The notes below the pieces were generated by a model. It made no database searches, was not told where the DNA came from, and saw only the letters and a program-made list of their open reading frames with translations. Shown in pieces: positions 1-64,000 of a DNA stretch of 64,000 nt. Position 1 is the first letter of the stretch, and each line of letters starts with the position of its first letter. The stretch lies in contig JAHFGV010000001.1 of NCBI GenBank assembly GCA_023247255.1, forward strand, positions 22,464 to 86,463. Reading direction: 5' to 3'. The stretch comes from Candidatus Omnitrophota bacterium (GTDB lineage: Bacteria > Omnitrophota > Gorgyraeia > Aquiviventales > Aquiviventaceae). Both the position numbers and the translations under genes were made by a program.

Positions 1-1632
1 TTGTCTGGATTGGATACGGCTCCAGTAGAATGTCTGAATGCGAGGATGGTTAACCAGCTCTGCCAAGGAGTGTGCCGGGATTTCTTGTTCCTGAGCGTAA
101 CGTTTCAGATAGATCATGTTTGGCACGATTAATGCGACACAGTAGGGACGTTGGTCTCCGTAGACGAATGCCTGGCTGATAGCCGGATCAGAGATAAAGA
201 GGTTTTCTAACTTCTGAGGGGCGACAAACTTGCCCCCGGCGGTTTTGATCAGATCTTTCTTGCGGTCGGTAATCCACAAGAATCCTTCAGGATCGATATG
301 GCCGATATCCCCGGTGTGGAACCAGCCATCGACGACCACGGCGGCGGTTTCCTCGGACCTGCGATAATAGCCCTGCATGACATGGTCTCCACGGGTGAGG
401 ATCTCTCCATCCTCGGCGATTTTGACTTCCACACCGGAAAGGACTTGTCCTACGCTTCCGAATTGAGGAACCGGTAAACGATTCACCGTAATGACCGGTG
501 AAGTTTCCGTCAAACCATAGCCTTCGAGAATGGTGACCCCGACGTTGTAGAAAAACTCACCGATCTCTTTAGAAAGAGGCGCACTGCCGGATACGAAAAA
601 CCGCAAGCGGCCACCCAGCCGGGCTCGAAGCGTCTTAAAGACTAAAAGCTCAGCCAGGAATCGTTTCACCACAAGGCTTACGGGGGCAGGCTCTGCCTTA
701 AACCGGCCGGCAGCCGATTGACGACCGATACGCAATGCCCACTCGACGAGCCGGCGCTTGCGCGGATCTAATTGTCGGAAGTGTTCTTGGATGCGTCCAT
801 AGAGTTTCTCGAAGAAACGAGGAACGCCCAACATGATGGTGGGGTGAAACTCTAGAATGTTCTCGGGCACCGTGTCCGGGCTTTCTGCGTAGGCGACGGA
901 AGCCCCGACTGTAACCATGAGGTACCAACCGGCCATGCGCTCAAAGACGTGTGAGAGAGGAAGAAAGGACAGGTGGCGGTCGGCGCTGGTGATGGGAAGA
1001 ACGCGCAAACAGGCCTCAATGTTAGAGAGGAAGTTATGATGAGACAGCATGACTCCTTTGGGTTCACCGGTGGTCCCCGAGGTGTAAATGATGGTCGCGA
1101 TGTCATTGGGTTTAAGATGAAGCCGCTGTTGTTCAAGAATGGGACGCATCTGAGGAAGGACATCCCTTCCCTTTTTCAAGGCATCTGACCAGTTACAGTA
1201 TCCGACCTCAGTCGATTGGGCCGCCTGAAAATTGACAAGCAGCCGTATGCAGGAAAGACTGGATCTTGTCTTGAGGCATTTAGCCAGATGTCCAGAACCA
1301 CCGACGATGCAAATGACTGGTTGGGCATCCGCACAGATGGTCCGTACGTCCTCAGCGGTAAGACTGGGATAGATGGGTACTGTCCAGGCTCCGATCGATT
1401 GAATCGCAATGTCTGCGATTGCCCATTCGGGACGGTTTTCGGATAGAATGACCACGCGATCGCTCGGGCTTACTTTTTGAAGTAAAAGCCAGGCGGCGAA
1501 GGCTTCAACGTCTGCACGTGCTTGCTCCCAGCTAATGGGCTGATAACGCCCCTGTTGCTTGATGAAAAACAGCGGTTTTGAACTTAAAGCGATCGCTTGG
1601 CGGATGAATACTTCAGGAATGGTTTCTGCCAT
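1..1632 (-). CDS. fadD: Long-chain-fatty-acid--CoA ligase (AMP-binding), 3' end runs off window
   Basis: Hand translation of minus strand gives MAETIPEVFIRQ...; TSGTTGEPKG AMP-binding motif, GYGLTETSP, GWFHTGDIG; no stop before position 1 so absent from ORF track. Confidence 0.85.
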   Translation of the reverse strand, partial: MAETIPEVFIRQAIALSSKPLFFIKQQGRYQPISWEQARADVEAFAAWLLLQKVSPSDRVVILSENRPEWAIADIAIQSIGAWTVPIYPSLTAEDVRTICADAQPVICIVGGSGHLAKCLKTRSSLSCIRLLVNFQAAQSTEVGYCNWSDALKKGRDVLPQMRPILEQQRLHLKPNDIATIIYTSGTTGEPKGVMLSHHNFLSNIEACLRVLPITSADRHLSFLPLSHVFERMAGWYLMVTVGASVAYAESPDTVPENILEFHPTIMLGVPRFFEKLYGRIQEHFRQLDPRKRRLVEWALRIGRQSAAGRFKAEPAPVSLVVKRFLAELLVFKTLRARLGGRLRFFVSGSAPLSKEIGEFFYNVGVTILEGYGLTETSPVITVNRLPVPQFGSVGQVLSGVEVKIAEDGEILTRGDHVMQGYYRRSEETAAVVVDGWFHTGDIGHIDPEGFLWITDRKKDLIKTAGGKFVAPQKLENLFISDPAISQAFVYGDQRPYCVALIVPNMIYLKRYAQEQEIPAHSLAELVNHPRIQTFYWSRIQSRQ

Positions 1633-1652
1633 GGTATTTGCGGAATTCAGGG

Positions 1653-3524
1653 TTATGCCAAGATGCCTGTTTCCAACCAAGTCATCTTACCGTCGAGGAA
1701 GTTCTGGGTCAGTTGATAGGATTGATGGTCATCGTTGTGAGCCATACCCTTCCATGCTTGCGCGATTTGACGTCGGGCCAAGCGGCAGAAGACGTCGGCT
1801 AACTGCTCGGGGCTTGAATCCGATACGTTCTGAGACAGCATGGCCTGGGCTTTTGAGCAGGCAGCCATCATGACGAACAGGTAGCTTCCCACATCGACGA
1901 GCCTGGCCAAGAGTTGTTGCTGATCGGCAAGGCGCATTTGATAGCGCAAGGCGCTATGAAAAAGGGTACGGGCGAGTTTATGGCTGGTCTGTTCCACAAA
2001 CTGCATATGCCTGGCCAAAGGCTCAGGCAGACGATGAGCGAGACTGATCCCTTTCCAGGAACACCATTGTTGGGGATACCAGACTGCGTAATGCAGGCCT
2101 GCTCCCCAGGTGGTTTGGAGTCTGTGGGCGAGGCTCTGTCTTTGTTTCAACAAACTTGCCAGAATCCGCAAGTGGGCATCGAGCGCTTCACGTGCGATGA
2201 ATAGCCGCATGATCTCACTGGTGCCCTCGATGATGCGATTGATTCGAGCATCCCGCATCATACGCTCGACAGGCTCCGGGGGTTCACCACGCGCGCGCAG
2301 GGAGGGCGCAGTTTCGTAGCCACGCCCACCGCGAATCTGGACGGTGGCATCGACGATACGCCAGCAGGCTTCGGAGCAGAACAATTTAGCCATGGCGGCT
2401 TCGAGTCGAATGTCGATCGTCTTTCGATCGACCAGAGAAGATACCAGCCAGACCATGGCGTCCATAGCAAACGTCGTCGCTGCGATCTCAGCGATTTGTA
2501 CGGCAATGGCCTGGTGCCTGCCGATCGGTTTGCCCCATTGTTGGCGCTGTTGTGCCCATGGCCGGATGATTTGAAGACAGCGTTTTGCCGTTCCAACAGA
2601 AGCAGCAGGAATTGCGATACGACCCGCATTCAATGTGGTTAATGCCAGCTTCAAGCCGAGTCCCAGTCCCCAAAGGATGTGGGACTTGGGTATTCGGACG
2701 TTGTGAAAACGCAGGACGCCGTTTTGGATCCCTTTCAGACCCATGAAGTCGCAACGGTGTACGACTTCAAACCCGGGCATGGATCGCTCCACGATGAAAG
2801 CCGTGATCTGTTTGCGCTCCTTGCCCCCGATTGTAACAGAAGGTGTCCTTGCCATGACGATGACTACCTCAGCCACAGGACCATTGGTACACCAGAGCTT
2901 TTCTCCGCTGAGCAGATAGTATTGCCCATCTTCAATGGGGGTCGCTGTCGTCATCATGTTGGCCGGATCTGACCCGACTTCTGGCTCCGTCAAAGCAAAG
3001 GCAGAGATCGTTCCGGCAGCCAGCCGCGGCAGGAATTGACGTTTCTGTTGCTCCGTTCCAAAGAGCATGAGGGGTTGGGGGGCGCCGATGCTTTGATGAG
3101 CACTGAGCCAAACCGTCGTGGACCCACAAAAGCTTCCCAGAAGGGCGATCACCCGATTGTAATTGGTCTGGGACATCTCTAGCCCGCCGTATGCCTTCGG
3201 AATCTTCATTCCGAAACATCCCAGCCGCGCGAGCCCCTCAATGACCGTGGCGGGGATTTCTCCTGTTCGATCGATTTCATCAGGATCCACCGAGGACTTG
3301 AGGAATGCGCTCAACTCGGCGATGAAGGTGTCGCCGATCTGGCGGTCCTGAGGATTTTGTTCAGGATAGGGAAAGATAATATCCGTGCGTACTCGTCCCA
3401 TAAACAAATCGGCAACGACGCTGGGATAGTGCCACTCTGTTTGTCGAGCCGCCTCTGTTACCTCAAGCGCTTCAGGGGATCCTGACCGAAGCAACGGATG
3501 AGAATCTGGAGTTGGATTCATCAA
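1653..3524 (-). CDS. Acyl-CoA dehydrogenase (long form, ~620 aa)
   Basis: 623 aa ORF; ACAD N/M/C domains (GAPQPLMLFGTEQQKRQFLPRLA, FALTEPEVGSD, C-terminal extension); tandem with fadD. Confidence 0.85.
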   Translation of the reverse strand: MMNPTPDSHPLLRSGSPEALEVTEAARQTEWHYPSVVADLFMGRVRTDIIFPYPEQNPQDRQIGDTFIAELSAFLKSSVDPDEIDRTGEIPATVIEGLARLGCFGMKIPKAYGGLEMSQTNYNRVIALLGSFCGSTTVWLSAHQSIGAPQPLMLFGTEQQKRQFLPRLAAGTISAFALTEPEVGSDPANMMTTATPIEDGQYYLLSGEKLWCTNGPVAEVVIVMARTPSVTIGGKERKQITAFIVERSMPGFEVVHRCDFMGLKGIQNGVLRFHNVRIPKSHILWGLGLGLKLALTTLNAGRIAIPAASVGTAKRCLQIIRPWAQQRQQWGKPIGRHQAIAVQIAEIAATTFAMDAMVWLVSSLVDRKTIDIRLEAAMAKLFCSEACWRIVDATVQIRGGRGYETAPSLRARGEPPEPVERMMRDARINRIIEGTSEIMRLFIAREALDAHLRILASLLKQRQSLAHRLQTTWGAGLHYAVWYPQQWCSWKGISLAHRLPEPLARHMQFVEQTSHKLARTLFHSALRYQMRLADQQQLLARLVDVGSYLFVMMAACSKAQAMLSQNVSDSSPEQLADVFCRLARRQIAQAWKGMAHNDDHQSYQLTQNFLDGKMTWLETGILA

Positions 3525-4573
3525 TGAGTCTGACGGATTGGAGATACCAAACGAGCGGTTCGTGACGCTGGACAGATAACGTTTCCTGGGGCGCCCTTAA
3601 TAAAATCGGTGATGTTGTCAGCGGTGGTGTCCAGGATTCGTTGGAGCGCTTCCCGGCTGTCGAAGGCAATATGGGGGGTGATCACCACGTTTTCTCGGTG
3701 CAAGAGGATATGGTTTTTCAATGCCGTGGCCAGTTTCTCTTTGGGAAAATCCTTGGAAAGCAATTGGTGCTCTTCTTTCACCAGCTCTTCGCCTTCCAAT
3801 ACATCCAGTCCCACGCCGCTGACGATTCCTTCGTCCAAGGCCCATACCAAAGCATCTGTGTCAATGAGCCCTCCCCGCGCGGTATTGATCAAAAGCGATC
3901 CCCGTTTCATCAAGGTGAAGGTCTTGCGATTCATCAGATGGTGAGTCGCTAAGGTATAGGGCACATGAAGGCTGACGATGTCTGAATGGCGCAGCAAACT
4001 TTCGAGAGAGGCATAGCCAAAATCGAGGACTTCACTCAGAAAGGGATCCCTTCGAATATCATGGACCAAAACGTCCATGCCAAACCCCTTTGCCATCTTG
4101 ATGACGTGCAAGCCGATGTGACCACTGCCCACCACGCCCAGGGTCTTTCCTTTTAAATCGAATCCTTGCAGCCCTTCCAAAGAGAAATCCCCTTTCATAG
4201 TCTTGATATAGGCTTTATGGATGTTGCGGGAAAGAGCCAGGATCAATGCAAAGGTATGCTCGGCCACAGTATTCTCTCCGTACGAGGGTACGTTGGAAAC
4301 CGCGATGTGGCGTTTCTGACAGGTGGCTATGTCGATATGATCGAAACCCGTGGAGCGCGTGGCGATGAAACGCAACCGAGGAAGGCGGCGAAGGATAGAA
4401 GCACTGAGGCGGGAGTAGATGAACACGGAAAGAATTTCGGTGCCTGAAGCGATTCGTAAATTGTCTTCCGTGAGCGGATCAGGAATGCACTGGATGCTCA
4501 GCCGCAGGCGTGCCAAGGCACTGGCAAGAAACCGGCGTTCCCAAGAAGCGGTTTCGAAAAACACGGCTTTCAT
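3521..4573 (-). CDS. D-isomer specific 2-hydroxyacid dehydrogenase family protein (NAD-binding)
   Basis: GVVGSGHIGLHVIKMAKGFGMDV Rossmann, catalytic R/E/H pattern typical of D-2-HADH. Confidence 0.8.
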   Translation of the reverse strand: MKAVFFETASWERRFLASALARLRLSIQCIPDPLTEDNLRIASGTEILSVFIYSRLSASILRRLPRLRFIATRSTGFDHIDIATCQKRHIAVSNVPSYGENTVAEHTFALILALSRNIHKAYIKTMKGDFSLEGLQGFDLKGKTLGVVGSGHIGLHVIKMAKGFGMDVLVHDIRRDPFLSEVLDFGYASLESLLRHSDIVSLHVPYTLATHHLMNRKTFTLMKRGSLLINTARGGLIDTDALVWALDEGIVSGVGLDVLEGEELVKEEHQLLSKDFPKEKLATALKNHILLHRENVVITPHIAFDSREALQRILDTTADNITDFIKGAPGNVICPASRTARLVSPIRQTH

Positions 4574-4585
4574 GATGGGATCGTC

Positions 4586-5443
4586 TCAGCGATCCTTGAA
4601 TTGGGGCTGGCGTTTTTCACGGAACGCCCGGAGGCCCTCCCGACTGTCTTCGCTCTGCGCAACCACGCCAAAGGCCTCTGCTTCCAGAGCCAAGCCATCC
4701 TCCAACGAACGATCTGCTCCCTTTTCAATAGCGCGTAGCGATTGGGTTACGGCAACCATGCCTTTCGCTGCGATTTTCCTTGCCAGATCCTTGGCGGCTT
4801 TGAGGACTTGACCCTGAGCGACTACGAGGTTTACCAATCCCACACGGTAGGCTTCCTGTGCGGAAAATAGGTCGCCGGTCAGAATCCACTCAATCGCTTT
4901 TGCCTTTCCAATCAGGCGAGGGAGTCGTTGGGTCCCTCCCCATCCCGGTATAATGCCTAGAGTGACTTCGGGTTGGCCGAATCGGACACGGTCTCCGCTG
5001 ATTCGTAAATGGCAGGACATTGCTAGTTCCAGTCCTCCTCCCAGACAGACTCCATTGATCGCGGCAATCACGGGTTTGTCCGACCGCTGTAATTTCAGAA
5101 AGACCGATTGGCCCAAGGATGCCATTTGCTTGGCCTCATCTACCGAAGCAATCTGACTCATTTCTTTCAAATCAGCACCGGCCACAAAAGCCAGCGACCC
5201 TGCGCCGGTGACGATGATGACTTTGCTTGCGGTTTCCGTTTGAAGGCTGTCTAACGCCTGCCCGAGTTCGTTTAACGTCTGCCGGTTCAAGGCGTTGACC
5301 GGACGATGATCAATCGTCACAATTCCCACCCGATCTTCCACGGTTACTTTCACACATTCTCCTGAGTTCAAGGCTGTCATGTCATAGGGTCCACGTTTTA
5401 TTTCGGATTTAGGATGGCAAATTGCGGATTGAAAAGAAATCAA
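4586..5443 (-). CDS. Enoyl-CoA hydratase/crotonase
   Basis: AAINGVCLGGGLELAMSCHLRI, crotonase fold signature. Confidence 0.9.
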   Translation of the reverse strand: MISFQSAICHPKSEIKRGPYDMTALNSGECVKVTVEDRVGIVTIDHRPVNALNRQTLNELGQALDSLQTETASKVIIVTGAGSLAFVAGADLKEMSQIASVDEAKQMASLGQSVFLKLQRSDKPVIAAINGVCLGGGLELAMSCHLRISGDRVRFGQPEVTLGIIPGWGGTQRLPRLIGKAKAIEWILTGDLFSAQEAYRVGLVNLVVAQGQVLKAAKDLARKIAAKGMVAVTQSLRAIEKGADRSLEDGLALEAEAFGVVAQSEDSREGLRAFREKRQPQFKDR

Positions 5444-5446
5444 GAG

Positions 5447-6667
5447 TCATGGGTAGTCAAAGAAGCCTTTCTTTGTCTGTTTGCCTAGATGTCCGGCAGC
5501 TACCTTTCGCTTCAACAAAGGCGACGGCCAGAACCGATCCCCGAATAGCTGGGTCAAGCGCTCCAGTTCCGACAGGACGTTTTGCAGCCCGATTTCATCG
5601 GCGTAATGAAGAATGCCTCCCTTGGATTGGGGAAAGCCTAATCCTGCGATCACAGCAAGATCGACGTCAGACGCTGTGCAGACTTGTTCTTCCAGACAAC
5701 GGATAGCCTCGTTGATCATCGGCAGGATGAGTCGTTTGGCTGAATATTCCTTCGGTCCGCGCCAGGAAGCTTGGAGTTGTTGCAGGATGCCTTCTAGCTG
5801 TGGATCGGACTCAGCCGAGCGCTCGCCATAGAGATAGAAGCCAGCACCTGATTTCACGCCATAACGCTTCAGGGCGGCAAGGCGTTCCCAGATCGCCGCC
5901 GGACGCATCCGTGGACCGTAAGCGTCCTGGAGGATGTTCACCACTTCACGGCAGACGTCAAAACCCAGGCTATCGACCAAAGTAAAGGGCCCCATGGGAA
6001 ACCCGAAAGCAACGATGTCCTCATCGATCTGGCGAGAGGAAGCAGCCCCCTCCTGAACACAGTAGGCGGCTTCATTGAGATAAGGCATGAGGATACGATT
6101 GACGAGAAAACCGGGGCATTCATTGACACGGATCGGTATCTTACGCAGGCTCTCGGCAAAAGTCATCACATCCGCAACCGTTTCATCGGAAGTCTCCAAG
6201 CCGGGAATCACCTCGACGAGTTTCATGATATGTGCGGGGTAAAAGAAGTGCATGCCGATTACTTTGTGCGGACGCTTGGTCACGCTACCCAATGCACAGA
6301 TCGACAGCGAGGAGGTGTTCGAGGCCAAGATGGCCGCTTCGGGGCTTTTTGCATCCAACTCTCGGAAGATCTGCCCTTTGAGATCGAGCCGCTCCGGTAC
6401 CGCTTCGATGACGAGATCAACATCTTTAAACGCTGCGTAGTCTGTCACGCCAGTGACTAGACTGAGTTTCTGCTCCATCTCATCGGCGGTCATCTTTCCT
6501 CGATCCACACGCCGTTTGTAGATGGAACGGACCACCGATAGCCCCTTATCGACCAAGGGCTGGTTGATATCTTTTAAGAGAACCGGGATTCCACTGAAGC
6601 TGATCACTTGAGCGATCTCAGCACCCATCGCCCCGGCACCCACCACAGCAGTCTTGTAAATATACAT
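5447..6667 (-). CDS. 3-hydroxyacyl-CoA dehydrogenase (with duplicated C-terminal 3HCDH domain)
   Basis: N-terminal AVVGAGAMGAEIAQV NAD-binding, 406 aa. Confidence 0.9.
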   Translation of the reverse strand: MYIYKTAVVGAGAMGAEIAQVISFSGIPVLLKDINQPLVDKGLSVVRSIYKRRVDRGKMTADEMEQKLSLVTGVTDYAAFKDVDLVIEAVPERLDLKGQIFRELDAKSPEAAILASNTSSLSICALGSVTKRPHKVIGMHFFYPAHIMKLVEVIPGLETSDETVADVMTFAESLRKIPIRVNECPGFLVNRILMPYLNEAAYCVQEGAASSRQIDEDIVAFGFPMGPFTLVDSLGFDVCREVVNILQDAYGPRMRPAAIWERLAALKRYGVKSGAGFYLYGERSAESDPQLEGILQQLQASWRGPKEYSAKRLILPMINEAIRCLEEQVCTASDVDLAVIAGLGFPQSKGGILHYADEIGLQNVLSELERLTQLFGDRFWPSPLLKRKVAAGHLGKQTKKGFFDYP

Positions 6668-6676
6668 CGATATCTC

Positions 6677-7873
6677 TTAGATTTTCTCAAACACGATTGC
6701 TGCCCCCTGCCCTCCTCCTACGCAGGCGGTAGCCACACCGATCGAGAGGTTGCGTCGTTTCATTTCATGGAGCAGCGTCACGACGATACGCGTCCCGGTA
6801 GCACCTACAGGATGGCCCAGGGCGATGGCACCGCCGTTGACGTTGGCAATGTCACGACTGAAATTCAACGCACGCTCACAGGCCAGATAGGTTGCGGCAA
6901 AGGCCTCGTTGATCTCAATAAGCTGCACGTCCTTCAGGCTGAGGCCGGCTTTCTTCAATGCTAAAGGTACGGCCAAGGTGGGGCCCAAGCCCATACGTTC
7001 CGGTTCAAGAGCTGCAAAGGCGTAGGATCGCACACGGGCAAGAACCGTGTAGCCACGGGCCTTCGCTTGGTCCTGCGTCATGATCAGAACCATAGCGGCT
7101 CCATCTGCATTGAAACAACTGTTGCCGGATGTCACTGAACCCTGTTCTTTGAATACCGGAGGATATTGACTCAAGAGTTGCTCATTCAATCCAGGGTTGA
7201 TCCCTTCGTCTTGCGTGAAGGGTTCAGAAGGCAGTTCCCTACCCATGGCGCGTTTAGGAATAAGGACAGGGACTAACTCTTCTTTGAATCGTCCTTCCCG
7301 TGTGGCCCGGTAAGCGCGCTGGTGAGACAAAACAGCAAAGCGGTCCTGCTCCGCACGCGAGAGGGAGAACTCTTGAACAAGGTTCTCTGCTGTCTGACCC
7401 ATGATTTGGCCGCAGATGGGATCGGTCAGCCCTTCCCAGATGGTATCCACCATTTCCGAGTGGCGCAGGCGCTTGCCCCAGCGCAGGTCCCGGCTCACAT
7501 AGGGAGCTGCACTCATACATTCGGCTCCCCCTGCGATTTGCACGTCACGTTCCGCGCAGGCGATATTCTGACAGGCATTCACAATGGCTTGTAACCCTGA
7601 GGCGCAATTGCGCTGGACGGTATAGGCCACTACGGCATGAGGAATCCCTGCTCGAAGGGCAATGACTCGCGCTAGGTTCGGGGCATCCGATGCCTGTCCC
7701 ACGCAGCCAACGATGACTTCTTCCACCTCAGCCGGCTTCAGATTCGTTCGCTTGAGCAGTTCACGAACGACAATCTCCCCTAACTGCTGTGATGTAAAAT
7801 TCTTCAAGGCCCCCCCAAACACTCCTTGGGGGCTGCGGAGTCCCTCGACGATAACAGCCTCACGAGACATCAA
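6677..7873 (-). CDS. Acetyl-CoA C-acyltransferase (thiolase)
   Basis: NCASGLQAI active-site Cys, C-terminal GHPVGATG and GGGQGAA motifs. Confidence 0.92.
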   Translation of the reverse strand: MMSREAVIVEGLRSPQGVFGGALKNFTSQQLGEIVVRELLKRTNLKPAEVEEVIVGCVGQASDAPNLARVIALRAGIPHAVVAYTVQRNCASGLQAIVNACQNIACAERDVQIAGGAECMSAAPYVSRDLRWGKRLRHSEMVDTIWEGLTDPICGQIMGQTAENLVQEFSLSRAEQDRFAVLSHQRAYRATREGRFKEELVPVLIPKRAMGRELPSEPFTQDEGINPGLNEQLLSQYPPVFKEQGSVTSGNSCFNADGAAMVLIMTQDQAKARGYTVLARVRSYAFAALEPERMGLGPTLAVPLALKKAGLSLKDVQLIEINEAFAATYLACERALNFSRDIANVNGGAIALGHPVGATGTRIVVTLLHEMKRRNLSIGVATACVGGGQGAAIVFEKI

Positions 7874-7884
7874 TATTCTCTCTC

Positions 7885-10152
7885 TTATCGCCCAGTGTAC
7901 TGGTCTTGTACGGGCTTGTCAACGGAGAGCTCCCGCAGACCGGCGATGCGTTTGATCTCCGGCAGATAGGCCATGGCGATTTCTTCCCCTCGACGGATGA
8001 ATTTCTCCGGGCTGAAAAACTCCAGCCAGTGAGAATCCGGTACCGTGGGACGCAAGGTCAGATCGGCCTCACGGCAGGAGATTTCCGCAATCTGGTATTC
8101 CATCCACTGCATGGAGCGCATGATGACATCGAAAACCAGAGGAGAAACAGCCTGTATGAGTTCGTGGCGAAGCCAGACCAAGAAGCGGATGGGAAAACTT
8201 CGCGAAGCCAGCTGCGCCTCACGCTGCTGACGCCGCTGCTGCAGCTTTTGACGGTGCATCCTGAGTTCCTCTATGTTGGGAAAAACGTTGACGGCGATCA
8301 CACGATTCGCCCCCGCTTGTTTAAGGACACTGACCGGAATGGGATTGACGACTCCTCCATCCAGGCAAATATCTCCACCAAACCGTATCGGTTTGAAAAT
8401 GCCCGGGATGGATACCGAGGCACGGACCGCCTCTGCCAGGGATCCGGAGTCGATGATCACTTCTTCCCGGGTCATCGGGTTGGCGGCCACGATTTTTACA
8501 GGAATCCAAGTATCCTCAAAAGTTCTGTTCTGGAAATCTGCCTGGAGTCTTGCCATTAACTGAGCACCCTGAATGGGACCTCCGGATAATGGCCCGAGGA
8601 TCAAACCCATGATGACACACACGAAACTGGCCAGCAGCGCTGTCCAGATTCCGGCGATCGGCCAGACGACCAGTCCCATTACCACGGCGACCACGACACT
8701 TACCAAGGGCACCTGCACGTCGAGCAGAAAGAGTTTGTTGATATCCCACGGATGCTTGAATCTCAATGCCATGTGTTCGATCTCTTCCACGCTACGACCC
8801 GAAGCCCACAAGCCGCCGATCAGTGCACCGATGCTTGAGCCTGCAATAATGTCGATCGGGATTTTCTCGCGTTCAAGTACTTTAAGCACCCCGATATGAG
8901 CCAATCCCAGAGCGGCTCCAGAGCCGAGAGCCAGTCCCACAAGGCCACCGCTTAGTTTTCGCGCAACCCGTTGGACGGTCAGCGCGTAAGCGGATCGACG
9001 TTCCTCCAAAAGCTGAGCCAAGCTTTCAATAGTCATGGCATCCGCCAAAGGAAGGAAAGGAAGAGTGAACGTGACCGGACGGCCCAATTGTTCCGCGATC
9101 CCCACATCTCGACCTCGCGGCGGACCTCCTAAGAGCATGCTCAAAAAATTCGTTTTCTCCTCTGAATCTTGCAACTGATTGAGAACAACCTGGACGCGTT
9201 GCGTGGTGGTGCTCACCACAGAGGTGATTTGATGGATCAGCATTCGCGTTTGCGCCAAATGGTCGGAATCAGGATTAGTCACCACGTAGATGAGATCGGA
9301 CTGAGTGAGTGCTTTCAAGACCGGCGGGGTGGCTTCGGCAGGCAGATCGACCAGGACGTAGTGGAAGCGTTTGGTCAATGCGTTCAACAGGGGAGCGACG
9401 GTGTGTTCTCCTTGGGAATCAGAAAGCAGCTCCCCGGCACTCAACAGCAGAAATCCCAGTGGGTGGATGTCTAGGACATTGTCTAATTGCTCTTCCAAAA
9501 CTAGATTGGTTAGCGTGGTTTTAATCTCGGACGAAGGACGACTAGACTTAAAACGCCACGCCCAATGATGGGGGTCATTGGTCATATTGACCAAAACGAT
9601 CTGGCGATTGGTCTCGTGCTTCAGCATAGCTGCCAAGGAAACGGCAAACAATGTGCAGCCTACTCCTCGGGTGGCGCTGGTGATAGAGGCGATCGTCGTA
9701 TCGGTGGGTTCAGGAAGGTCTTCGCGGGTTCGCAGACGCTTGGAAAGCAATCGGCTGAGGTAGAGTACTAAAGACGGGATACGGTTAATGACTTCGTTGA
9801 AATCTTCCTTCTTCAATTCAAGCACCAGGGTATCATTGAGTGCCTGGACCGTTGCCGAGTGCTTTTCTCCTGTCAGTAAAGAGATCTCTCCAAAAGAATC
9901 TCCGTTATAGAGAATGGCCAAGGTCTTCTCAACATGATGGGACAAAGAGAAAACACGCAGACGGCCCGAGCTGACGATATAAAAAGAGTCCGCAGGATCC
10001 CCCTCGCGGTAAATCACTTCTTCCTTCTTATATTCCACCAGGCGGGTGCGTTTTGCAATCAGGTACAGCTGTTGATCCGTGCAAGCAGCAAACAGGGGGA
10101 TGCGCTTAAGTATTACGATCTTGTCTTGCCAGTGCGACGACTCAAGCGTCAT
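7885..10152 (-). CDS. Cyclic-nucleotide-binding domain / patatin-like phospholipase (NTE-like) with internal TM segment and degenerate ParA/MinD-like middle domain
   Basis: N-terminal cNMP-binding (FAACTDQQLYLIA...GDPADSFYIVSSGRLRV); patatin GxSxG (GSSIG) and DGG motif (DGGVVNPIP); hydrophobic stretch LVSVVVAVVMGLVVWPIAGIW; middle region has Walker-A-like TRGVGCT lacking Lys. Confidence 0.8.
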   Translation of the reverse strand: MTLESSHWQDKIVILKRIPLFAACTDQQLYLIAKRTRLVEYKKEEVIYREGDPADSFYIVSSGRLRVFSLSHHVEKTLAILYNGDSFGEISLLTGEKHSATVQALNDTLVLELKKEDFNEVINRIPSLVLYLSRLLSKRLRTREDLPEPTDTTIASITSATRGVGCTLFAVSLAAMLKHETNRQIVLVNMTNDPHHWAWRFKSSRPSSEIKTTLTNLVLEEQLDNVLDIHPLGFLLLSAGELLSDSQGEHTVAPLLNALTKRFHYVLVDLPAEATPPVLKALTQSDLIYVVTNPDSDHLAQTRMLIHQITSVVSTTTQRVQVVLNQLQDSEEKTNFLSMLLGGPPRGRDVGIAEQLGRPVTFTLPFLPLADAMTIESLAQLLEERRSAYALTVQRVARKLSGGLVGLALGSGAALGLAHIGVLKVLEREKIPIDIIAGSSIGALIGGLWASGRSVEEIEHMALRFKHPWDINKLFLLDVQVPLVSVVVAVVMGLVVWPIAGIWTALLASFVCVIMGLILGPLSGGPIQGAQLMARLQADFQNRTFEDTWIPVKIVAANPMTREEVIIDSGSLAEAVRASVSIPGIFKPIRFGGDICLDGGVVNPIPVSVLKQAGANRVIAVNVFPNIEELRMHRQKLQQRRQQREAQLASRSFPIRFLVWLRHELIQAVSPLVFDVIMRSMQWMEYQIAEISCREADLTLRPTVPDSHWLEFFSPEKFIRRGEEIAMAYLPEIKRIAGLRELSVDKPVQDQYTGR

Positions 10153-10194
10153 CGGAGTGGGTGTCTGACGGTTTCGTTAAAACGGCCAGAGCTC

Positions 10195-10962
10195 TCAAAG
10201 ACACAGGCATTGGTCACGTAGCCGTTTGGGATCGTTGGTGAAAAACCCATCGACGCCCCATCGCAGGAGCTGGCGAGCCTGTTTGGGTTCATCGATCGTC
10301 CATGCATGAACTCGGAGTCCGATGGTGTGCGCTTTTTCAATGCGTGTGGGGTTCAGCAAGGAATGAAACGGATGCCATGCCTTGCAACGAAGCCGGACAG
10401 CCTGTCGTAGCGAGGAATCTGGGTAATGACGACAAATCAGCGCCAAGGCAAGACCGGTTCCTTGGAGGCCCTCAAGCAATGCGGGATCAAAAGATGAAAG
10501 AAGCAGACGTTTCTTCAAAGACGCCGATGCGATTATCTGCAGGATTCGATTCAACAAGGCCTTACGCTTCGAGGTCCGTTTCAATTCGAGATTGATTCCC
10601 ATCCAGGATGGCACATAACGAAGTGCTTGCGAGAGTAATAAAATCCTTTGTTTTTTGAATCGCGGATGAAACCAACAGCCCGCGTCCAATTGAGCTAACT
10701 TAGAATAAGGGGTGCGTCCAATGTGCCCTCGGCCGTTGGTGGTCCGCTCCAATCGCTCGTCATGGAAAATAATGAGCTCGCCATCAAAGGTCATCTGAAC
10801 ATCTAATTCCACCATATCGGCTCTGGCTTGTGCAGCGCATCGAATGGCCGCTCGGGTACCTTCAGGAGCGACGGCAGAAGCTCCTCGATGAGCGATAATC
10901 CAAGGAAACGTTTTGGGGCTACGGCCTATGGCCTGGATATCCCAAGTCCGCCATTGCGCCAC
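10195..10962 (-). CDS. Glycerophosphodiester phosphodiesterase (GDPD); start uncertain
   Basis: PWIIAHRGAS...VELDVQMTFDGELIIFHDERLERTTNG GDPD motifs. ORF-track ORF extends to 11223 through a repeat copy and would overlap the upstream DUF62 gene; the in-frame GTG at 10960-10962 lies inside the repeat and is a guess. Confidence 0.75.
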   Translation of the reverse strand: MAQWRTWDIQAIGRSPKTFPWIIAHRGASAVAPEGTRAAIRCAAQARADMVELDVQMTFDGELIIFHDERLERTTNGRGHIGRTPYSKLAQLDAGCWFHPRFKKQRILLLSQALRYVPSWMGINLELKRTSKRKALLNRILQIIASASLKKRLLLSSFDPALLEGLQGTGLALALICRHYPDSSLRQAVRLRCKAWHPFHSLLNPTRIEKAHTIGLRVHAWTIDEPKQARQLLRWGVDGFFTNDPKRLRDQCLCL

Positions 10963-11070
10963 GGCCGAAAGCGGTGGGCGGACACGGCAGTCAGCAGCCA
11001 ATGGGTAGACGGGATGTCGCCCCACGCGAGGCGGAGTTGCCGGTGCCACAGGCTCATCCTGTGGGACCCC
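10951..11070 (+). repeat. REP/MITE-like palindromic element family 1, copy A (single unit)
   Basis: ccattgcgccacggccgaaagc...gggatgtcgccccacgcgaggcg...gtgccacaggctcatcctgtggg; shares 100+ bp with copies at 15268, 19721, 21337(rc), 34262. Confidence 0.85.
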
Positions 11071-11074
11071 CCTT

Positions 11075-11631
11075 TTAGGAGATGCGTGCGACCTTGTCTG
11101 TGCGCTTGGCATACCAGACCTTGGCTGCGGAACCTTCACGAATCGCCAGCTCGATGAATCCGTGCGAACCCACCACAGCAACCAACTTTCTCGCAGGTCC
11201 TTCTGAATATGATGATACCACACTCAAGCGGTTTCGTTTGTATTCAACGGGTTCCATTTCAACACCGCCGATTTCTCGGGGCAAAGCGAAGCTACTAGGG
11301 CTTCCCACTCCGGAATCGACGACACCGACGAAAACGGTTTTGGGTGGGAACCAGCGAAAGGTGTAGGCTAGCGTAAAGGCTCCTGCAAAAATGTCTAGGG
11401 GGGGATTTCATGCGTGATGTCAATCAATCGGGCGGCGGGACAGCGCGAAAGGGTGACTGCCTCGAGGCAGGCAACGTACCCATCTCGCGTCCCAAAGTCA
11501 CTCAGCAAAGCGATCAAGGGCTGAGATTTGAACGGGAAGATGGCGGGTTCGGGTAAGCTGCTGTTTTGTGGAGTCCCACGGCCAGAGGCCATGGCCCGAT
11601 GGCGGGGTCGACGCACTCGATGTTCGTCCAA
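11075..11631 (-). pseudogene. SAM hydroxide adenosyltransferase-like (DUF62) gene split by a frameshift at a C7 homopolymer
   Basis: N-terminal ORF 11395-11631 (..LIALLSDFGTRDGYVACLEAV..DITHEIPP*) and C-terminal ORF 11075-11308 (..VAVVGSHGFIELAIREGSAA..). Adding one C to the run at ~11394-11400 joins them as THEIPPLDIFAGAF..VGVVDSGVGS.. Confidence 0.7.
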
Positions 11632-11633
11632 AA

Positions 11634-12005
11634 TTATTCGAACGATTCCGGCGCTGTTTTCTGGGAAAGACGTCGATGGACAAATTGCGCGATGACATTA
11701 CGATCCTTCGCCAGAAGCTCAGTGAAGAAAATGGCTACGTCATAACTGCCATGTTCGAGGGAAGTCATCCGAGATTCCACGCGCACGACGACTCCAATAC
11801 AACGGATGCTGGCCGAGTGACTATTCAAAGACAACCCAAACTGGATCGTCAGTTTGGACATGGGTGCAATGAACTTATCAACCATACAACAGACTCCCGA
11901 GGTGCTCAGGTTGTGCATCTTCGCCGTGAAATCGGCATTGGCATCGCTCAAGACAATCGATGTCTGTCCGCTTACTCGGGGACTGCTCCGTCGCTCTGGA
12001 GTCAT
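11634..12005 (-). CDS. PilZ domain protein (c-di-GMP binding); start probably MTPERR
   Basis: RRSSPR (RxxxR) and NLSTSGV (D/NxSxxG) PilZ motifs; start at 12005 avoids overlap with the HIT gene. Confidence 0.6.
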   Translation of the reverse strand: MTPERRSSPRVSGQTSIVLSDANADFTAKMHNLSTSGVCCMVDKFIAPMSKLTIQFGLSLNSHSASIRCIGVVVRVESRMTSLEHGSYDVAIFFTELLAKDRNVIAQFVHRRLSQKTAPESFE

Positions 12006-12043
12006 TCTGGGCACATTTTGTTGAGTTTTAAAACCAGGCACAT

Positions 12044-12394
12044 TCAACCCGGCGGCCATAACATTTTTCTTCCCCCAAGCAAGTGGACATGGAAGTGATC
12101 GACGCTCTGTCCTGCCTGAAGGCCACAATTTACCACCAAACGGTATCCCGTTTGACTGAGTTGGTGTTCTTTGGCAATGCGATTCGCCATGTGAATGGCG
12201 TTGCCGATTAAAAGGGTATGGCGCTCTGTCAACTGAGCGACGCTCGGAATATGCTCAATCGGAATGATCAACATATGTGTAGGGGCTTGAGGATGGATGT
12301 CTTTAAAAGCGAGCAGACCATCAGCCTCTTCCACGATATCAGCTTTTAGCTGCCGATTCGCGATTCGGCAAAAGAGACAGTCGTTGTCCATCAA
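12044..12394 (-). CDS. HIT family (histidine triad) protein
   Basis: CLFCRI...HFHVHLLGG histidine triad. Confidence 0.9.
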   Translation of the reverse strand: MMDNDCLFCRIANRQLKADIVEEADGLLAFKDIHPQAPTHMLIIPIEHIPSVAQLTERHTLLIGNAIHMANRIAKEHQLSQTGYRLVVNCGLQAGQSVDHFHVHLLGGRKMLWPPG

Positions 12395-12578
12395 TGGGGT
12401 TAGACTGACGGCTACTGGGCTGGAGCTTGAGAGGCACTTGCCTCAGCGCCTTTCTCTTTGGCTGTCTTCCATGCCCGTTTGTTGTAAAAGTATTTTCCAT
12501 CACGATAATACCAGGACTTGCGACGCAATCGTTTTCCAGACTGTGCACAAGTAGCGGATCGATTATGAGCGGCCATCG

Positions 12579-13286
12579 TTAGCCATCCTCCTTCGTCAGT
12601 TTTCTGGGTAGGTCACCCAATGGACAGTGATCGCAGTCAGGGTTCTTCCGTTGGCAGTAACGCTTTCCCACTGCGACTAGCAAGGCGTGGAACTCATTAT
12701 AAAGCGATACGCTGTGTGTCCACCCCGACATTGCGCCACGGCCGAAAGCCTTCATTACGAGCCGTTGAATGGTTTCATAAGTGGCGGTGCCGTCGATGAC
12801 TCCATGCCGACGAAACACTCTTCGAGTGTAGGCATCGACGGCAAATACCGGTTGCTGGCCAGCGTACAGGAGTATACAATCCGCCGTTTCAGGACCAATT
12901 CCCCGCAGGGCTAGAAGCTCCTGGCGCAAGATCTGCCACGGTCTTTGGAACATCCGTGACGGACGTCCCCCATAACGGTGGATATACCACTGAGTAAACG
13001 CGCGCAATCGTTGAGTCTTTTGACGGAAATATCCCGCCGGCCGAATCAGTCGTTGGAGCCTGAGAATCGGCAATCTTAACAATCCTTCAGCAGACAATGC
13101 CTGAGCTTGTTTCAACTGACTGATCGCCCGTTGGACATTACGCCAGTTCGTCGCCTGCGTCAGGATGGCACCAACCATCATTTCAAAAGGGCTCTTGGCT
13201 GGCCACCAGTGTTGAGGCCCAAAGGCTTTTGCGAGTCGCTGATAAATGACGGATACCGATACTGCTTTCCGGTTTTGGCTCGGCAT
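12579..13286 (-). CDS. HhH-GPD / endonuclease III-related DNA glycosylase with 4Fe-4S cluster loop
   Basis: LRGIGPETADCILLYA HhH-GPD; C-x6-C-x2-C-x5-C (CQRKNPDCDHCPLGD). Confidence 0.8.
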   Translation of the reverse strand: MPSQNRKAVSVSVIYQRLAKAFGPQHWWPAKSPFEMMVGAILTQATNWRNVQRAISQLKQAQALSAEGLLRLPILRLQRLIRPAGYFRQKTQRLRAFTQWYIHRYGGRPSRMFQRPWQILRQELLALRGIGPETADCILLYAGQQPVFAVDAYTRRVFRRHGVIDGTATYETIQRLVMKAFGRGAMSGWTHSVSLYNEFHALLVAVGKRYCQRKNPDCDHCPLGDLPRKLTKEDG

Positions 13287-13362
13287 TTCTAACGGTTCAA
13301 TGAGAGCACAAGGCCTTCTCTACTGCACTGCCATGCATGATCGGTTTAGTTTGTTCGCTTTC

Positions 13363-13461
13363 TCAAAGGCTCAAAAACCAATGGTAAGCAAGCGCTAAGG
13401 ACAGCCCGATGGTCAGACCAAGCAAAAGATCCGTGATCCGAGGATTAAAGATGGGAAACAC
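13363..13461 (-). CDS. Putative 32-aa hydrophobic mini-protein (GTG start)
   Basis: AGGAGAAG RBS then GTG; VFPIFNPRITDLLLGLTIGLSLALAYHWFLSL; below ORF-track size cutoff. Confidence 0.3.
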   Translation of the reverse strand: MFPIFNPRITDLLLGLTIGLSLALAYHWFLSL

Positions 13462-13555
13462 GATACTTCTCCTAATGATGATGCGTTGATACAGGGTATG
13501 CACTCAGAGAGATTAGTGTAGCGAATCTCATCGACGAGGGTCAAGTAGAATTTAT

Positions 13556-13589
13556 CGAAAAAAGAGGCTGCCCTTGCGCCTGGGCAGCC
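13556..13589 (-). terminator. Rho-independent terminator downstream of the 51-aa membrane protein gene
   Basis: ggctgccc-ttgcgcct-gggcagcc hairpin followed by U6 on the minus-strand transcript. Confidence 0.6.
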
Positions 13590-13617
13590 CCTGTGCGTTA
13601 ATTGCCTGTTCCTGGGA

Positions 13618-13773
13618 TTAAGTAATCACTTTGAAGTAACGCAACCCAAGAACGATCGAGAGCACAACGAGCACGAGTTGATATTGAGCAAGGGGATGAT
13701 AGAGCCCGATCAATCCCCCTAGTACAATGCCTGTGAAGATATCCACCATACGTTCGTGTTTTAATCCCTTCAT
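13618..13773 (-). CDS. Small hypothetical membrane protein (51 aa)
   Basis: Strong RBS AGGAGGTG 9 nt before ATG; MKGLKHERMVDIFTGIVLGGLIGLYHPLAQYQLVLVVLSIVLGLRYFKVIT; followed by terminator. Confidence 0.5.
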   Translation of the reverse strand: MKGLKHERMVDIFTGIVLGGLIGLYHPLAQYQLVLVVLSIVLGLRYFKVIT

Positions 13774-14107
13774 GGTCTCAATCACCTCCTTCTTGTAGAC
13801 TTTTGTCTAGATCTAAAACCCCGTTCATCCTCCTAGTGAACGGTTGACAGCCAGAATAACTATACCACAGTCTAGTTATTTTTTCAAATATTACTTAAAA
13901 TATGATTAATATACAGACATATGTTGCCTTATTTTAACCCTGATGACCCAGAGTCTGACGGAGTCAAGACTGCGCCTAGTACTGTGTCATGGTCGATGTG
14001 TCATGAGTCATGGAAAGCAAAAGGAGCACTTTGGCCATGCTTGAGATGGCTGTTTATTTTCTGCTTTTTCATGACACATGACACAATATCGACAAGAGGC
14101 GGACGAG

Positions 14108-15195
14108 TCAGGGCCATCGCATCTAAATTTGTAGGAGGATCTGCGCAAGGTGGTCCGTATCACAGGCGGCACGCAGACGTCTGACCTTGATGCCGTCTTT
14201 GCGTGAGGTTTCGCGCTTCAGGAGATTGAGAGCCACACGCCGCAGGAGAGCGAGATTTTCTGGGACATGCTGTTTGCGGACCCGAGAGAGATTCTCACCG
14301 AAGCACACATCGAAGGTCCAGTGCAGAGCGTTTTCGATGGACCAGTGTGCACGCACCGCTTCGGCAAAGCGCGGCAGCTCAGTCTCTGGCAAGCTCAAGA
14401 GGTAGTAACGTCGTTGGGTCTGAGTAGAGCCGTTAGCCGTCTGTTGAGCTTCGACCATGTCGTGACCCAATCATCGAGGCAGGTGCGGACTTCCTCAAAG
14501 GCCGTTTCGTGATTGCCTTTGAGTGCCAGGACATAGTCGGCCTTCGCCGTGGTGATATCCTGGGCGATCGATTTTTGGGTCCCCAGCGCATCGATGGTGA
14601 CAATACATCCTGCCAGATCGAGCAGTTGCAGCAAGTGCGGGATGGCAGTGATCTCGTTGGAGTGCTCGGCACTCTTCATCTGGCCCAGGACCACTCGATT
14701 CTTGAAGGCCCAGGCACTCACCAGGTGCGGTGCTCTCCAGCTGCGCGATCGAACGAACGCCGCAGCGTCTTGCCATCGATGGCCACCCCGTCGCCATCGG
14801 TAGCACTGCTGATGTATCGAATCCAATAGAGGCAGCACTGTTGAAATGCGCGGGGATCCAGTAAAGCAAAGACGCTGCCAAAGGTATCCTGTGAGGGAAT
14901 CCCGTTGGGCAACTTGAGGAGCCCTCGAAGCCAGGCCTCCTTGGCCTTGCCGAATTCCTCCACCTCCACCCAAGAATCGGCTCCGCAGATTATGGCGCAG
15001 AGCGCGATCACAATAATCTCCAACAGGTCATGGCGTTTGGTACGGTCAATCCTCGGGTCTTTCAATGATTGAGAAGTGATGGAAGATATCCGCTGGAGAG
15101 CGCTGGAGCATCGCACCTGCTCTCTGGTCTGTCATCGCAAAGAAGCTATTATCGCAACTCCTTTTCGCTAGAGAAAGTTAAGATGCGATGGCCTT
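14108..15195 (-). mobile_element. ISAs1-family insertion sequence (degenerate), flanked by 10-bp direct repeat GGCGGACGAG
   Basis: Terminal inverted repeats gggccatcgcatctaaa (14111-) and ttaagatgcgatggcc (-15193); identical 10-mer GGCGGACGAG at 14098-14107 and 15196-15205 (target-site duplication). Confidence 0.75.
14123..15116 (-). pseudogene. ISAs1-family transposase split into three frames
   Basis: ORFs 14718-15116 (DPRIDRTKRHDLLEIIVIALCAIICGADSW), 14395-14973 (ITAIPHLLQLLDLAGCIVTIDALGTQKSIAQDI) and 14123-14470 (HWSIENALHWTFDVCFGENLS) together match one ISAs1-type DDE transposase. Confidence 0.8.
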
Positions 15196-15267
15196 GGCGG
15201 ACGAGTTACATTTGCTTGACAGGACTTGGTGATGCGCTACAATGTTGATAATTTTCCTCACTCACTG

Positions 15268-15400
15268 CACCCCGCCGTCGGGCACAGGCCTTAGGCCATG
15301 AGCCCAGTTGGCTGGATTCAACGAGCCGGGGGGTGGGATGTCGCCCCACGCGGGGCGTGTTCTTGGATGTCACGGGCTTACCCGTGGGGCTCCACAAAAC
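15268..15400 (+). repeat. REP/MITE-like element family 1, copy C (unit type 2), ends at exeA ATG
   Basis: ccccgccgtcggg...gcccagttgg...gggtgggatgtcgccccacgcgg...cacgggcttacccgtggggctccacaaaac. Confidence 0.8.
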
Positions 15401-16219
15401 ATGTATCTTGACTTCCTAGGCTTGAAGGAAAAACCCTTCACCATTACGGCCGACCCCGCGTTTGTCTTTCTTTCCAAAAAACACCGCGAAGCCCTCTCCC
15501 ACATGATCTATGGTATTCGGGAACGAAAAGGATTTGTCGAGATTACGGGGGAGGTCGGGACCGGTAAAACGACTCTCTGCAAGATGTTGTTGCGCCAACT
15601 GGAGCCAACTACAAAAACTGCTTTGATCCTTCATTCCAACCTTTCGGAGCTCCAGTTGCTCCAAACCATCGTTCAGGATTTTGGTCTGAATCCGATGCGT
15701 CCGACTCGTGTGAATCTCTTTAACCAATTAAACCAATTTCTGTTGGAACAAGCGGCTGTAGGACACAATATCGTTCTTGTCTTAGACGAGGCACAGAATC
15801 TTAGCCTCAGGCTTCTCGAGCAGATTCGGATGCTTTCCAATTTTGAAACCGATAAAGAAAAATTAATCCAGGTAATCCTGGTAGGCCAACCGCAATTGCG
15901 AGCAAAACTTGCCCAACCGGCCTTGGAACAGCTCCGTCAACGAATTGGGGTGCGCTATCATATCACCCCTTTAGACTTGGATGAGGTGGCTACCTACATT
16001 GGCCATCGTCTTAAAATTGCTGGGTCCAATGGTTCTCTGGATTGGACGTCGGAAAGTATCGATGAGGTGTACCGTTGCTCTAAGGGAATTCCGCGATTGA
16101 TCAATCTGATCTGCGACCGCACGCTGCTTGCCTGTTATGTATTTCGAGTCAAGCGAGTGGATCGGGAACTGGTCAAACGCAGTTACCAAGAATTAGAGGG
16201 AAGGGTGCTTGAAGGATAG
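15401..16219 (+). CDS. ExeA/GspA-like AAA+ ATPase (T2SS / MSHA MshM-type)
   Basis: MYLDFLGLKEKPFTITADPAFVF..., Walker A GEVGTGKTT, Walker B VLVLDEAQ; the ORF-track start at 15308 lies inside the repeat. Confidence 0.8.
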   Translation: MYLDFLGLKEKPFTITADPAFVFLSKKHREALSHMIYGIRERKGFVEITGEVGTGKTTLCKMLLRQLEPTTKTALILHSNLSELQLLQTIVQDFGLNPMRPTRVNLFNQLNQFLLEQAAVGHNIVLVLDEAQNLSLRLLEQIRMLSNFETDKEKLIQVILVGQPQLRAKLAQPALEQLRQRIGVRYHITPLDLDEVATYIGHRLKIAGSNGSLDWTSESIDEVYRCSKGIPRLINLICDRTLLACYVFRVKRVDRELVKRSYQELEGRVLEG

Positions 16220-16270
16220 TGTGACAGAAGCGACCCACGGGCAGGCCCGTGCTCTTAAAAGGAGGATTCC

Positions 16271-16930
16271 ATGAGTTTGATTGAGGAAGCCCTGCGTCGG
16301 TTGCAGGATCCAAATCCCAACGTGCCTCAGACAGAACCCGCAAAGAGCAAAACTCAATCGGTTCCTCATCATGACATCCCCACTCATCCTTCCTGGTCTG
16401 TGAGCTCAACGTCTCTGGGAAGGCTGCCAGATCCTTCAATCTTAAAACCGAGTAGGGTCCCTGTATTTGTGGGAGGACTTATCCTAGCATCGATGTTAGT
16501 GTTGCTCATTGCGGGGGCTTTCTGGATAGGGCGGGTATTGGGGCAGCAGCACTCGCAAGGCAATGCACCACAAGCAGAAACTACACTCATGGCGATTTCC
16601 CCTTCCGTAGGTGCGACACAACCGGCCTTAACGCTGGATGGTAAACGGGAACAAGCAAAGGCGCTGGAAGATCCGGCTAAAGGAAGTTCCACCCCTTCCA
16701 TCACCGAGCGTCCCTTTCGGATGAGCACGTCGTCACGTAAGGCTTCAGACCGTTCTTGGATTCTAAATGGCGTGATGGAAGGTCGGGGGCAACCTTATGC
16801 GATGATTAATGGGACGATTTTGGGTATCGGAGATCGTATTGGGGATGCAACTCTACTGAATATTGCGGATGGTTCAGTGATTTTGCGGGAAGACAATGGA
16901 GGGGAAACTACCCTAAAGGTTACTCCATAA
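16271..16930 (+). CDS. GspB/ExeB-like protein
   Basis: Cytoplasmic N-terminus, single TM (VFVGGLILASMLVLLIAGAFWI), S/T/P-rich linker, conserved C-terminal GspB-type domain (INGTILGIGDRIGDATLLNIADGSVILREDNGGETTLKV). Confidence 0.6.
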   Translation: MSLIEEALRRLQDPNPNVPQTEPAKSKTQSVPHHDIPTHPSWSVSSTSLGRLPDPSILKPSRVPVFVGGLILASMLVLLIAGAFWIGRVLGQQHSQGNAPQAETTLMAISPSVGATQPALTLDGKREQAKALEDPAKGSSTPSITERPFRMSTSSRKASDRSWILNGVMEGRGQPYAMINGTILGIGDRIGDATLLNIADGSVILREDNGGETTLKVTP

Positions 16931-16964
16931 CTCCTCAAATTATGGGAGATGAATTTTATAAATT

Positions 16965-18086
16965 CTATTTCCTTCCGCGCATCTTTCCTGTCCTGAGATA
17001 GTTAGCCAGAACCCTTCGGACGACTTTATCAGGGACATTCTCTGTCACCACTACTTTACCGATGCGAGTTGGCAAGACCCACCGAGGCCGTCCATGAATG
17101 AATTTTTTATCATACTCCAGCGCCTGAAGCACGCAGCGATGATCGACATTTTCGGCGACGGTGGGTAGGCCAGCGCGGCGGATGAGTTGAGCCAGGCGTT
17201 GAAAGTCCGATTCGGGGAGAAGTTTCAATTGGACACTGATGTGTGCCGCTGCACACATCCCTATGGCAATGGCTTCTCCGTGCGTCCACCGACGGTAATG
17301 GGTAGCAGCTTCCAAGGCATGTCCCAAGGTATGGCCGAAGTTGAGGTGGGCACGCAGATCCGATACCTCTCGTTCATCCCGTGAAACCACTTGGGCTTTG
17401 ATCGCGCATGAACGCGCCACCATGAACTGGAGAGCTTGGGCCTGAAGCGAAAGGCACTCTTCGAGGTGCTTTTCTAGGAAAGAAAACAAGCGGGGATCTG
17501 CAATCACCCCGTATTTGATGATTTCGGCGAGGCCCGACTGACGTTGACGCCAAGGCAGGCTCTGAAGGATACCGAGGTGGTTGTACACAAGGCGCGGTTG
17601 ATAGAAACAACCCACCAGGTTTTTGGCAAAAGGAAGATCCACCCCGACCTTTCCACCGATTGCTGAGTCCACCTGAGCCAGAAGCGTCGTAGGCAGTTGG
17701 ACGTAAGGAATTCCTCGACGAAATACCGCAGCCACAAATCCTGCCAGATCGCCGATAACCCCTCCCCCGAAAGCAAAAAGCACCGGAACGTGCATCCGGG
17801 CTTGATGGGAAAGCGCTTCGGTCAACCGCCGCGCCATAGCCAAAGATTTGGAAGACTCCGATTCAGGGACACAGAGGCTGTGGAGGGTCCATCCGTTGTC
17901 CTGAAGAGGGCCAAGCAATGCTCGTGCGTAGCGTCGAAGCAGTCGAGGATGTGACACTACCCATCCTTGTTTGGAAAGCGACAAGGATGACAGTTGTGTC
18001 GGCAGTTGCTTATAAGAATCCGAGATGAAAATTGGATACGAGCGCAACCCCAAGGATACAACGATGGGCTTTGCCACTAGGGACAT
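16965..18086 (-). CDS. aroB: 3-dehydroquinate synthase
   Basis: GGGVIGDLAGFVAA, TTLLAQVDSAIGGKVGVD, NFGHTLGHALE. Confidence 0.95.
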   Translation of the reverse strand: MSLVAKPIVVSLGLRSYPIFISDSYKQLPTQLSSLSLSKQGWVVSHPRLLRRYARALLGPLQDNGWTLHSLCVPESESSKSLAMARRLTEALSHQARMHVPVLFAFGGGVIGDLAGFVAAVFRRGIPYVQLPTTLLAQVDSAIGGKVGVDLPFAKNLVGCFYQPRLVYNHLGILQSLPWRQRQSGLAEIIKYGVIADPRLFSFLEKHLEECLSLQAQALQFMVARSCAIKAQVVSRDEREVSDLRAHLNFGHTLGHALEAATHYRRWTHGEAIAIGMCAAAHISVQLKLLPESDFQRLAQLIRRAGLPTVAENVDHRCVLQALEYDKKFIHGRPRWVLPTRIGKVVVTENVPDKVVRRVLANYLRTGKMRGRK

Positions 18087-18090
18087 CGAG

Positions 18091-18789
18091 TTATGAGATC
18101 TTCGCTTCAGCGAGCAAGTAACGGGGAATCGTGATGGAATCCACCTGCAACTTTCCCGTGTGTGCTGGCCCTTGTTGGATCAGGCAGCCTTTTTTAGGTA
18201 AACCAAAGGTAACGGTCAGATTCGCGTTGACCGCGCATCCCTGCGGGAGGCCTGTGTCTGCGTTGAGTCCGGATGGGATGTCTACCGCGACGATAGGTTT
18301 GCCTGAACGGTTCATCCGATGGATGAGACTGGTGATGGGTTCCCGGACGTTTCCCCGGACACCAATGCCCAACAAGGCGTCGACGATAAGACTGCAGGTG
18401 TTCCAGACATCTTCCAGGTTGCTGAGAGCCTCAAGGGAGGGACATTCCAGAAGCGATAGGCCGAGCTGTCTAAGAATGTAGGCGTATATAGCAGGCTCCT
18501 CTCGCAATTGCCCGATCTTTCCAAGGATAGCGATTCGTAAATCATATCCCCAATTATGCAGATGACGCGCTGCAGCTAAGCCGTCCCCTCCGTTATATCC
18601 TGTCCCGCAACAGATGAAAAGGGACTGGTCAGATACGGACGGATCTTCAGAACGTGGGGATAAATCGACAACAGCCTTGGCGATCGCTAAGCCCGCATGC
18701 TCCATCAGCAAAAGTCGAGGAATACCTAGATTTTCGATAGCCGCCTGGTCGATCTTTTGCATCTGCTCGACTGAGATGGCTGCTACCAT
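18091..18789 (-). CDS. nnr: NAD(P)H-hydrate epimerase (YjeF N-terminal domain)
   Basis: LFICCGTGYNGGDGLAAARHL. Confidence 0.85.
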   Translation of the reverse strand: MVAAISVEQMQKIDQAAIENLGIPRLLLMEHAGLAIAKAVVDLSPRSEDPSVSDQSLFICCGTGYNGGDGLAAARHLHNWGYDLRIAILGKIGQLREEPAIYAYILRQLGLSLLECPSLEALSNLEDVWNTCSLIVDALLGIGVRGNVREPITSLIHRMNRSGKPIVAVDIPSGLNADTGLPQGCAVNANLTVTFGLPKKGCLIQQGPAHTGKLQVDSITIPRYLLAEAKIS

Positions 18790-18919
18790 CGTTAGACGAC
18801 GGATTTCGAAACGTCAATGAGTTTGGAGGAAAAGGGAAAGGTTGTGATCGGCTCTAGCAGGCTGCGGGAAAATACCCATTTGCTTAAAGCTCGTGATACG
18901 GGAAGCGGGGCAAGTTTTT

Positions 18920-19000
18920 AATTTCGGATTTGGGATTGCGAATTGTGGATTGGAAAGAAATCAAAAATCCGAAATCCACAATCGAAAATCGACAATTCCA
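18920..19000 (+). repeat. Palindromic element family 2 (tandem degenerate octamers GGATTGNG x4, spacer, reverse complement x4)
   Basis: aatttcggatttgggattgcgaattgtggattgg...aatccgaaatccacaatcgaaaatcgacaattcc; homologous to 37512-37598 and to a half-copy inside hisF. Confidence 0.7.
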
Positions 19001-19074
19001 AATGCCCCCTGTCTCATGCCCCTTGCCCCACACTAACGCCCAGAGTCGATTTGAATGGAGCACTGGTACGGCCA

Positions 19075-19320
19075 CTACTTCGAAGGACTTGCAAGTGCCG
19101 TGGCTGATGCTGCAGCAGTGTCCTCAGGTTTTTTTTCCTGAGTGATTGCTTTCCTTGATTTGATCTTGGCCTGCTTAATCTTGGGAAGGCCGAACATCGA
19201 ACGGCCTTCCGTCCAGTGGCCCTGGGACATCAGGTGACGCACGCGTTCATGTCGTTTTATGACATTCCGCCGTAAGCCGGCCGTGCCTTTCTTAGATCGT
19301 AATGAAGAATGGATCGACAT
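19075..19320 (-). CDS. Small basic hypothetical protein (81 aa, Lys/Arg-rich)
   Basis: ORF-track ORF; composition only, no confident family. Confidence 0.4.
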   Translation of the reverse strand: MSIHSSLRSKKGTAGLRRNVIKRHERVRHLMSQGHWTEGRSMFGLPKIKQAKIKSRKAITQEKKPEDTAAASATALASPSK

Positions 19321-19327
19321 GGAAACC

Positions 19328-20152
19328 TCACAAGGTTTTCACAAAACAGTCTTGATAACGCGTTCTCAGCTCCACTTGCTTCTGGTGAGCGTTCGCCTTT
19401 GACGGGAATGGCCCCACGTACAATACGCTATGTCCGTTTCGTGTCATTAGAAATGCAGGTTCTCCTTGGGTCTTGAGCCGGTTGAGTTCTCGGGTGGCCA
19501 TCTGGGGCTTAGTGTAGGTCACCACTTGAACGGCATACCGACGTTTCTGGTCGTTTATATTGATCGTCTTGTTCGGGATTTCTGTTTGAAAAGTCGTAGG
19601 GGCCTTGGACGGTATCGTTAGGGGTGATGGATGATCGTTTTTCTGTACCGGTAATTGTGTTTTAAACGGCTGCGCCGGTGAGCAAGTTTCGGAAGCTTCA
19701 TCCGAAGGTTGCTGGCGAGTCAACCCCGCCATTGCGCCATGGCCGAAAACCGTAGGCGAGGCAGAGTTGTCGGTGCCACGGGCTAATCCTGTGGGGCTCC
19801 TCCCCGCCATCGGGCCCACGGCCGAAGGCATGGGCCCAGTTGGTTTGCTTAAGCAATTGGGTGGGCGGGATGTCGCCCCACACGAGGCGTCTCCTTGAAT
19901 ATCACGGGCTAATCCTGTGGGGCTCCACAATATTCGTTCCGTTCTTACCAGTTGTTTTCCCCGCTCTACCCCACAGGCAAAGACTACGGTAAACCCCAAG
20001 ACTGTTGCTATGGCAGCCATAATCAGTTGATCCGATCGCAGCTCAAAAGCAATCCTCCCCAATCTGTGTTTGCGCCCATAACCACCTGGCGTGGTCTGCG
20101 ATAGCTCAAAAAATTCCAATTGTCCTTCAGAATCGGTGGGTTGCATCTTCAC
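19328..20152 (-). CDS. SPOR-domain protein with a family-1 repeat doublet in-frame in its linker
   Basis: N-terminal TM (LIMAAIATVLGFTVVFACGV), C-terminal SPOR (YAVQVVTYTKPQMATRELNRLKTQGEPAFLMTRNGHSVLYVGPF); repeat at 19721-19935 is translated without a stop. Confidence 0.8.
   Translation of the reverse strand: MKMQPTDSEGQLEFFELSQTTPGGYGRKHRLGRIAFELRSDQLIMAAIATVLGFTVVFACGVERGKQLVRTERILWSPTGLARDIQGDASCGATSRPPNCLSKPTGPMPSAVGPMAGRSPTGLARGTDNSASPTVFGHGAMAGLTRQQPSDEASETCSPAQPFKTQLPVQKNDHPSPLTIPSKAPTTFQTEIPNKTININDQKRRYAVQVVTYTKPQMATRELNRLKTQGEPAFLMTRNGHSVLYVGPFPSKANAHQKQVELRTRYQDCFVKTL
19721..19935 (+). repeat. REP/MITE-like element family 1, copy D (tandem doublet) inside the SPOR-protein CDS
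   Basis: ccccgccattgcgccatggccgaaaacc...gtgccacgggctaatcctgtggggctcctccccgccatcgggcccacggccgaaggc...gggcgggatgtcgccccacacgaggcg...ctaatcctgtggggctccacaatatt. Confidence 0.9.
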
Positions 20153-20204
20153 TCTAAATACTCTTAGGAGTCGACGGACATTGTATGTAATTCAAACCCT
20201 CCCG

Positions 20205-20846
20205 TCAACCCTCAAACAACTCCGAGGGCTCTTTATGTCTTTGCAGTCTTTGTACACGATGCTCCTGACCTTTGAGGAGTCTGGCGATATTGGATCGGTG
20301 CCGGATGATCATTAAGAGAGTCAAACCCGATCCTGCAACCCATTCCGCCCAGCTTCGATGGAGAAGCATAAGACCGATCGGAATCACCAAGGATGCGGCT
20401 AAGGAACCTACCGAGACGTATCGCCAGATCAAAAAGCAGATTAACCACACCCCGATGGATATTACGGCAATCGACGGCCAACTGGCCAACAGAACACCGA
20501 TTGTGGTGGCGACTCCTTTACCTCCCGCAAATCGTAACCACACCGGAAAATCGTGTCCCATCACCGTTGCCAAGCCACATAGAACAGGAGATAACGTTTC
20601 TGACGGATCCCAAAACCATGGAGCGATGAGCGCGACGGCGAGAAATCCTTTAGCCACATCGACGATAAACACAAACAAGGCAGCCCAGGGACCTGCGGCC
20701 CGCGCCGTATTCGTCGCGCCGATATTTCCGCTTCCCACCGTGCGAATATCCGTATGTTTGAGGCATTTAACGACCCAGAATCCCGTGGGGATCGATCCGA
20801 TTAAATAACAAATGCCCAAAGCCAAGATCCATCGGAAGGTTTCCAT
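20205..20846 (-). CDS. plsY: Glycerol-3-phosphate acyltransferase PlsY
   Basis: GSGNIGATN motif, multi-TM. Confidence 0.92.
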   Translation of the reverse strand: METFRWILALGICYLIGSIPTGFWVVKCLKHTDIRTVGSGNIGATNTARAAGPWAALFVFIVDVAKGFLAVALIAPWFWDPSETLSPVLCGLATVMGHDFPVWLRFAGGKGVATTIGVLLASWPSIAVISIGVWLICFLIWRYVSVGSLAASLVIPIGLMLLHRSWAEWVAGSGLTLLMIIRHRSNIARLLKGQEHRVQRLQRHKEPSELFEG

Positions 20847-20911
20847 TTAAGAAACCCCCTCTAATGCAAACGAACCTATTCGTGAGACATTCTGAGGAAA
20901 GTCCGTTTGCA

Positions 20912-22453
20912 TTAGACGTCGTGTCTCAAGTCTGATTGCGCTTGTATTAATTGGATTGGGATTCCACCCAGTTGCGGGTGTTGATGCAAATGCTTCATCA
21001 AGTACCGTTGATAAGGAATCGGAAGACGAGCTTTTGGATGTGTGACCAGTTCCACACGACAGGGATGTCCGGAATGCCATCGGACATCCGTTAATTGCGG
21101 CGGGCGTCTACCGACGAGCGGAGGGGGATACGAATTCCACTTAGGTCGCAGGATGAAAAGGAGCTCTTTGGATGACAGCCCCTGTTGGATTACCTCTTTC
21201 ATCTGCAGTGCCAAGGGCAGGATGCGTTCCAACTGAAACTTTGTCTTCGCCGATACAGCAAGTACGGGAGCTCGCTGAGCTTCCGGAATCAGTCGGTGCA
21301 TCTGTTTGGCGAGTGAAGATGGCAGGTCGGATCGTGAAGCCCCACGGGATGAGCCTATGGCACCGACAAGTCCGCCCCGATGGGACCGATATCCCGCCCA
21401 CCCATCGTCTTCTGTACTACCGTGTCGCCCACGGCTTTCGGCCGTGGCGCAATGGCGGGGTCGATCATTTCCTCTCGCTGTTCTTGGGGTTGATCGTAAG
21501 TCCCTTTCTTTTGGTCTGTGCATACACAGATCCCACTTATTGAGAAGAAGAATAAATCCACAGCCTGCCAGACGCACTTGGCCGACCACCCGACGATCAT
21601 CGCGCGTCACACCCGCAGGAGCATCCAACACGACTAACGCGATGTCGCATTGTTTCAAAGCAGTCAGGGAGTGTGCCATCGAAAACAGATCGACAGGATG
21701 CTTGATTTTACTGCGATGTCTGAGTCCCGCGGTATCAGTCAGCGTGATTGGTTTCTTTCGGACACACAACTGTGTCTCAATGGCGTCTCGTGTCGTTCCG
21801 GGAAGATCGCTGATGATGGCCCGTTCCTCATCAAGGAGGGAATTGAGCAATGACGATTTGCCGACGTTTCGACGCCCGATGAGTACCATGCGACAACCGG
21901 CAGTCCCTTCTATGGAGGAAGCTGGCTTAAGAAGCACTGGGTTAGCCGAGGGGTGTTGAATGAGATCGTCCAATAGTTCTTCAATCCCTCCTGCGTGCAA
22001 GGCGGAAACGGGAAAAATAGAGCTCAGCCCCAGAGAAAAGAATTCCGGTGGAACCGTAAGGTTGTGATCTTGCTTGTTGATGAGACCCCAGATCGGTTTG
22101 CCCAGCCTTCTGAGATTTTCAACGATCATAATGTCTGAAGGGACCAACCCTTCTTGTCCATCACAAACAAAAAGGATCGCTTGCGCTTCTTGAATCGCTT
22201 TTTGAACCTGCCGCTGAATAGCTGGCCAAAGGGAATCGCCCGCGGGTGCCGCCAACTCCAATCCCCCTGTGTCGATGAGCCTAAAGGAGAAACCCCGCCA
22301 AGTTGCCTCGCCATAGAGTCTATCCCGGCTGGTCCCTCGCACAGGTGAAACGACGGCTTGGCGAGCGCCAATGATTCGATTAAAGAGAGTGGATTTTCCA
22401 ACGTTGGGGCGACCTACGATTGCAATCAGAGGAACCGCCGGTCGCTGAGTCAT
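20912..22453 (-). CDS. der: GTPase Der (EngA) with ~50-aa in-frame insertion from a family-1 repeat
   Basis: Two G domains (GRPNVGKSTLFN; GRRNVGKSSLLN; LLNKWDL), KH-like C-terminus; extra RPRHCATAESRGRHGSTEDDGWAGYRSHRGGLVGAIGSSRG sits between NKWDL and PVLAVSAK. Confidence 0.9.
   Translation of the reverse strand: MTQRPAVPLIAIVGRPNVGKSTLFNRIIGARQAVVSPVRGTSRDRLYGEATWRGFSFRLIDTGGLELAAPAGDSLWPAIQRQVQKAIQEAQAILFVCDGQEGLVPSDIMIVENLRRLGKPIWGLINKQDHNLTVPPEFFSLGLSSIFPVSALHAGGIEELLDDLIQHPSANPVLLKPASSIEGTAGCRMVLIGRRNVGKSSLLNSLLDEERAIISDLPGTTRDAIETQLCVRKKPITLTDTAGLRHRSKIKHPVDLFSMAHSLTALKQCDIALVVLDAPAGVTRDDRRVVGQVRLAGCGFILLLNKWDLCMHRPKERDLRSTPRTARGNDRPRHCATAESRGRHGSTEDDGWAGYRSHRGGLVGAIGSSRGASRSDLPSSLAKQMHRLIPEAQRAPVLAVSAKTKFQLERILPLALQMKEVIQQGLSSKELLFILRPKWNSYPPPLVGRRPPQLTDVRWHSGHPCRVELVTHPKARLPIPYQRYLMKHLHQHPQLGGIPIQLIQAQSDLRHDV
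21337..21476 (-). repeat. REP/MITE-like element family 1, copy E (single unit, reverse orientation) inside der
   Basis: Reverse complement reads gaccccgccattgcgccacggccgaaagccgtgggcg...gggtgggcgggatatcgg...gtgccataggctcatcccgtggggcttc. Confidence 0.9.
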
Positions 22454-22478
22454 CGTTGAGAGGGTATTTCCATGGTCG

Positions 22479-23024
22479 TCATCCGAGCAGACGAATGCCC
22501 TGACGAATGTAACCGATGCCGGAAAGAACAGTCAGGCACGTGGCCAATCCGATTATAGGTGACTTAACCGGTAGCCCCAGAAGCAAGGTCGGGATCACTG
22601 ACATTTGGGCAACCGTTGTGCACTTGCCGAGCCAATTGGGTTGTATCCCACTCCAACGTCCCTGGACAAAGAAGAGTATGATTGAGCCGGCAATGAGTAT
22701 GGCGTCTCGGCTGATCACAACCAGGTTGAACCACGCAGGCAGACGCATCCATGGAGGAAGACCATGAATGACTGAGCAACTGATCAGGGTGGACAAAATC
22801 AGCAATTTATCCGCGATGGGATCAAGGAGAGCACCTAATTGCGATTGTTGGTGCTGAGAGCGAGCGAGCAGTCCGTCCAGGGCATCCGAAACCATAGCCA
22901 CGGTAAAAAGGCCTAACGCAACGTACCGGAGTCCATCGCGTTCGGGATGATAATATACCAGGCACGCAATGATTCCAGGAACCAGTAGAATTCTAAATAG
23001 CGATAGTTGATTAGCCAAATTCAT
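22479..23024 (-). CDS. pgsA: CDP-diacylglycerol--glycerol-3-phosphate 3-phosphatidyltransferase
   Basis: DALDGLLAR...G...DPIADK CDP-alcohol phosphatidyltransferase motif. Confidence 0.88.
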   Translation of the reverse strand: MNLANQLSLFRILLVPGIIACLVYYHPERDGLRYVALGLFTVAMVSDALDGLLARSQHQQSQLGALLDPIADKLLILSTLISCSVIHGLPPWMRLPAWFNLVVISRDAILIAGSIILFFVQGRWSGIQPNWLGKCTTVAQMSVIPTLLLGLPVKSPIIGLATCLTVLSGIGYIRQGIRLLG

Positions 23025-23071
23025 CGAAATGTAAAGCCCTATCCCCCTTCGGCCGTGGCCCTATGACGGGG

Positions 23072-23110
23072 TAGAAGAAAACCCCACCCGCATTAACGGG
23101 TGGGGTTTTT
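23072..23110 (-). terminator. Rho-independent terminator after the glycine-zipper lipoprotein gene
   Basis: ccccacccg-cattaa-cgggtgggg stem-loop with U-runs on both sides. Confidence 0.65.
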
Positions 23111-23156
23111 CATGCAAGCGCAATGTATCCGTCTGCGTGGATCTTCTGTTATCTGC

Positions 23157-23531
23157 TTATTCCTTGACTCGCAGCTCAACACCGTGGTTGGGACAATATT
23201 TTACATTTTCCGAATAGGTTTCCCCACCCACCGGGCAAAATCTTGTCAGACCCGTCACTGTGGTAGTTGCGGCACCCGAAGAATTTCGGCTTTGTTCCTC
23301 CATGGCATTTCCAAGCAGCCCTCCTCCTAGGGCCCCTAAGCCAGCACCGATGGCAGCTCCTTCTCCAGCATGACCCGACTGATTTCCAATGATAGCTCCC
23401 GCCGCTGCCCCCAAACCAGAACCCAACAGTCCTCCTTGAACCTTCTTGGATTGTGCCGCCGTTCCAATTCCCTCACAACCCAGGGCGGCCAAACTGGCTA
23501 CAGTAATAACAATGACACTTACCCGTTTCAT
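23157..23531 (-). CDS. Glycine-zipper lipoprotein with C-terminal zinc-ribbon
   Basis: Signal peptide plus lipobox (SLAALGC), GxxxGxxxG repeats, CPVGG...CPNHG ribbon; strong RBS GGAGGTGG. Confidence 0.7.
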   Translation of the reverse strand: MKRVSVIVITVASLAALGCEGIGTAAQSKKVQGGLLGSGLGAAAGAIIGNQSGHAGEGAAIGAGLGALGGGLLGNAMEEQSRNSSGAATTTVTGLTRFCPVGGETYSENVKYCPNHGVELRVKE

Positions 23532-23633
23532 TCTTTTCCACCTCCTTGTTAGTTTCTTTTTTTAAGGATGACGAACAAATTCATCTTAATTCTAGCACGT
23601 TAGATGTCAAAAGGCAACGGGACCGCAGTGCCG

Positions 23634-24251
23634 TTACCGTAGAGCCCGCAAGCGATTGAGAGGCCAGAAAATACATACGGCCCGTCCGATCAAAAAACGC
23701 GCAGGCACGAAACCCCAGAACCGACTATCATGAGAAGACCTTGAGTTGTCGCCGAGTACATAGAAGTGGTTCGGGGGCACTTGAATCACCTGGCGGGTTT
23801 TGCCATACAAGCCGTCGTTGACATAATGGATGCTTTGAAAGACTTCTGCTTCCTTGAGGACTTGCCCGTTTACAAGAATCTGTCCCTCTCGAATCTCAAC
23901 GGTGTCCCCGCCTAATGCGACCAGGCGTTTGATGAAAGGGCGCTTGGGATCCTCCGGATAGCGGAACACGACGATTTCCCCACGTCGAGGGGGCCGAAAG
24001 TGGTATAAGAACTTGCTAACCAGAATTCGGTCCCCTTCAATGAGCGTTGGGTGCATCGATCCGGAAGGAATCTTAAAGGGAGCAATGATAAAAGTGCGGA
24101 TTAACAGAGCTAGGGCGACGGCCCATAGGAAGGATTCAATGTTCTCTCGCCAAACGGAAGCCCGCTGTTGCGAGCGCTGAGCATCGGAGGCTTGCTCGGA
24201 TGTTCGCAAGGAAGGAGGTTTCGGGAAGTAGGAAAACCGTCTGAGGTTCAT
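23634..24251 (-). CDS. lepB: Signal peptidase I
   Basis: SGSMHPTL, GDNSRSSHDSRFWGFVP; ATGA overlap with the lepA stop at 24248-24251. Confidence 0.9.
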   Translation of the reverse strand: MNLRRFSYFPKPPSLRTSEQASDAQRSQQRASVWRENIESFLWAVALALLIRTFIIAPFKIPSGSMHPTLIEGDRILVSKFLYHFRPPRRGEIVVFRYPEDPKRPFIKRLVALGGDTVEIREGQILVNGQVLKEAEVFQSIHYVNDGLYGKTRQVIQVPPNHFYVLGDNSRSSHDSRFWGFVPARFLIGRAVCIFWPLNRLRALR

Positions 24252-26053
24252 GAGCGTGGAGACATCTTCAATACTGCCAAGAACGCTTCCTGAGGAATGT
24301 CGATCCCTCCAAACTGTTTCATGCGTTTTTTTCCTTCCTTCTGACGTTCCCAAAGCTTGCGTTTGCGGGTGATATCACCCCCGTAACATTTCGCCGTCAC
24401 ATTCTTAGCAAGGGGACGGACGCTTTGGCGTGCGATGATGTGAGAGCCGATAGCAGCCTGAATCGCTACTTCGAAAAGCTGACGGGGGATCAAATCCTTC
24501 AGGCGCTCCACCAGTTCCTTGCCCTTTTCGTACGCTTGGGCCTTGGCGACAATTGAAGAAAGCGGCTCGCACACCCGGCCATTCAGGAGGATATCGAGCC
24601 GGATCAAGTTCGCCACCCGATAGCCGATCAGTTCGTAATCAAAGGACCCATATCCCCGAGTCAGGGATTTGAGCCGATCGTAGAAATCGACGAGGATCTC
24701 GCTCAAAGGAAGTTCATAGATCAGCTTGACGCGCGTTTCACTCAGATATTCTGTGAAACAGTATACCCCTCGATTTTGAATCGCCAAATCCATCAAGGCT
24801 CCTACGGTTTCAGCGGGACAAAGGATGACGGCTTTGACGAAAGGCTCGGCGACCGATGCGATCGTCGCTAGATCGGGCAGATCCGTCGGGCGATGCACTT
24901 CAATGACTTTTCCCCCGTGCAGGGTGACTTGGAACACGACACTGGGAGTGGTGAGAACCAAATCCACTCCGTGCTCCCGCTCCAGGCGCTCCTGGACAAT
25001 CTCCATATGGAGGAGCCCCAGAAAGCCGCATCGGAATCCCTGCCCCAGGGCGTCCGACTGTTCGGGTTCGAATTGAAAAGCCGAATCGGTAAGGACGAAT
25101 TTTTCCATGGCGGTGCGCAAGGTGGTGAGATCTTGGGTCTTGGAAGGATAGATACCGGCAAAAACCATGGGTTTAAGCTTGCGAAATCCTGGAAGCTGTT
25201 TTGCTGTAGGACGCGCAGATTCAGTCACGGTATCTCCTACCCACACGTCATGAGGATTGCGAATGTTAGCGGTGAAATATCCCACCTCACCGGTGTGGAG
25301 CTCCTTCACCGGTTCCGGTTTAGGCGAGAGGATACCAACTTCCTGAACGGAGAATTGAAGGTGATTTCCTAGAAATCGGATCCCCAGGCCAGGGCGGATG
25401 GCTCCGTCAAAGATGCGGATGAAAACCACGACGCCCTTATAGGAGTCGTAGGTCGAATCGAAAATCAGGGCGGATAGACTCTCGGCAGGATTGCCTTTCG
25501 GGGGAGGCACTTCATTGACGATCCGCTCCAGAAGTTCAGGCACCCCACGGCCTTCCTTGGCGCTGACTTTGCTGATAGTGACTTCGCTGTCCTGCAGTAA
25601 ATGGTTGATTTCTTTTGTCACGCGCTCCAACTGGGCGTTGAAAAGATCGATCTTGTTGATTACGGGCAGGATTGCCAGTCCCCGTTCCCGGGCCAGCATG
25701 AAGTTCGCCACCGTCTGCGCTTCCACGCCCTGAACCGCATCGACGACTAAAAGGGTGCCTTCACAAGCCTGAAGGCTCTTGGTGACTTCAAAAGAAAAAT
25801 CGACATGACCGGGCGTGTCGATGAGATTCAGCACGTACTGCCGATTATCCGACGCACGGTAGTGCAGCCGGACACAGGAGGCCTTAATCGTGATGCCGCG
25901 CTCCCGTTCCAATTCCATGTCATCCAGGAGTTGTTCTCGGAACTTTCGCTGCTCCACCGCTCCTGTCAGTTGCAGGAGGCGGTCGGCAAGAGTGGACTTT
26001 CCGTGGTCGATGTGCGCCACGATTGAGAAGTTTCGAATCCGTGCGAGATCCAT
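24248..26053 (-). CDS. lepA: Elongation factor 4
   Basis: IRNFSIVAHIDHGKSTLADRLL...; 601 aa. Confidence 0.95.
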   Translation of the reverse strand: MDLARIRNFSIVAHIDHGKSTLADRLLQLTGAVEQRKFREQLLDDMELERERGITIKASCVRLHYRASDNRQYVLNLIDTPGHVDFSFEVTKSLQACEGTLLVVDAVQGVEAQTVANFMLARERGLAILPVINKIDLFNAQLERVTKEINHLLQDSEVTISKVSAKEGRGVPELLERIVNEVPPPKGNPAESLSALIFDSTYDSYKGVVVFIRIFDGAIRPGLGIRFLGNHLQFSVQEVGILSPKPEPVKELHTGEVGYFTANIRNPHDVWVGDTVTESARPTAKQLPGFRKLKPMVFAGIYPSKTQDLTTLRTAMEKFVLTDSAFQFEPEQSDALGQGFRCGFLGLLHMEIVQERLEREHGVDLVLTTPSVVFQVTLHGGKVIEVHRPTDLPDLATIASVAEPFVKAVILCPAETVGALMDLAIQNRGVYCFTEYLSETRVKLIYELPLSEILVDFYDRLKSLTRGYGSFDYELIGYRVANLIRLDILLNGRVCEPLSSIVAKAQAYEKGKELVERLKDLIPRQLFEVAIQAAIGSHIIARQSVRPLAKNVTAKCYGGDITRKRKLWERQKEGKKRMKQFGGIDIPQEAFLAVLKMSPRS

Positions 26054-26082
26054 CGTATTCGCGTATCCGCTGGCGATAGTCG

Positions 26083-27531
26083 TTAGGATCGGGTAGCAAG
26101 TGTGATGCCAGACCCAAGGAGTGCAGGCAATGTACGTGGGGACGGAGTTTCCGCGTAAATCCGTACGATTGGCTCTGTTCCCGAACGTCGAAACAAAAGC
26201 CAGCTTTCATCACGGCCGATGAGTTTGATACCATCCAGGGTGTTGATCTGCGCGACAGGAATGATCCCTAGCTTTTCAGGTGGATGAGACTGGAGTCTCT
26301 TGAAGAGCCGCTCGACCTGTGACGGCTGAAGGTGAAGGTCGAAACGGCCGTATGCCCAACGTCCATAGGCGCGTTCCAGCTCCCGCAAGATTTCCAACAA
26401 GCTTTTGCGTCGCATGGCCAGGACTTCCAGAAGCAGCAGCCCATTAACGATTCCATCACGCTCCGGAAGGTAATCGGTGATGCCGATGCCTCCCGATTCC
26501 TCTCCCCCCATGAGCACCTTATCTTCCATCATGAGCTTGGCAATATGTTTAAATCCAACCGGCACCTCGATCAGGCGCAAGCCAAGGGCTTTCGTCATCC
26601 GGTTGATCATCATGGTGTTGGACACCGTCTTGACGACGGCTCCCTGGACGTGTCGCGTCCTCACCCAATGGTCGAGTAGAACACAGAGGGCTTGTCCCGG
26701 ATTGAGCCAGGCACCGTCGGGGGCGATGATACCCAGGCGATCCGCGTCTCCATCGTTGGCAATGCCAACAGAGGCATGCCTGTGCCGGACTGTTTTGCGA
26801 AGCTCCACCAGATGCGAGGCGATCGGCTCGGGAGCCTGTCCGCCGAACAGAGGATCCGGATCCGCATGCAAGGTTTCAACATGACACTTGCCCCCACGCA
26901 GCAGGCGTTCGATCAGACGACCACCTGTGCCGTACATGGAGTCCACGATTACGTGCAGCCGACAGCGACGGATAGCTGAGAGATCGACGAATGAGCGGAT
27001 ACCCTGAAGGAAGGGTGCGATGAAATCATCGTGCGATATCCGTCGGTCTCTGAGTGCTTCCTCAAAGGGTACGTTCTTGACGGGGTGGCGGCCAAGGAGT
27101 CGTTCTACCGATGCCACCGTCTGCGTTGTCGCGGAGCCTCCGAAAGATTCCTTGATTTTGATCCCATTGTAAATGGGAGGGTTGTGACTTGCGGTAACCA
27201 TGATGCCGGCAAAAAGCCGGCGATCCACGACGTAACGACTAACCGCACAGGTCGGAATCGCACCGTTGCTCAAAATGCATCGGATGTTGTTTGCCGCAAG
27301 CACCTCGCAGACGCTGCGTGCGAAACGGTCGGAGAGAAACCGGGTATCGTATCCGACAGCAATGGTCAGTGGTGAACGTGTTTGAAGGCCTCCTCGAGCC
27401 TGATGCCGCATATGATCGGCGATGGCCTGAGTGACCAACCGTACGTTCTGTGAAGTGAACCCTTCGGCCATAATGCTTCGCCAGCCTTCGGTTCCGAACT
27501 GAATCGACGTCATTTCATCTGCGCCTCTCAC
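26083..27531 (-). CDS. Phosphomannomutase/phosphoglucomutase
   Basis: TASHNPPIYNGIKI active-site Ser loop, alpha-D-phosphohexomutase domains. Confidence 0.9.
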   Translation of the reverse strand: MRGADEMTSIQFGTEGWRSIMAEGFTSQNVRLVTQAIADHMRHQARGGLQTRSPLTIAVGYDTRFLSDRFARSVCEVLAANNIRCILSNGAIPTCAVSRYVVDRRLFAGIMVTASHNPPIYNGIKIKESFGGSATTQTVASVERLLGRHPVKNVPFEEALRDRRISHDDFIAPFLQGIRSFVDLSAIRRCRLHVIVDSMYGTGGRLIERLLRGGKCHVETLHADPDPLFGGQAPEPIASHLVELRKTVRHRHASVGIANDGDADRLGIIAPDGAWLNPGQALCVLLDHWVRTRHVQGAVVKTVSNTMMINRMTKALGLRLIEVPVGFKHIAKLMMEDKVLMGGEESGGIGITDYLPERDGIVNGLLLLEVLAMRRKSLLEILRELERAYGRWAYGRFDLHLQPSQVERLFKRLQSHPPEKLGIIPVAQINTLDGIKLIGRDESWLLFRRSGTEPIVRIYAETPSPRTLPALLGSGITLATRS

Positions 27532-28214
27532 CCGGACGGTGCTCTCAACGATTGGATCGCATCCCGATACGATGTCGATCGAAACACATAGGTTCCTGCC
27601 ACCAAAACATTGGCTCCGGCCTTGCGCATTTGCTCACCGGTCTTGGCGTTGATGCCTCCGTCGACCGCCAGGTGTCCCGAAAACCACTGGCGTAACATCC
27701 GGACCTTGGGCACGACCTGGGGCATGAACGCCTGAGCGCCGAAGCCGGGTTCAACGCTCATGACGAGAATCAGATCGACCCGATCCAGAAATGGCCTTAC
27801 GGATTCGGCGTCGGTCTTGGGACGCAACGACAATCCGGCACCTACTTTGGCTTTTCGGATCGTTTCCAAGCTGTTGCGTAACACGGCCGGTTGCTCAAGC
27901 CCCGGAGCTTCGACATGCACGGTAAGATAATGGACGCCAACGTCCAGAAACGGTCGCAGCCATTGCTGGGGATGGTCCAGCATGAGATGGACGTCTAAGG
28001 GGATGCGGCTTACCCGTCGTATGGCCTCGACCACGACAGGGCCCATCGTCAAGTTGGGAACGAAATGGCCATCCATGACATCTACGTGGAGCCAGTCAGC
28101 TCCGGCCTCTTCTACCTTACGAATTTCCTCAGCCAGATGGGCGAAATCGCACGCCAAAAGGCTAGGGGCAACCAGCAGCGACGGCAGGGACGGCATTTTC
28201 ATTCGATACGACAC
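27528..28214 (-). CDS. rpe: Ribulose-phosphate 3-epimerase
   Basis: LHVDVMDGHFVPNLTMGP. Confidence 0.93.
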   Translation of the reverse strand: MSYRMKMPSLPSLLVAPSLLACDFAHLAEEIRKVEEAGADWLHVDVMDGHFVPNLTMGPVVVEAIRRVSRIPLDVHLMLDHPQQWLRPFLDVGVHYLTVHVEAPGLEQPAVLRNSLETIRKAKVGAGLSLRPKTDAESVRPFLDRVDLILVMSVEPGFGAQAFMPQVVPKVRMLRQWFSGHLAVDGGINAKTGEQMRKAGANVLVAGTYVFRSTSYRDAIQSLRAPSG

Positions 28215-29494
28215 ACGGATGAAAGTTGGCCAGAGAGCGTTTCCGAGACCGGCCCGACGACGGCCAGATGAGTCTTGGCGTTCGTAAACAAAGATCTAGC
28301 GACCTTTTGAATATGGGAAGTGCTGACTCGTCGCAATTGTTTCAGAAGGCGTCTGGGCTCGGCAATGCCACCCACCGTGATTGCTTGCTCTCCCATCCAG
28401 AGCATGTGGTCCATGGAATCTTCCAGGCCCATGATGAGCTGACCTGCGTAGTAGTCTTTCGCCCGCTTGAGTTCTGATGAAGGAATCGGATCCCGACGGA
28501 TACGCCTCAGCTCCCGGCAAATGGTCTGTACCGTTGCTGTCAGTTTTCCCGTATCACAACCCGCGTAAATCACGAACGCCCCGGTGTCGCGGAAACGTTT
28601 GATCTGCGTGCCGATTTCATAGACCAGCCCGCGTTTTTCGCGGACCTCCCGGAAGAGCCGAGAAGACATGTTCGCCCCCAGAATCACATGCAAGATTTCC
28701 AGGGCGAAACGATCCGGATGCGTTCGGGGAACAGCGTACGTGCCCAAGCAGAGATGGGTCTGCTCCGTGTCTTTTTTCCATACCCGAACCTGGGGTTTGC
28801 TGCGGGCTCGCGGGGCCGCAGACAAACGAACTGCCGAACGTTCGGTTTTCCCTGCCCTGAAAGCGCGAGTGATCTGGCGCGTGAAGACTGAGAAGTCATC
28901 CGCACCGGCGCAGGCGACGAGCATGTTTCTAGGCTGGTACATGCGTCTCCAGTAACGCACCAGGTCTTTTCTTTGGATGCGCCGGACCGAATCGATGGTG
29001 CCTGACAACAACGTGCCCAAGGGATGGTTGGGCCAAAGCAACTGATTGAAAAGATCATGCACCAATTGGCCTGGGGCGTCCTCATACATTCGGATTTCTT
29101 CAAGAATCACCTCGCGTTCACGCTCCACATCCCCGGGCTTTAGCGTAGGAGAGCAAACCATATCGGCCAACACATCAATGGCTCGTCGGGCATACTGGCG
29201 GGGAACCTTGGCCATATAGCAGGTGAACTCCTCTGCCGTGAATCCGTTCAGGGAACCCCCGATCCCTTCGACGTGCTGCTTGAGCGCTTCGCAGGAACGC
29301 CGCCGCGTGCCTTTAAACAGAAGATGCTCCAGAAAATGCGAAATCCCGGCCAACTCAGAGGATTCGTAACGCCCCCCCGCCTGAACCCAGATTCCTACAG
29401 CAACAGACAAAGCATGAGGCATTCGGTGGAACGCCAACCCGAGGCCATGGGGGCCTGGACTCATGACGTAGGTTACAGAAGGGATTTTTGACAT
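28199..29494 (-). CDS. M16 family zinc peptidase (pitrilysin-like)
   Basis: HFLEHLLFKGT HxxEH zinc motif. Confidence 0.88.
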   Translation of the reverse strand: MSKIPSVTYVMSPGPHGLGLAFHRMPHALSVAVGIWVQAGGRYESSELAGISHFLEHLLFKGTRRRSCEALKQHVEGIGGSLNGFTAEEFTCYMAKVPRQYARRAIDVLADMVCSPTLKPGDVEREREVILEEIRMYEDAPGQLVHDLFNQLLWPNHPLGTLLSGTIDSVRRIQRKDLVRYWRRMYQPRNMLVACAGADDFSVFTRQITRAFRAGKTERSAVRLSAAPRARSKPQVRVWKKDTEQTHLCLGTYAVPRTHPDRFALEILHVILGANMSSRLFREVREKRGLVYEIGTQIKRFRDTGAFVIYAGCDTGKLTATVQTICRELRRIRRDPIPSSELKRAKDYYAGQLIMGLEDSMDHMLWMGEQAITVGGIAEPRRLLKQLRRVSTSHIQKVARSLFTNAKTHLAVVGPVSETLSGQLSSVCRIE

Positions 29495-29505
29495 TAGCTG
29501 TGGTT

Positions 29506-29946
29506 TCAGGTTTGAGATCCCTTTTCCTGACGCTGGCGCTCCAGAAATTGCTGAAGGATGAGTTGCGCCGCGACTTGGTCCACTACTTGTTTGCGGCTTC
29601 GGTGAGGCAAACGGATCTCGCGCAGGGCGCGTTGGCTTTGCACCGTCGTTAATCGCTCGTCTATCATCCGGATAGGAACAACCAGCCGTTGGCGTAATGT
29701 TTGCACGAAGGCTTCAACCTTCCTGGCTTGTGGACCTCGATCCCCGCGCATGGTTAGAGGAAGGCCCACGACAATCATCTGGACGTTGTGCTGCTCAACG
29801 AGTTGACGAATGGCCTCTGCATCCGAGGCAGCCGTCGCCTGCCGATTCAGCACCGTGAGACGGCCAGCGGTCAGTCCCAAGGCATCGCTGAGGGCAACCC
29901 CCACGCGTCGTTCTCCAACGTCCAAACCCAGGATTCGGCCTTCCAT
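29506..29946 (-). CDS. ruvX: Holliday junction resolvase-like RuvX/YqgF
   Basis: ILGLDVGERRVGVALSD. Confidence 0.9.
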   Translation of the reverse strand: MEGRILGLDVGERRVGVALSDALGLTAGRLTVLNRQATAASDAEAIRQLVEQHNVQMIVVGLPLTMRGDRGPQARKVEAFVQTLRQRLVVPIRMIDERLTTVQSQRALREIRLPHRSRKQVVDQVAAQLILQQFLERQRQEKGSQT

Positions 29947-29947
29947 G

Positions 29948-31063
29948 CTATTGATAAGGTTTCAACTGTGGGCGTTGAGCGAGCTGCCTGAGCAGTTGAC
30001 GCACTTCTTGAGATGCCTTCGGCGAACAGATCAGGGTTGCTGAAGGGCTCTGCACGACGATGAGATTTCTGACGCCGATCGTTGCCACCAAGTGCGATTC
30101 CTCACCGATGACCGTGACGTTGCGGCTTTCAATCCCGACTGTTTTCGGAGATCGACACAAATGAGCCCATGCGTCCCAGCTTCCCAAGTCCATCCAATCG
30201 AATCGTCCTTCCACGACGATCGCACGAGTCAGCATGTCCATCACCCCATGGTCAAAGGAGATGTTATCGAGATGGCGATACGCAACCTGGGCTCGATGAA
30301 CAAACGATTTTCTACCCACCCGATTGGCCAATGGAAAAAGACGACAGATGTGATTGGGAAGATACTCGGTCAAACACTCAAGAAAAGTGTCCGCGGCGCC
30401 GATGAAAATACCGCTGTTCCAGAAAGTGCGTGGGCGTCTGATAAGCTGCGCTGCGACCGATCGGGTCGGTTTTTCCACGAATCGGTCAAGACGAAACACA
30501 CCTGTGGTCAACGGAGTGCCCGCGCACAGGTATCCCAGTCCGCAATGGGGATAGGTAGGATGGATGCCGATCGTTACAATCGTATCATGGGCCAAGGCGG
30601 CGCGGATCGCCGTTCGGAGATTCTTGCGAAAGGCCCAGACGTTTCTAATCCAATGATCCGCAGGCATGACCACCATGATTTCTCGAGGGTTGCGGATGGC
30701 TAGCGCGATGGCCGCCAGTCCGATGCAGGCTGCTGTGTTTTTGGGCTGTGGTTCAACCAACAGGGAGTTCTCAAGATTGGGTGTTCGCTGGTTGCTGTGA
30801 CGCAAGCAATCACGGATCGCATCTTCTTGCCCGTTCGTTGTCACGATCAGCCACCGAGCGTCTGGCCAGAGACCTCGGAGACGATCGATTGTGGCTTCCA
30901 AAAGGCTGTGTTTACCGTCGATGGACAGGCAGACCTTGGGTTTATTCGTACGGACAAGCGGCCACAGACGTTCCCCTCTTCCCCCAGCCATGATGACGAT
31001 GGTTACGTGAGATCTGTTCCCAGCCGCTGGTTGATGTTTTTGGGTGCGCAGGTGTGGTTTCAT
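29948..31063 (-). CDS. Mannose-1-phosphate guanylyltransferase-like nucleotidyltransferase
   Basis: IMAGGRGERLWPL NTP-transferase G-loop. Confidence 0.75.
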   Translation of the reverse strand: MKPHLRTQKHQPAAGNRSHVTIVIMAGGRGERLWPLVRTNKPKVCLSIDGKHSLLEATIDRLRGLWPDARWLIVTTNGQEDAIRDCLRHSNQRTPNLENSLLVEPQPKNTAACIGLAAIALAIRNPREIMVVMPADHWIRNVWAFRKNLRTAIRAALAHDTIVTIGIHPTYPHCGLGYLCAGTPLTTGVFRLDRFVEKPTRSVAAQLIRRPRTFWNSGIFIGAADTFLECLTEYLPNHICRLFPLANRVGRKSFVHRAQVAYRHLDNISFDHGVMDMLTRAIVVEGRFDWMDLGSWDAWAHLCRSPKTVGIESRNVTVIGEESHLVATIGVRNLIVVQSPSATLICSPKASQEVRQLLRQLAQRPQLKPYQ

Positions 31064-31887
31064 AAGGCTGTCCTGAGTCGATGGATAAACCGGAAGGCTG
31101 CTGAGTAAATATCCTGCCGGTTCCTTGCCTGCCCCATGGCTTGGAGCAAAGCGCTGCCAACGATGACCCCATCGGCTACTTCACTCACCGTGCGGGCTTG
31201 TGCCGCAGTGGAAACTCCAAAGCCAACGCACACGGGCTTGGAGCTGAGACGCTTGAGGTTGCGAACGCCCGATAACAAACTTTCCGGTAACTGTCTGCGA
31301 GCCCCCGTCGTACCCGTCACAGAAACGTAGTAAATGAACCCTTCGGACATTTGGGCGATGGATCGCAGACGCTCGGAGGAGCTGGTCGGGGCGGCTAAAA
31401 AGATCGTGGCAAGCTCGTGAGCCGATGCGACTTGATGAAACATTCCGCCCTCTTCGATGGGCAGGTCCACAACGATGAGTCCTGATATTCCGCTGCGTTG
31501 GGCAGCGCGGATGAATGCCACAGGAGTGCCCCCTTCTGTAGGTCTGCCGACCATGGGCCTGCCGAATTGAATAATCGGATTCCAGTAGGAAAGGCAGATG
31601 ACAGGAATGTGGATTCGATGACGGACCGATGCCACGACGTCCAAGACCTTCTGTGGGGTGGTTCCCCTTGACAACGCGCGCATGGAAGCTTGTTGAATCA
31701 CGGGGCCATCCGCTAAGGGATCGGAAAATGGAATTCCTACTTCGATCAAATCGGCTTGCGCGTCTTGCAGACACAGTAAGAGTCGGGCGGTACTGGAAAG
31801 ATCCGGATCCCCTGCCATGATGAAAGGAATGAGGGCTTTGCGGTTTTTCGATTTAAGTCGGTCAAATCGCAAGTCAATGGCGTTCAT
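31060..31887 (-). CDS. trpA: Tryptophan synthase alpha chain
   Basis: [22 protein letters not shown]. Confidence 0.95.
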
Positions 31888-33086
31888 CCCCCCAGATGCT
31901 CCGCCATCGTCTGCGCGTCCTTGTCGCCGCGTCCAGACAGACCAAGGATGACGACCGTCCGGCGCTTGAGTCGTGGGGCAAGATTCTCCAGATAGGCGAT
32001 GGCATGCGCCGGCTCAAGGGCTGGCAGGATGCCCTCGGTTCGGGCGAGTAGCCGGCAAGCTTCCAGGGCCTTGCGGTCAGTGACAGCGACATACTGGGCG
32101 CGGCGCGTGAGTTTGTAATAAGCATGCTCAGGGCCCACACCGGGATAATCCAACCCGGCAGCGATTGAGGCGGTAGGAAGCACCTGGCCGTAACGATCCT
32201 GAAGGAGCAGGCTGTAGGATCCGTGGAGAACCCCGGGACGACCCTTGAGTAAGGTCGCTGCATGATGTCCGGGGCTGAGTCGGTTTCCTCCAGCCTCGAC
32301 CCCGATACAGCGCACCGAACGATCATTGGCGAAGGCATGGAACAGCCCGATCGCATTGGAGCCGCCCCCCACACAGGCGATTAAAAGATCAGGCAGACGG
32401 CCGGTTTCTTGAAGAATCTGCCGACGAGCTTCCTGGCCAATGACGGATTGGAAATCTCGGACAAGCAGGGGATAAGGATGAGGCCCGACGACCGATCCGA
32501 TGCAGTAATGGCTGGTTCGGACCGTGGTGACCCAATTACGAATGGCTTCGTTGCAGGCATCTTTCAAGGTTCTTGTTCCCGTACGAACCGGGCTGACACG
32601 CGCCCCTAACAGGCGCATCCGAACCACATTCAGGTTTTGCCGCTCGATGTCATCCTCTCCCATAAACACTTCACAGCTGAGTCCAAAGAGGGCTGCCGCG
32701 GTTGCGGTGGCGACTCCGTGTTGGCCGGCTCCTGTTTCCGCGATCAGGCGCTTTTTGCCCATCCGCACAGCTAGAAGCGCCTGCCCGAGGGCATTGTTGA
32801 TCTTGTGAGCTCCCGTATGAAGCAAGTCTTCTCGTTTTAAATAGACGCAGAGCCCGCCGAACTGCTTTCCGAGGCGCTTGGCATCATAAAGCGGCGTCGG
32901 GCGTCCCGCGTAGTTCTGGAGCAGTCGATGGAACTCTCGGCGAAACTCAGGATCTTGACGGGCCTTGGCGTAGGCGCGCTCCAGTTCAGAGAGCGCCCCC
33001 ATGACCGTTTCTGGAACGAATTTACCCCCGAACGGACCAAAGTGTCCTGTCGAATCAGGTAGTGTTTGTCGTCGAGACATAGGCAA
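31884..33086 (-). CDS. trpB: Tryptophan synthase beta chain
   Basis: [23 protein letters not shown] lysine. Confidence 0.95.
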
Positions 33087-33136
33087 CTCTAGGACTCTTG
33101 CTGAAACGGCTATGATAACTGAAAGGTCTTAGGGTG

Positions 33137-34261
33137 TCAAACGCGGATCGTCGGAAAAGGGACCTGGAAGTCGACGCAAAGACCGATACCCCGACGTTGC
33201 GCCTGTCGGGTCACTTCATGTCCCAGGACCACATCATGGATGGCAATGCCTGTGGAGTCAAAGACGGTAAGCCCCGTACCCCGAATCCGGGTGGGACTTT
33301 TGTAGTACGGGGTAAGCGGTTTGGGGTTCTGACGAAGTCTTTTGCGCAAAAGCAGCAACTCGCCCAGACTTGCATGGATATCCTTAGGGTGAAATTGACC
33401 CCGTCGAACAGGAACGTTGATTTCACCACCATGAACCGCTTGTTCGTAGTTATCGACCACGACAGTCGCGTCTTTGAGGATGCGCGGATCCAGCTCCTGT
33501 TTGCCCGGTCCATCGGCTCCGATGGCATTGATATGCGCTCCAGGACGCAACCAGGAGCGCATCACCAACGGACGTCGGGATGGCGTCAATGTGACGATAA
33601 TATCCGCATCCCGCACGCAATCTTTGACCGTGGTGGCAGGCGCAAATGAGATTCCTTTCACTAACGGCCGCATCCGACGGCAGAACCGCTGGGCTTCTTT
33701 TGCCAGATACCCCCACACATTTACCTGCGACAGGCCGAAGACTTCAGCCAGCGCCAGCAATTGGGCATCGGCCTGAGCCCCGCAGCCGATGAGCCCTACG
33801 ATACGGCTGTCTGGTCTGGCCAAAACCTCAGCCGCAACCGCGGCCGAGGCCGCAGTGCGTAACTTGGTGATGAGCAGCCCATCCATAACGGCTAACGGAA
33901 ACCCGCTCGCCGGGTCATTGATGATGATTAGAGCCATCACCGTTGGCAGGCCTCGTCGGGGATTCCGTGGATGGACATTCACCCATTTCATGCCGCACGC
34001 TCCGGTCGATGTCACATAAGCCGGCATCGCGCGAAAGTCACTTCCATCCGGAAGGCTCAAGTAAACCTTGGCCGGCATGATGGTCTTACCGCTGGCGCTG
34101 ACGATGAAGGCTTCGCGTACCAACCGGATGGCTGTAGGCATGTCGATCAGCCTGGCCACATCGCGTTGCGTCAATATTCGAGTCCTCAGAGACATCTGAC
34201 CGATGGAATCGTCGATTGCCGATCTTCGGTTTTCGATTGAAAGCCGTTTCCAGCCTGCCAA
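33137..34261 (-). CDS. Ornithine cyclodeaminase / mu-crystallin family protein (start ambiguous, M1 34261 or M23 34195)
   Basis: LIGCGAQADAQLLAL Rossmann, OCD/mu-crystallin architecture. Confidence 0.75.
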   Translation of the reverse strand: MAGWKRLSIENRRSAIDDSIGQMSLRTRILTQRDVARLIDMPTAIRLVREAFIVSASGKTIMPAKVYLSLPDGSDFRAMPAYVTSTGACGMKWVNVHPRNPRRGLPTVMALIIINDPASGFPLAVMDGLLITKLRTAASAAVAAEVLARPDSRIVGLIGCGAQADAQLLALAEVFGLSQVNVWGYLAKEAQRFCRRMRPLVKGISFAPATTVKDCVRDADIIVTLTPSRRPLVMRSWLRPGAHINAIGADGPGKQELDPRILKDATVVVDNYEQAVHGGEINVPVRRGQFHPKDIHASLGELLLLRKRLRQNPKPLTPYYKSPTRIRGTGLTVFDSTGIAIHDVVLGHEVTRQAQRRGIGLCVDFQVPFPTIRV

Positions 34262-34530
34262 TCGTCAATCGACCCCGTCATTGCGCCATGGCCGAAGGAT
34301 GTGAGCGACACGGCAGTGCAGAGCCGATTGGGTGGACGGGATGTCGCCCCACTCGAAGCGGACTTGCCGGTGCCACAGGCTTGTCCCGTGGGGCTCCTCC
34401 CCGCCATCGGGCCTCGACCTTCGGCTTTCGGCCCAGTTGGTTTGCTTAAGCGAACGGGTGGGCGGGATGTCGCCCCACTCGAAGCGGACTTGCCGGTGCC
34501 ACAGGCTTGTCCCGTGGGGCTCCACAATAT
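34262..34530 (+). repeat. REP/MITE-like element family 1, copy G (tandem doublet) filling the ocd-ychF intergenic space
   Basis: cccgtcattgcgccatggccgaagg...gggatgtcgccccactcgaagcgg...gtgccacaggcttgtcccgtggggctcctccccgccatcgggcc...gggcgggatgtcgccccactcgaagcgg...ggggctccacaatattt. Confidence 0.9.
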
Positions 34531-34532
34531 TT

Positions 34533-35618
34533 CTACTGGCCGATACGAAAATGGATGACATCTCCGTCCTGAACGACGTAGTCTTTTCCTTCCAAGCGCA
34601 GCAGCCCCTGGGCGCGCGCGGCGGATTCACTTGCGCAACGGACTAAATCCTTGGTGGAGATGACTTCCGCTCGGATAAATTGTTTCTCAAAATCCGTGTG
34701 AATGACCCCGGCCGCCTGTGGAGCCTTTGTGCCTTTAGGAATCGTCCAGGCCTGAAGGATCTTGGAGGTGGTGGTAAAGAAACTGATCAAGCGCAATAAC
34801 GTCGCACTTTCTCGGATGATCCGGTTCAAAGCGGATTCCTGGATGCCACAGGCCTGCATCATGGCTTGCCGATCCGAAGGCTCCAATTCAACCAATTCTG
34901 CTTCCAATTTTGCGCAGCAGATGACTAGACCCGATTGTTCGTCGGCAATTTTCTGACGCAGGCTATCCCAGGCGGCGCTTAACGCTGTTTCTCCAACGTT
35001 GGCGATATAAAGAACAGGCTTCGCGCTCAACAGATCGATGCCGAAAGCCTGGGGATGTTCTTCGCCTGCCAGTGGCAGGCGTCGAATGGGGATTCCCTTG
35101 CTGAGTGCTTCGATCCAACGGCTGATGACATCCAGGAATTTTTGAGCCTGTTTGTCTCCGCTTCTGGCGAGTTTCTGATCATGGTCGGCTCGTCGTTGCA
35201 AGATCTCAAGGTCTTTGAGAAGCAGCTCGGTTGTGATGATTTCCACATCGCGCAAGGGATCTACGGACTCCAGGGTGTGGGCGACGTTTGAATCCTCGAA
35301 ACAGCGAACGACGTGAAGCAGAGCATCGACGCTGTAAACATGGCTTAAGAACTGGTTGCCCAGCCCTTCGCCTTTATGCGCGCCTTTGACCAGGCCGGCG
35401 ATGTCGACAAACTCGATGCTCGTGGGAACCACGCGCTCAGGCGACACACAATTCCCCAAGGCCTCCAACCGTGGATCCTCGACGCTGGCAACGCCCACAT
35501 TGCGGTCGGTCGTCGTAAAAGGATAAGGAGCCACGGCTGCGTGGGCGTGGGTAAGCGCATTGAATAGGGTAGATTTTCCTGCGTTGGGCAGGCCCACCAG
35601 GCCAAGTTTGGATCCCAT
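34533..35618 (-). CDS. ychF: Ribosome-binding ATPase YchF
   Basis: LGLVGLPNAGKSTLFNALT, TGS C-terminal domain. Confidence 0.95.
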   Translation of the reverse strand: MGSKLGLVGLPNAGKSTLFNALTHAHAAVAPYPFTTTDRNVGVASVEDPRLEALGNCVSPERVVPTSIEFVDIAGLVKGAHKGEGLGNQFLSHVYSVDALLHVVRCFEDSNVAHTLESVDPLRDVEIITTELLLKDLEILQRRADHDQKLARSGDKQAQKFLDVISRWIEALSKGIPIRRLPLAGEEHPQAFGIDLLSAKPVLYIANVGETALSAAWDSLRQKIADEQSGLVICCAKLEAELVELEPSDRQAMMQACGIQESALNRIIRESATLLRLISFFTTTSKILQAWTIPKGTKAPQAAGVIHTDFEKQFIRAEVISTKDLVRCASESAARAQGLLRLEGKDYVVQDGDVIHFRIGQ

Positions 35619-35637
35619 CCCTTCACTCGCGAATCCG

Positions 35638-36060
35638 TTACTTTTGCAACAGCATTACGCCGCAGACAATCAGCACAGCCCCAGAGGCACGAGTCCAAGT
35701 GAGGGGTTCATGCAGAAACCAAAAGCTAAACAGGGAGGCGACCAAAGGATAGGCTCCTGCGATCGGGGTTACTTGAGAAACCGTGCCCAGTTGCAGTGCA
35801 CGATAGAAGGCCAGTTGGCCGATGAAACTGGCTAGAAATCCGCCTCCGGCTAAGAGAAAAAACGAAGGCAATCCCAGGTTTTGGATCAGCGCTGCGGGTG
35901 ACCAAAGGATCCAACCGATCAAAGATCCGAAGATCACGCCTATGCTGCGAACCAATACCCCGGTCGTGGCAGATACCTGGGCTCCCAGCCCCATTTTCTC
36001 CATCAACGGAACGATTCCCCAAATACAAGCCGTCACTAGCGCCCAAGACGATCCGTTCAT
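35638..36060 (-). CDS. Small EamA/DMT-family membrane protein (4 TM)
   Basis: Hydrophobic EamA half-transporter; GAGGAGG RBS before MNGSS suggests start at 36060. Confidence 0.7.
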   Translation of the reverse strand: MNGSSWALVTACIWGIVPLMEKMGLGAQVSATTGVLVRSIGVIFGSLIGWILWSPAALIQNLGLPSFFLLAGGGFLASFIGQLAFYRALQLGTVSQVTPIAGAYPLVASLFSFWFLHEPLTWTRASGAVLIVCGVMLLQK

Positions 36061-36184
36061 TTTCCTCCTCGTCAACCGGTTTCATTACCGATGGGTTTTA
36101 CAAAATCCGAGGAAAGACCCCCAGATTTATTGCCTTTGTTGCTCACTAACCACTGGTCACTCCGTCAGCCCTGCAAAACCTCAA

Positions 36185-36595
36185 TCAATGCATCTCTTCA
36201 AACGGGTAGGGTTGTTGCCCGGAGCGTTTGTCAAAGTAAGGCAGCGTGGGTAGGATGGGAGCAAAATTCTCTGGATAGGGGAGTAAGAAAGTGGCTGTCT
36301 CGTAGACACCAACGACAGTACGGGCCACTCCCTTGAATAAACCGACAGCCATTCCTGTGAAGATGCTGCCTGCAGTGTCTGTCGTACGGTACCGATTGTG
36401 GATGTTAAGAGGGATTTCCAGCCATCCACCGAAAATATTGGATATCCCGCGCCCCAGCTTTTCCAAGGAGGGATGGACATTGAAGCGTCCCATCACATCT
36501 TCGACAGGATCCTGAGACTCAGATACGACAGGCTGACCGGCCAAGGCCTGGGAGGCGCTTAAACAAAAAAGAGTCAGAGTGACCAGAGCCATCCG
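36185..36595 (-). CDS. Secreted protein resembling the exosortase-system-associated TIGR04073 family
   Basis: Signal peptide MALVTLTLFCLSASQALAG, then KLGRGISNIFGGWLEIP motif; family assignment from memory. Confidence 0.45.
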   Translation of the reverse strand, partial: RMALVTLTLFCLSASQALAGQPVVSESQDPVEDVMGRFNVHPSLEKLGRGISNIFGGWLEIPLNIHNRYRTTDTAGSIFTGMAVGLFKGVARTVVGVYETATFLLPYPENFAPILPTLPYFDKRSGQQPYPFEEMH

Positions 36596-36675
36596 TTCGT
36601 TAAATCCGCGATGCAAATAAGTCTTTAAACAACGAGTCGCCATGTGTCTGTTCCCTCCTTCGTTTTATAGTAGTT

Positions 36676-37419
36676 TTATCGGTTGAAAAGATGGCCGGCT
36701 ACGGTTTTAAGGCTGACGCAGCCGTGGCTGCCTACAATCACGTGGTCTAGGACCTCGATCCCCAACAGATGTCCGGCTGCCACCAAGCGTTTGGTGATTC
36801 GCAGATCATGATCCGAAGGATCCGGATCACCCGAAGGATGATTATGCCCTAAGATTACTGCTGCAGCCGAGGCGCTGATTGCTTCTTTGAACAGCTCTCG
36901 CGGATGCACGATGGTAGCCGAGAGGCTTCCTGTCGCGATGGTGCTCGCTCGAATTAAATGATGCCGATTGTCCAAAAGCAGGATGACGAAAAACTCTTTC
37001 TTTTTATGCGCCAGAATCGGACGCAAAATGTCAGCGGCTTTTTCCGAGCTGTCGATGGCGGGATGCAGGCCATTGGACGTTTGCGCAACCCGTCGAGAGA
37101 GTTCGGCGGCGGCTTTAAGCTGAATGGCTTTGGAAGAACCGATGCCATGAACGCAAGAGAGTTGTTCCACCGAAGCTTCTGCGATTCCGCGCAAAGATCC
37201 AAAAGTCGCCAGCAATCGCTGGGCACTCATGAGCACCGACTCCCTGGCGACTCCCCTGCCCAGGATACAAGCTAACAGCTCCTGTTCGGAAAGGGCCTCC
37301 GCTCCCAGTCGAGCCAGACGTTCCCGGGGACGTTCCGACTCAGGCAAATCTCGAATCGTCAAGGATCTGTGATGCGGCATCTTACCATAGACTGGGGCTT
37401 TACAAAACGTGTCTTCCAT
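36676..37419 (-). CDS. radC: DNA repair protein RadC (JAMM/MPN)
   Basis: HNHPSGDPDPSDHD JAMM motif, HhH N-terminus. Confidence 0.92.
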   Translation of the reverse strand: MEDTFCKAPVYGKMPHHRSLTIRDLPESERPRERLARLGAEALSEQELLACILGRGVARESVLMSAQRLLATFGSLRGIAEASVEQLSCVHGIGSSKAIQLKAAAELSRRVAQTSNGLHPAIDSSEKAADILRPILAHKKKEFFVILLLDNRHHLIRASTIATGSLSATIVHPRELFKEAISASAAAVILGHNHPSGDPDPSDHDLRITKRLVAAGHLLGIEVLDHVIVGSHGCVSLKTVAGHLFNR

Positions 37420-37511
37420 AGCCAGAAAAACTACAACCCGAATTCAGCATTTTACATTTCCCCTTGCGCTACCAGGCTGCGGAAAAATCCATTTTGGTTC
37501 TGGGCTGAGAG

Positions 37512-37598
37512 AATCTTCGATTGTAGATTTTCGATCTTCGATTGGAAAACATTGATCTGCCAACAAATCGACAATCGACGATTGACAATCGACAATTC
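37512..37598 (+). repeat. Palindromic element family 2, second copy
   Basis: cgattgtagattttcgatcttcgattgg...aatcgacaatcgacgattgacaatcgacaattcg. Confidence 0.7.
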
Positions 37599-37614
37599 GT
37601 TGGCATTCCAGAAC

Positions 37615-39324
37615 CTACCAGGCTCCTCCCCCACCCCCACCACCCCCGCCACCCGAAAATCCGCCTCCTCCAGAGCTGCCTCCTCCAAAGCCACTGGTGT
37701 CTGATCGAGGAGCAGAAGTAAAAGAATGTCCCATGGACGATGTGGCTTGAGTAATGTCCTGACCTAATTGACGTGCGGAAAAATGGTCCCAGGAACCGAC
37801 GTACCAAGATGGCGGCTGGGTATAAAGTCCTTCAAAAACCCGTGTCCATCGATCGGCGACGCCCAATGCCAAGGCATAAGGCAGAAACCGTTCAAACAGG
37901 CTCGGATCGTTGATTTGCCGCAAACGATCTTGGTCGGTGCGTCGGAGGAATTCCAAGAATCCAAAGATGTGCTCGGTGGTTTGCGCGCCTTTGAGTGTTC
38001 GCCGGGGCATGAATAGGCCAAAGACGATGATGATCAGCCCACAGAGGGCCGAGGCAATCTTGGAGGTAATGGTGTCGATTCCCCGCGAATGCTCAAGTGC
38101 TTGAAGTCCGAAAAATAGGGAAATCCCTAACGCCCAGCCGAAAATATGATAGCGGCTGCGAATACGGTCGGGATGGCTGTCCAAATACCCAGCCTCGATC
38201 AGTCCCTGATACAACTGATCTCGAATCTTGGGCAGTTTCTGGTAAAACACCTCATTGAGATCCGAAAGGTGTATAGAGGTTTCTGAAACGTCGAAGATTC
38301 CTTTCAAAAGCATTCGCTCATGCGGCTTAAGATGCGGGTCCTGTTCCCAGGGTTTTAAGCTGACGAGTTGATAGTCCCAGCCCCCGAATCGTTTCGCCTT
38401 GATTATTCGAAGATAGCCGCGGACGGCCAAATCGATGACGGTGGCGGTGATGTCTCTCAGGTTAACACGCTGATCGATCAAGGTTCCCAATTCGGCGGGA
38501 CTTACATCCTTGGGGGGCTCATACTGAACCATTGGGGAAGTTTCCAGACGAACCTCCCGTCCGCGTGCCGACCAGAGTGCCGTCATCAGAGAAAGCACAA
38601 GCAATACAAGACCATACATCCAATTATCTTCAATCCACCAACGGAAGATACGCCATCCTGAAGGGGGTTGAACCAGGCCCTTTTCCCAGGCTACCGCAGC
38701 CGTTAGCCCTTCATAAGGCTCAAGCCCTTCAGAAGGTTCAATCACCACGTGATCCACAAAGGTGTGCAGATGCTGCGTATGCGCGGTGGACCCGTAGCTT
38801 CCCAGATAGGCGATAGCCCTGAGTTCTTTAACCGTGTCTGGCAAGCGGATTTCCCCGCGTGCCTTTCGAATGGGTACCGCCCACTCGTTACCCGTGAGAT
38901 TCCAATAGCATTCATCATGGTCCGGGAAAAAGCGAACCGCCCCGCGCTTGACCTTGTAGATGATTCGGTAAGTTTGCCGACCGCTCAGTGTCAAATCAGG
39001 ATCTCCGATTCGGATACGATGGTAAGGTCCCGTGGATTCCGAGTGATACTTCAAAGCCCTGCCCGAGTCGTCGGTTATCTCCTCAATCTCTAGACGCATC
39101 CTGAAGGGTTGTCCGGCTCGATCCCTAGCATGAACTGGGATGTCCCGGTAAATACCGTGGCGGGCTTCTTGTTTAAAGTCTGCCAGAATCGTTTCCGTGA
39201 TCGTTGCGGTCGCATCCCGATGTATCTGGACTTGTGTGTCGAAGCTAGCGATTTCCCAAGCCTGTGCCGAGCCTGGAAACAAAAGCACCCCAATAATATT
39301 CAACCACCAGCGACTGAAAATCAT
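37615..39324 (-). CDS. DUF2207-domain membrane protein with Gly-rich C-terminal tail
   Basis: Signal peptide, TM segments, C-terminal [18 protein letters not shown]; paired with LemA as usual. Confidence 0.8.
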
Positions 39325-39336
39325 GCGTTTGGTTTC

Positions 39337-39885
39337 TCAAGAAAGACTAACCTTCGGGGCATTGGCTTCTTCCGGGACCTCGAGCTGGAAAAAGTCTCTG
39401 GGAAGAAAATGCGTAGTTTGAGCGACCAGCGAATTTGGAAAAATCGCCAACTTCGTATTATAGTCCCGAACCACGGCATTGTAGTAGCGTCGAGCCCCTT
39501 GAAGGGCTTCTTCAACCTGAGTCAGGGATTGTTGGAGTCCTAAGAAATTCTCATTCGCCCGCAATTGAGGATAGTTTTCGGCAACGGCAAACAGGCTTTT
39601 GAGACTGCTGGTGAGCATTCCCTCGGCAGCCTCCTTGCCTTTGGGATCTTTAACCTGCATGGCCTTAGACCGCGCTTCGGTTACTTTGACGAACACCTGT
39701 TTTTCATGAGCCGCATAGCCCTTTACGGCTTCGACGACGTTCGGGATCAAATCGTAACGACGCTTTAACTGAACCCCGATATCCGACCAGGCATTGTCCG
39801 CACGCAGCCGCATCTGCACCAAGTCATTGTACACGACGACCGTCCAAATCAAAACCACGCCAATGACTATTCCCAGGATCCACAT
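39337..39885 (-). CDS. lemA: LemA family protein
   Basis: N-terminal TM then YNDLVQMRLRADNAWSDIGVQLKRRYDLIPN. Confidence 0.9.
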   Translation of the reverse strand: MWILGIVIGVVLIWTVVVYNDLVQMRLRADNAWSDIGVQLKRRYDLIPNVVEAVKGYAAHEKQVFVKVTEARSKAMQVKDPKGKEAAEGMLTSSLKSLFAVAENYPQLRANENFLGLQQSLTQVEEALQGARRYYNAVVRDYNTKLAIFPNSLVAQTTHFLPRDFFQLEVPEEANAPKVSLS

Positions 39886-39906
39886 GGTTTTCTCCTCAGT
39901 TGATAT

Positions 39907-40557
39907 TCATCGACGGTGAATCACCCCCTGTTTGGCGCAGAAACGCTCCAGAGGACATTTGCTGCACCAAGGAGAGGTGGGATGGCAGAGGTTTTGTCCA
40001 AAAGTAACCAGAAGGTCGTTGTAGATCAGCCAGTACCTTCGAGGCAGGATTTGGCGCAGAGCCATTTCCGTTTCTTGGGGGTTCTTTGTCTTGACGTAGC
40101 CCCAACGGTTGCTGATGCGATGCACGTGGGTATCCACGCAGATTCCCGGCTTGCGGAAGGCCAGTGTGACGACGAGATTCGCCGTTTTGCGCCCCACTCC
40201 CGGTAAACGGAGCAATTCATCGATATCGCTGGGAACGTTTCCTTGATAGCGCTCCAACAATAGGTGGCAGACGCTAAGGATTGTCCGGGCTTTCGTTCGA
40301 TAAAAACCCACGGGGTAGATTGCGCGCTCAATTTCTTTCGGAGAGAGTCGAAGCATGCGCTCAGGGTCGTTCGCCAACTGGAAAAGCCGCTCGGAAGCGC
40401 CATGGGTCGTCTGATCTTTGGTCCGTAAGCTGAGCAGACAACTGATCAGCGTCGTGAAGGGGTCGTGTTTATAGTAGCTCACGACCGGCTCCTCCCATTG
40501 ATGCACGAGGCGCTTTAAAATACGAATCACCTGATGAATATTACGATTCGTCACCAT
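39907..40557 (-). CDS. nth: Endonuclease III
   Basis: LPGVGRKTANLV HhH, C-x6-C-x2-C-x5-C. Confidence 0.93.
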   Translation of the reverse strand: MVTNRNIHQVIRILKRLVHQWEEPVVSYYKHDPFTTLISCLLSLRTKDQTTHGASERLFQLANDPERMLRLSPKEIERAIYPVGFYRTKARTILSVCHLLLERYQGNVPSDIDELLRLPGVGRKTANLVVTLAFRKPGICVDTHVHRISNRWGYVKTKNPQETEMALRQILPRRYWLIYNDLLVTFGQNLCHPTSPWCSKCPLERFCAKQGVIHRR

Positions 40558-40673
40558 TCGCTAGTTTTGATCACTCCAGAGTCGATGCCACCCCGCTCTG
40601 CGGGGCGGTCTGAGCCTCTCCGCGGGGTGCGGTTGCATGCCGCACCCCGAAGACACAGCGGAAGGGAAAACCT

Positions 40674-41627
40674 TCAGGTTTCCCCTCCGAGGTGACTCAT
40701 CAAGGCTCGGAGGTGTGCTTCCACGCTGGCTCCGAGGGCCTGGAGGTGGTAGCCTCCTTCGAGAACCGATACGATTCGCCCTGCGCAAAATTTCTCGGCG
40801 ATTTCTCGCACCTGGCGCGTTAAGGCAGCAAAGCCCTCTTCGGTGACAACAAGGCCTGCAAGAGGATCATCTCGGTGAGCGTCAAAACCCGCAGAGATGA
40901 GTATTAACTCTGGTTTAAAAGCCTCAGCCTTGGGAAGTAGTTCTTTGCGGAAGGCGGCGATGATTTCCCTATCCCCGCATCCAGAGGATAGGGGAACGTT
41001 GATGGTAAACCCCTTCCCTGCTCCCCGTCCGGTTTCCTCACGGCCTCCCGTTGCCGGATAGAAAGGAGCTTGATGAGTGCTGAAATAGAGAACGGAGGGA
41101 TCGTTGTAAAAAATGGCTTGGGTTCCATTCCCATGATGGACGTCCCAATCGACAATCAGGATACGACGGAGTCCATGATGACGCTCTGCGTATCGTGCCC
41201 CGATAGCAACGTTGTTGAAGAGGCAGAAACCCATCGCATGATTCGCTAGGGCGTGATGCCCCGGAGGGCGTACGGCGCAAAAGACAGACTTCGACGAGCC
41301 CTGCATCACCTCGTCGATACCCTGTGTGACAGCCCCGACGGCTCGCAAGGCAGCCTCCCAAGAACCCACAGAAGCGACGGTGTCTGGATCTAAATGCGAA
41401 GGGCCGTTTCGGCAAGCTTCTTCGATTTTATCGATATACCGAGGAGGATGAACGAGATGGAGAACTTCGGGACTAGCAAGCGGTGGTTCCAAGTGGCGTA
41501 ACTGCTCCCAAAGGTCCATTGGGCGCAGATGTTCGATGATGGCTTGGACACGCTCCATACGTTCCGGATGCCCTGCTCCTGTATCATGTTTCAAGAAGCT
41601 CGGATGAAACGCCAACCCAACCTGCAT
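40674..41627 (-). CDS. Histone deacetylase-family / acetoin utilization AcuC-like deacetylase
   Basis: RPPGHHA, DWDVHHGNGTQ. Confidence 0.9.
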   Translation of the reverse strand: MQVGLAFHPSFLKHDTGAGHPERMERVQAIIEHLRPMDLWEQLRHLEPPLASPEVLHLVHPPRYIDKIEEACRNGPSHLDPDTVASVGSWEAALRAVGAVTQGIDEVMQGSSKSVFCAVRPPGHHALANHAMGFCLFNNVAIGARYAERHHGLRRILIVDWDVHHGNGTQAIFYNDPSVLYFSTHQAPFYPATGGREETGRGAGKGFTINVPLSSGCGDREIIAAFRKELLPKAEAFKPELILISAGFDAHRDDPLAGLVVTEEGFAALTRQVREIAEKFCAGRIVSVLEGGYHLQALGASVEAHLRALMSHLGGET

Positions 41628-41656
41628 GTCTCATGTTCCTTGTCCCACGTCTGCTG

Positions 41657-42490
41657 CTATGTTCCCTGTCTCACGTCCCATATCCCATTAAATAGCTCTT
41701 TCACTTTTACTTTAACGTCAGCAGCGCTCATCAAGGCCTCTCCGATTAAGAGTGCGTGGACACCGAGTCTGTGCATGCGCTGAACATCTGTTGCCGTTTG
41801 AATACCGCTTTCAGCCACCACCGTCGTCCCCGATGGAATGCTCGGGATGAGCCGTTCCGAGAGGCGAGTATCGAGGGTAAACGTCGTCAGATCCCGATGG
41901 TTGATACCGATAATCTTGGCATCCACTCTCACGGCTCTTTTAAGTTCTTCGTCGTTGTGAATCTCAACCAAAGCATCGAGCCCTAACTCTCTGGCGAGCG
42001 CTAGATATTCCGATAACTGCCCATCACTTAAAGCACGCACGATCAAGAGAACCGCATCCGCTTGATAGAATAAAGACTCATAAAGCTGATAAGCATCGAT
42101 GATGAAGTCCTTGCGCAAAACCGGAATCTCGGTGAACTGCTTAACGTCCCTTAAGAAATCCAGATGCCCGCCAAAGAAAGGCTCATCCGTCAGAACAGAC
42201 AAGGCGGATGAGCCTGCTTCCTCGAGGCTCTGAGCGAGGCTAACAGGATCGAATCTCTCCCGAAGCATTCCTTTCGATGGTGATTTGCGCTTCAGCTCCG
42301 CAATCAAGCAGAGTCTTCCCGGCTGGTAGATTGCCTGCCGAAAATCGCGCTCCCGAGCATGCCCCCCCACCCGTTCTTTGAGTTCTTCAAGAGATACCCT
42401 TTCCTTCACGCGTGCGATCTCTTGTCTTTTCCTTTCCAGAATCTTCTCAAGCATTGTCAATCGTTCGAACACCTTTGCGTCTTCTCCCAA
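41657..42490 (-). CDS. trpC: Indole-3-glycerol phosphate synthase
   Basis: IAELKRKSPSKG, LLIVRALSD, TIM-barrel IGPS motifs. Confidence 0.92.
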   Translation of the reverse strand: MGEDAKVFERLTMLEKILERKRQEIARVKERVSLEELKERVGGHARERDFRQAIYQPGRLCLIAELKRKSPSKGMLRERFDPVSLAQSLEEAGSSALSVLTDEPFFGGHLDFLRDVKQFTEIPVLRKDFIIDAYQLYESLFYQADAVLLIVRALSDGQLSEYLALARELGLDALVEIHNDEELKRAVRVDAKIIGINHRDLTTFTLDTRLSERLIPSIPSGTTVVAESGIQTATDVQRMHRLGVHALLIGEALMSAADVKVKVKELFNGIWDVRQGT

Positions 42491-42679
42491 TTTTTGTAGA
42501 CCCCCTTAGCTTTCTCAAACCCCGCTCATTCATCTCTCATCCGTAAGTAGCGAGGAAGACTCTCTTTCTCATCATCCTGTTATCGCTTATATAGTTACAG
42601 AGACTTTCGCGTCTCGCGTTTTCATAACCTATGGCTCAAAACGTCCCGTTCGTTCATCGGCTCGGTTATTCCTGGCCGT

Positions 42680-43597
42680 TCACACTTTGGCTGTTGGCCT
42701 CACTCGTAGAGTGTCACACCTCTTCAGAAGTTCTGGATTTACCTGACCCCCGAACTTCTCAAAAAAGCTTTCGAGATGAGGCATCGCTGACCACGCTCCA
42801 TATACTTGGTCATTCTCAAGTACGATTTGGGCAATCTCGTTCGCTTCCTCCGGCGTGAAAGTAGCGAACTCCAGCAAAGCTTTTGAGCTGGCACCTGCCT
42901 GATCATACGTATGACTCGCTTTTAAAGATCGGGTGGTACACTTCTTGATAGCGCCTTTCAGTTCAGGGTACTCAGACGCTATGCCGGAAAGCAATTCAAC
43001 ACACGTAGAATGAAAAGTGACTGGATGAGTTCCTCGCAAGGAAACCGCCTGACTTACTTCCATGAAACCATATGGGTCGACATCCACTTTGATGGGAGCT
43101 ATGACCATGCCCCGTCCGACAGCTATACCAGCTTCTTGGTCTGTCCATTCTGACTCATGAAAGCGTTTTGTTAGGATCGGGATGAAAATGTTACAAACGA
43201 CTGTCAGGTGACGCAGTATCACCTTTTGCCAAGCTGCCGAGGGGCGGATATCCTCGTGTGCCACAAATGCGCTGGCACCGAACCGCTCAAAGACGCTCTT
43301 TAGTTCTTTCGCAACTTCAACATCATCATGTTTATGGCTCAAGAAAACATGGATTCTATCATAAGACAACCGTCCAACTACAGGAGGTTGGACAGCTTCT
43401 CGTTCTTCAAATCTTTCAAGTTGGTCGACTCGTTTTTCCATCGCTTTATACCAAGCGTGACGGCTATCTCCGGGTGAAATCTCGCTCAACGCAGCTGTGA
43501 TATCTGTCCTGGTATATGCCTCAATTAATCCCTTGTCTCCTGTTTGGAGGAACTTATGGAAGGCAGCTATTATAGCCAGAGTTTTGTCACTAGCCAT
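42680..43597 (-). CDS. TIR-domain protein (80-aa helical N-terminus, TIR core, ~95-aa C-terminal domain)
   Basis: IHVFLSHKHDD...AFVAHEDIRPSAAWQKVI...IFIPILTKRFHESEWTDQEAGIA matches bacterial TIR (SxxxD ... SxW..E). Confidence 0.75.
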   Translation of the reverse strand: MASDKTLAIIAAFHKFLQTGDKGLIEAYTRTDITAALSEISPGDSRHAWYKAMEKRVDQLERFEEREAVQPPVVGRLSYDRIHVFLSHKHDDVEVAKELKSVFERFGASAFVAHEDIRPSAAWQKVILRHLTVVCNIFIPILTKRFHESEWTDQEAGIAVGRGMVIAPIKVDVDPYGFMEVSQAVSLRGTHPVTFHSTCVELLSGIASEYPELKGAIKKCTTRSLKASHTYDQAGASSKALLEFATFTPEEANEIAQIVLENDQVYGAWSAMPHLESFFEKFGGQVNPELLKRCDTLRVRPTAKV

Positions 43598-43633
43598 TGG
43601 GCAACTCCATTCCTGGAAGTAAACCCTACTACT

Positions 43634-44122
43634 TTACTTCCACACGATACCCCACTTATCAAGGAAGGGTTTAAGATCTTCTCCGCGTTTATTGATATTC
43701 AAGTGCCGCTTCGTATTTGTTGAATCGTGTCGTCTGCCCCCACGACCAGGAGTTTTCACCCAACGATCGTGGTCCTCTCGTAGCCACGTATCCACTTGAG
43801 CTGTTGGTACGATGTAGAATTGGAGATTTTTCGTCTTTTCGGTCAGGTTAACGAGAATCGTGAAGTCCGCTGTCTTACCGATGTCCCGGAATATTGTGCC
43901 ATCCTGCTTAACCACCCATTGCCAGTCATCGTACTCCTCGGATTTGGTCTTGACTCGAACCCGTACCATCTGCGTTCCCTTGCTAGCAAGAATATCAACG
44001 GACGGCGTGTTTCGCGGCGCAAGGGCGGCCACGATTCCCCTTTTCAGGAGTTCTGCGACAACGTAATGCTCACCAGAATTTCCGATGAGCGAACCCTGCC
44101 CCGCTTTAATTCTGCCTTCCAT
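43634..44122 (-). CDS. Small PD-(D/E)xK nuclease-fold protein (YraN/Hjc-like core)
   Basis: GNSGEHYVVAELLKRGIVAAL...SVDILAS...VRVRVKTKS = GxxGE...D...VxVK pattern. Confidence 0.6.
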   Translation of the reverse strand: MEGRIKAGQGSLIGNSGEHYVVAELLKRGIVAALAPRNTPSVDILASKGTQMVRVRVKTKSEEYDDWQWVVKQDGTIFRDIGKTADFTILVNLTEKTKNLQFYIVPTAQVDTWLREDHDRWVKTPGRGGRRHDSTNTKRHLNINKRGEDLKPFLDKWGIVWK

Positions 44123-44156
44123 CCTGAGATTTCACCCCCTGAATTTGATAACCTAC

Positions 44157-44228
44157 TTACTTATAACCGTTTAGCTTCTTGAGAATTTCCAGCGCCATCC
44201 CTAGTAACTTACACATACGGTCAGCCAT
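44157..44228 (-). CDS. 23-aa mini-ORF, paralog of 47560-47643
   Basis: MADRMCKLLGMALEILKKLNGYK; differences from its paralog are concentrated at synonymous third positions. Confidence 0.4.
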   Translation of the reverse strand: MADRMCKLLGMALEILKKLNGYK

Positions 44229-44487
44229 AAGTAATGACCGCGAGACGCTTCTTCATCTCAGAAATGCCTGTCCCTCGGTGCCTGGCACCTTTCAGGGCGG
44301 CATCTGTCTTACCGCCATTTACCGTCCTCTTTTCTGCTTCCATTCCAACCGCTTTCGTCATCCTAGTTTTTTAACCTTTCGCTGCTCGCATGCTCGGGCT
44401 TGAAGGCCTATGGTTTGCCGTTTCTTCTTTTCGAATTAGTCCTGCTTTAATAACCTCGTATCAGGCAATGAGTTCTGTTGTTGAATG

Positions 44488-45519
44488 TTATTTCTTTGGC
44501 GTGACCGAACCTAGTAATCGCCCAATTGCTTCTGTCGGAAGCTTCTGTGCACCAAGCGTATCTTCATCGTGTGGAAGCAAGCCGGAACTACCAAAAGCCA
44601 CCACTGCTTCCACCAAGTTTGCAAGAATTAAGTCACGCTGTTCAGGAGTTTGTGCTGATACCACGAATGCCTCGATGCTATTTGCAACTCTCTGCCGATG
44701 TTTATTGAGTTGGCTCATGTGGATATGTGCCCTCAACATCCTCATAGTAAAGGTAGTAATTGCCCCAACGGCAGATAAGATTACAATTCTAAGAGCCGTC
44801 TGATAGACGGCGATGTGCCATTCAGATTCTACTGGTAGCTTGATAAAGATAAATGCGATGGCCACTCCGAAGAAAGCGATGATTGCGAACGCACTCAACC
44901 AACCCCATAGCTTTATGTCTCTCGATAGTTCAATCTGAGCTTCCTTGAATTGCCGCTGTGCTTCTTGAACAGAGATTTTAGTCGCTGTCCGTCTTGCTTT
45001 CGTCTCAATTTCCTCGGCAAGTTTCTTGGCTTCGTCTATAGCTTTCCTTGCTTCTTCCTTAAGGGATTGGATAGTTTCTGATGATTCCTTTCTGAGTGAC
45101 TCGACTGTACGCTGGTATTCTTGTCTAATACCTTCATCTTCTAGGAAACCACGCTCTATGACCGCTGCGGCAACGAACGATGGCTCTGTTCGCTTAGCTT
45201 CCTCTAAGAATGTATCAATGTCGGTCAGAAAACTTGTCCTTCGCGCGATATATTGCGAGCTAGCAGAGCCAGCCTGATTCGAGAATTGGCTGTGAATTTG
45301 CTGAAGAACGTTCGTGATCTGATTAATCGGCTCATTGTGAACCTGTGGAGCGTATTGGATTGCTAATCGGCGCAATTTAGAGAGACGCTCCAACCGCGGC
45401 TGAAGCTCCTTTTCGAGAGACTCTTCACCGAGGGATTTCCTAAGAAGCTTTTCCATGTCAACCGAATTTACAGCATCGTCGGCTTTCTTCAAATTATCAA
45501 GGTATTGCTGAGATGCCAT
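44488..45519 (-). CDS. Coiled-coil protein with two adjacent TM helices (candidate membrane effector)
   Basis: ~220 aa charged helical N-terminus, TM1 LWGWLSAFAIIAFFGVAIAFIFI, TM2 IAVYQTALRIVILSAVGAITTF, ~75 aa C-terminus. Confidence 0.6.
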   Translation of the reverse strand: MASQQYLDNLKKADDAVNSVDMEKLLRKSLGEESLEKELQPRLERLSKLRRLAIQYAPQVHNEPINQITNVLQQIHSQFSNQAGSASSQYIARRTSFLTDIDTFLEEAKRTEPSFVAAAVIERGFLEDEGIRQEYQRTVESLRKESSETIQSLKEEARKAIDEAKKLAEEIETKARRTATKISVQEAQRQFKEAQIELSRDIKLWGWLSAFAIIAFFGVAIAFIFIKLPVESEWHIAVYQTALRIVILSAVGAITTFTMRMLRAHIHMSQLNKHRQRVANSIEAFVVSAQTPEQRDLILANLVEAVVAFGSSGLLPHDEDTLGAQKLPTEAIGRLLGSVTPKK

Positions 45520-45585
45520 TTTCTACCTCCTACACGACAACATTACTGTTGCCCTTATACATATTCCCAGTCTCCACCCCACACC

Positions 45586-45918
45586 TTAAGCATTACTTGC
45601 CTCAAAACCCATGACCTTCTCGTCGTCTTTTATCTCAGTACACGGTACCACAATTGAAGCAATAAAACCCCACTTCACCAAAGCAATAGAATCAAACTCT
45701 GTTTCCTGGGGCGGTCTTCCATCTGAGAAGACGATGTGTCTTTTTATTTTTGGGATGTAAACCCAAACACCAAGATCATCGACGCCTCTAATTTGCAAAT
45801 ACTGATTTTGCAAAACAATTCCCTGTTGATCCAAACCCAATTCCTGTGGCAGTTTTACGAGACACACGATAACATTCTTGTTGAGTAAGTCCTTGCCTAT
45901 AAACCCTATTTCAGGCAT
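45586..45918 (-). CDS. Hypothetical protein (110 aa)
   Basis: ORF-track ORF in AT-rich island, no recognisable motif. Confidence 0.45.
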   Translation of the reverse strand: MPEIGFIGKDLLNKNVIVCLVKLPQELGLDQQGIVLQNQYLQIRGVDDLGVWVYIPKIKRHIVFSDGRPPQETEFDSIALVKWGFIASIVVPCTEIKDDEKVMGFEASNA

Positions 45919-45928
45919 GATGGCTCCG

Positions 45929-46135
45929 TTACTTATTTGTTCTCGTTTTTACAAATTCCTCAAGATCCTCGGGCGCAATGCGCCATCTCTTTATCTTAGT
46001 CGCACGAATCTGCTTCAGATTGATGAGCTCACGCACTCTCTCCTCAGTGAGGTCCAGCTTCTCAGCGACCTTCGCCACCGTCAGGTAATTTTTGACATCC
46101 ATAACGCGATCCTCGTTCTCAGTTCTTCGGGACAT
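45929..46135 (-). CDS. Excisionase/AlpA-like HTH DNA-binding protein
   Basis: YLTVAKVAEKLDLTEERVRELINLKQIRATKIKRWRI (HTH_17 / Xis-type). Confidence 0.7.
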   Translation of the reverse strand: MSRRTENEDRVMDVKNYLTVAKVAEKLDLTEERVRELINLKQIRATKIKRWRIAPEDLEEFVKTRTNK

Positions 46136-47420
46136 TAAACACCATGACTGTAAGAATCAATTCTCTGCTGGCATCGCTCGGTTGGTGAAACATGTACTGG
46201 AAGGAAGTCTCATGCTGTTTGACGAGTTCTCTCTTGAAGCACGAATGAGTCTTCACTATCTCGGGGACTTGCGACAAGACGGCAGAGAAATCCTGATTCT
46301 TATTAAACAGAATTACTGCAATCTTCGTATCCCGCCAGCTTGCATATCTCAAGACCTGGTCTATCGCTTCGCTCAAGCTCTTTTGTCCGTGCCAAATTTT
46401 GCATTCCGCGATGAAGACATTTTTGCCTTCATAACGGATCAAAATATCGGTCTTCCCTGAATAGTTGAAGGCTTCACCCGTCGCCAATTCGTAATGGCTG
46501 TTGAGAGGAACCAAGAACTGCCATCTGAGGGATTCCTCGTCCATCTCACGAAACGCTTTGGGGCTTCGCTCCATAACAAGTGCCATCCGGGAGATCAAAT
46601 CCAGAATGTGCCTATACTCCCCTTCTTGGAGGATCGGCTCTCTCGTTACACTACCTTCCTGAATCTTCGGGGGTTCAATCAGAGGTTTTCGCCGAACCAC
46701 AGGAACGGTGTAAGTAGCCGCATCCTGTTCTCTTCGCTTTATAGGGATTCCGAGACCCTCCACTAAGCCTTCGTCCTTCAATATCCTTTCTTTTCTCGCA
46801 ACCAAAAGTCGCCTTGCCTCACCCTCTATGAACTTGTTGTGTTCTGCGGCATCGCGGGCCATAGTCTGTAAGTAGCCCTTGATCTGACCGATATCCTGCT
46901 CCATATCCGTCTTTATTTTGTCCGTGCTCATATCCTGGGGCAGACCCCGATACCGCAAATGTATCTCATTCCCCACCACGTTACCGCGGATCCCGCTTAA
47001 AGAAAAAGAGGACGGGGTGAAATGGAATAATTGTCCATCGCCTTCAAATGGGACAGCTATGGTGACGGAAATACCCTTTACAATATGCGGTTCGTCATCA
47101 TCGATGATCGCGTAATCAACACGCCCCCTCACATCCATGTCAATGTCTTCGGCGGGATGGGCAACCTTGTTGTCATCATGCAATACTGGTGTTTCTAAGG
47201 TATATCTGCCGACCAGATACTTGCACAGTTCTTCTTCGCTAGTTTTCAGCAAGTATTCACGACCCATACGCTGAACCTCGTCTTTCAAGCCTGCTTTGAG
47301 AGACTCCAACAAATTCCGAAACTCTCCCTTTTGGTGGAACAGTAATTCGTTACCTGCCATCTCACTTCGTACCCTTTGGCGTTTATAAAACTGTCCGTGC
47401 CTGCGCATATTCATTTCCAC
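46119..47420 (-). CDS. 433-aa protein with C-terminal PD-(D/E)xK nuclease motif
   Basis: GKTDILIRYEGKNVFIAECKIWHG (D...ExK) near the C-terminus; N-terminal two-thirds unrecognised. Confidence 0.6.
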   Translation of the reverse strand: MEMNMRRHGQFYKRQRVRSEMAGNELLFHQKGEFRNLLESLKAGLKDEVQRMGREYLLKTSEEELCKYLVGRYTLETPVLHDDNKVAHPAEDIDMDVRGRVDYAIIDDDEPHIVKGISVTIAVPFEGDGQLFHFTPSSFSLSGIRGNVVGNEIHLRYRGLPQDMSTDKIKTDMEQDIGQIKGYLQTMARDAAEHNKFIEGEARRLLVARKERILKDEGLVEGLGIPIKRREQDAATYTVPVVRRKPLIEPPKIQEGSVTREPILQEGEYRHILDLISRMALVMERSPKAFREMDEESLRWQFLVPLNSHYELATGEAFNYSGKTDILIRYEGKNVFIAECKIWHGQKSLSEAIDQVLRYASWRDTKIAVILFNKNQDFSAVLSQVPEIVKTHSCFKRELVKQHETSFQYMFHQPSDASRELILTVMVFNVPKN

Positions 47421-47559
47421 ACGATTCCATATTGCTCCATATTCTACTGCCAGCCGAAAGACAAGTCACCTGAAAGCTTGTCAACAGAAGGACAGAATTG
47501 CGTGCGGAAAAAGGCGTGCTCGAAAGAGGGCAATTCACGACGGATTTTTCGTAACCAAC

Positions 47560-47643
47560 TCACTCATAACCGTTCAGCTTCTTCAGCAGCCCCAGCGCCA
47601 TCTCGCGCCAACGGCACATACGGTCAGCCGTAGGTTTGGACAT
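47560..47643 (-). CDS. 27-aa mini-ORF, paralog of 44157-44228
   Basis: MSKPTADRMCRWREMALGLLKKLNGYE. Confidence 0.4.
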   Translation of the reverse strand: MSKPTADRMCRWREMALGLLKKLNGYE

Positions 47644-47651
47644 ATACCGAC

Positions 47652-48053
47652 CTATGCATTTTTGCCTTCCTGGGGAAGCTGTCGGAACACGGCTGCAAGC
47701 TCAGCTTTGCTTATCTTACCCGACGCCACCTTCAACATGGCGTCCTTAAGGTCTCCCGCCGGATCGGTAAGACTGACATCGTTCAGTTCCAGAAAGACCA
47801 ACGCGCAGGCTAACGCCGTCCGCTTGTTGCCATCGACGAACGGGTGATTCTGACAAAGATGATACGCATAGGCAGCGGCCATCTCATAGACGTCCTGGTG
47901 GAGCCATTCACCAGCGAACGAAGCCTCAGGCTGCGCAAGCGCTGATTGGAGCAGGCCCATGTCACGCAATCCGGCCTGGCCTCCGTAGCGTCTGAGTTGG
48001 TCGGCGTGTACTTCAACAACCTCGGCCAGCGTCAGGAATTGCGGCTCGCCCAC
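47652..48053 (-). CDS. doc: Doc (Fic-family) toxin; GTG start assumed
   Basis: HPFVDGNKRTALACALVFL Fic motif; GTG at 48051-48053 sits 8 nt after the antitoxin stop, GGAG upstream. Confidence 0.8.
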   Translation of the reverse strand: MGEPQFLTLAEVVEVHADQLRRYGGQAGLRDMGLLQSALAQPEASFAGEWLHQDVYEMAAAYAYHLCQNHPFVDGNKRTALACALVFLELNDVSLTDPAGDLKDAMLKVASGKISKAELAAVFRQLPQEGKNA

Positions 48054-48060
48054 GGCCAGC

Positions 48061-48288
48061 TTACTCCGCCAATTCCTTGAGCGTCTTGCCGTGGCGCCGA
48101 TTGACGGCCTCCAGGGCAGAACGGAAACGCCGTTCCTGCGTGGCATCCCTCAGGGGCGAAATGATAAGATTTCGGCCATCGGTGGACAACTCAAGCGGAG
48201 TTTTCGTGGTAATGTGGAGCAGTTCCAGCACAGCCTTATCGATGACCAGTGCTGTGCTGTTACCATGTTGCGTCAGATGTTTCACCAT
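48061..48288 (-). CDS. AbrB/MazE-fold antitoxin
   Basis: MVKHLTQHGNSTALVIDKAVLELLHITTKTPLELSTDGRNLIISP looped-hinge helix. Confidence 0.8.
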   Translation of the reverse strand: MVKHLTQHGNSTALVIDKAVLELLHITTKTPLELSTDGRNLIISPLRDATQERRFRSALEAVNRRHGKTLKELAE

Positions 48289-48545
48289 CTGAACCCCCTG
48301 TTTGACTGGTTATACAGTGTACTTACAATGTATCACCTCCATTGCGGCTCGTCAAGTGTCGCCACCTCAGCAGCGGCCAGCACCAGCCGAAATCCTTCCG
48401 CCAGGGCGTGAAACACCTGGCTGGTGTCGTGGATGGTGTCCGGCTCCGGTGCTTCAGAAAGTCCAGGTATTTTCGCACTATGGTCATCCATACGTCTAGA
48501 GGTAGAATTGTTTGGTCATCTTAAAAAATAGAACCGCCACCTCAT

Positions 48546-48770
48546 TTACCGGCAGCCACGGTCAGCATTCCAGGTTTTCCCATTCCGGCAGGAGCAGACG
48601 ACATCCTTTCCCTCGATGCGCTCGGGACGGGAGCAGGCTTCCGCAAAGGCGGTTTCGCAGTTGAGAAAAACCCCTCCGGTTAACTCGCACAGGGATTTAA
48701 ACCTCGCGAGATCGCTCTTCGCCTGACACCCTGCGAATGCAAAAAGCACGATTATGAGGATTCTGAACAC
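48546..48770 (-). CDS. Small Cys-rich lipoprotein (74 aa)
   Basis: Signal peptide plus lipobox FAFAGC, six further Cys. Confidence 0.5.
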   Translation of the reverse strand: MFRILIIVLFAFAGCQAKSDLARFKSLCELTGGVFLNCETAFAEACSRPERIEGKDVVCSCRNGKTWNADRGCR

Positions 48771-48962
48771 TGATCTTCCCGTAAACTAAGTAGACGTATT
48801 ACGGTTCTAGTGTATTCATAATAGGTTACGAGTTAATTCCGGTAAAAGCTCTGCGCTTTCACAGTGAGCTTGTTCAAAGACTCCGCAACGCTCTTAAGCA
48901 GTTCCTTCAAGTTTTTGGTCCTCATAGCGTAGCCCCTTTTACATATGTCGCTATGTGTTGCA

Positions 48963-49955
48963 TTATGGGCTGACACAAAGGCTGCGCACGCGATCGAGGA
49001 GTTGTCTTGCCTTTCCACTCTCGATTGTCTGACGTGCGGACTCCATGCCCTCTTGGATCGTCGCTGCGCGATTGGAAACGTAGATCACACAGCCGGCATT
49101 GACTACGACGATGTCGCGGGCTGGTCCTTCCTTGCCATCCAGAATGTCGCGGGCAATCGCGGCGTTTCTTTCCACAGAACCTCCCTGGATGGCTGGTAGC
49201 AAAACACGTGGAATATCAAAGGCTCGGGTATCGAGCGTGGCGCGCGTGATACGACCGTCTCGGACCTCCAGGGTATCTGTGAGTGCTGTGGTGCTGATCT
49301 CATCCAAACCATCGCGACCATGGACAACCATTCCATGCTGAACACCCAGTCGGCTGATGGCTTCTGCCATCGGCTGCAATAACCGCTCGTCGGAGACTCC
49401 CACCAATTGAAATGCCAGCGCTGCCGGATTCGCCAATGGGCCGATGAGATTGAATAGAGTGCGTATTCCCAGTTCCTTTCGGATACCTGCGACGCCTTTC
49501 ATCGCCGGATGAAAAATCGGGGCAAAACAGAACCCGAATCCCAACGTTTCCACACAGTGGGCCACCTGCTTGGGTGAAGCCGATAGATTAACGCCCATGG
49601 CCTCCAAAACATCGGCACTGCCGCAGCGGCTGGATGCTGCGCGGTTTCCGTGTTTGACGATTCGTACGCCGCTAGCGGCGGCCACCAGCGCAGCAAGTGT
49701 GGAAACGTTCACGGTTTGTTGTTTGTCTCCACCCGTGCCGCAGGTATCACAGAGATTCTGCGTATTTGTCAAGGGCAGGCGCACTGCATGGGCTCGCAGG
49801 ACTTCAACCGCAACAGCTATCTCCTGTGACGTTTCTCCCCGTTTTGCCAGCGTTTGGAGGAAAATCCGCGTGGATTCGGCAGGGTAGCTGCCAGTCATGA
49901 TCTGGGTCATGACCTGGCGCATCGCTTCGGCGGGTAAGGGCTGCTCGAAGTCCAT
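48963..49955 (-). CDS. trpD: Anthranilate phosphoribosyltransferase
   Basis: CDTCGTGGDKQQTVNVSTLAALVAAASG. Confidence 0.95.
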   Translation of the reverse strand: MDFEQPLPAEAMRQVMTQIMTGSYPAESTRIFLQTLAKRGETSQEIAVAVEVLRAHAVRLPLTNTQNLCDTCGTGGDKQQTVNVSTLAALVAAASGVRIVKHGNRAASSRCGSADVLEAMGVNLSASPKQVAHCVETLGFGFCFAPIFHPAMKGVAGIRKELGIRTLFNLIGPLANPAALAFQLVGVSDERLLQPMAEAISRLGVQHGMVVHGRDGLDEISTTALTDTLEVRDGRITRATLDTRAFDIPRVLLPAIQGGSVERNAAIARDILDGKEGPARDIVVVNAGCVIYVSNRAATIQEGMESARQTIESGKARQLLDRVRSLCVSP

Positions 49956-49956
49956 C

Positions 49957-50556
49957 CTATCGATGAGAAGGCCGGCGTTTGTGAAAGTCCCTCACCAGGC
50001 GTAGGAAATTCCGCAACAGATCCTTGCCCTGTGTGGTGAGGATGGACTCCGGGTGAAACTGCACGCCATATACAGGCAGATGGCGATGTTGGAGTCCCAT
50101 GATTTCGCGCTGAATCGTCCAGGCCGTAACGCGGAGTGTCTTGGGTAGAGTCTCTCGACGCACGATCAACGAATGATAGCGGGTGGCTTCAAAAGGATTG
50201 GGAAGTTTTCGGAACAGTCCGGTCCGTATGTGATAGATTGCGGAAGTCTTACCGTGCATGGGCCGTCTGGCACGGACCACGTGGCCTCCGAAGACCTCGC
50301 CGATGCATTGGTGGCCCAGGCATACGCCAAGAATAGGGGTGGATGCTGCGAAGGTTTTGATGAGGTCATTAGATATCCCAGCATCGGAAGGGTTGCCTGG
50401 CCCAGGAGAGATGACAATGCTCGACGGTTTGAGTCGCCGGATGCCCTTTAAGGTGATTTGATCGTTGCGCTTGACCACCAGTTCCTCACCCAATTCTCCC
50501 AAGTATTGGACGAGGTTGTAAGTGAACGAGTCGTAATTGTCGATCATGAGGATCAT
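49957..50556 (-). CDS. trpG: Anthranilate synthase component II (glutamine amidotransferase)
   Basis: [12 protein letters not shown] catalytic Cys. Confidence 0.95.
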
Positions 50557-50574
50557 GGATAACCTCTAAATGGG

Positions 50575-50690
50575 ATTTGCGCGTTGGCGCGAGTGTGCAT
50601 GTTAACGTTTCTACCTGTGCAATGGGACAGCTTGAAGCTTGTTAACTCGCGCACTCGCAAACCCACTAACGCGCTAACTCGCCAACACGC
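50575..50690 (-). promoter_or_regulatory. Structured trpE-trpG intergenic element (long imperfect inverted repeat)
   Basis: gcgcgttggcgcgagtgtgcatgttaac ... gttaactcgcgcactcgc ... ctcgccaacacgc. Confidence 0.35.
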
Positions 50691-52186
50691 TAACCCTTTC
50701 GTCGTTCCGCCAACTCAATGGCTTGGAGCATGCCTTTGGCCTTGTTGATCGTCTCTTGATATTCCCGATCGGGTTGGGAATCCGCGACGATACCGGCACC
50801 TGCTTGAATATAAGCGTGACGATCTTTAACCAGGATGGTGCGGATCGTGATGCACGCATCGAGGTTTCCGGAGAAGCTGAAATAGCCGACGGCTCCGGCG
50901 TAAATGCCCCGATCTTGCCGCTCCAACTGGGCAATAATTTCCATAGCCCTGACTTTAGGAGCACCGGTGACGGTTCCTGCCGGGAACGTGGCACGCAAGG
51001 CGTCGAAAGCTGTTTTTCCTGAACGCAGCTTACCTGTCACCCCGCTGACTAGATGCAGAACATGCGAGTATTTCTCAACGATCATCAGCTCCGGGGTGCG
51101 AACCGATCCTACCTGGGCCACTCGACCCAGATCGTTGCGTCCCAAATCCACGAGCATGAGATGTTCGGCGCGTTCCTTGGGACTTGTGCGCAACTGATGA
51201 ATCAGGCGCTCATCCTCACGTTCACTCTTACCCCTGGGTCGAGTGCCGGCAATGGGCCGGGTTTCCAGAAGACCTTCTTCGCAGCGGATGAGCATTTCCG
51301 GAGAAGATCCGACCAGAGACAGGTTTCCTAGACGTAAAAAGAACATATAGGGAGACGGATTGAGCGATCGCAGGGAACGGTAAACTTTCAAGGGTTCGCA
51401 ATCCAAGCGTCTCTCAAAACGTTGAGAAAGAACGACCTGGATGATCTCACCTGAGCGGATCGCTTGCTTGGCCTGGTGGACCATGCTCACAAACTCTTCA
51501 CGACTCATGCTGGACTGAAAGGGCTTCGAGACAGAGGGAATACTTTGTTTTCTCCGGGTATCTGGAAGGCTTCGGGAAAGTTTCCGGGCCATGGCGTGTA
51601 TGGTTTCAACCGCCTTTCGGTAGGCAAGCCGCGGCGCATGCGTCTGGGTTTGGGCGTTGGCCACCAACAATAGCTTATGTTGGGCATGGTCGAAAATGGC
51701 CATTGTCTGGGTCAGCATCAGCATGATGTCCGGCAGGCGCAAGTCATTTTCTCGATGGGTAGGCAGACGTTCCAAGAATCGCACGACGTTATATCCGAGA
51801 TAGCCGACCCATCCTCCGCAAAACCGCGGCAGTCCCTCAACAGGCACAAAACGAATGGGTGCCGTCAGGCGTTCGATTTCCTTGAGGGGATCCGGCACAT
51901 TTTCAAAACGCCGCGTTTGGCGAGTGCCCTGCCCGAATGTTGTGAGATCGACGTTTCTGCCGCTGCTGGTGAAAAGCATCTGCGGGCTGCTACCCAGGAA
52001 TGAAAAACGCGCGACTTTTTCTGTTCCCTCTACCGATTCGAGCAGATAGCTGAGCCGGCCGTCGTCCAGTTTCATAAACGCGCTCACAGGCGTTTCCAAA
52101 TCAGCCAGCATCGTCCCGTAGACAGGAATAACATTTCCCTGTTTTGCTAAACGGATGAACTCAACTTCTGATGGTTGAATCTTCAT
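50690..52186 (-). CDS. trpE: Anthranilate synthase component I
   Basis: LSYLLESVEG N-terminus, chorismate-binding C-terminus GAVGYFSFSG. Confidence 0.95.
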   Translation of the reverse strand: MKIQPSEVEFIRLAKQGNVIPVYGTMLADLETPVSAFMKLDDGRLSYLLESVEGTEKVARFSFLGSSPQMLFTSSGRNVDLTTFGQGTRQTRRFENVPDPLKEIERLTAPIRFVPVEGLPRFCGGWVGYLGYNVVRFLERLPTHRENDLRLPDIMLMLTQTMAIFDHAQHKLLLVANAQTQTHAPRLAYRKAVETIHAMARKLSRSLPDTRRKQSIPSVSKPFQSSMSREEFVSMVHQAKQAIRSGEIIQVVLSQRFERRLDCEPLKVYRSLRSLNPSPYMFFLRLGNLSLVGSSPEMLIRCEEGLLETRPIAGTRPRGKSEREDERLIHQLRTSPKERAEHLMLVDLGRNDLGRVAQVGSVRTPELMIVEKYSHVLHLVSGVTGKLRSGKTAFDALRATFPAGTVTGAPKVRAMEIIAQLERQDRGIYAGAVGYFSFSGNLDACITIRTILVKDRHAYIQAGAGIVADSQPDREYQETINKAKGMLQAIELAERRKG

Positions 52187-52192
52187 AACAGG

Positions 52193-52837
52193 TCACAGGT
52201 TCTTTGAATTAAACGGAAACCATGTTTGTAAAAGTGTGCGGAGGCGCACAAACGATTCATCCTGGCACCGATCCAAACTGACCCTTTCGGCAAGCTGTCG
52301 ATACAGAGAAGATGAGCGTGGAATACTGACTTGTTTCAATGCTGTTTCAAGGGCCCTCCGTGGTTCTTGAGGTTTTCTGTCAGACCCTTTCCATAATTCC
52401 TGATGTTGTAGCCAATTTCGTAATGTGGGTGTTCTGCCTTTCCATCCTAAGACGGCATCTACCTCGCTTGAATCACTCCATACCCACACTTCCAATTCAG
52501 GGTTGATAACGAGCACTTCCGCACGCTCATCCCACCCATTATTAGCGAGCCTAGCTTTTAGATTAGCTTCGATTTCCTGGACACCCGAAGTTTCTTGGCC
52601 ACAGCCTTTAGCATCAAATACCACCAGTGCTCGCTTAGCCTTTTTAAAGTAGAAACGCAATACCTCAGGGGCTTCCTTAAAGCATCCAGGGTCTCGGTGG
52701 AAATTTACTAGAATCTCGTATCGAATGGACCGAATACCCAGGCTTCTTTGACGTGTGGAGATGAGTCCTTCGAAAACTTCTCGTTCATCAGTTCCTGGAA
52801 CAAGCAAGATAAGATCGAGCGGAGATTCAGCATTCAT
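52193..52837 (-). CDS. DUF4276-like (TOPRIM-like) protein, partner of the upstream ABC/AAA_21 ATPase
   Basis: N-terminal LILLVPGTDEREVFEGLI resembles the DUF4276/TOPRIM start (VEGxTE); 4-nt overlap with the ATPase stop. Confidence 0.55.
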   Translation of the reverse strand: MNAESPLDLILLVPGTDEREVFEGLISTRQRSLGIRSIRYEILVNFHRDPGCFKEAPEVLRFYFKKAKRALVVFDAKGCGQETSGVQEIEANLKARLANNGWDERAEVLVINPELEVWVWSDSSEVDAVLGWKGRTPTLRNWLQHQELWKGSDRKPQEPRRALETALKQVSIPRSSSLYRQLAERVSLDRCQDESFVRLRTLLQTWFPFNSKNL

Positions 52838-54093
52838 CCGAGAACGCCTGTTGCAAATAGCGTCCCAAGATCAATGCCTCTTCGCCAATCTCGTAACATC
52901 GGATGTTCGCTTCCACGGACGATATCCGTAGCACCTCCGCTGCTACGAGCGAAACAAAGAATTTGCTCAGGCTCAGCAAGGGAGAGGATCACGGGTGAGT
53001 GGCTGGCGCACAGAATTTGGTTCTCATAAGTCGATGAGAGTGACTGGAATACTGCTTCAACGGCTCTGGGATGAATGCCATTCTCAGGTTCCTCAATGAG
53101 ATAAATGTGCCCTGCTTGATTGAGATAGGCCAACAGGGTGAGAGCGAGCAGTCGCAGTGTCCCATCGGATATCATCCAAGATGGCGCACTCAGTCCCGAC
53201 TGATAGGATAGGCGAAGATAGCGATGTTTGTCCTCTGGCCGTTCTACCGTATCGACCGTGTTCAAATCCGTAAGTGCCGTGCGCACGTGTCCAATCCAGC
53301 GTTCAAAACGTTCTGGGGATTTCCGTAGCTCCTCGATTACTAACGGTAGATTGGATCCATCAGGCTGAAATTCTTGAGGGCTTCCAGGAGGAGTAGGACG
53401 TCGCATCGCCTGGCTATTGAGAGTCAGACTCTGGATGCCTTCTATAAGTAGATGTTTAACCCAGATAGCCACAGGGAAACGATTTTCGTCCTCAGGCAAG
53501 TTAGCGAGCGCTGAGCGCTGGGGTCCCAATCTAAAGGGGTTGTTCCAATCTGTCGTTTCGGAAAAGAAGTAATCGTTACCGGACTCAGATTTTTTTGTCA
53601 CAACTTTTTTCCATCCTGAAGGGGTATGTTTTCCTTCGGGAAGGACAACAGGTGTGGTTATCACCTGAAGGGATGGAAAAAGTTCACGTTGGTTCTCTTT
53701 CTTTTCTTCCTCTTTAGGAGCAGGTTTTAACCAGAGCGTTTCGCTAAGGATGGAAAGCACATTCTTAACATCTAAACCTATAGCCATTTCATACCGTGCG
53801 CGTTCATACCCATTGCGTGGAAGTTGCCGCCGTCGTTCTTCAGGAATCTCCATTTCAACAGCGATTTCAAATTCTTTATTCTGTCCCATCCAGATCAGAT
53901 CTGACAGGTTGGGTGAGCGAGAATGGACCGCTTCCATGAGTCCATCTTTAAGCACATCACCGAGTAGACGGATGACATCCAGAAAAGTCGATTTTCCACT
54001 GGCATTGGGTCCTACAAGAACATGGAAGCTCTCCATTTGCTGGCGTACACGGTGTAAACAGCGATATCCCTCCACGTCAATCAGTCGGATCAT
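52834..54093 (-). CDS. AAA_21 / ABC-type ATPase (OLD/Gabija-GajA/AbiL-like), start at [10 protein letters not shown]
   Basis: Walker A VGPNASGKSTFLD, Walker B/D-loop IYLIEEPENGIHP, CASHSP; ATGA overlap with the hisI stop (tcat at 54090-54093). Confidence 0.8.
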   Translation of the reverse strand: MIRLIDVEGYRCLHRVRQQMESFHVLVGPNASGKSTFLDVIRLLGDVLKDGLMEAVHSRSPNLSDLIWMGQNKEFEIAVEMEIPEERRRQLPRNGYERARYEMAIGLDVKNVLSILSETLWLKPAPKEEEKKENQRELFPSLQVITTPVVLPEGKHTPSGWKKVVTKKSESGNDYFFSETTDWNNPFRLGPQRSALANLPEDENRFPVAIWVKHLLIEGIQSLTLNSQAMRRPTPPGSPQEFQPDGSNLPLVIEELRKSPERFERWIGHVRTALTDLNTVDTVERPEDKHRYLRLSYQSGLSAPSWMISDGTLRLLALTLLAYLNQAGHIYLIEEPENGIHPRAVEAVFQSLSSTYENQILCASHSPVILSLAEPEQILCFARSSGGATDIVRGSEHPMLRDWRRGIDLGTLFATGVLG

Positions 54094-54524
54094 TTTGAAA
54101 CTCCTTTGTACACTTTCTTTGGATCGAAAACCTTTCGACTCTGGACTTGTAATCTTCCTAAATGGGAGAGAATCCGAAAATAGCAACTGAAGTATCCGGC
54201 GTGGCAGGCGGCGACGCGCTGGCGGACGAAAAACACAAGGGATTTGCCTTCACAGTCAACGGCTATACTTTGGATGAACTGAATGTGTCCAGAGGTCTCT
54301 CCTTTACGCATGAGTGTCTGTTGGGAGCGTCGGAAAAGATAAACGGTTCCTGTCTGTAGGCTCTTACGCAAAGCTTCACGGTTGAGGTAGCACAGGGTCA
54401 GAACTTGCTTGCTCTTGGCATCTTGGATGATTGTTGGAATCAGTTCCTCATCGGAGAACTTCAAAACCGAAACGAGTTGGCGGAAACCGGCTAAGGCTTT
54501 GCCGCGCTGAAGGTTTGTCTTCAT
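54090..54524 (-). CDS. hisI: Phosphoribosyl-AMP cyclohydrolase
   Basis: [23 protein letters not shown]...[11 protein letters not shown]. Confidence 0.9.
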
Positions 54525-55309
54525 ATCCGAACCGTCAGTCCTTTAGAGGCAATATAACGTTTCACTTCCGCAATCGTAAGCTCTCCAAAATGAAACAAAG
54601 AGGCGGCCAAGGCGGCGTCGGCCTTGCCCTGTGTGAGTGCTTTTACGAAGTGCTCCGGATTACCGGCACCGCCGGATGCGATCACAGGAATCGAGACCGC
54701 TTCAGAGACGGCTTTCGTCAATGCCACGTCATAGCCCATTTTCGTGCCGTCTCGATCCATACTGGTGAGGAGAATCTCACCCGCTCCCATTTCTTGCGCT
54801 TCCTTCGCCCATTCCACAGCGTCCTTCCCTGTAGGATTCCTTCCTCCGTGGGTGTAGACTTTCCATTCGGATTGCGGATTGTGAATTGTGGGTTGTGGAT
54901 CTGAATGACGGCGCTTGGCATCGATGGCTACGACGATACACTGAGCGCCGAATCTTTCAGACGCTTCGCGGATAAAAATGGGATTCTCAAGCGCGCTTGT
55001 GTTGATTGAGACCTTATCGGCTCCCGCTTTCAACAGAGCGCGGATGTCCTCCAGCGTGCGAATTCCTCCACCCACCGTCAGGGGCATGAAGGCAACGGAT
55101 GCGGTTTTCGCCACTACGTCGATGAGAATCGGCCGCTGCTCAAAACTCGCGGTGATGTCGAGAAAGACAAGCTCATCGGCCCCCGCATCGTTGTAAGCCT
55201 TGGCCGCATCGACTGGGTCTCCAGCATCCTTGAGGCTCACGAACCGCACGCCTTTGATGATGCGTCCGCGATCTACATCGAGACAAGGAATGATGCGTTT
55301 AGCTAGCAT
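54521..55309 (-). CDS. hisF: Imidazole glycerol phosphate synthase cyclase subunit, with a short in-frame family-2 half-repeat
   Basis: [16 protein letters not shown]...; extra [14 protein letters not shown] is encoded by cggattgcggattgtgaattgtgggttgtgg at 54866-54907. Confidence 0.93.
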
Positions 55310-55328
55310 ATTAGCGCGTAGCTATCTG

Positions 55329-56054
55329 CTAAGTCCCAAGTGCTTGGATGGCTTGCTTGAGATCAATCTGTTTCTCATACAACGCCTTGCCGACGATGGC
55401 TCCCATTAAGCCACGTTCTTCCAAATTCTTGAGCTGCTGCAGATCTTTCAACGATGCGATTCCTCCAGATGCAATCAGCTGTTTGGGGCCGACGTCCAAG
55501 ATTTCTTCCAGCAGGGAAAGATTAGGCCCTTGGAGCATTCCGTCGCGGCTGACATCCGTGCAAATCAGCGTCTCGACTCCTAGCATGACGACACTACGTG
55601 CCAGAGCCGATGGTTTCAGGGTGGTTGAACGCATCCAACCTCTGGCAACGACCTGCCCGGCCCTTGCGTCAATGGCGACGGCGATCTTGGAGCCGTAACG
55701 GTCAGCAGCTTCCTGAACGAAAACCGGATCCTCACAGGCTTTGGTGCCCAGAACCACTCGGGCAGCCCCTGAGGCAAAAGCCTGGGTGAGGGCTTGCTTA
55801 GTGCGGATTCCCCCGCTCAATTCGACCGAAGCATTGCATGAACGGATGATCCGCTCAGCCAGGGGAAGATTGACGTATGTCCCCTCGAAGGCGCCGTTAA
55901 GATCCACAACGTGCAACCAGCAAGCGCCTTGAGCTACCCACTGCTTAGCGATGGCTATCGGATCTTTGGAATAGACGACGACTTGATCCCGTTTGCCTTG
56001 GGAGAGCCGCACCACTTGTCCATCGAGCAAGTCAATCGCTGGAATAATAATCAT
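55329..56054 (-). CDS. hisA: ProFAR isomerase
   Basis: MIIIPAIDLLDGQVVRL. Confidence 0.93.
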   Translation of the reverse strand: MIIIPAIDLLDGQVVRLSQGKRDQVVVYSKDPIAIAKQWVAQGACWLHVVDLNGAFEGTYVNLPLAERIIRSCNASVELSGGIRTKQALTQAFASGAARVVLGTKACEDPVFVQEAADRYGSKIAVAIDARAGQVVARGWMRSTTLKPSALARSVVMLGVETLICTDVSRDGMLQGPNLSLLEEILDVGPKQLIASGGIASLKDLQQLKNLEERGLMGAIVGKALYEKQIDLKQAIQALGT

Positions 56055-56692
56055 AGAGAAATGAAATTTCTGAGAAGCTGCAATCCCAGTGTCTGACTTT
56101 TTTCAGGATGAAACTGCGTGGCGTAGAGATTTTCCCGCCACACCATCGATGCAAACCGGACGCCATAATCTGTTTCCAGTATGACTACCGATCGGTCGGC
56201 TGGTTCAGGATAATAGGAATGGACGAAGTACACAAAACTTCCATCCGGTATCCCCTCCAGCAGTGGACAGGTCTTTTGCTTTTGCTGATTGCTGTAAATC
56301 TGATTCCATCCCATGTGGGGAATTTTAAGGGGCGAGGGGCGCGAGGCGAGGGGCGAGGTTTTTGCACGGAAGCGTTTAACAACGCCTCTCAAGACTCCGA
56401 GGCCAGATGAGGCTTCTCCTTCTTCACTGCGTTCAAAAAGCAATTGCAACCCAAGACAGATGCCTAAGTAAGGAACGCCACGCGTGATCGCTGATGTAAT
56501 CGGTCCAATCAGCCCACGTGAGGATAACTCCTGCATGGCTGCTGGAAAAGCGCCCACCCCTGGCAGAATGAGTTTGTCGGCCTTCGCCACTTCAACCGGA
56601 TTGCTTGAGACACGGACAGACGCCCCGAGTGCCTCCAACGCTTTGGAGACGCTGCGCAAATTTCCCATACCGTAATCGATGATGACAATCAT
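56051..56692 (-). CDS. hisH: Imidazole glycerol phosphate synthase glutaminase subunit, with in-frame G-rich insert
   Basis: MIVIIDYGMGNLRSV, GICLGLQLL; insert AKTSPLASRPSPL corresponds to ggggcgaggggcgcgaggcgaggggcgagg at 56321-56365. Confidence 0.9.
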   Translation of the reverse strand: MIVIIDYGMGNLRSVSKALEALGASVRVSSNPVEVAKADKLILPGVGAFPAAMQELSSRGLIGPITSAITRGVPYLGICLGLQLLFERSEEGEASSGLGVLRGVVKRFRAKTSPLASRPSPLKIPHMGWNQIYSNQQKQKTCPLLEGIPDGSFVYFVHSYYPEPADRSVVILETDYGVRFASMVWRENLYATQFHPEKSQTLGLQLLRNFISL

Positions 56693-56700
56693 ATACGGGG

Positions 56701-56745
56701 CAGGGGGCAAGGGGCGCGGGGCATGGGAGCCTGTCCCCTGTCTCG
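56701..56745 (+). repeat. G-quadruplex-type motif in the hisB-hisH spacer, related to the hisH insert
   Basis: GGGGGcaaGGGGcgcGGGGcatGGG (four G-runs, loops 3 nt). Confidence 0.5.
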
Positions 56746-56759
56746 TGCCCCTTGGCTCT

Positions 56760-57362
56760 TCATAGGTGGCCCTTCGAGGAGGGGATTCCTTTTACCCGCG
56801 GGTTGCGCGTTACAGCTTGGCAAAGGGCGCGTCCCAGGGCTTTGAAGACCGCCTCAAGGACATGGTGGAAGTCGCTGCCAGAGAGGACGTCAATGTGAAT
56901 CGTTAGTTTCGCGGCCCTTGCGAAGGACTCGAGGAAATGCTCGGCATCCCCCCATTGATAAGAAGTGCTGGATGAAAGGCCTCCTTTGGAACGACTGCTG
57001 CGCGCATCCCTGAAGGCTACCTTGGGCCTTCCGGAGATGTCTAGAACCACACGCGCTAGGGCTTCGTCCATGGGAACGTAAGCACAACCAAAACGCTCAA
57101 TCCCGACACGTTTTCCCAACGTTTGGTCAAGTGCTTCTCCCAGAACAAGTCCAATATCTTCATTCGTGTGGTGCAAGTCGATATCCAAATCACCCTGCGC
57201 TTGGATGTTCAGATCCAACAATCCGTGGACGCCCAGAAGGGTGAGCATGTGATTCAGGAATGGGATGCCTGTTTTGACAGAAGCCTTCCCGGCTCCATCT
57301 AAGTTGAGTGTCACACGAATGTTCGTTTCTTTACTCTTGCGTATTATGTTCGCTTGTCTCAT
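56760..57362 (-). CDS. hisB: Imidazoleglycerol-phosphate dehydratase
   Basis: RKSKETNIRVTLNLDG...HHTNEDIGLVLG. Confidence 0.93.
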   Translation of the reverse strand: MRQANIIRKSKETNIRVTLNLDGAGKASVKTGIPFLNHMLTLLGVHGLLDLNIQAQGDLDIDLHHTNEDIGLVLGEALDQTLGKRVGIERFGCAYVPMDEALARVVLDISGRPKVAFRDARSSRSKGGLSSSTSYQWGDAEHFLESFARAAKLTIHIDVLSGSDFHHVLEAVFKALGRALCQAVTRNPRVKGIPSSKGHL

Positions 57363-57420
57363 CTAAACGGTCTACTCTCTCGTTTTTTGGACACTGGGCC
57401 ACTCAGGCTCACCTTGCCAT

Positions 57421-58641
57421 TTACGTTAGCCTGACCTTCACCGCATCGAAATGGCGCGGAAGGCCTTCGATGGTGGTTAACTGCTCCAGAGGCTCCCGGA
57501 ACCGCTCCAAGGCCTTTTTCGTATAGCTGATCACATGGGTACGTCGGATAAAGTCATCGAGACCCAATCCTGAGAATGCCCGGGCAGATCCTCCGGTCGG
57601 CAACACATGGCTGGGGCCAGCGATGTAGTCTCCCACAGTCACGGGTGAATAAGATCCCAGGAATATGGCGCCTGCGTGCGTGATCCGTTTGGCCAGCTTC
57701 TGCGGCGAACGCACCATGATTTCAAGATGCTCAGGAGCTAGGCTATTGGCGACGGCAATCGCTTCCTGTTGATTCTTGACGACGACGCAATAACCGCCGG
57801 GTATTTGTTTTCTCGCCATTTTGGCGAGTGCTTTGGAGGTTGTGATCAGAAATCCGAGTCCGCCGGCATGTTCTGTTTCTCCCAGAAGATCGGCCAACAC
57901 ATATTCCGGATTCGCGTGGCGGTCGGCAATGACTCCGATCTCAGAAGGACCGGCAATGGTATCGACGTCTACAAACCCAAAGACCTGGCGTTTGGCTTCC
58001 GCCACAAAAGCATTGCCGGGTCCGACGATCTTGTCCACCTTGGGGACGGTCTTCGTTCCAAAAGCAAAGGCTGCGATCGCTTGAGCGCCTCCCATTTTAT
58101 AGATTTCATCCACGCCCAGAAGACTCGCTACTGCCAAGATGTGCGGGTCGACGCTTCCATCCTTACGCGGAGGGGTCGCCAAGATGATCCGCTTGACGCC
58201 TGCTCTCTGGGCAGGAATCACCGTCATGTAAACGGTGGAAACCAGACTGGCGGTGCCACCCGGGATGTAAATGCCCACGCGCTCAATGGGATCGAATTTC
58301 TCACCCAGAAGCACCCCGTCTCCATCAACCAGCCGCACCGGCTTTAAGCGTGAACGTCCGTAAAAAACCTGAACGTTTTGTATCGCGCTCTTCAGACGCA
58401 GGGCAAATTTAGGATCCAAATGTTGAAAAGCTCCGGAAATCTCCGCCTCAGTGACTCGAAGTTGCTTAGAACTGAGCTTGACTTTGTCGAAGCGTCGGGT
58501 GTAGCGCAAGAGTGCTTCATCGCCATGTTTGTAGATAGAGTCAACGATGTCCCGGACCCGCTGTTCAATCCGTTGCTTGCGCACAAGCTGGCGCGTACAG
58601 AGTCGTTGCCATTCCTTGCTTGTCGTTGAGATGATCTTCAT
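57421..58641 (-). CDS. hisD: Histidinol dehydrogenase
   Basis: 406 aa, GPGNAFVAEAKRQV, zinc-binding motifs. Confidence 0.93.
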   Translation of the reverse strand: MKIISTTSKEWQRLCTRQLVRKQRIEQRVRDIVDSIYKHGDEALLRYTRRFDKVKLSSKQLRVTEAEISGAFQHLDPKFALRLKSAIQNVQVFYGRSRLKPVRLVDGDGVLLGEKFDPIERVGIYIPGGTASLVSTVYMTVIPAQRAGVKRIILATPPRKDGSVDPHILAVASLLGVDEIYKMGGAQAIAAFAFGTKTVPKVDKIVGPGNAFVAEAKRQVFGFVDVDTIAGPSEIGVIADRHANPEYVLADLLGETEHAGGLGFLITTSKALAKMARKQIPGGYCVVVKNQQEAIAVANSLAPEHLEIMVRSPQKLAKRITHAGAIFLGSYSPVTVGDYIAGPSHVLPTGGSARAFSGLGLDDFIRRTHVISYTKKALERFREPLEQLTTIEGLPRHFDAVKVRLT

Positions 58642-61361
58642 GTTGATTCCAACGCTTGTCGGATGAGTTCTTCGGCCCGTTTGAGGGCATCAGGGACCTT
58701 CGACACCTCGGTTCCTCCACCCTGTGCGAAGTCGGGACGTCCGCCTCCTTTTCCTTGTGTCAGGGCGGCTACTTGCTTCAAAAGCTCACCGGCATGCACG
58801 CGCCCAGCTAAACCTTTGGTCGTTGCACTAAGCCAAGATACCTGCTTGGGAGATTCTATTGCCGCCAATACCACGATGCCTTCTGTGTTTAGCGAGCGTT
58901 TGATGGCATCTGCCAAGACGGCCAAGATTTCACGGTCCGCTTGATCGATTTTTGCCGCAATCAGGCAGACGCCGTTAATGGATCTAGCTTCAGCCACGAG
59001 CCTGGGGGCGCGCACCTGAGCGAGCTCTGTCTGAAGGTTCTTGCGCTGTTTCTTGAGGTTTTTGAGCTGCTCCAGAAGCTCTTCAATGCCTTGAACGAGT
59101 TCCTGTGGAGACCTCCCCAATCGCTGCGCGGCTTGCGTCAACAACGACCGGTTTTGATGCTGGCGCTGCGATGCCGCTTCTCCGACTTCGGCTTCCACGC
59201 GCCGGGTTCCGGCGGCGATGGAACTCTCTGAGGTGATAACGAACGAACCGACGTATCCCGTGTGCAATAAATGGGTGCCGCCGCAGAGTTCTTTGGAGTA
59301 ATCGCCGATGGTAACCACGCGCACGTTTGCGCCGTATTTTTCACCGAAGAGCGCTAAGGCCCCGGTTCGCTTGGCTTGTTCCAGACTCATTGGGTTTGCG
59401 CAAACCGCATCGGCGAGCCGAATGCGGCTGTTGATTAGTTCTTCCACCTGGTAGCGCTGTTCTTCATGCAGACCTTTGAGGGATGAGAAGTCAAAGCGCA
59501 CCCGCTCGATCTCGACGTAAGAACCCGCTTGCACCGTCTCAGGGCCTAAAACCTTACGCAGTGCCCAGTGAAGCAAGTGCGCGGCCGTGTGACTCCGTGC
59601 AACCTTCAGACGTCTTTCGGAATCGACGGATGCGCGCGCCGGATTCTGCACGGCAATGCTGCCTGTGCGGATCGTGGCCTGGTGCAGCAACACGTCATCG
59701 ACCCATGTCGTCTTTTGTATTTCAGCCATGCCTCGAGGGGTCTCCAGCACTCCAGAATCTCCGATCTGTCCTCCCGCCTCGCCGTAAAAGGGGGAGTGAT
59801 TCAAGACAATACCCACCTGCTCTCCGGCGTGAGCTTCGTTGATCCACTGGTTTCCATTCCATATCCCACGGATGATAGCCTCGGCCTTGAGGTTTTCATA
59901 GCCGATGAACTGAGCGTCTTTCGAGGGAAGATCGGGAATCATCGAACGCACAGATAGCTCGTCGCTGACGAACACCCCCCCGCTAAACTGACTCGCCGCG
60001 CGTGAACGTTCTTGTTGTACGGCCAAAGCCTTTTCAAACGTCGCTTGATCGACGGTAAGGCCATGCTCATGAGCGATATCGATTGTTATCTCAAGCGGAA
60101 ACCCGTGAGTGTCATAGAGCTTGAATGCCTCTTCCCCTGAGAGGGTTTTCTGTCGTAACCGCTTAAGTTCTTGAATGAGATTTTGCAAACGGTTCTCCCC
60201 ACCTTCCAAGGTTTCCGCGAACTGCTTCTCTTCTTGATACCAGGCTTGATAGATGGACTCGTCATTTTTTAATAAATCCTCATGCGGTGAGCCTTTCATA
60301 GTATCAATAACTGCTTGAATCAAATCCCATCTGGCAGTCCGCGTCTTGTCCCGTAGTGCTGCAGAACCCTCCGGCAATCCGAGTTTTCGCGCGAAGCGAT
60401 GAGCTCTTCGGATGAGCATTCGAAGAACATAACCACGCTGTCCATTTGATGGTGAGAGTCTTTCGGCCAGCAGAAACACGATGGCACGAAAGTGATCGGC
60501 CAAGGCCCACTCCAGAATCACCTTTTGATCGACATCTGCAGAGGATACAGTTAGTCTGGGTCGAATTTCTCCAATGATAGGTTCAAATAAATCGGTTTCG
60601 TAATCACTGAGGATTCTCCCTTGTGCCAGTCCTTGGACTACAGCGGTCAATCGCTCCAGGCCCATTCCGGTATCGATGTTGGGTTTGGGCAGGGGCTTCA
60701 GGCTGCCGTCCGGCTGGCGATCGTATTGAGTGAAAACGAGGTTCCAGACCTCCACCGATTTCGGACCTTGGACTATGGCCTCAGGATCATAATAAATCTC
60801 CGAGCAAGGCCCGCAAGGGCCGTTGGGTCCTTCTTTGGGGGCGTTGGCCGGCCAGAAATTGTCCGCCTGGCCAAAACGACGGATCCGATTCTCGGGAATC
60901 CCAAGTTTGCGCCAGAGCTTGAAGGCTTCCTCATCCTCTTCGTAGATACTGACCCACAGTTTTTCCGCAGAAAGACTGAGGCATAAATCCCGAACAGGGC
61001 TGGACTGCTTGCCGGCATAGTCGAGAGTGCCGGTCAGAAATTCCCAGGCCCATTGGATGGCCTCTGCTTTGAAATAGTCCCCGAATGAAAAGTTGCCGAG
61101 CATTTCAAAGAACGAATGGTGGCTGGGAGTCTTGCCTACTCTTTCCAGATCCCCGGTCCGAAGGCATTTCTGGCAGGAGACGGCGCGCTTCAAGTCAGTA
61201 CGTTTTCCGAGGAAGTAGTCTTTAAACTGGTTCATCCCTGCGGACGTGAACAAGACGGTGGGATCTCCACTAGGAATGAGGGAATCACTTTCTTTTCGAA
61301 TGTGTCCGTAGGCCTCGAAGAACTTGAGGAAGCGCTCACGCAGATCGTTACTCTTGATCAT
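58638..61361 (-). CDS. alaS: Alanine--tRNA ligase
   Basis: FTSAGMNQFKDYFLGK; 907 aa. Confidence 0.96.
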   Translation of the reverse strand: MIKSNDLRERFLKFFEAYGHIRKESDSLIPSGDPTVLFTSAGMNQFKDYFLGKRTDLKRAVSCQKCLRTGDLERVGKTPSHHSFFEMLGNFSFGDYFKAEAIQWAWEFLTGTLDYAGKQSSPVRDLCLSLSAEKLWVSIYEEDEEAFKLWRKLGIPENRIRRFGQADNFWPANAPKEGPNGPCGPCSEIYYDPEAIVQGPKSVEVWNLVFTQYDRQPDGSLKPLPKPNIDTGMGLERLTAVVQGLAQGRILSDYETDLFEPIIGEIRPRLTVSSADVDQKVILEWALADHFRAIVFLLAERLSPSNGQRGYVLRMLIRRAHRFARKLGLPEGSAALRDKTRTARWDLIQAVIDTMKGSPHEDLLKNDESIYQAWYQEEKQFAETLEGGENRLQNLIQELKRLRQKTLSGEEAFKLYDTHGFPLEITIDIAHEHGLTVDQATFEKALAVQQERSRAASQFSGGVFVSDELSVRSMIPDLPSKDAQFIGYENLKAEAIIRGIWNGNQWINEAHAGEQVGIVLNHSPFYGEAGGQIGDSGVLETPRGMAEIQKTTWVDDVLLHQATIRTGSIAVQNPARASVDSERRLKVARSHTAAHLLHWALRKVLGPETVQAGSYVEIERVRFDFSSLKGLHEEQRYQVEELINSRIRLADAVCANPMSLEQAKRTGALALFGEKYGANVRVVTIGDYSKELCGGTHLLHTGYVGSFVITSESSIAAGTRRVEAEVGEAASQRQHQNRSLLTQAAQRLGRSPQELVQGIEELLEQLKNLKKQRKNLQTELAQVRAPRLVAEARSINGVCLIAAKIDQADREILAVLADAIKRSLNTEGIVVLAAIESPKQVSWLSATTKGLAGRVHAGELLKQVAALTQGKGGGRPDFAQGGGTEVSKVPDALKRAEELIRQALEST

Positions 61362-61944
61362 CGAAGGAAGATCGCGTTTGAGTCGTTTCGTTGAGGATGC
61401 GTTCGATCAATTCCGCTTCGAAACCACGCGAAGCGAGGCGTCTGGCTAATTGGGAACGAAGGGTAGCGTCTGCAGCTTTGATACGCGAAGCGGCAATGAG
61501 TTGGCGAGCCCGAGCTTCATCCTGAACCTGCGCTCCCACGGTTTTTGCCACGACCGCGATTGTATCTTCCCCAAGACCTCTGGCCCTGAGTTTTTCCCGG
61601 ATAGCTCTCCATGCGTAGCCTTGACGTGCCCAGTGCTCGGCCCAAAGTTTGGTAGCGGCAGCGTCGTCGAGCCACCCGCCTTGTTGACAGATTCGGATAG
61701 TTTCATCCGTCTCTTGGGGTGAATAGCATCGACTCAGAAGGTGGGTTCTCACTTCTTGGATGGAGCGGACCCGATGACGGATAAAACGAGCGATGGCCGG
61801 CGGAAGTGTGCGGCTCGTGTCTCGACTATATTGAGTTACATGCTGTTTGGATCGCTCGGTACTAGCACTAGAAGGCTGCTGAAAAAGGTGCATCTGCTGC
61901 GTTGCATGCCTTACGGCTTCGTCAGCGTACTTTCCAGTACGCAT
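61348..61944 (-). CDS. recX: RecX-like regulatory protein (start uncertain)
   Basis: Position between recA and alaS; helical repeats (GYLDD-like GGWLDDAA); longer than a typical RecX. Confidence 0.55.
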   Translation of the reverse strand: MRTGKYADEAVRHATQQMHLFQQPSSASTERSKQHVTQYSRDTSRTLPPAIARFIRHRVRSIQEVRTHLLSRCYSPQETDETIRICQQGGWLDDAAATKLWAEHWARQGYAWRAIREKLRARGLGEDTIAVVAKTVGAQVQDEARARQLIAASRIKAADATLRSQLARRLASRGFEAELIERILNETTQTRSSFDDQE

Positions 61945-62137
61945 CCTCAGCCGAATCGAGCTGCACCTTGCATCTGCGCCTTTTTCAGCAACCTGCTAGC
62001 GAAGTTGGGATTGCTATTTTCACTAGTCACTCGTGTTGTATCGAGTTTCATATGTTTGTGCCATGGGAGAACAGCAGACCTTTAATCTTCCCTAACACAT
62101 GATACATCGACCTGACACAGTACTTGCTAAGCACTGG

Positions 62138-63688
62138 TCACTGACCACTAGTCTTGATGACGACATACCCTCGAGTCGTTCTCACCAAGGCATTGTCTTT
62201 CACTGTGGCGATGGCACGCCGGTATTCGCTCACGTTGTTGATGCGGGTACGATTGATTTCGTTGATCAGGTCACCGGGGCGCAGGCCGGCTTCTTCCGCC
62301 GGACTGTTTTGCTCTATTTCAATGACCAAGATGCCTGTGGCATCTGCAGGCAGGTGAAAGCGCTCTGCATATTCGGCGGATAGGTCGCTGACTTTCAGGC
62401 CACGCCAGAATTCTGTAGTGCTCACTCCAGCGGTTTCTGCCAGATCACCGGGGCGCTCGCCGATTTTCACTTTCAAGGAAAGGGAGCGGCCTTCCCGGAG
62501 CACCTCCAGCTCAACCACGGTACCCGCGGGTGTGCGACTGACGCCCTCAATCAGCTGGCGCGAGTGACGGACGGGCTGATGATTAAAACTCTGAATGATG
62601 TCGCCATCCTGAAGACCTGCTTCCTTGGCCGGACTTGCCGGGAGCACCTGATAGATCAATACCCCCTCGCGTCCGGGTAGACCATAGAATTCGGCTACGT
62701 CCTGTCCCAGGTCCTGAATCTGGATGCCTAACCATCCATAGATGATTTCACGGCCCTCGATCAATGCATCAAGAATATCCTTGACCTTGTTGATGGGAAT
62801 CGCAAAGCCGATGCCTTCGTACCCTCGAGAACTGGTGAGGATGGCGACGTTGATTCCAATCACTTGCCCTTTTAGATTAAGCAGCGGCCCGCCGCTGTTT
62901 CCTGGGTTGATTGCCGCATCTGTTTGAATCAGTCCGGAATAGTCACGGTCGTATCGAGAGGCGCTGGGCAACTGACGATTCAAAGCGCTCACGATTCCCA
63001 CCGTCAAAGTGGGCTCAGTTCCAATGGCTTGAATCCCTGGGCCGGAACCCATCAAGCCAAAGGGGTTGCCAAGCGCCACCGCCCACTGACCTGTTTTCAC
63101 AGTGTTGGAATCCCCTAAACTTGCGACTGGCAGCTTCTGGGCGTTGATCTGAATCACCGCCAGATCCGAACGGCTATCCTTACCTTTTACGATTCCAGTC
63201 AATTCACGTCCGTCGGAAAGGGTGACCGTAATCTTATCCGCATCCGCCACCACGTGCTCGTTGGTTAGAATAAAGCCCTTGGGGTCGATGATGACCCCGG
63301 AACCCAATCCAAACCGATGGAATTCCTGCTGGGGGGTATTCCCGTAAAACTGTTGGAAGAATTCTTCAAACGGATCTCCATCCGGTCCGAAGAAAGGATG
63401 GACCCGAAAATATTGCCGGACGCGCTCAATCTGCTCGGTCGAGATACTGACGACCGCAGGACCCACCTGCTGACCGATCCGTATGAATGCTTGTTCCAAC
63501 GTTTCAGCCTCGCTGGGGGCTGCCTGAACAGTGGAGGAGATGCCGCTTCCATAACTTCCTGGGCTAAGGTTTGATGAAGCCTGCCGGGCACTGGGCCACA
63601 ACTGTGCAGGCAGGCTTAGCAGGGCGAAGCCACTTCCAAGTCCCAGGAAACTCAATCCGAATGCAGACCACCAGCGTCGTCGAGTCAT
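62138..63688 (-). CDS. htrA: Periplasmic serine protease HtrA/DegP (two PDZ domains)
   Basis: His (TNEHVV), Asp, GNSGGPLLN catalytic triad; two PDZ domains. Confidence 0.93.
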
Positions 63689-64000
63689 GCTTCAACACTC
63701 TCCATATTCGCCATCTGTTGTGCTGGGTCTTTGGGGGATTCCACGGGATGTCCGCTAGACTGTTTGCGTATGACATCTTCCATCTGGTGCATCAATTTTG
63801 GATTTTCTTTGAGAAACAACCGTGCCCCATCCCGGCCTTGACCTAACTTGATTTCGCCGTAAGAGAGCCAGGTTCCATGGCGTTTGACGATGTTTGAGGT
63901 TTCTGCCACGTCCAAGATGCTACCCGCTTTCGAGATCCCCTCGTCAAAAAAGATGTCAAATTCCGCTTGCCGAAAAGGAGGTGCTACTTTGTTTTTGACG
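63685..64000 (-). CDS. recA: Recombinase RecA, C-terminal part (5' end beyond window)
   Basis: [33 protein letters not shown]...[23 protein letters not shown]; ATGA-type overlap with htrA. Confidence 0.9.

What the first reader, a model, noticed from the sequence alone, without database searches (positions are those of the whole stretch)
44157..47643. Paralogous mini-ORFs (23 and 27 aa) each just upstream of a PD-(D/E)xK nuclease gene
44157-44228 (MADRMCKLLGMALEILKKLNGYK) and 47560-47643 (MSKPTADRMCRWREMALGLLKKLNGYE) share a ~75-bp homologous segment in the same orientation. Differences cluster at synonymous third positions (TGT/TGC, CTC/CTG, CTA/CTG), while ADRMC, MAL and KKLNGY are conserved, which points to selection on a peptide. 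Each sits 35-140 nt 5' of a nuclease-fold gene (43634-44122 and 46119-47420). They could be leader peptides, small regulators or antitoxins, or relic att-like direct repeats bracketing a 3.3-kb sub-element.
Basis: seen in the sequence. Interest (0 to 1): 0.7.

Follow-up and report, generated by a model that had tools for sequence, protein, structure and literature searches.

The report
Recombination-scar repeats, not peptide genes
The two look-alike mini-genes are most likely not genes but copies of a non-coding junction repeat, built on a fragment of the start of the tRNA-modification gene miaB, that separates small blocks of phage-defence and toxin-antitoxin genes and probably marks where those blocks were spliced in.

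Summary
Two same-strand copies (44144-44232 and 47547-47635, minus strand) share 89 nt at 75% identity.

The peptide reading is not supported. At least 30 related copies in metagenome contigs form a 100-140 nt DNA-level repeat. Its claimed reading frame is often broken by stops, frameshifts and 35-51 nt hairpin insertions. It shows no codon periodicity outside the part my search pattern fixed. Close homologues of the downstream defence gene lack it.

Every copy begins at one point, TAYGG-NTGA-CCGTA. Just upstream lies a fragment of a miaB-like gene: 5'UTR plus 7-11 codons ending T-Y-G.

The window holds four such junctions (about 48.5, 47.6, 44.2 and 42.55 kb). They split a 6.4-kb island between trpD and trpC into three cassettes: AbrB-Doc; PDC-S54 plus three genes; and a small nuclease-like gene plus TIR. 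A relative has trpD-trpC with no island. Other contigs carry arrays of the same junctions directly upstream of intact miaB.

Best reading: these are att-like scars of serial site-specific cassette insertion at the miaB 5' end, comparable to dusA islands or integron arrays. No recombinase was found, and the trp-operon location is unexplained.

The parts
48441..48519 (-). Junction J_D (probable). It consists of a MiaB-N-terminus-like relic MTKQFYL*TYG (ATG at 48519-48517), the core TATGGATGACC, and a degenerate arm of a third subtype (TGACCATAGTGCGAAAATACCTGGACTTTCTGAAG). It lies upstream of the AbrB-Doc pair.
   Evidence: About 85% identical over about 50 nt to L042:8609-8662, which lies in the array upstream of a real miaB and also precedes a TA pair. 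nhmmer E=1.8e-4. The type I arm HMM alone gives only E=1.2 here.
47652..48288 (-). Cassette 1 cargo: AbrB/MazE-type antitoxin (48061-48288) and Doc/Fic toxin (47652-48053).
   Evidence: Pfam MazE_antitoxin E=7.5e-4 and Fic E=4.9e-21. Gene calls in the identical contig L001.
47540..47651 (-). The 27-aa mini-ORF 47560-47643 lies inside it.
   Evidence: Arm HMM E=6.4e-31. Alignments A3 and A5. Junction table.
44488..47360 (-). Cassette 2 cargo: the 413-aa PDC-S54 defence candidate with a C-terminal PD-(D/E)xK-like domain (46119-47360), a 57-aa HTH_17 protein (45929-46102), a 110-aa protein (45586-45918) and a 343-aa coiled-coil/membrane protein (44488-45519).
44117..44330 (-). It holds a miaB-type 5'UTR with hairpin GGTGCCAGGCACC (44289-44277), a leader MKKRLAVITYG* (ATG 44256-44254, TGA 44223-44221), the core TATGG-CTGA-CCGTA, and a type I arm running to about 44117. 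The 23-aa mini-ORF 44157-44228 lies inside it.
   Evidence: The upstream half is homologous to the 5' region of the intact miaB in L036 (nhmmer E=5e-7 and 3.4e-8) and to the L022 fragment (E=9e-7). Arm HMM E=3.3e-23.
42680..44122 (-). Cassette 3 cargo: a 162-aa protein with weak PD-(D/E)xK similarity (43634-44122) and a 305-aa TIR-domain protein (42680-43597).
   Evidence: PDDEXK_5 E=0.0022, below cut-off; TIR_2 E=1.4e-11. ThsB-like by PADLOC, E=3e-6.
42521..42575 (-). Junction J_C, the right end of the island. It reads MMRKRVFLATYG, then the core TACGG, then a decayed miaB continuation TGAGAGATGAATGAGCGGGG (*EMNERG, against CQMNERD in real MiaB). It lies about 50 nt before trpC.
   Evidence: Junction table and sequence. 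nhmmer E=2.4e-4 to the equivalent fragment before carB in L035, plus weaker hits to real miaB starts in L040, L041 and L043.
48963..49955 (-). trpD, the left flank of the island.
   Evidence: Glycos_transf_3 in the L001 gene table. 53% identical to the trpD of L032, where trpC follows directly.
41657..42472 (-). trpC (indole-3-glycerol-phosphate synthase), the right flank of the island.
   Evidence: IGPS in the L001 gene table. 61% identical to the trpC of L032.

Best explanation
The two mini-ORFs are chance reading frames inside two copies of a conserved, non-coding 100-140 nt 'arm'.

Each arm starts at a fixed crossover-like core, ACNTAYGG-NTGA-CCGTATGT. This is an imperfect inverted repeat. 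Its left half is the T-Y-G codons of the MiaB N-terminus. Immediately upstream of each arm lies a displaced fragment of the 5' end of a miaB-like gene.

Such units are the junctions between small accessory-gene cassettes carrying toxin-antitoxin pairs and defence genes. I read them as the attL-type and attP-like hybrid sites left by serial site-specific insertion at the 5' end of miaB. In that reading each incoming cassette brings a fresh miaB 5'UTR and N-terminal codons. The previous ones are displaced, and the TGA in the core stops their translation.

In this window four junctions divide the 6.4-kb trpD|trpC island into three cassettes. The last junction keeps about 8 decayed miaB codons.

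Shown: the repeat family, the junction anatomy, the homology to miaB 5' ends, the arrays upstream of intact miaB, the lack of a coding or RNA-structure signature, and an island-free trpD-trpC in a relative.

Inferred: that a recombinase (tyrosine-type, acting in trans) makes the junctions, and that the arm is conserved because it carries protein-binding sites. GCTGA-like motifs recur in the core and the arm.

Not explained: how an array with miaB-derived ends came to lie in the trp operon, and in other operons in related contigs.
For: (1) Family. A metagenome scan with a degenerate pattern gave 20 loci where fewer than 1 was expected. nhmmer then found further copies not selected by the pattern: L024b, L027a/b, L031b, L044 x3 and L045.

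(2) Fixed start point. In 17+ junctions the sequence after ...[TS][YF]G GGN is TG(A/G)CCGTATGTG. Variation at ACN TAY GGN is synonymous in the miaB frame, and the upstream 7-11 codons are diverse MiaB-like N-termini: KRLAVITYG, KQVFLQTYG, KSIFLQTYG, TVYVRSFV and others.

(3) Homology of the copy A upstream half to the 5'UTR and start of intact miaB. L036 carries UPF0004, Radical_SAM and TRAM and is followed by miaA. nhmmer E=5e-7 and 3.4e-8.

(4) Arrays.
- L027: 3 arms plus 5 N-terminal fragments in 6.7 kb.
- L044: 3 arms separating Fic, RHH-Doc and SIR2 genes.
- L024: a HigB-XRE pair between two arms.
- L036: arm, then a 1401-aa gene, then intact miaB.
- L042: an array upstream of intact miaB with a different arm (78% over 97 nt between two copies) but the same core TAYGGC-TGG-CCGT.

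(5) Other continuations after the same TAYGGNTG exist: TTCCCTCG..., a C-rich hairpin, and real CAGATGAAC. This is as expected at a recombination crossover.

(6) The island is an insertion. Relative L032 (trpD 53%, trpC 61%, HDAC 67% aa identity) has trpD and trpC overlapping. Island GC is 44-49%, against 53-57% in the flanks.

(7) Right-end fragments with a miaB continuation sit directly before other housekeeping genes in related contigs: nuoG in L020, mnmA in L022, carB in L035, purE in L045.

(8) Precedent. Islands that target the 5' end of dusA replace it with island-borne sequence and leave a remnant 5' end. A MiaB-like rimO is cited as a mobile-element target (PMC4482086). Displaced fragments mark island ends (PMC4383910 abstract).
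Against: No recombinase gene was found in the island. None was found among 20 further window ORFs scanned with Pfam. None turned up in about 30 related loci; that test was weak (phmmer with one integrase, and a Pfam family count of 95 neighbouring proteins).

No excised circle, and no empty site with breakpoints exactly at the core, was observed.

The window island is not at miaB. At least five islands in other operons end in a miaB fragment that runs 21-36 nt past the core. Simple attB x attP integration at those operon sites does not predict this.

The 13-codon frame MALxLLKKLNGYE stays open in almost all copies, including several not forced by my pattern. Selection on a very small peptide is therefore not excluded.

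The arm's translation shows no detectable homology to MiaB (Pfam UPF0004 not hit at E<=1). The origin of the arm is unknown.
Confidence: 0.6

Rival explanations
1. The arm encodes a real micro-peptide: 13 aa MALxLLKKLNGYE, or 19-27 aa with the upstream ATG. It would act as a leader peptide, regulator or antitoxin for the downstream gene.
For: - The 13-codon frame is open in 22 of 23 scanned copies.
- Copies not selected by my pattern keep it with conservative changes: MVPKLLKKLNGYE, MVLKLLKKINGYE, MALKLLKELNGYK.
- Independent gene calls exist in the protein collection, for example MWRWREMALELLKKLNGYE.
- A versus B gives dN/dS 0.32.
Against: - The longer 19-codon frame is intact in only 13 of 23 copies. 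The rest have an in-frame stop, a frameshift from a 35-41 nt hairpin insertion, a non-ATG start or a truncation, yet are as well conserved.
- The 5' half, which my pattern did not fix, shows no third-position excess: 0.13/0.16/0.155 non-consensus by codon position. Its polymorphisms are C/W, R/H and E/K.
- Conservation continues about 45 nt past the stop in most copies and about 17 nt in the window copies.
- The stop position varies in 7 copies.
- There is no Shine-Dalgarno-like sequence at a usable distance before any of the ATGs (sequence).
- The peptide is absent upstream of close homologues of the 413-aa gene, and downstream cargo is unrelated from copy to copy.
- Most of the apparent codon-level conservation was imposed by my own search pattern.
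Confidence: 0.12
2. The unit is a portable cis-regulatory leader: the miaB promoter, 5'UTR and short leader ORF plus the arm. It would have been copied in front of accessory genes to drive or insulate their expression, with no role in recombination.
For: Always co-directional with the gene downstream and lying in the intergenic space. Copy A keeps the whole miaB-type 5'UTR, start codon and an 11-codon leader ending in TGA. The right-end fragments sit directly before housekeeping genes inside operons, where an outward-reading expression signal would relieve polarity. A promoter-like hit overlaps J_C.
Against: - No conserved secondary structure: RNAalifold -2.3 kcal/mol, and single-sequence z-scores of -0.8.
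- No Rfam match.
- No promoter-like hexamers inside the two arms.
- Many arms lack the 5'UTR part altogether; copy B abuts the Doc stop codon.
- This reading does not explain why all units break at the same TAYGGNTG point with several alternative continuations.
Confidence: 0.12
3. The copies are inert pseudogene debris. One decayed miaB 5' fragment would have been copied by segmental duplication or homologous recombination within a fast-evolving island, with no dedicated mechanism or function.
For: No recombinase was found. The copies are decayed to different degrees: stops in the N-terminal relics of J_D and J_C, truncated arms in L027a, L036 and L044.
Against: The N-terminal fragments attached to the arms differ from copy to copy in ways that keep a MiaB-like strand, so they came from different functional miaB 5' ends and not from one decayed copy. 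The arm is 75-90% conserved while flanks and cargo are unrelated. The same core with a different arm recurs in a second lineage, at the miaB locus itself.
Confidence: 0.1
4. The repeats are integron attC sites, making the island a CALIN-type cluster of integron cassettes.
For: The array architecture, the small promoter-less cassettes, the TA cassettes within arrays and the repeat length of 100-140 nt all resemble sedentary chromosomal integrons.
Against: The R''(RYYYAAC)...R'(GTTRRRY) signature is present in 1 of 23 copies. There is no extended imperfect palindrome: no consensus fold, only a 5-bp inverted repeat at the core. No IntI-like gene was seen.
Confidence: 0.02

Closest known systems
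Genomic islands and prophages that integrate in the 5' end of dusA through dusA-specific tyrosine integrases (Farrugia et al. 2015, PMC4482086)
   Same: The target is the 5' end of a tRNA-modification gene. The incoming element supplies a replacement 5' end. A remnant of the old 5' end is left at the far end of the island. Imperfect direct repeats (attL/attR) flank the element.
   Different: Here the target is miaB. The inserted units are 1-4 gene cassettes, not 30-50 kb islands, and they stack into arrays. No integrase is linked to them. Copies also occur away from the target gene.
tRNA/tmRNA-gene islands with displaced gene fragments, including tandem arrays (Islander, PMC4383910)
   Same: The target gene is split and then regenerated by island sequence. 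A displaced fragment marks the island end. Repeated use of one site gives several fragments in a row.
   Different: Here it is the 5' end of a protein-coding gene rather than the 3' end of a tDNA. The conserved element arm next to each fragment is about 100 nt and is shared between cassettes with unrelated cargo.
Integron cassette arrays and CALINs (attC-bounded cassettes)
   Same: Arrays of short, mostly promoter-less cassettes in one orientation, separated by a conserved repeat of about 100 nt. TA cassettes lie within the arrays. The recombinase is not encoded in the cassettes.
   Different: The attC sequence and structure signature is absent. The repeat is built on a gene 5' fragment, and no IntI or attI is present.
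Xer-dependent pdif modules of Acinetobacter plasmids (from my own knowledge, not checked here)
   Same: Small modules that often carry TA pairs. They are bounded by short recombination sites used by a recombinase encoded elsewhere.
   Different: pdif sites are 28-bp XerC/XerD sites in alternating orientation on plasmids. Here the repeats are direct, chromosomal and much longer, with no similarity to dif.

Membership tests
Small protein or leader-peptide gene family | The reading frame (start, no internal stops, stop) is preserved across family members. | tested here: not met
   The 19-codon frame is intact in 13 of 23 copies. Stops, frameshifts from hairpin insertions, truncations and non-ATG starts break the rest. 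Only a 13-codon core frame is generally open, and that part was largely fixed by my search pattern.
Small protein or leader-peptide gene family | Coding-type substitution pattern: excess variation at third positions, low dN/dS. | tested here: inconclusive
   No periodicity in the 5' half outside the pattern (0.13/0.16/0.155). A versus B gives dN/dS 0.32 on 22 codons, not significant. The 3' half is biased by the pattern.
Small protein or leader-peptide gene family | Conserved association with the gene it is supposed to serve. | tested here: not met
   Absent upstream of the 79% and 71% identical homologues of the 413-aa gene (L004-L009). Downstream genes differ from copy to copy: Shedu, DndB-like, AAA ATPase, RHS toxin, TA pairs, DUF6680.
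Integrative-island att sites at a gene end (dusA / tDNA type, tyrosine integrase) | A displaced fragment of the target gene at one end and a regenerated target at the other, as direct repeats. | tested here: met
   MiaB N-terminal fragments precede every arm. In L036 and L042 the array ends in an intact miaB whose 5' region is homologous to the fragments. In the window itself the last junction (J_C) has only a decayed 8-codon miaB continuation, with no intact miaB.
Integrative-island att sites at a gene end (dusA / tDNA type, tyrosine integrase) | A common core with imperfect inverted half-sites around a short overlap, at which all junctions break. | tested here: met
   T[AT]YGG-N4-CCGTA is found in 13 of 23 arms by strict match and is near-matched in most others. 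The same break point occurs with four other continuations and in a second arm family.
Integrative-island att sites at a gene end (dusA / tDNA type, tyrosine integrase) | An integrase gene next to one att site. | tested here: not met
   None in the island. None among 20 other window ORFs. None detected in about 30 loci; that test was weak.
Integrative-island att sites at a gene end (dusA / tDNA type, tyrosine integrase) | Demonstrated excision or integration: circular form, or an empty site with a precise junction. | not testable with these tools
   Only indirect evidence was obtained. L032 has an island-free trpD-trpC. Cassette content differs between L021 and L044 at one locus, without clean breakpoints.
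Integron attC / CALIN | R''(RYYYAAC) and R'(GTTRRRY) boxes plus an imperfect palindrome that folds as a hairpin. | tested here: not met
   The box pair is present in 1 of 23 copies. Consensus fold is -2.3 kcal/mol with 12 scattered pairs.
Structured non-coding RNA (Rfam families or a new motif) | Match to a curated covariance model, or a conserved structure with covariation. | tested here: not met
   No relevant Rfam hit in the region at E<=1, in the whole window, or in the 20 loci. RNAalifold found no supported helix. Fold z-scores are -0.8.

The most novel reading that the evidence does not exclude
This would be an undescribed, integron-like cassette system in an uncultivated bacterial lineage. 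A recombinase encoded elsewhere would use a site built into the first 11 codons of miaB. Cassettes of 1-4 defence or toxin-antitoxin genes, each carrying a P-core-P' site of 130-240 nt, would be stacked there. A portable 'platform' (miaB 5'UTR plus about 20 codons) would have been seeded in front of other housekeeping genes (trpC, nuoG, carB, mnmA, purE) and would collect cassettes there. That would make it a dedicated mechanism for building defence islands inside operons.
Probability: 0.3. Interest if true: 0.8.

Novelty: new variant of a known kind. Interest (0 to 1): 0.55.

Why it matters
How defence islands are assembled gene by gene is largely unknown outside integrons and a few hot spots. 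If these junctions are recombination sites, they define a cassette-accretion system with three notable properties. It uses a conserved housekeeping gene start as its docking site. It swaps that gene's N-terminus at every insertion. It carries defence candidates (PDC-S54, Shedu, DndB-like, SIR2, TIR) and TA pairs as unit cassettes.

The junction repeat would then be a practical marker for finding new defence genes in this lineage.

For genome annotation, the result is a caution. Paralogous mini-ORFs with apparently 'synonymous' differences can be recombination scars.

Tried and rejected
- **Pfam and NCBIfam on the two peptides and on read-through versions.** No hit at E<=10.
- **Genome-collection scan with ADRMC-x4-MAL codons.** Ten hits, all chance; none had the rest of the peptide. 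The source species seems absent from that collection.
- **Viral-contig scans.** Three patterns, no hits.
- **Plasmid and phage BLAST of the full junction.** No match.
- **The 46-aa ORF upstream of copy A as a Doc or antitoxin remnant.** No similarity. It is the miaB 5'UTR read through.
- **The arm as a frameshifted continuation of MiaB codons 12-45.** This was my own visual impression. Pfam UPF0004 is not hit by the arm translation, while a real 49-aa MiaB N-terminus scores 4.5e-16. Dropped.
- **The arm as the N-terminus of a longer parent protein such as an integrase.** A combined sense and antisense profile against 5.8 billion proteins found only 10 short ORFs of 19-73 aa at the same kind of locus.
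- **Structured RNA.** Rejected.
- **attC.** Rejected.
- **Arrays upstream of closer miaB relatives.** L040-L043 (70-77% identical MiaB) lack type I arms. L040 and L042 nevertheless carry miaB N-terminal relics, with a different arm in L042.
- **Organism name.** None of the source records carries one.

Full report
**1. What is in the window**

All genes around the finding lie on the minus strand. The finding sits in a 6.4-kb stretch of lower G+C (44-49%, against 53-57% around it).

This stretch interrupts a tryptophan operon. trpE (50690-52186), trpG (49957-50556) and trpD (48963-49955) lie on one side and trpC (41657-42472) on the other.

The island encodes, in order:
- an AbrB/MazE-type antitoxin and a Doc toxin;
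- a 413-aa protein;
- a 57-aa HTH_17 protein;
- 110-aa and 343-aa proteins;
- a 162-aa protein;
- a TIR-domain protein.

PADLOC identifies the 413-aa protein as the defence candidate PDC-S54 (E=2.8e-140) and the TIR protein as ThsB-like.

A related contig, L032, has trpD 53%, trpC 61% and the neighbouring deacetylase 67% identical at the protein level. There trpD and trpC overlap with nothing between them. The island is therefore an insertion.

**2. The observation**

Both mini-ORFs exist. The repeat is 89 nt at 75% identity and is far beyond chance.

The homology is not confined to the ORFs.
- It continues about 17 nt past both stop codons.
- Upstream it continues in a different frame.
- Differences fall 3/5/8 on codon positions 1/2/3, and dN/dS is 0.32 on 22 codons.
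- The 413-aa gene starts at 47360, not 47420.
- The nuclease assignment of the 162-aa protein rests on a sub-threshold Pfam hit.

**3. Is the peptide conserved where it should be?**

The 413-aa protein belongs to a large family: 2667 hits, and no Pfam domain among the 120 listed.

Loci encoding its 79% and 71% identical relatives keep the 413-aa + HTH_17 pair. They have no trace of the mini-ORF or of the 89-nt segment.

**4. The segment is a member of a DNA repeat family**

A degenerate scan of metagenome contigs returned 20 loci. nhmmer with a model built from them found more copies in the same loci and in two further contigs.

The alignment of 23 non-redundant copies (A5) shows a unit of 100-140 nt. 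Its consensus is ACNTAYGGCTGACCGTATGTG(C/G)C(G/A)(C/T)TGGCGC(G/A)AGATGGCGCTGGAGCTGCTGAAGAAGCTGAACGGGTATGAATAAGTGCTTCAGC..GAGCAGGAAATGGTAATGTGGCACCGGAAT.

The window copies share only the first ~90 nt.

Features that argue against a peptide:
- There is an in-frame stop in L022.
- Hairpin insertions of 35-51 nt lie in the middle of the 'ORF' in five copies. Three of them shift the frame.
- Some copies are truncated, two have CTG or GTG where the others have the upstream ATG, and the stop position is variable.
- The 19-codon frame is intact in 13 of 23 copies.
- In the 25 nt that my search pattern did not constrain, variation is equal at all three codon positions (0.13/0.16/0.155). The common polymorphisms are C/W, R/H and E/K.
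- No ribosome-binding sequence precedes any of the candidate ATGs.

One caveat remains. The last 13 codons (MALxLLKKLNGYE) stay open almost everywhere, including in copies not selected by the pattern. A very small peptide therefore cannot be excluded, and I carry it as a rival.

The family is not a known or evident structured RNA:
- There is no Rfam match.
- RNAalifold gives -2.3 kcal/mol.
- Single-sequence z-scores are about -0.8.

It is not an attC site either.

A profile search of 5.8 billion proteins found no longer protein that contains the motif. It found only ten ORFs of 19-73 aa called at the same kind of place.

**5. What precedes every copy**

Directly upstream of the arm there is always a short coding-like stretch that ends in (T/S)(Y/F)G followed by TGA:
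- MKKRLAVITYG (copy A)
- SVYVQTYG (copy B)
- MKKQVFLQTYG
- MTKSIFLQTYG
- MKKHLTIITYG
- MAKTVYVRSFV
- MGQSIVVRSFG, and so on.

This is the N-terminal strand of MiaB, which continues ...TYGCQMNERD. The variation at ACN TAY GGN is synonymous in the miaB frame but not in the mini-ORF frame.

In copy A the homology extends through the start codon into the 5'UTR. The sequence AAGGTGCCAGGCACCGAGGGACAGGCATTTCTGAGATGAAGAAGCGTCTCGCGGTCATTACTTATGG matches the region in front of the intact miaB of L036. nhmmer gives E=5e-7 and 3.4e-8. That gene carries UPF0004, Radical_SAM and TRAM and is followed by miaA, hflX and hrcA.

The 46-aa ORF upstream of copy A is simply this 5'UTR read in the miaB frame.

The break between 'miaB-like' and 'arm' is always at the same place: TAYGG-NTGA-CCGTA. 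This is an imperfect inverted repeat (ACNTAYGG / CCGTATGT) around a few central bases.

After the same TAYGGNTG other continuations occur in the same loci:
- TTCCCTCG...;
- a C-rich hairpin;
- ACCCTTGG...;
- the genuine CAGATGAAC of miaB.

In L042, two junctions upstream of an intact miaB carry a different arm, 78% identical to each other over 97 nt. It shares with the type I arm only TG(A/G)CCGT at the core.

**6. Arrays and cargo**

Several loci are arrays of junctions.
- L027 (6.7 kb) holds three arms and five N-terminal fragments. They separate a Shedu-like gene, a membrane methyltransferase-like gene and two unknowns.
- L044 has three arms separating a Fic gene, an RHH-Doc pair and a block with a SIR2-like gene.
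- L024 has a HigB-like/XRE pair between two arms.
- In L036 an arm is followed by a 1401-aa sacsin/NOV_C-type gene and then intact miaB. A BamHI-type RM system lies just upstream.

Elsewhere the cargo includes DndB-like, AAA_21, RHS-repeat toxin, IS630 transposase and DUF6680 genes. The link to 'nuclease genes' is therefore a link to accessory and defence cargo in general.

TA pairs often lie immediately upstream of an arm: Doc in the window and L044, PIN in L020 and L035, XRE in L024 and L032.

**7. The window has four junctions, not two**

Besides J_B (47540-47651) and J_A (44117-44330) there are two more.

- **J_C (42521-42575).** It reads MMRKRVFLATYG, then the core, then TGAGAGATGAATGAGCGGGG. 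This is a decayed CQMNERD continuation, ending about 50 nt before trpC. nhmmer gives E=2.4e-4 to the equivalent fragment in front of carB in L035.
- **J_D (48441-48519).** It reads MTKQFYL*TYG, then the core, then a third arm subtype. That subtype is about 85% identical over about 50 nt to a junction in the L042 array, E=1.8e-4.

The island thus reads: trpD, two small ORFs, J_D, AbrB-Doc, J_B, PDC-S54 plus three genes, J_A, 162-aa plus TIR, J_C, trpC.

The same kind of right end, a P-type fragment plus 21-36 nt of miaB continuation, precedes nuoG (L020), mnmA (L022), carB (L035), a DedA-like gene (L039) and purE (L045).

**8. Interpretation**

The anatomy consists of:
- displaced target-gene fragments in direct orientation;
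- one fixed break point with inverted half-sites;
- a conserved element-side arm shared by cassettes with unrelated cargo;
- arrays ending in the intact target gene.

This is the anatomy of attL, attR and internal attP-like junctions produced by repeated site-specific integration at a gene end.

The nearest documented case is the dusA 5'-end islands. [quoted passage not shown] The same paper cites a MiaB-like rimO as a mobile-element target (PMC4482086). tDNA islands show the same logic of regenerated target plus displaced fragment (PMC4383910).

The small cassette size, the stacking and the absence of a linked recombinase recall integrons. The attC signature is nevertheless absent.

I therefore regard the mini-ORFs as by-products of the arm sequence. 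The arm's conservation most plausibly reflects protein-binding sites, since GCTGA-like motifs recur in the core and twice in the arm. That last point is inference only.

**9. What remains open**

- No recombinase was found in the window or in any locus.
- No excision product was seen, and no empty site with exact breakpoints.
- The miaB-derived ends in the trp operon and in other operons are not predicted by simple attB x attP integration. Either a miaB-5' 'platform' has itself been moved, or whole arrays have been transplanted.
- The 13-codon frame is suspiciously well kept.
Some MiaB relatives at 61-69% identity are labelled Omnitrophota MAGs. The arm was not found in 185,579 species-representative genomes with one pattern, nor in viral, plasmid or phage collections.

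**10. Verdict**

The peptide interpretation is not supported.

The feature is a new variant of a known kind of system: gene-end-targeted integration with cassette accretion. It is of moderate to good interest for people who study defence islands and mobile elements.

Noticed in passing
window 10998-11070, 15322-15394, 19728-19800, 19854-19926, 34325-34397, 34451-34523: A second, unrelated intergenic repeat family of 73-119 nt. Some copies occur as pairs 126 nt apart. It has a GC-rich hairpin (CCACAGGCTTGTCCCGTGG) and gives no Rfam match.
   Followed up: no
window 52193-54186 (-): A second small defence island wedged between hisI and trpE. It is a two-gene system matching PADLOC HEC-01A (E=3e-44; AAA_15/OLD-like ATPase) and HEC-01B/mad4. 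No miaB-type junction was detected beside it.
   Followed up: partly
window 45929-47360 (-); L004-L009: The PDC-S54 protein (413 aa) is followed by a 57-62 aa HTH_17 protein in all loci but L009. In other lineages the pair heads islands with Vsr+Dcm+HATPase+type IIG RM genes, or with GmrSD plus large helicases. Its C-terminal domain is restriction-endonuclease-like.
   Followed up: partly
L025:4205-4390, L026:114-309, L029:272-449, L030:491-675, L032:6663-6873; L027:1280-1328; L039 near 5287: A GC-rich palindromic unit of 35-51 nt (GCCCCGS..GGTTTCG..CGAAACC..SCGGGGC, with compensatory changes between copies). It is inserted inside the arm in five copies and sits directly after the core in three other junctions. 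It may be a separate small mobile hairpin or an alternative arm.
   Followed up: partly
window 48333-48491 (-): A 52-aa ORF was called as a gene in the identical contig L001. It starts at the ATG inside the J_D core (TATGGATGACC). The homologous junction in L042 has TACGG and no such ORF, so the call is probably spurious.
   Followed up: partly
window 14395-16930: A DDE_Tnp_1 transposase fragment (14395-14973, -) lies next to two plus-strand genes in an otherwise minus-strand region. One is an AAA_22 ATPase (15308-16219); the other is an unassigned 219-aa ORF (16271-16930).
   Followed up: no
L022 and L025: Two related contigs share a 602-aa gene at 76% identity. One carries its junction-bounded island downstream of that gene and the other upstream, which suggests independent insertions at different intergenic sites.
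   Followed up: partly
L033:7598-7684 (-): A c-di-GMP-I riboswitch (Rfam RF01051, 63 bits) lies in one of the related contigs. It is unrelated to the repeat.
   Followed up: no

What the first reader, a model, noticed from the sequence alone, without database searches (positions are those of the whole stretch)
44488..45519. Coiled-coil protein with two adjacent TM helices: candidate membrane-disrupting effector
About 220 aa of charged heptad-like helix (EEARKAIDEAKKLAEEIETKARR...), then two closely spaced TM helices, then a short C-terminal tail. This resembles 2-TM abortive-infection effectors (SLATT-like or CBASS 2TM) that sit near TIR or SMODS enzymes. No enzymatic motif is present.
Basis: inference. 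Interest (0 to 1): 0.6.

Follow-up and report, generated by a model that had tools for sequence, protein, structure and literature searches.

The report
Uncharacterised two-TM defence-island membrane protein
This gene encodes a real, widely conserved but unnamed inner-membrane protein that travels between bacteria in small islands of anti-phage genes, usually next to restriction-modification enzymes rather than TIR enzymes, and is probably a self-contained membrane-acting defence protein whose function has not been tested.

Summary
The ORF (44488-45519, minus strand, 343 aa) is real. It belongs to a large family with no Pfam, NCBIfam or PADLOC model: 273 close homologues and 242 clusters at 50% identity with E<=1e-30, in at least 10 phyla. 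Residues 1-123 form a compact helical domain, about 75 residues form one long amphipathic helix, and a TM hairpin follows (205-228, 235-262). The 80-residue "tail" holds the family's most conserved motifs. Predicted topology is N-in/C-in.

The TIR link is not supported. None of 33 homologue loci outside this genome has a TIR gene, TIR homologues lack this protein, and the window's TIR gene is paired with a different ORF. No SLATT or CBASS model matches. Instead, 16 of 33 loci carry restriction-modification genes within about 4.5 kb, sometimes with the gene embedded between hsdS and hsdR. Copies are often inserted into housekeeping operons and often decayed.

The conserved unit is the C-terminal ~180 residues, and the N-terminal domain is swappable. 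Best reading (confidence about 0.4): a stand-alone sensor plus membrane-effector defence protein. Function is untested.

The parts
44488..45519 (-). Complete ORF, 343 aa, member of an unnamed conserved two-TM family
   Evidence: ORF list. 273 homologues, full length, 44-81% identity. 242 clusters at 50% identity with E<=1e-30.
45526..45531 (-). Shine-Dalgarno AGGAGG, 6 nt upstream of the ATG
   Evidence: Read directly from the upstream sequence printed.
45151..45519 (-). N-terminal cytoplasmic helical domain (residues 1-123), the proposed input/sensor domain, replaceable in distant relatives
   Evidence: AF2 pLDDT >90 with eight short helices. Lower conservation, 0.56. P0241 and P0254 carry unrelated N-termini on the same C-terminal module.
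45115..45153 (-). Conserved linker motif RGFLEDEGIRxEY (residues 123-135)
   Evidence: Alignment A1: invariant R123 and G130; conservation 0.84.
44908..45138 (-). Long charged amphipathic helix (residues ~128-204). Its membrane-proximal half carries the motif LAExIExRARRTAxxISVxEAQxQF.
   Evidence: AF2 helices 127-177 and 181-224 in model numbering. Periodicity peak at 3.6 residues. Invariant A164, A168, I171, E172, A175, R176, T178, A179, S183, A187, Q188, Q190, F191.
44836..44907 (-). TM helix 1 (residues ~205-228), sequence-variable apart from W205
   Evidence: Hydropathy up to 2.75. Conservation 0.53.
44818..44835 (-). Short periplasmic loop (residues ~229-234) with P229 and W234. Expanded to 20-35 Ser/Pro/Gly-rich residues in some relatives.
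   Evidence: Loop charge: mean 0.64 K+R versus 1.43 D+E, compared with basic flanks (3.0 and 4.4 K+R), which gives N-in/C-in topology. Long-loop variants P0168, P0202, P0215, P0223, P0254.
44734..44817 (-). TM helix 2 (residues ~235-262) with invariant Y239 and a conserved intramembrane basic residue R244
   Evidence: Hydropathy. R244 is R in 40 and K in 2 of 42 members; Y239 in 42 of 42. Conservation 0.735.
44581..44733 (-). Post-TM2 cytoplasmic helices (residues 263-313): LRAHxHM..NxHRxRVANS..P(E/Q)QRD..FGxSG. This is the family signature.
   Evidence: Conservation 0.82. Invariant positions. These motifs served as the peptide patterns that retrieved relatives from genomes.
44491..44580 (-). 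Low-confidence, variable C-terminal tail (residues 314-343)
   Evidence: pLDDT <50. Conservation 0.56.
44144..44232 (.). Context: copy 1 of an 89-nt direct repeat, between the target and the 162-aa/TIR pair
   Evidence: the repeat finder D1. blastn 76% over 84 nt, E=2e-14.
47547..47635 (.). Context: copy 2 of the 89-nt direct repeat, upstream of PDC-S54. Together the two copies bracket the block PDC-S54 / HTH_17 / 110-aa ORF / target.

Best explanation
The gene encodes a stand-alone, horizontally mobile inner-membrane protein of a previously unnamed family that resides in defence islands.

Shown here:
- It has a cytoplasmic N-terminal helical domain and a long amphipathic helix.
- It has a TM hairpin with a very short periplasmic loop.
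- A strongly conserved, basic, cytoplasmic juxtamembrane region is formed by the pre-TM1 and post-TM2 helices.
- The conserved evolutionary unit is the C-terminal ~180 residues, while the N-terminal domain can be exchanged.
- The gene has no obligate partner, but is found beside restriction-modification systems in about half of the sampled loci.

Inferred:
- The N-terminal domain acts as the input, sensing a phage-derived or infection-derived cue.
- The two-TM module is the output.
- On activation the protein oligomerises through the conserved juxtamembrane helices, and the hairpin (with its conserved intramembrane Arg244) compromises the membrane barrier or potential. This stops phage replication as an abortive-infection-type second line behind the neighbouring RM system.

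In this window it is one independent module of a mosaic island inserted between trpD and trpC. It is not the effector of the nearby TIR protein.
For: **Real, conserved and mobile.**
- 273 homologues and 242 clusters at 50% identity with E<=1e-30, across Omnitrophica, Acidobacteriota, Nitrospirota, Latescibacterota, Ignavibacteria, Binatia, Desulfobacterota, Verrucomicrobiota, Neomarinimicrobiota and Proteobacteria.
- Only 26 loci were found in 185,579 species genomes, so the distribution is patchy.
- Copies are inserted into housekeeping operons: trpD|trpC here, nuoF|nuoG, tldD|pmbA and isc/hsc.
- 9 of 29 loci hold split or truncated copies.

**Defence context.**
- 16 of 33 loci outside the window's own genome have RM genes within ~4.5 kb. 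Examples are hsdM-DUF2806-hsdS-X-hsdR, XamI plus an Eco57I-type methylase, MmeI, HsdR plus an HsdM/S fusion 13-42 bp upstream, and one family of ~1,350-aa type IIG enzymes in 8 loci.
- The top neighbour families in Pfam and PADLOC are RM methylases and restriction subunits. Fic/Doc, PemK and DUF4160/DUF2442 also recur.

**No conserved partner.** All-vs-all clustering of neighbours found none.

**Modularity.**
- P0241 and P0254 share only the C-terminal module.
- P0241's N-terminal domain occurs in 28 other proteins. The longer ones fuse it to a different soluble C-terminal domain.

**Topology and conservation.**
Against: - No experiment supports this, and no homologue has a known function.
- No statistically sound similarity was found to any characterised pore-forming or abortive-infection effector. 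Foldseek against PDB gave best E=0.64, and the PDB sequence profile found only low-complexity helices.
- TM1 is poorly conserved and there is no obvious polar pore-lining face. The strongest conservation is cytoplasmic, which would equally fit a scaffold or a regulator.
- RM co-localisation may simply reflect shared integration hotspots. Many RM-positive loci are Nitrospirales or Latescibacterota, so they are not independent events.
- N-terminal swapping was seen in only 2 of the 150 listed representatives.
- The family is absent from sequenced phages, plasmids and IMG/VR, so nothing is known about its interplay with phages.
Confidence: 0.4

Rival explanations
1. One reading: the protein is the membrane effector of a TIR (Thoeris-like) or SMODS/CBASS nucleotide-signalling system, activated by the product of the nearby TIR protein.
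For: - A TIR_2 protein (42680-43597, E=1.4e-11) lies 0.9 kb downstream on the same strand.
- TIR systems with TM effectors, including SLATT, are known (bioRxiv 10.64898/2025.12.03.692087).
- The conserved basic cytoplasmic residues (R176, R263, H267, H274, R275, R277, R295) could form a nucleotide-binding pocket like those modelled for SLATT and ThsF effectors in that preprint.
Against: - 0 of 33 homologue loci has a TIR ORF by profile HMM, and 0 of 5 TIR-homologue loci has a family member.
- No SMODS, cyclase or TIR family is among the 25 most frequent neighbour families.
- The window protein has no SLATT or CBASS-effector HMM hit, and no SLATT family is among the 25 listed for the 42 members.
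- The TIR gene is tightly paired (36 bp) with a PD-(D/E)XK-like ORF. The target is 365 bp away and on the other side of an 89-nt repeat boundary.
- The 79%-identical orthologue lies with an RM pair and no TIR gene.
Confidence: 0.06
2. A non-lethal RM accessory: a membrane anchor or scaffold that recruits or regulates RM enzymes at the inner membrane where phage DNA enters, or a blocker of DNA entry (superinfection exclusion).
For: - The gene is directly adjacent to and co-oriented with RM genes of several types. All of these share a gamma-class N6-adenine methylase domain (N6_Mtase, Eco57I, MmeI_Mtase). It is embedded between hsdS and hsdR in two loci.
- The highest conservation is on cytoplasmic helices, as expected for a protein-protein interface.
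- TM1 behaves like a simple anchor.
Against: - About half of the loci have no RM nearby (17 of the 33, among them; the window's own island, also shows none among the ORFs scanned).
- The gene occurs with four different RM architectures and in both gene orders, which argues against a specific protein partner.
- The periplasmic loop is about 6 residues, or is replaced by unconstrained Ser/Pro-rich inserts, which is a poor fit for an entry blocker acting in the periplasm.
- The swappable N-domain fits a sensor better than a dedicated RM adaptor.
Confidence: 0.2
3. An accessory membrane protein unrelated to phage defence (for example envelope-stress or mobile-element maintenance) that merely hitchhikes in variable genomic islets.
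For: - No known defence model matches convincingly.
- 17 of 33 loci show no RM.
- Some JGI records label relatives 'ElaB/YqjD/DUF883 membrane-anchored ribosome-binding protein'.
- One locus lies beside a Prim-Pol/HTH_17 integrative-element block.
Against: - RM genes occur next to half of the loci. That is far above the roughly 1% expected for a random 10-kb window in a genome with a few RM systems (my own estimate from general knowledge, not computed here).
- Toxin-antitoxin and Fic neighbours recur.
- No Pfam DUF883 or YqjD match was found, so the JGI label probably reflects only helix-plus-anchor composition.
- Patchy distribution and frequent decay are typical of costly defence genes.
Confidence: 0.17
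4. A GTPase-less relative of the stalk/paddle part of bacterial dynamin-like proteins (Eleos LeoBC) that remodels or repairs membrane during infection.
For: - The PADLOC LeoBC model matches 27 of 42 members (best E=1.5e-7). For the window protein the match covers residues 24-281 against profile positions 280-520 of 601.
- The LeoC model matches 20 of 42 members.
Against: - LeoC is the N-terminal half of a GTPase domain plus a 22-residue anchor (PMC4159319). The match covers only the helix-plus-anchor end of that profile (positions 107-201 of 207).
- 0 of 42 members has a P-loop.
- No solved dynamin-like protein appears in either the sequence-profile or the Foldseek search of the PDB.
- ZorA coiled-coil models hit as well (8 of 42), which points to composition-driven scores.
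- No dynamin or LeoA partner is among the 25 most frequent neighbour families.
Confidence: 0.07
5. In this genome the protein works as the last gene of a four-gene cassette (PDC-S54, HTH_17, 110-aa ORF, two-TM protein) rather than alone.
For: - The four genes are tightly packed on one strand, with gaps of -17, 10 and 66 bp.
- They are bracketed by an 89-nt direct repeat.
- They are found together on three contigs from separate samples.
Against: - None of PDC-S54, HTH_17 or the 110-aa ORF has a homologue in any of the 29 loci searched (tblastn).
- PADLOC lists PDC-S54 under its S (single-gene candidate) series, and the model covers the whole 433-aa protein.
- All three contigs are 100% identical, so they represent one lineage.
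Confidence: 0.1

Closest known systems
SLATT-domain effectors (CBASS; Thoeris type VII ThsH)
   Same: Two adjacent TM helices followed by a conserved cytoplasmic helical region rich in basic residues. Defence-island location. Presumed oligomerising membrane effector (description of SLATT/ThsH from bioRxiv 10.64898/2025.12.03.692087).
   Different: - No SLATT HMM match for the window protein in Pfam or NCBIfam, and none among the 25 families listed for the 42 members.
- The hairpin is preceded by ~200 residues of input domain and long helix.
- There is no linked SMODS, TIR or SLOG enzyme.
- The neighbours are RM systems.
RM-embedded abortive-infection genes of the PrrC/RloC type (type I RM loci)
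   Same: The position is the same: an extra gene inside or beside a type I hsd operon (between hsdS and hsdR in L012 and L052). This suggests a second-line or 'guard' role. That PrrC is embedded in the EcoprrI locus is my own knowledge.
   Different: PrrC and RloC are soluble ABC-ATPase anticodon nucleases. This protein has no Walker A, has two TM helices, and also occurs next to type IIG, IIL and II systems, or alone.
Eleos LeoBC / bacterial dynamin-like proteins
   Same: Weak, family-wide PADLOC similarity to LeoBC and LeoC. Long helices carrying a membrane-inserting hairpin.
   Different: No GTPase domain or P-loop. No LeoA partner. No sequence or fold match to solved dynamin-like proteins. 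LeoC is in fact half of a GTPase domain plus an anchor.
Thoeris TM effectors (type II Macro-TM ThsA, type V ThsF/DUF2270)
   Same: Membrane-spanning cell-killing effectors with cytoplasmic ligand-binding parts. The window also contains a TIR protein.
   Different: Those effectors lie in tight two-gene operons with their TIR gene. Here TIR co-occurrence is 0 of 33 loci, and there is no Macro or DUF2270 match.
CorA-type channels (including CRISPR-associated CorA effectors)
   Same: Cytoplasmic domain, long stalk helix running into TM1, very short periplasmic loop, then TM2. 4 of 42 members give weak CorA Pfam hits (best E=1.6e-4).
   Different: The loop has no GMN motif (it reads KLPVESEW). There is an extra conserved 50-residue post-TM2 region. 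No CorA appears in the PDB profile or Foldseek results.
Uncharacterised Siphoviridae protein A0A8S5TVZ3 (BFVD)
   Same: The only significant structural match: Foldseek E=3.1e-5, probability 1.00, 308 aligned columns of a 300-aa protein.
   Different: 15% identity, rmsd 21 A, and no annotation. It could not be retrieved or analysed further.

Membership tests
SLATT (Pfam PF18181-PF18186, PF18160; NCBIfam SLATT models) | Significant match to a SLATT profile HMM | tested here: not met
   No SLATT family at E<=0.1 for the window protein in Pfam or NCBIfam. None among the 25 families most often matched by the 42 members at E<=0.05 (the other 41 families were not listed). Profile-profile comparison (HHpred) could not be run.
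SLATT | Two TM helices followed by a cytoplasmic helical region | tested here: met
   TM helices at 205-228 and 235-262, followed by helices to ~312. N-in/C-in by the positive-inside rule. This is architecture only.
SLATT | Genomic linkage to SMODS, SLOG or TIR nucleotide-signal enzymes | tested here: not met
   TIR profile HMM: 0 of 33 homologue loci. No SMODS, SLOG or TIR family among the 25 most frequent neighbour families.
CBASS 2TM/4TM effectors | Adjacent CD-NTase, and a match to a PADLOC CBASS effector model | tested here: not met
   PADLOC returns only LeoBC and LeoC for the window protein. For the 42 members it returns those two plus ZorA, LmuA/LmuB and other sporadic models, none of them a CBASS effector. 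No CD-NTase among the top neighbour families.
Thoeris effector (any type) | Conserved two-gene operon with a TIR (ThsB) gene | tested here: not met
   In the window the TIR gene's immediate partner is ORF 43634-44122 (36-bp gap), and the target is 365 bp away.
Eleos LeoBC / dynamin-like protein | Dynamin GTPase domain (P-loop, switch motifs) | tested here: not met
   0 of 42 members has [AG]xxxxGK[ST]. LeoC is defined as a GTPase half plus an anchor (PMC4159319).
Eleos LeoBC / dynamin-like protein | Significant profile match to the stalk/paddle region | tested here: inconclusive
   LeoBC matches 27 of 42 members, best E=1.5e-7. ZorA coiled-coil models also hit 8 of 42, so composition bias is likely. 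No solved DLP was found by sequence or fold search.
Eleos LeoBC / dynamin-like protein | Adjacent LeoA-type dynamin partner | tested here: not met
   No dynamin family among the 25 most frequent neighbour families. No conserved partner in the all-vs-all clustering.
CorA/ZntB channels | GMN-type motif in the short loop after TM1, and a CorA HMM match | tested here: not met
   The loop is KLPVESEW (sequence). CorA matches only 4 of 42 members, best E=1.6e-4. No CorA appears in the PDB searches.
   No such family in Pfam or NCBIfam. The only hits are sub-threshold helical families (DUF2207_C E=0.0055, ATP synthase b, flagellin).
PrrC/RloC-type RM-embedded Abi | Gene embedded in or beside an RM operon | tested here: met
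   L012 and L052 lie between hsdS and hsdR. 16 of 33 loci have RM within ~4.5 kb.
PrrC/RloC-type RM-embedded Abi | ABC-ATPase domain plus anticodon-nuclease domain | tested here: not met
   No Walker A and no matching Pfam family.
Any membrane-disrupting Abi effector (functional class) | Toxicity or membrane depolarisation on activation, and phage protection | not testable with these tools
   Requires expression and phage-challenge experiments.

The most novel reading that the evidence does not exclude
The conserved ~180-residue two-TM module (ARRTAxxISVxEAQxQF, hairpin with intramembrane Arg, LRAHxHM..NxHRxRVANS..PEQRD..FGxSG) is a new, widespread class of membrane output domain with exchangeable input domains. 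It would act as a guard of restriction-modification systems. Like PrrC with EcoprrI, it would be held silent while the neighbouring gamma-class methylase/RM complex is intact, and would kill or arrest the cell through the membrane when a phage anti-restriction factor disables that complex.
Probability: 0.12. Interest if true: 0.75.

Novelty: new variant of a known kind. Interest (0 to 1): 0.42.

Why it matters
If the protein is a defence effector, it adds a sizeable family to the anti-phage repertoire. The family has hundreds of sequence clusters in at least ten phyla, mostly uncultured soil and groundwater lineages that current catalogues cover poorly, and no Pfam, NCBIfam or PADLOC model describes it. 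Its repeated placement inside and beside RM operons makes it a tractable case for asking how second-line or guard functions are wired to restriction systems. Its swappable N-terminus gives a natural handle for finding what such proteins sense.

For this window, the practical result is a correction. The TIR protein and the two-TM protein should be annotated as separate modules of a mosaic island that splits the trp operon.

Tried and rejected
- **PDB searches.** The sequence-profile search gave only designed helical bundles and ATP synthase b, which is noise.
- **LeoC lead.** Followed into the literature and rejected as family membership.
- **Mobile-element collections.** Plasmid, phage and IMG/VR searches found no relatives.
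- **Neighbour mapping.** An in-sandbox jackhmmer mapping of RM neighbours was too insensitive. It was replaced by Pfam scans of the large neighbours and by all-vs-all clustering.
- **Alternative C-terminal domain.** The domain fused to the P0241-type N-terminus could not be identified. Nuc_deoxyrib_tr scored only E=0.018 and PDB gave nothing. My reading of it as a Rossmann/TIR-like fold is a motif-level impression only.
- **Transcription and RNA signals.** The promoter/terminator scan was uninformative: counts were near shuffle expectation, with no minus-strand signal between the target and its neighbours. Rfam and tRNA scans of the whole window were empty.
- **Literature.** Searches found no description of this family.
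- **Source organism.** It could not be named; the cluster look-up returned no name or accession.
Full report
**Observation**

The ORF at 44488..45519 (minus strand) is real. It is 343 aa, starts with ATG and has an AGGAGG ribosome-binding site 6 nt upstream. Kyte-Doolittle analysis gives two hydrophobic helices at residues ~205-228 and ~235-262. A weaker, conserved amphipathic stretch lies at 296-316.

It is clearly a gene. A search of 5.8 billion proteins returned 273 homologues, nearly all ~340 aa, full length and 44-81% identical. None has a Pfam domain, and all are 'hypothetical'. A profile search of 1.84 billion cluster representatives found 242 clusters with E<=1e-30 and 530 with E<=1e-10.

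**Anatomy**

An AlphaFold2 model built on a 42-sequence alignment (mean pLDDT 76.8) shows the following:
- Residues 1-123 form a compact bundle of eight short helices, with pLDDT above 90.
- A 50-residue helix follows.
- A second helix runs straight into TM1.
- A turn of about 8 residues follows.
- A 55-residue helix contains TM2 and continues into the cytoplasm.
- One more helix follows, and the tail is disordered.

Alignment and model numbering equals ORF residue minus 1, because I trimmed the start codon instead of the stop. All residues below are in ORF numbering, checked.

Across the family, basic residues flank the hairpin on both sides (means 3.0 and 4.4 K+R), while the loop is acidic. 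Both termini are therefore cytoplasmic and only about 6 residues face the periplasm.

Conservation is uneven:
- **Linker 123-135 (RGFLEDEGIRxEY):** 0.84.
- **Post-TM2 segment 263-313:** 0.82.
- **Pre-TM helix and TM2:** 0.735 each.
- **N-domain:** 0.56.
- **TM1:** 0.53.

Invariant positions include E172, R176, W205, W234, Y239, R263, N272, H274, R275, N280, S281, R295, D296 and the FGxSG turn. An intramembrane basic residue at position 244 is R in 40 and K in 2 of 42 members.

The hydrophobic periodicity of helix 136-177 peaks at 3.6 residues rather than 3.5. The 'tail' is the family signature.

**Known-family tests**
- **Pfam and NCBIfam.** Nothing passes threshold. No SLATT model matches the window protein, and the sub-threshold hits are generic helical families. 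No SLATT family is among the 25 listed for the 42 members.
- **PADLOC.** Only weak LeoBC and LeoC matches appear. They are family-wide (27 and 20 of 42 members, best E=1.5e-7), but coiled-coil ZorA hits accompany them.
- **What LeoC is.** The LeoABC paper shows that LeoC is the P-loop half of a dynamin GTPase plus a 22-residue anchor (PMC4159319). The match covers only the helix-plus-anchor end of that profile, and no family member has a Walker A.
- **Solved structures.** None is related by sequence or by Foldseek (best E=0.64).
- **Viral structures.** The only significant structural match is an unannotated 300-aa Siphoviridae protein in BFVD (E=3.1e-5, 15% identity).

**Context in the window**

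The gene lies in a low-GC stretch (0.46-0.50 versus ~0.53-0.55) inserted between trpD (48963-49955) and trpC (41657-42490). All island genes are on the minus strand:
- a Phd/MazE-like ORF and Doc (48288-47652)
- PDC-S54 (47420-46119, PADLOC E=3e-140)
- an HTH_17 protein
- a 110-aa ORF
- the target
- a 162-aa PD-(D/E)XK-like ORF
- a TIR_2 protein

The gaps are -17, 10 and 66 bp from PDC-S54 down to the target. A 365-bp gap separates the target from the 162-aa ORF, and only 36 bp separate that ORF from the TIR gene. An 89-nt direct repeat (76% identity, E=2e-14) at 44144-44232 and 47547-47635 brackets exactly the PDC-S54-to-target block.

**Is the TIR link real?**

No.
- tblastn with the window's TIR, 162-aa, 110-aa, HTH_17, PDC-S54 and Doc proteins found matches only on the same genome's own contigs. 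None of the other loci fetched by then (L004-L041, which include the 29 independent homologue loci) matched.
- A TIR profile HMM built from 120 TIR homologues was searched against every ORF of all 52 fetched loci. It found TIR ORFs only in the window's own contigs and in the five loci fetched with TIR homologues.
- A family HMM found the two-TM protein in the other 47 loci and in none of those five.
- TIR homologues sit in unrelated contexts.
- Published TIR signalling systems are tight TIR-plus-effector operons (bioRxiv 10.64898/2025.12.03.692087). Here that position is occupied by the 162-aa ORF.

**What the family does travel with**

I examined 33 loci outside the window's own genome: 29 analysed, plus L047, L049, L051 and L052. 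Sixteen have RM genes within ~4.5 kb:
- **Type II pair.** XamI plus an Eco57I-type methylase, with the triplet inserted between nuoF and nuoG (79%-identical orthologue).
- **Type I, embedded.** hsdM-DUF2806-hsdS-X-DUF4160-DUF2442-hsdR and hsdM-Fic-DUF2806-hsdS-X-hsdR-YgjP. A decayed version has an HsdM fragment and Fic.
- **MmeI plus Dam**.
- **HsdR-like plus N6_Mtase/Methylase_S fusion.** These lie 13 and 42 bp upstream.
- **HsdM downstream.** One locus, L040.
- **Type IIG.** One family of ~1,350-1,430-aa Eco57I-like enzymes, or remnants of them, occurs in eight loci in both gene orders.

A bulk scan of 109 nearest-neighbour ORFs ranks Eco57I, N6_Mtase, HSDR_N/ResIII/SWI2_SNF2 and Methylase_S at the top in Pfam. 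In PADLOC the top families are mad2, MTase_II, REase_MTase_IIG and MTase_I.

All-vs-all clustering of every ORF within 3 kb found no universal partner. Fic/Doc, PemK and DUF4160/DUF2442 recur.

Other copies sit between tldD and pmbA, at the isc/hsc operon, or beside a Prim-Pol/HTH_17 element. Nine of the 29 loci hold split or truncated copies.

The family is absent from sequenced plasmids, phages and IMG/VR. Several RM-positive loci come from Nitrospirales and Latescibacterota, so the 16 are not 16 independent events.

**Modularity**

Distant representatives show that the conserved unit is the C-terminal ~180 residues: the pre-TM helix, the hairpin and the post-TM motifs.
- P0241 and P0254 carry unrelated N-termini.
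- Five members have 20-35-residue Ser/Pro/Gly-rich periplasmic loops, so the loop is unconstrained.
- P0241's N-terminal domain (CPIWG..SPRAGG.Y.IS, then a winged-helix-like stretch) recurs in 28 other proteins. The longer ones fuse it to a different soluble C-terminal domain.
- That other domain could not be identified (Nuc_deoxyrib_tr E=0.018; nothing in PDB).

An input domain that recombines with alternative C-terminal domains places the two-TM module in the output slot of a modular protein.

**Interpretation**

Shown:
- The family is a mobile, patchily distributed inner-membrane protein family, independent of partner genes and associated with RM and defence islands.
- Both termini are cytoplasmic.
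- It has a conserved basic juxtamembrane region.
- The N-terminus is exchangeable.

Inferred (confidence about 0.4): it is a self-contained sensor-effector that perturbs the membrane on activation, acting as a second line beside RM.

The main rival (about 0.2) is a non-lethal RM accessory or scaffold. This fits the fact that conservation is cytoplasmic and TM1 looks like a plain anchor.

**Novelty and verdict**

The family is undescribed in the libraries and literature I could search. Its likely kind, a defence-island membrane effector, is well known. The RM linkage, the stand-alone modular design and the lack of any signalling enzyme make it a new variant rather than a new category.

Interest is moderate (0.42). 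It is a sound candidate family worth a toxicity and phage assay. Nothing here would by itself surprise a specialist, and the specific TIR-coupled reading that motivated the finding is not supported.

Noticed in passing
window 44144-44232 and 47547-47635: An 89-nt direct repeat (76% identity over 84 nt, E=2e-14) brackets the 3.4-kb block PDC-S54 / HTH_17 / 110-aa ORF / two-TM gene. On the minus strand both copies end in a short conserved reading frame (MADRMCKLLGMALEILKKLNGYK* and ..ADRMCRWREMALGLLKKLNGYE*), with partly synonymous differences. They may be duplicated 3' gene ends or mini-ORFs marking a cassette insertion boundary.
   Followed up: partly
window ~42600-48900: A low-GC mosaic island (GC 0.46-0.50) splits the tryptophan operon between trpD (48963-49955) and trpC (41657-42490). 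No tRNA, integrase or Rfam element was found in the window. Relatives of the two-TM gene likewise interrupt the nuo, tldD/pmbA and isc/hsc operons.
   Followed up: partly
window 42680-43597 and 43634-44122 (minus strand): A TIR_2 protein (E=1.4e-11, with weak ThsB and Thoeris type III ThcB4 hits) lies 36 bp downstream of a 162-aa ORF with a weak PD-(D/E)XK (PDDEXK_5, E=0.002) match. This may be a two-gene Thoeris-like TIR plus nuclease system. The two closest TIR homologues examined lack the 162-aa partner.
   Followed up: partly
window 46119-47420, 45929-46135, 45586-45918 (minus strand): A full-length PADLOC candidate PDC-S54 (E=3e-140; weak HSDR_N-like nuclease signal at residues 319-360) overlaps by 17 bp a 68-aa HTH_17 (excisionase/AlpA-like) gene. 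A 110-aa ORF with no hit in any library follows.
   Followed up: no
window 47652-48288 (minus strand): A Phd/MazE-like antitoxin ORF and a Doc/Fic toxin (Fic E=4.9e-21) sit at the trpD-proximal edge of the island. The mechanical ORFs overlap by 86 nt, and the metagenome gene call starts Doc further downstream (133 aa).
   Followed up: no
window ~52190-54100 (minus strand), upstream of trpE: A second low-GC patch (0.479) holds an AAA_15/AAA_21/SMC_N-type ATPase (419 aa) and a 214-aa ORF directly upstream of trpE. It looks like another small defence-type insertion. Coordinates are inferred from the L001 gene table.
   Followed up: no
window 48546-48770 (minus strand): A 74-aa ORF begins MFRILIIVLFAFAGCQ, which looks like a lipoprotein signal peptide with a lipobox cysteine. 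It lies between the Phd/Doc pair and trpD and has no family hit.
   Followed up: no
window 37615-39885 (minus strand): A LemA plus DUF2207 membrane-protein pair lies just outside the island. The two-TM family gives weak, sub-threshold matches to DUF2207_C (7 of 42 members, best E=0.0011). This is probably compositional.
   Followed up: no
L021, L025, L027, L030, L033, L038, L041 (fragment in L026): One family of very large (~1,350-1,430 aa) Eco57I/N6_Mtase type IIG-like enzymes is the single most frequent neighbour of the two-TM family. They also hit the PADLOC mad2, DrmMI and PglX models. Whether they belong to BREX, DISARM or MADS-like systems was not examined.
   Followed up: partly
P0125 (444 aa): This representative carries the post-TM2 signature twice (..RAHLHLAEKNRHRVRVANCIESF.. 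repeated), separated by unrelated sequence. This is probably an assembly or frameshift artefact, or a local duplication.
   Followed up: no

Follow-up and report, generated by a model that had tools for sequence, protein, structure and literature searches.

MADS, the eight-gene methylation-associated defence system of Pseudomonas aeruginosa SMC4386, needs both mad3 and mad4 for defence (10.1101/2023.03.30.534895). Cells survive the loss of its mad5 only when mad2 or mad3 has been removed as well, which makes MAD3 part of a toxic arm (10.1101/2023.03.30.534895). HEC-01 (Hma-embedded candidate 01; Payne et al., 10.1101/2024.01.29.577857) comprises an ABC ATPase, HEC-01A, followed by the small TOPRIM-like HEC-01B; one HEC-01 pair has been tested in E. 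coli, where it gave no protection from any phage in the test (10.1101/2024.01.29.577857). PARIS, typically found on phages and satellites, couples the ABC ATPase AriA to the DUF4435 TOPRIM protein AriB, and the PARIS paper counts "MADS3-4" among the ABC ATPase plus TOPRIM systems (PMC11464382). In OLD and Gabija GajA, by contrast, ATPase and TOPRIM are fused, and Gabija has a GajB/UvrD-type helicase as partner. Here we describe an ATPase gene and a small partner gene lying between hisI and trpE in a 64 kb stretch of DNA, referred to below as the window.

Family identity of the pair

The pair is a further member of the MAD3/MAD4 (HEC-01) family, for which PADLOC and NCBIfam already have names. 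Both proteins score above the curated cut-offs of the NCBIfam MAD3 and MAD4 models over their full length, the second protein reaching 212.8 bits with the MADS4 model against a cut-off of 160. The PADLOC search proposed in the initial annotation was run and matched the pair to HEC-01A/B and mad3/mad4, over the full length of the ATPase for the HEC-01A and MAD3 profiles, and at 3.7e-7 (mad4) and 2.8e-5 (HEC-01B) for the second protein. Gene order and a 4-nt overlap are the same as in the verified MADS operon (L093), whose copies are 35% (ATPase) and 37% (second protein) identical to those in the window. The gene order is also that of HEC-01; HEC-01, however, is embedded in Hma, whereas the window pair lies within a his–trp operon with overlapping genes.

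The pair stands alone in the window. The genes mad1, mad2 and mad5 to mad8 are missing, with no methylation module in cis: tblastn of the window with all eight proteins of L093 and with Hma proteins recovered the pair alone. MAD6, MAD7 and MAD8, which are mandatory in the MacSyFinder model of the MADS authors, had no match at E <= 1e-3, the MAD2 N6-methyltransferase and the MAD5 specificity subunit had no match either, and the amino-methyltransferase motif [DNS]PP[YFWH] occurred in none of the window ORFs of at least 100 aa. Since the 64 kb hold neither further mad genes nor any from Hma, a MADS system at this locus is ruled out. No integrase or transposase adjoins the pair.

The initial annotation had described a split module of OLD/Gabija/AbiL type, and the PADLOC and NCBIfam results support the broader class, an OLD-like ATPase–nuclease, but place the pair in MAD3/MAD4, that is HEC-01, rather than Gabija or AbiL. 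The PADLOC Old and GajA profiles give weak matches (1e-13 to 1e-15) that fall in the C-terminal half of the ATPase, those for GajA covering only residues ~309-394 (~1e-13), and there is no match to Pfam TOPRIM_OLD. Gabija is excluded by this local GajA match, by the separation of ATPase and TOPRIM-like protein, and by the neighbours, which are hisI and trpE and include no helicase. The AbiLi profile gives a partial match to the ATPase (1.6e-21), and AbiL is excluded since the second protein matches neither AbiLii nor RloB in Pfam or PADLOC. PARIS is likewise split into two genes and offers a plausible model of trigger sensing, and of nuclease release, by a solitary pair. The PADLOC AriA matches to the ATPase come from a generic model of AAA_21 length (7.9e-34) and a weak N-terminal model, the likeness to PARIS is structural only, and a Pfam scan of the second protein found no DUF4435, so that PARIS is excluded too.

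That scan returned no family for the second protein at E <= 0.1, DUF4276 (PF14103) included, and the DUF4276 label first given to it is therefore dropped. The domain is matched by 4 of 40 MAD4-family members, at best with an E-value of 2.1e-5. DUF4276 pairs, in which an AAA_21 ATPase precedes a protein of ~200 aa, are pairings of the same kind, and one island (L006) holds a DUF4276 pair together with MAD4-type pairs; hhalign of the 40-sequence MAD4-family profile against one DUF4276 protein from this island gave a probability of 0.7%, an uninformative value with a single-sequence template.

Family members occur in varied surroundings, and the ATPase and its partner always occur together: at every metagenome locus with enough sequence the ATPase gene lies directly 5' of a MAD4-like gene. 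We found members within Hma systems (five loci) and within MADS (L093), beside a type I hsdR, inside a type III restriction-modification system and beside an Eco57I-type methylase. Solitary pairs with nothing but housekeeping genes on either side make up about half of the contexts that were characterised, among them same-strand pairs at carB/valS (two loci), pdxJ/nnrD, cytochrome bc/ccmE and secA, and a pair in a Phycisphaerales genome (L176) that overlaps nadC by 4 nt. Because solitary pairs between housekeeping genes are so frequent, the his–trp setting is less unusual than the initial annotation held, although the pair does lie within a biosynthetic operon as stated there. With the NCBIfam models, MADS-embedded pairs cannot be told apart from others, and an Hma-embedded pair reaches 508 bits with MAD3 and 236 bits with MAD4. 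The family differs from PARIS in that collections of phages and viruses gave no member: tblastn with the ATPase gave no match in 50,697 phage records, and a pattern scan of IMG/VR, which relies on one peptide pattern, confirmed no relative. Only six plasmid records matched, one of them a true MADS operon that was used for comparison.

Gene layout and protein features

All genes of the locus are on the minus strand. The last his gene, hisI (phosphoribosyl-AMP cyclohydrolase; 54090..54524, an ORF with Pfam PRA-CH on identical contigs), ends in a TGA stop (54090-54092) shared with the start of the 419-aa MAD3/HEC-01A-type ATPase (52834..54093), ATG and TGA overlapping as ATGA in the junction ...AAAGGAGTTTCAAAATGATC. 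The gene for the 214-aa MAD4/HEC-01B-type protein (52193..52837) follows with a 4-nt overlap, its ATG overlapping the ATPase stop as ATGA at 52834-52837 (...CTCGGATGAATG), and is separated by 6 nt (52187..52192; CTGTGACCTGTTATGAAG) from the ATG of trpE (anthranilate synthase component I; 50690..52186, an ORF with Pfam Chorismate_bind), the first trp gene 3' of the insertion. This arrangement, including both overlaps and the length of the second protein, is as first annotated. AAGGAG in the 3' end of hisI (54101..54106), 7 nt 5' of the ATPase ATG, is a putative Shine-Dalgarno element, and is kept at the corresponding junction in a related lineage (L005).

The ATGA overlaps and the 6-nt gap leave the pair no intergenic space of its own, and neither a terminator nor a promoter can fit into the spacer before trpE. 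From gene spacing, the pair would thus share a transcript with the his and trp genes, and its translation is probably coupled. Consensus scans for promoters and terminators stayed at the chance level of shuffled sequence, with nothing at the junctions, and an Rfam search of the entire window yielded nothing at gathering score, so that the operon shows no leader or riboswitch of a known family.

The ATPase belongs to a large group, with more than 7000 homologue clusters (90% identity) at E <= 1e-20, and its fold resembles the heads of SMC, Rad50, PtuA, AriA and OLD. Its start is the ATG at 54093, since all 35 aligned homologues begin at the methionine of MIR..., M1 being nearly invariant; this conserved N-terminus rules out the TTG at 54186 given in a mechanical ORF list. 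The Walker A or P-loop motif GPNASGKST (residues 28-36; 53986..54012) has G28, N30, S32, G33, K34 and S35 invariant among the 35 homologues, as are S309, D310, G311, L313 and R314 of SDGTLR (residues 309-314; 53152..53169), which we take to be the ABC signature motif. Equally invariant are E334, E335, P336, E337, N338, G339, H341 and P342 in the Walker B and D-loop region IYLIEEPENGIHP (residues 330-342; 53068..53106), and A363, H365, S366 and P367 in the H-loop region CASHSP (residues 362-367; 52993..53010). The Walker A, Walker B and H-loop motifs had been read correctly from the start; LILLVPGTDEREVFEG, quoted as the beginning of the second protein, in fact begins at residue 9 rather than residue 1.

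The second protein, whose profile gathers 1749 clusters at 50% identity, has a putative small, OLD-type TOPRIM-like fold. Three acidic residues are invariant in 40 MAD4-family homologues, D49 (52691-52693), D75 (52613-52615) and E114 (52496-52498), and the stretch that holds them (52496..52693) is a candidate metal-binding site. Each lies just past a beta-strand predicted in a model (residues 40-44, 67-75 and 106-111), and by likeness to TOPRIM the three may be catalytic; the column of the canonical TOPRIM glutamate after strand 1 varies within the MAD4 family. A PDB search with the sequence profile of the second protein gave a chance hit only, and Foldseek with the MAD4 model gave no match at E <= 1e-3.

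Origin and maintenance of the insertion

Comparison with relatives indicates that the pair is a lineage-specific insertion at a tight hisI–trpE junction of an ancestral alaS-hisDBHAFI-trpE... supraoperon. In distant relatives alaS-hisDBHAFI is directly joined to trpE; trpE comes straight after hisI in loci of Omnitrophota, Planctomycetota and Poribacteria, with gaps of 1 to ~150 nt, and in a Verrucomicrobiota locus hisI lies ~590 nt 5' of trpE with no pair between them. The synteny comparison suggested in the initial annotation thus shows that relatives with adjacent hisI and trpE lack the pair, which is therefore no universal accessory of his or trp genes; we rejected a conserved accessory role. 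Neither of the two refuting outcomes named in that annotation holds entirely.

Composition and identity both point to horizontal acquisition. GC3 is 0.44 in the ATPase gene and 0.40 in the second gene against 0.53-0.63 in the flanking genes, and L005 has the same contrast. Identity to proteins named from Latescibacteria, Planctomycetes and Phycisphaerales is 66-70%, while the best trpE relative found is only 54% identical, a difference that fits transfer; 597 trpE relatives were confirmed by tblastn, and the best in species-representative genomes, Omnitrophota first, are 48-54% identical. The nearest ATPase outside the lineage is 71% identical and its gene is overlapped by the C-terminus of an Hma helicase, and a pair that an Hma system (L011) carries between its DUF1156 methylase and its DUF499 ATPase is 54% and 43% identical to that of the window. 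No flanking direct repeats of at least 18 nt surround the pair.

Toxin–antitoxin (TA) and defence-type cassettes occur at three junctions of the his–trp supraoperon. These three insertion sites, with differing cargo, were seen in two relatives.

Both genes are under purifying selection, and are real genes rather than chance ORFs. The junctions in L005 are identical to those in the window, and between the two the ATPase is 88%, the second protein 77%, an L005 hisI fragment 88% and trpE 76% identical. Against L005, dN/dS is 0.13 for the ATPase and 0.19 for the second gene, next to 0.15 for hisI and 0.19 for trpD. Synonymous divergence is lower across hisI and the pair (dS 0.5-0.8) than in trpEGD (dS at least 1), which might reflect spread of the cassette by recombination through its flanks. 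Neither reading frame is broken, and every ATPase motif and every residue invariant in the family is kept.

Possible role of a solitary pair

Taken jointly, we think it rather probable that this is a solitary MAD3/MAD4 (HEC-01) pair, gained horizontally, inserted between hisI and trpE, and working as an ATPase-switched TOPRIM nuclease. By analogy, the SMC/Rad50-like ATPase would dimerise on ATP and act as sensor and switch for a bound TOPRIM protein; upon an infection cue the TOPRIM-like protein would then cut nucleic acid in a metal-dependent manner, the target being either DNA, as for OLD and Gabija, or tRNA, as for PARIS AriB. Since neither a methyltransferase nor a specificity subunit, a kinase or a partner from Hma is nearby, this copy would work without methylation-based self-recognition in cis, as a trigger-sensing, possibly abortive module. 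The family is large, and a defence role for its solitary pairs, this one included, is one that we only infer, since the sole published HEC-01 test showed no protection.

Where members lie in MADS, Hma or restriction-modification loci they are part of methylation-based systems, and a partner that the pair needs may therefore be missing from a solitary copy. The pair might be the effector of a methylation-dependent system with its methyltransferase, specificity subunit, helicase or kinase encoded elsewhere in the genome, restricting unmethylated DNA in trans as in MADS or Hma. Its passing of both NCBIfam "equivalog" cut-offs, the members embedded in MADS and Hma, the family's type I, type III and Eco57I-type neighbours, and the genetic tie of MAD3 to the methylation module of MADS would suggest this. 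We consider such an arrangement unlikely: 64 kb hold no such partner gene, about half of the characterised contexts have housekeeping flanks only, the "equivalog" models do not split MADS-embedded from other pairs, and the ATPase shares only 35% identity with MAD3 of a true MADS. The absence of every Hma and MADS partner could also mean that a broken Hma or MADS system has left the pair behind as an inert passenger of the operon, which we regard as very improbable given intact frames with all motifs and invariant residues, dN/dS of 0.13-0.19 where trpE is 76% identical, a junction architecture kept in two lineages, and the many other solitary pairs known.

A non-immune role is a further alternative, the pair being either a domesticated factor of nucleic-acid maintenance or quality control, or a selfish cassette lodged in essential operons, where silencing and loss are hard. 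Same-strand placement among core genes recurs (hisI/trpE in the window and L005, carB/valS, pdxJ/nnrD, bc/ccmE, secA, nadC), dN/dS is like that of the housekeeping neighbours, the family is missing from phage and viral collections, no recombinase or flanking repeat explains mobility, and the HEC-01 test gave no defence. Its spread is nevertheless patchy, the pair being missing at every other hisI–trpE junction examined; its composition is foreign, identity to proteins from other phyla exceeds that of the best trpE relative found, the family is strongly tied to restriction-modification and Hma systems, and TA and defence-type genes gather at adjoining junctions of the same operon. On this evidence we give a non-immune role only a small chance, and prefer the horizontally gained, ATPase-switched nuclease.

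The "equivalog" models for MAD3 and MAD4 also catch Hma-embedded and solitary pairs, so that automatic annotation will call genes "methylation-associated" where there is no methylation system. The locus shows the pair by itself in a clean natural setting: its upkeep by selection in two lineages, and its expected expression with essential genes, argue for a function without Hma or MADS partners. The cassettes of the his–trp supraoperon are a small example of defence genes settling outside classical islands. A broader proposal, which we put forward as decidedly speculative and consider improbable, is that solitary MAD3–MAD4 pairs are autonomous modules repeatedly wired into core biosynthetic operons (hisI–trpE, nadC, carB–valS, pdxJ). 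If so, his–trp supraoperon junctions would be a defence-gene hotspot in this lineage. Pair dosage would follow signals of amino-acid or cofactor starvation, so that immunity by a nuclease, or surveillance of nucleic acids, would be tied to the metabolic state of the cell; alternatively, essential operons might serve as a refuge from silencing and loss.

An ATPase gene and its partner between hisI and trpE

The pair lies in a single tight array of minus-strand genes: alaS (58638-61361), hisD (57421-58641), hisB (56760-57362), hisH (56051-56710), hisA (55329-56054), hisF (54521-55309), hisI (54090-54524), the 419-aa ATPase (52834-54093), its 214-aa partner (52193-52837), trpE (50690-52186), trpG (49957-50556) and trpD (48963-49955). 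The junction sequences confirm the initial annotation, which had placed the two genes between hisI and trpE with overlapping starts and stops. Intergenic space is absent: the hisI TGA is overlapped by the ATPase ATG as ATGA, with AAGGAG 7 nt upstream of that ATG, the ATPase TGA and partner ATG share the same overlap, and the partner stop is only 6 nt from the trpE ATG. Four-base overlaps are also native to the operon (alaS/hisD, hisH/hisA, hisF/hisI). A longer ORF from TTG 54186 was rejected as the ATPase gene because homologues begin at the methionine of MIR. The motifs quoted earlier were all found, and are invariant in the family alignments.

The ATPase matched Pfam AAA_21 (6.5e-33) and AAA_15, PADLOC HEC-01A (3.6e-44) and mad3 (6.9e-37), and, over its full length, NCBIfam antiphage_MADS3 (517.9 bits; curated cut-off 420). 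The structures closest to its AlphaFold model (pLDDT 84.8) were SMC and Rad50 heads (scores 17.4-18.6), the Retron Ec83 ATPase (18.0), Septu PtuA (17.5), AriA (15.7), Eco8 OLD (15.5), Thermus OLD (13.8) and GajA (13.7). The protein is thus an SMC/Rad50/OLD-clade ABC ATPase that lacks a coiled coil.

The partner scored 212.8 bits against NCBIfam antiphage_MADS4 (cut-off 160), and also matched PADLOC mad4 and HEC-01B. Its earlier DUF4276 label is imprecise: no Pfam family matched at E <= 0.1, and only 4 of 40 homologues reached DUF4276 (best E-value 2.1e-5); its family sits at the edge of DUF4276 and not within it. Across the 40 homologues R29, D49, D75, G80, P113, E114, W118, W120, S123, K155, P156 and P159 are invariant. 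The structure model was confident (pLDDT 94.3). A Foldseek search with it gave no significant match, a sequence-profile search against solved structures found no relative, and comparisons with the model carry the caveat of scores as high as 8.7 for generic alpha/beta domains, Piwi MID among them. Three of the invariant residues are acidic (D49, D75 and E114). Each closely follows a predicted strand (strands 2, 3 and 4, respectively), a position typical of TOPRIM metal sites, and we regard them as a candidate site; both published family descriptions call the partner a TOPRIM protein (10.1101/2024.01.29.577857; PMC11464382).

Insertion into a variable supraoperon

The alaS-hisDBHAFI array recurs, whole or in part and with only 1 to about 150 nt between hisI and the directly following trpE, in Candidatus Omnitrophota MAGs, two Planctomycetota MAGs and a Poribacteria MAG, the last represented by a short contig that covers just hisI-trpE; in a Verrucomicrobiota MAG hisF-hisI lies about 590 nt upstream of trpE. 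The pair was absent from hisI-trpE in all of these MAGs, which therefore rule out a conserved his or trp accessory. The hisI-trpE comparison loci carry the handles L013-L017, L021, L045, L049, L019 and L088; those from Omnitrophota had no trpG or trpD within 10 kb after trpE. Among species-representative genomes the closest relatives of trpE were only 48-54% identical. GC3 values of 0.44 and 0.40 set the pair apart from the adjoining his and trp genes (0.53-0.63).

Identical proteins occur on four contigs; apart from these, one related lineage (L005) shares both the gene arrangement and the junction sequences. Compared with L005, hisI is 87-88% identical, the ATPase 88% and the partner 77%, and trpE, trpG and trpD reach 72-78%. 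The dN/dS ratios of the ATPase (0.13) and the partner (0.19) compare with 0.15 in hisI and 0.19 in trpD. The insertion is therefore older than the split of the two lineages, and the pair is under purifying selection. Between the window (52193-54524) and L005 (1-2365), dS is 0.53 for hisI, 0.53 for the ATPase and 0.77 for the partner, versus 2.9 for trpE, saturation for trpG and 1.0 for trpD. The lower values could reflect recombinational exchange of the cassette along with its hisI flank, or differences in codon usage.

Outside L005, other organisms (named sources are Latescibacteria, Planctomycetes and Phycisphaerales) have proteins 66-71% identical to the ATPase, far above the similarity of housekeeping genes to any genome found, a pattern that fits horizontal transfer. 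The gene of the nearest such relative (71% identity) overlaps the coding sequence for the C-terminus of a helicase of the Hma type (helicase-methylase-ATPase), making an Hma-embedded ancestor plausible. Searches of phage and viral collections found no relative.

A second insertion splits the trp genes. The trpD-trpC interval (trpC 41657-42490) holds about 6.5 kb of foreign-looking minus-strand genes (42680-48770): a 74-aa ORF; an antitoxin of the PhD/MazE type together with a Fic/Doc toxin; a 433-aa protein that hits PADLOC candidate PDC-S54 (3e-140) and no Pfam family; an HTH_17 protein; a membrane protein of 343 aa with weak LeoBC similarity; a weak PD-(D/E)XK match; and a TIR-domain protein (TIR_2/ThsB-like). 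In effect the insert amounts to a small defence island within a biosynthetic operon. An 89-nt direct repeat, 75% identical (44144-44232 and 47547-47635), flanks the PDC-S54, HTH_17 and 343-aa segment and may mark cassette boundaries. L005 has a HicA toxin gene with a 73-aa upstream ORF between its MAD4-type gene and trpE (2410-2846), and its trpD is followed by a Fic protein of 347 aa (6082-7125). At these junctions the cargo differs from that of the window, and therefore three junctions of one supraoperon carry toxin-antitoxin or defence-type genes that are not the same from one relative to the next; they behave like variable hotspots.

The window also contains a dispersed repeat about 73 nt long. 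Two copies, 96% identical and spaced at 126 nt, occupy the gap upstream of a YchF-like GTPase gene (34325-34397 and 34451-34523); a third, related copy lies at a distance of 23 kb (11011-11052). An Rfam scan of the whole window gave no match at gathering score.

Family settings and relation to MADS and Hma

The partner's profile retrieved 80 metagenome loci. Pairing is obligate: an ATPase gene lies ahead of the partner at every locus with sufficient sequence. Some pairs sit within methylation-based or other defence systems: in Hma contexts (L011, L098, L099, L132, L095, L166, L178), beside a type I hsdR gene (L144), and with type III restriction-modification (L165) or an Eco57I-like methylase (L159). 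A multi-pair metagenome island (L006, 900-14250) contains a GmrSD-type gene, an AAA_21 and DUF4276 pair, a DUF1156 methylase and a series of several more ATPase and MAD4-like genes, showing DUF4276-type and MAD4-type pairs side by side.

The operon embedding had been considered unusual, which overstates its rarity. Solitary pairs lie among ordinary genes, in many cases co-oriented and closely spaced with them, flanked by carB and valS (L114, L127), pdxJ and nnrD (L169), cytochrome bc and ccmE (L008), secA (L010), HhH-GPD and DinB (L109), or nadC (L176, 7001-9782). At the last of these (Phycisphaerales bacterium CP070827.1; ATPase 66% identical) the partner stop overlaps by 4 nt the start of nadC, encoding quinolinate phosphoribosyltransferase; here too a core biosynthetic gene is coupled to the pair. 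The family is thus found embedded among core genes time and again, and the his-trp case is tight but not singular.

The reference for the methylation-associated defence system (MADS) was an operon on a Piscinibacter plasmid, with 8/8 genes (MAD1-MAD8) above NCBIfam cut-offs. The window pair is only 35% and 37% identical to its MAD3 and MAD4, and its other six proteins had no match in the window. MAD6-8 are mandatory and MAD3-4 accessory in the MADS authors' own detection model, and by that definition the locus is not MADS. An Hma system was likewise rejected, as the methylase, ATPase and accessory proteins of one such system had no match in the window. A crude test for amino-methyltransferase motif IV in window ORFs >= 100 aa found none. 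The Hma-embedded pair of L011 (8748-10639) also passes the MAD3 and MAD4 cut-offs (508 and 236 bits), so both it and the solitary window pair exceed those of the 'equivalog' models NF047739 and NF047734; the NCBIfam names are therefore no evidence of a methylation system, and automatic annotation will tag such pairs 'methylation-associated defense system' even where MADS is absent.

Predicted mechanism

The pair is probably transcribed by read-through from the his genes, with coupled translation. The ATP-driven ABC ATPase would sense a cue and control a metal-dependent TOPRIM nuclease, after the model of OLD and Gabija, which target DNA, or PARIS, which targets tRNA (PMC11464382). This nuclease model is consistent with MADS genetics, in which defence requires mad3 and mad4, and mad5 can be lost only when mad2 or mad3 is missing as well (10.1101/2023.03.30.534895). 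With no methylation module present, the window pair would need another way to spare its host, the likeliest being activation on infection only. The main weakness of a defence mechanism is that the sole tested pair of HEC-01 (Hma-embedded candidate 01) gave no defence (10.1101/2024.01.29.577857). The initial reading of a split OLD-type ATPase-nuclease module is right in substance, its family label and claim of rarity aside. The case that operon embedding is functional is circumstantial. The window pair belongs to a family already known and named, with an uncharacterised mechanism, in a setting that is notable though not unique.
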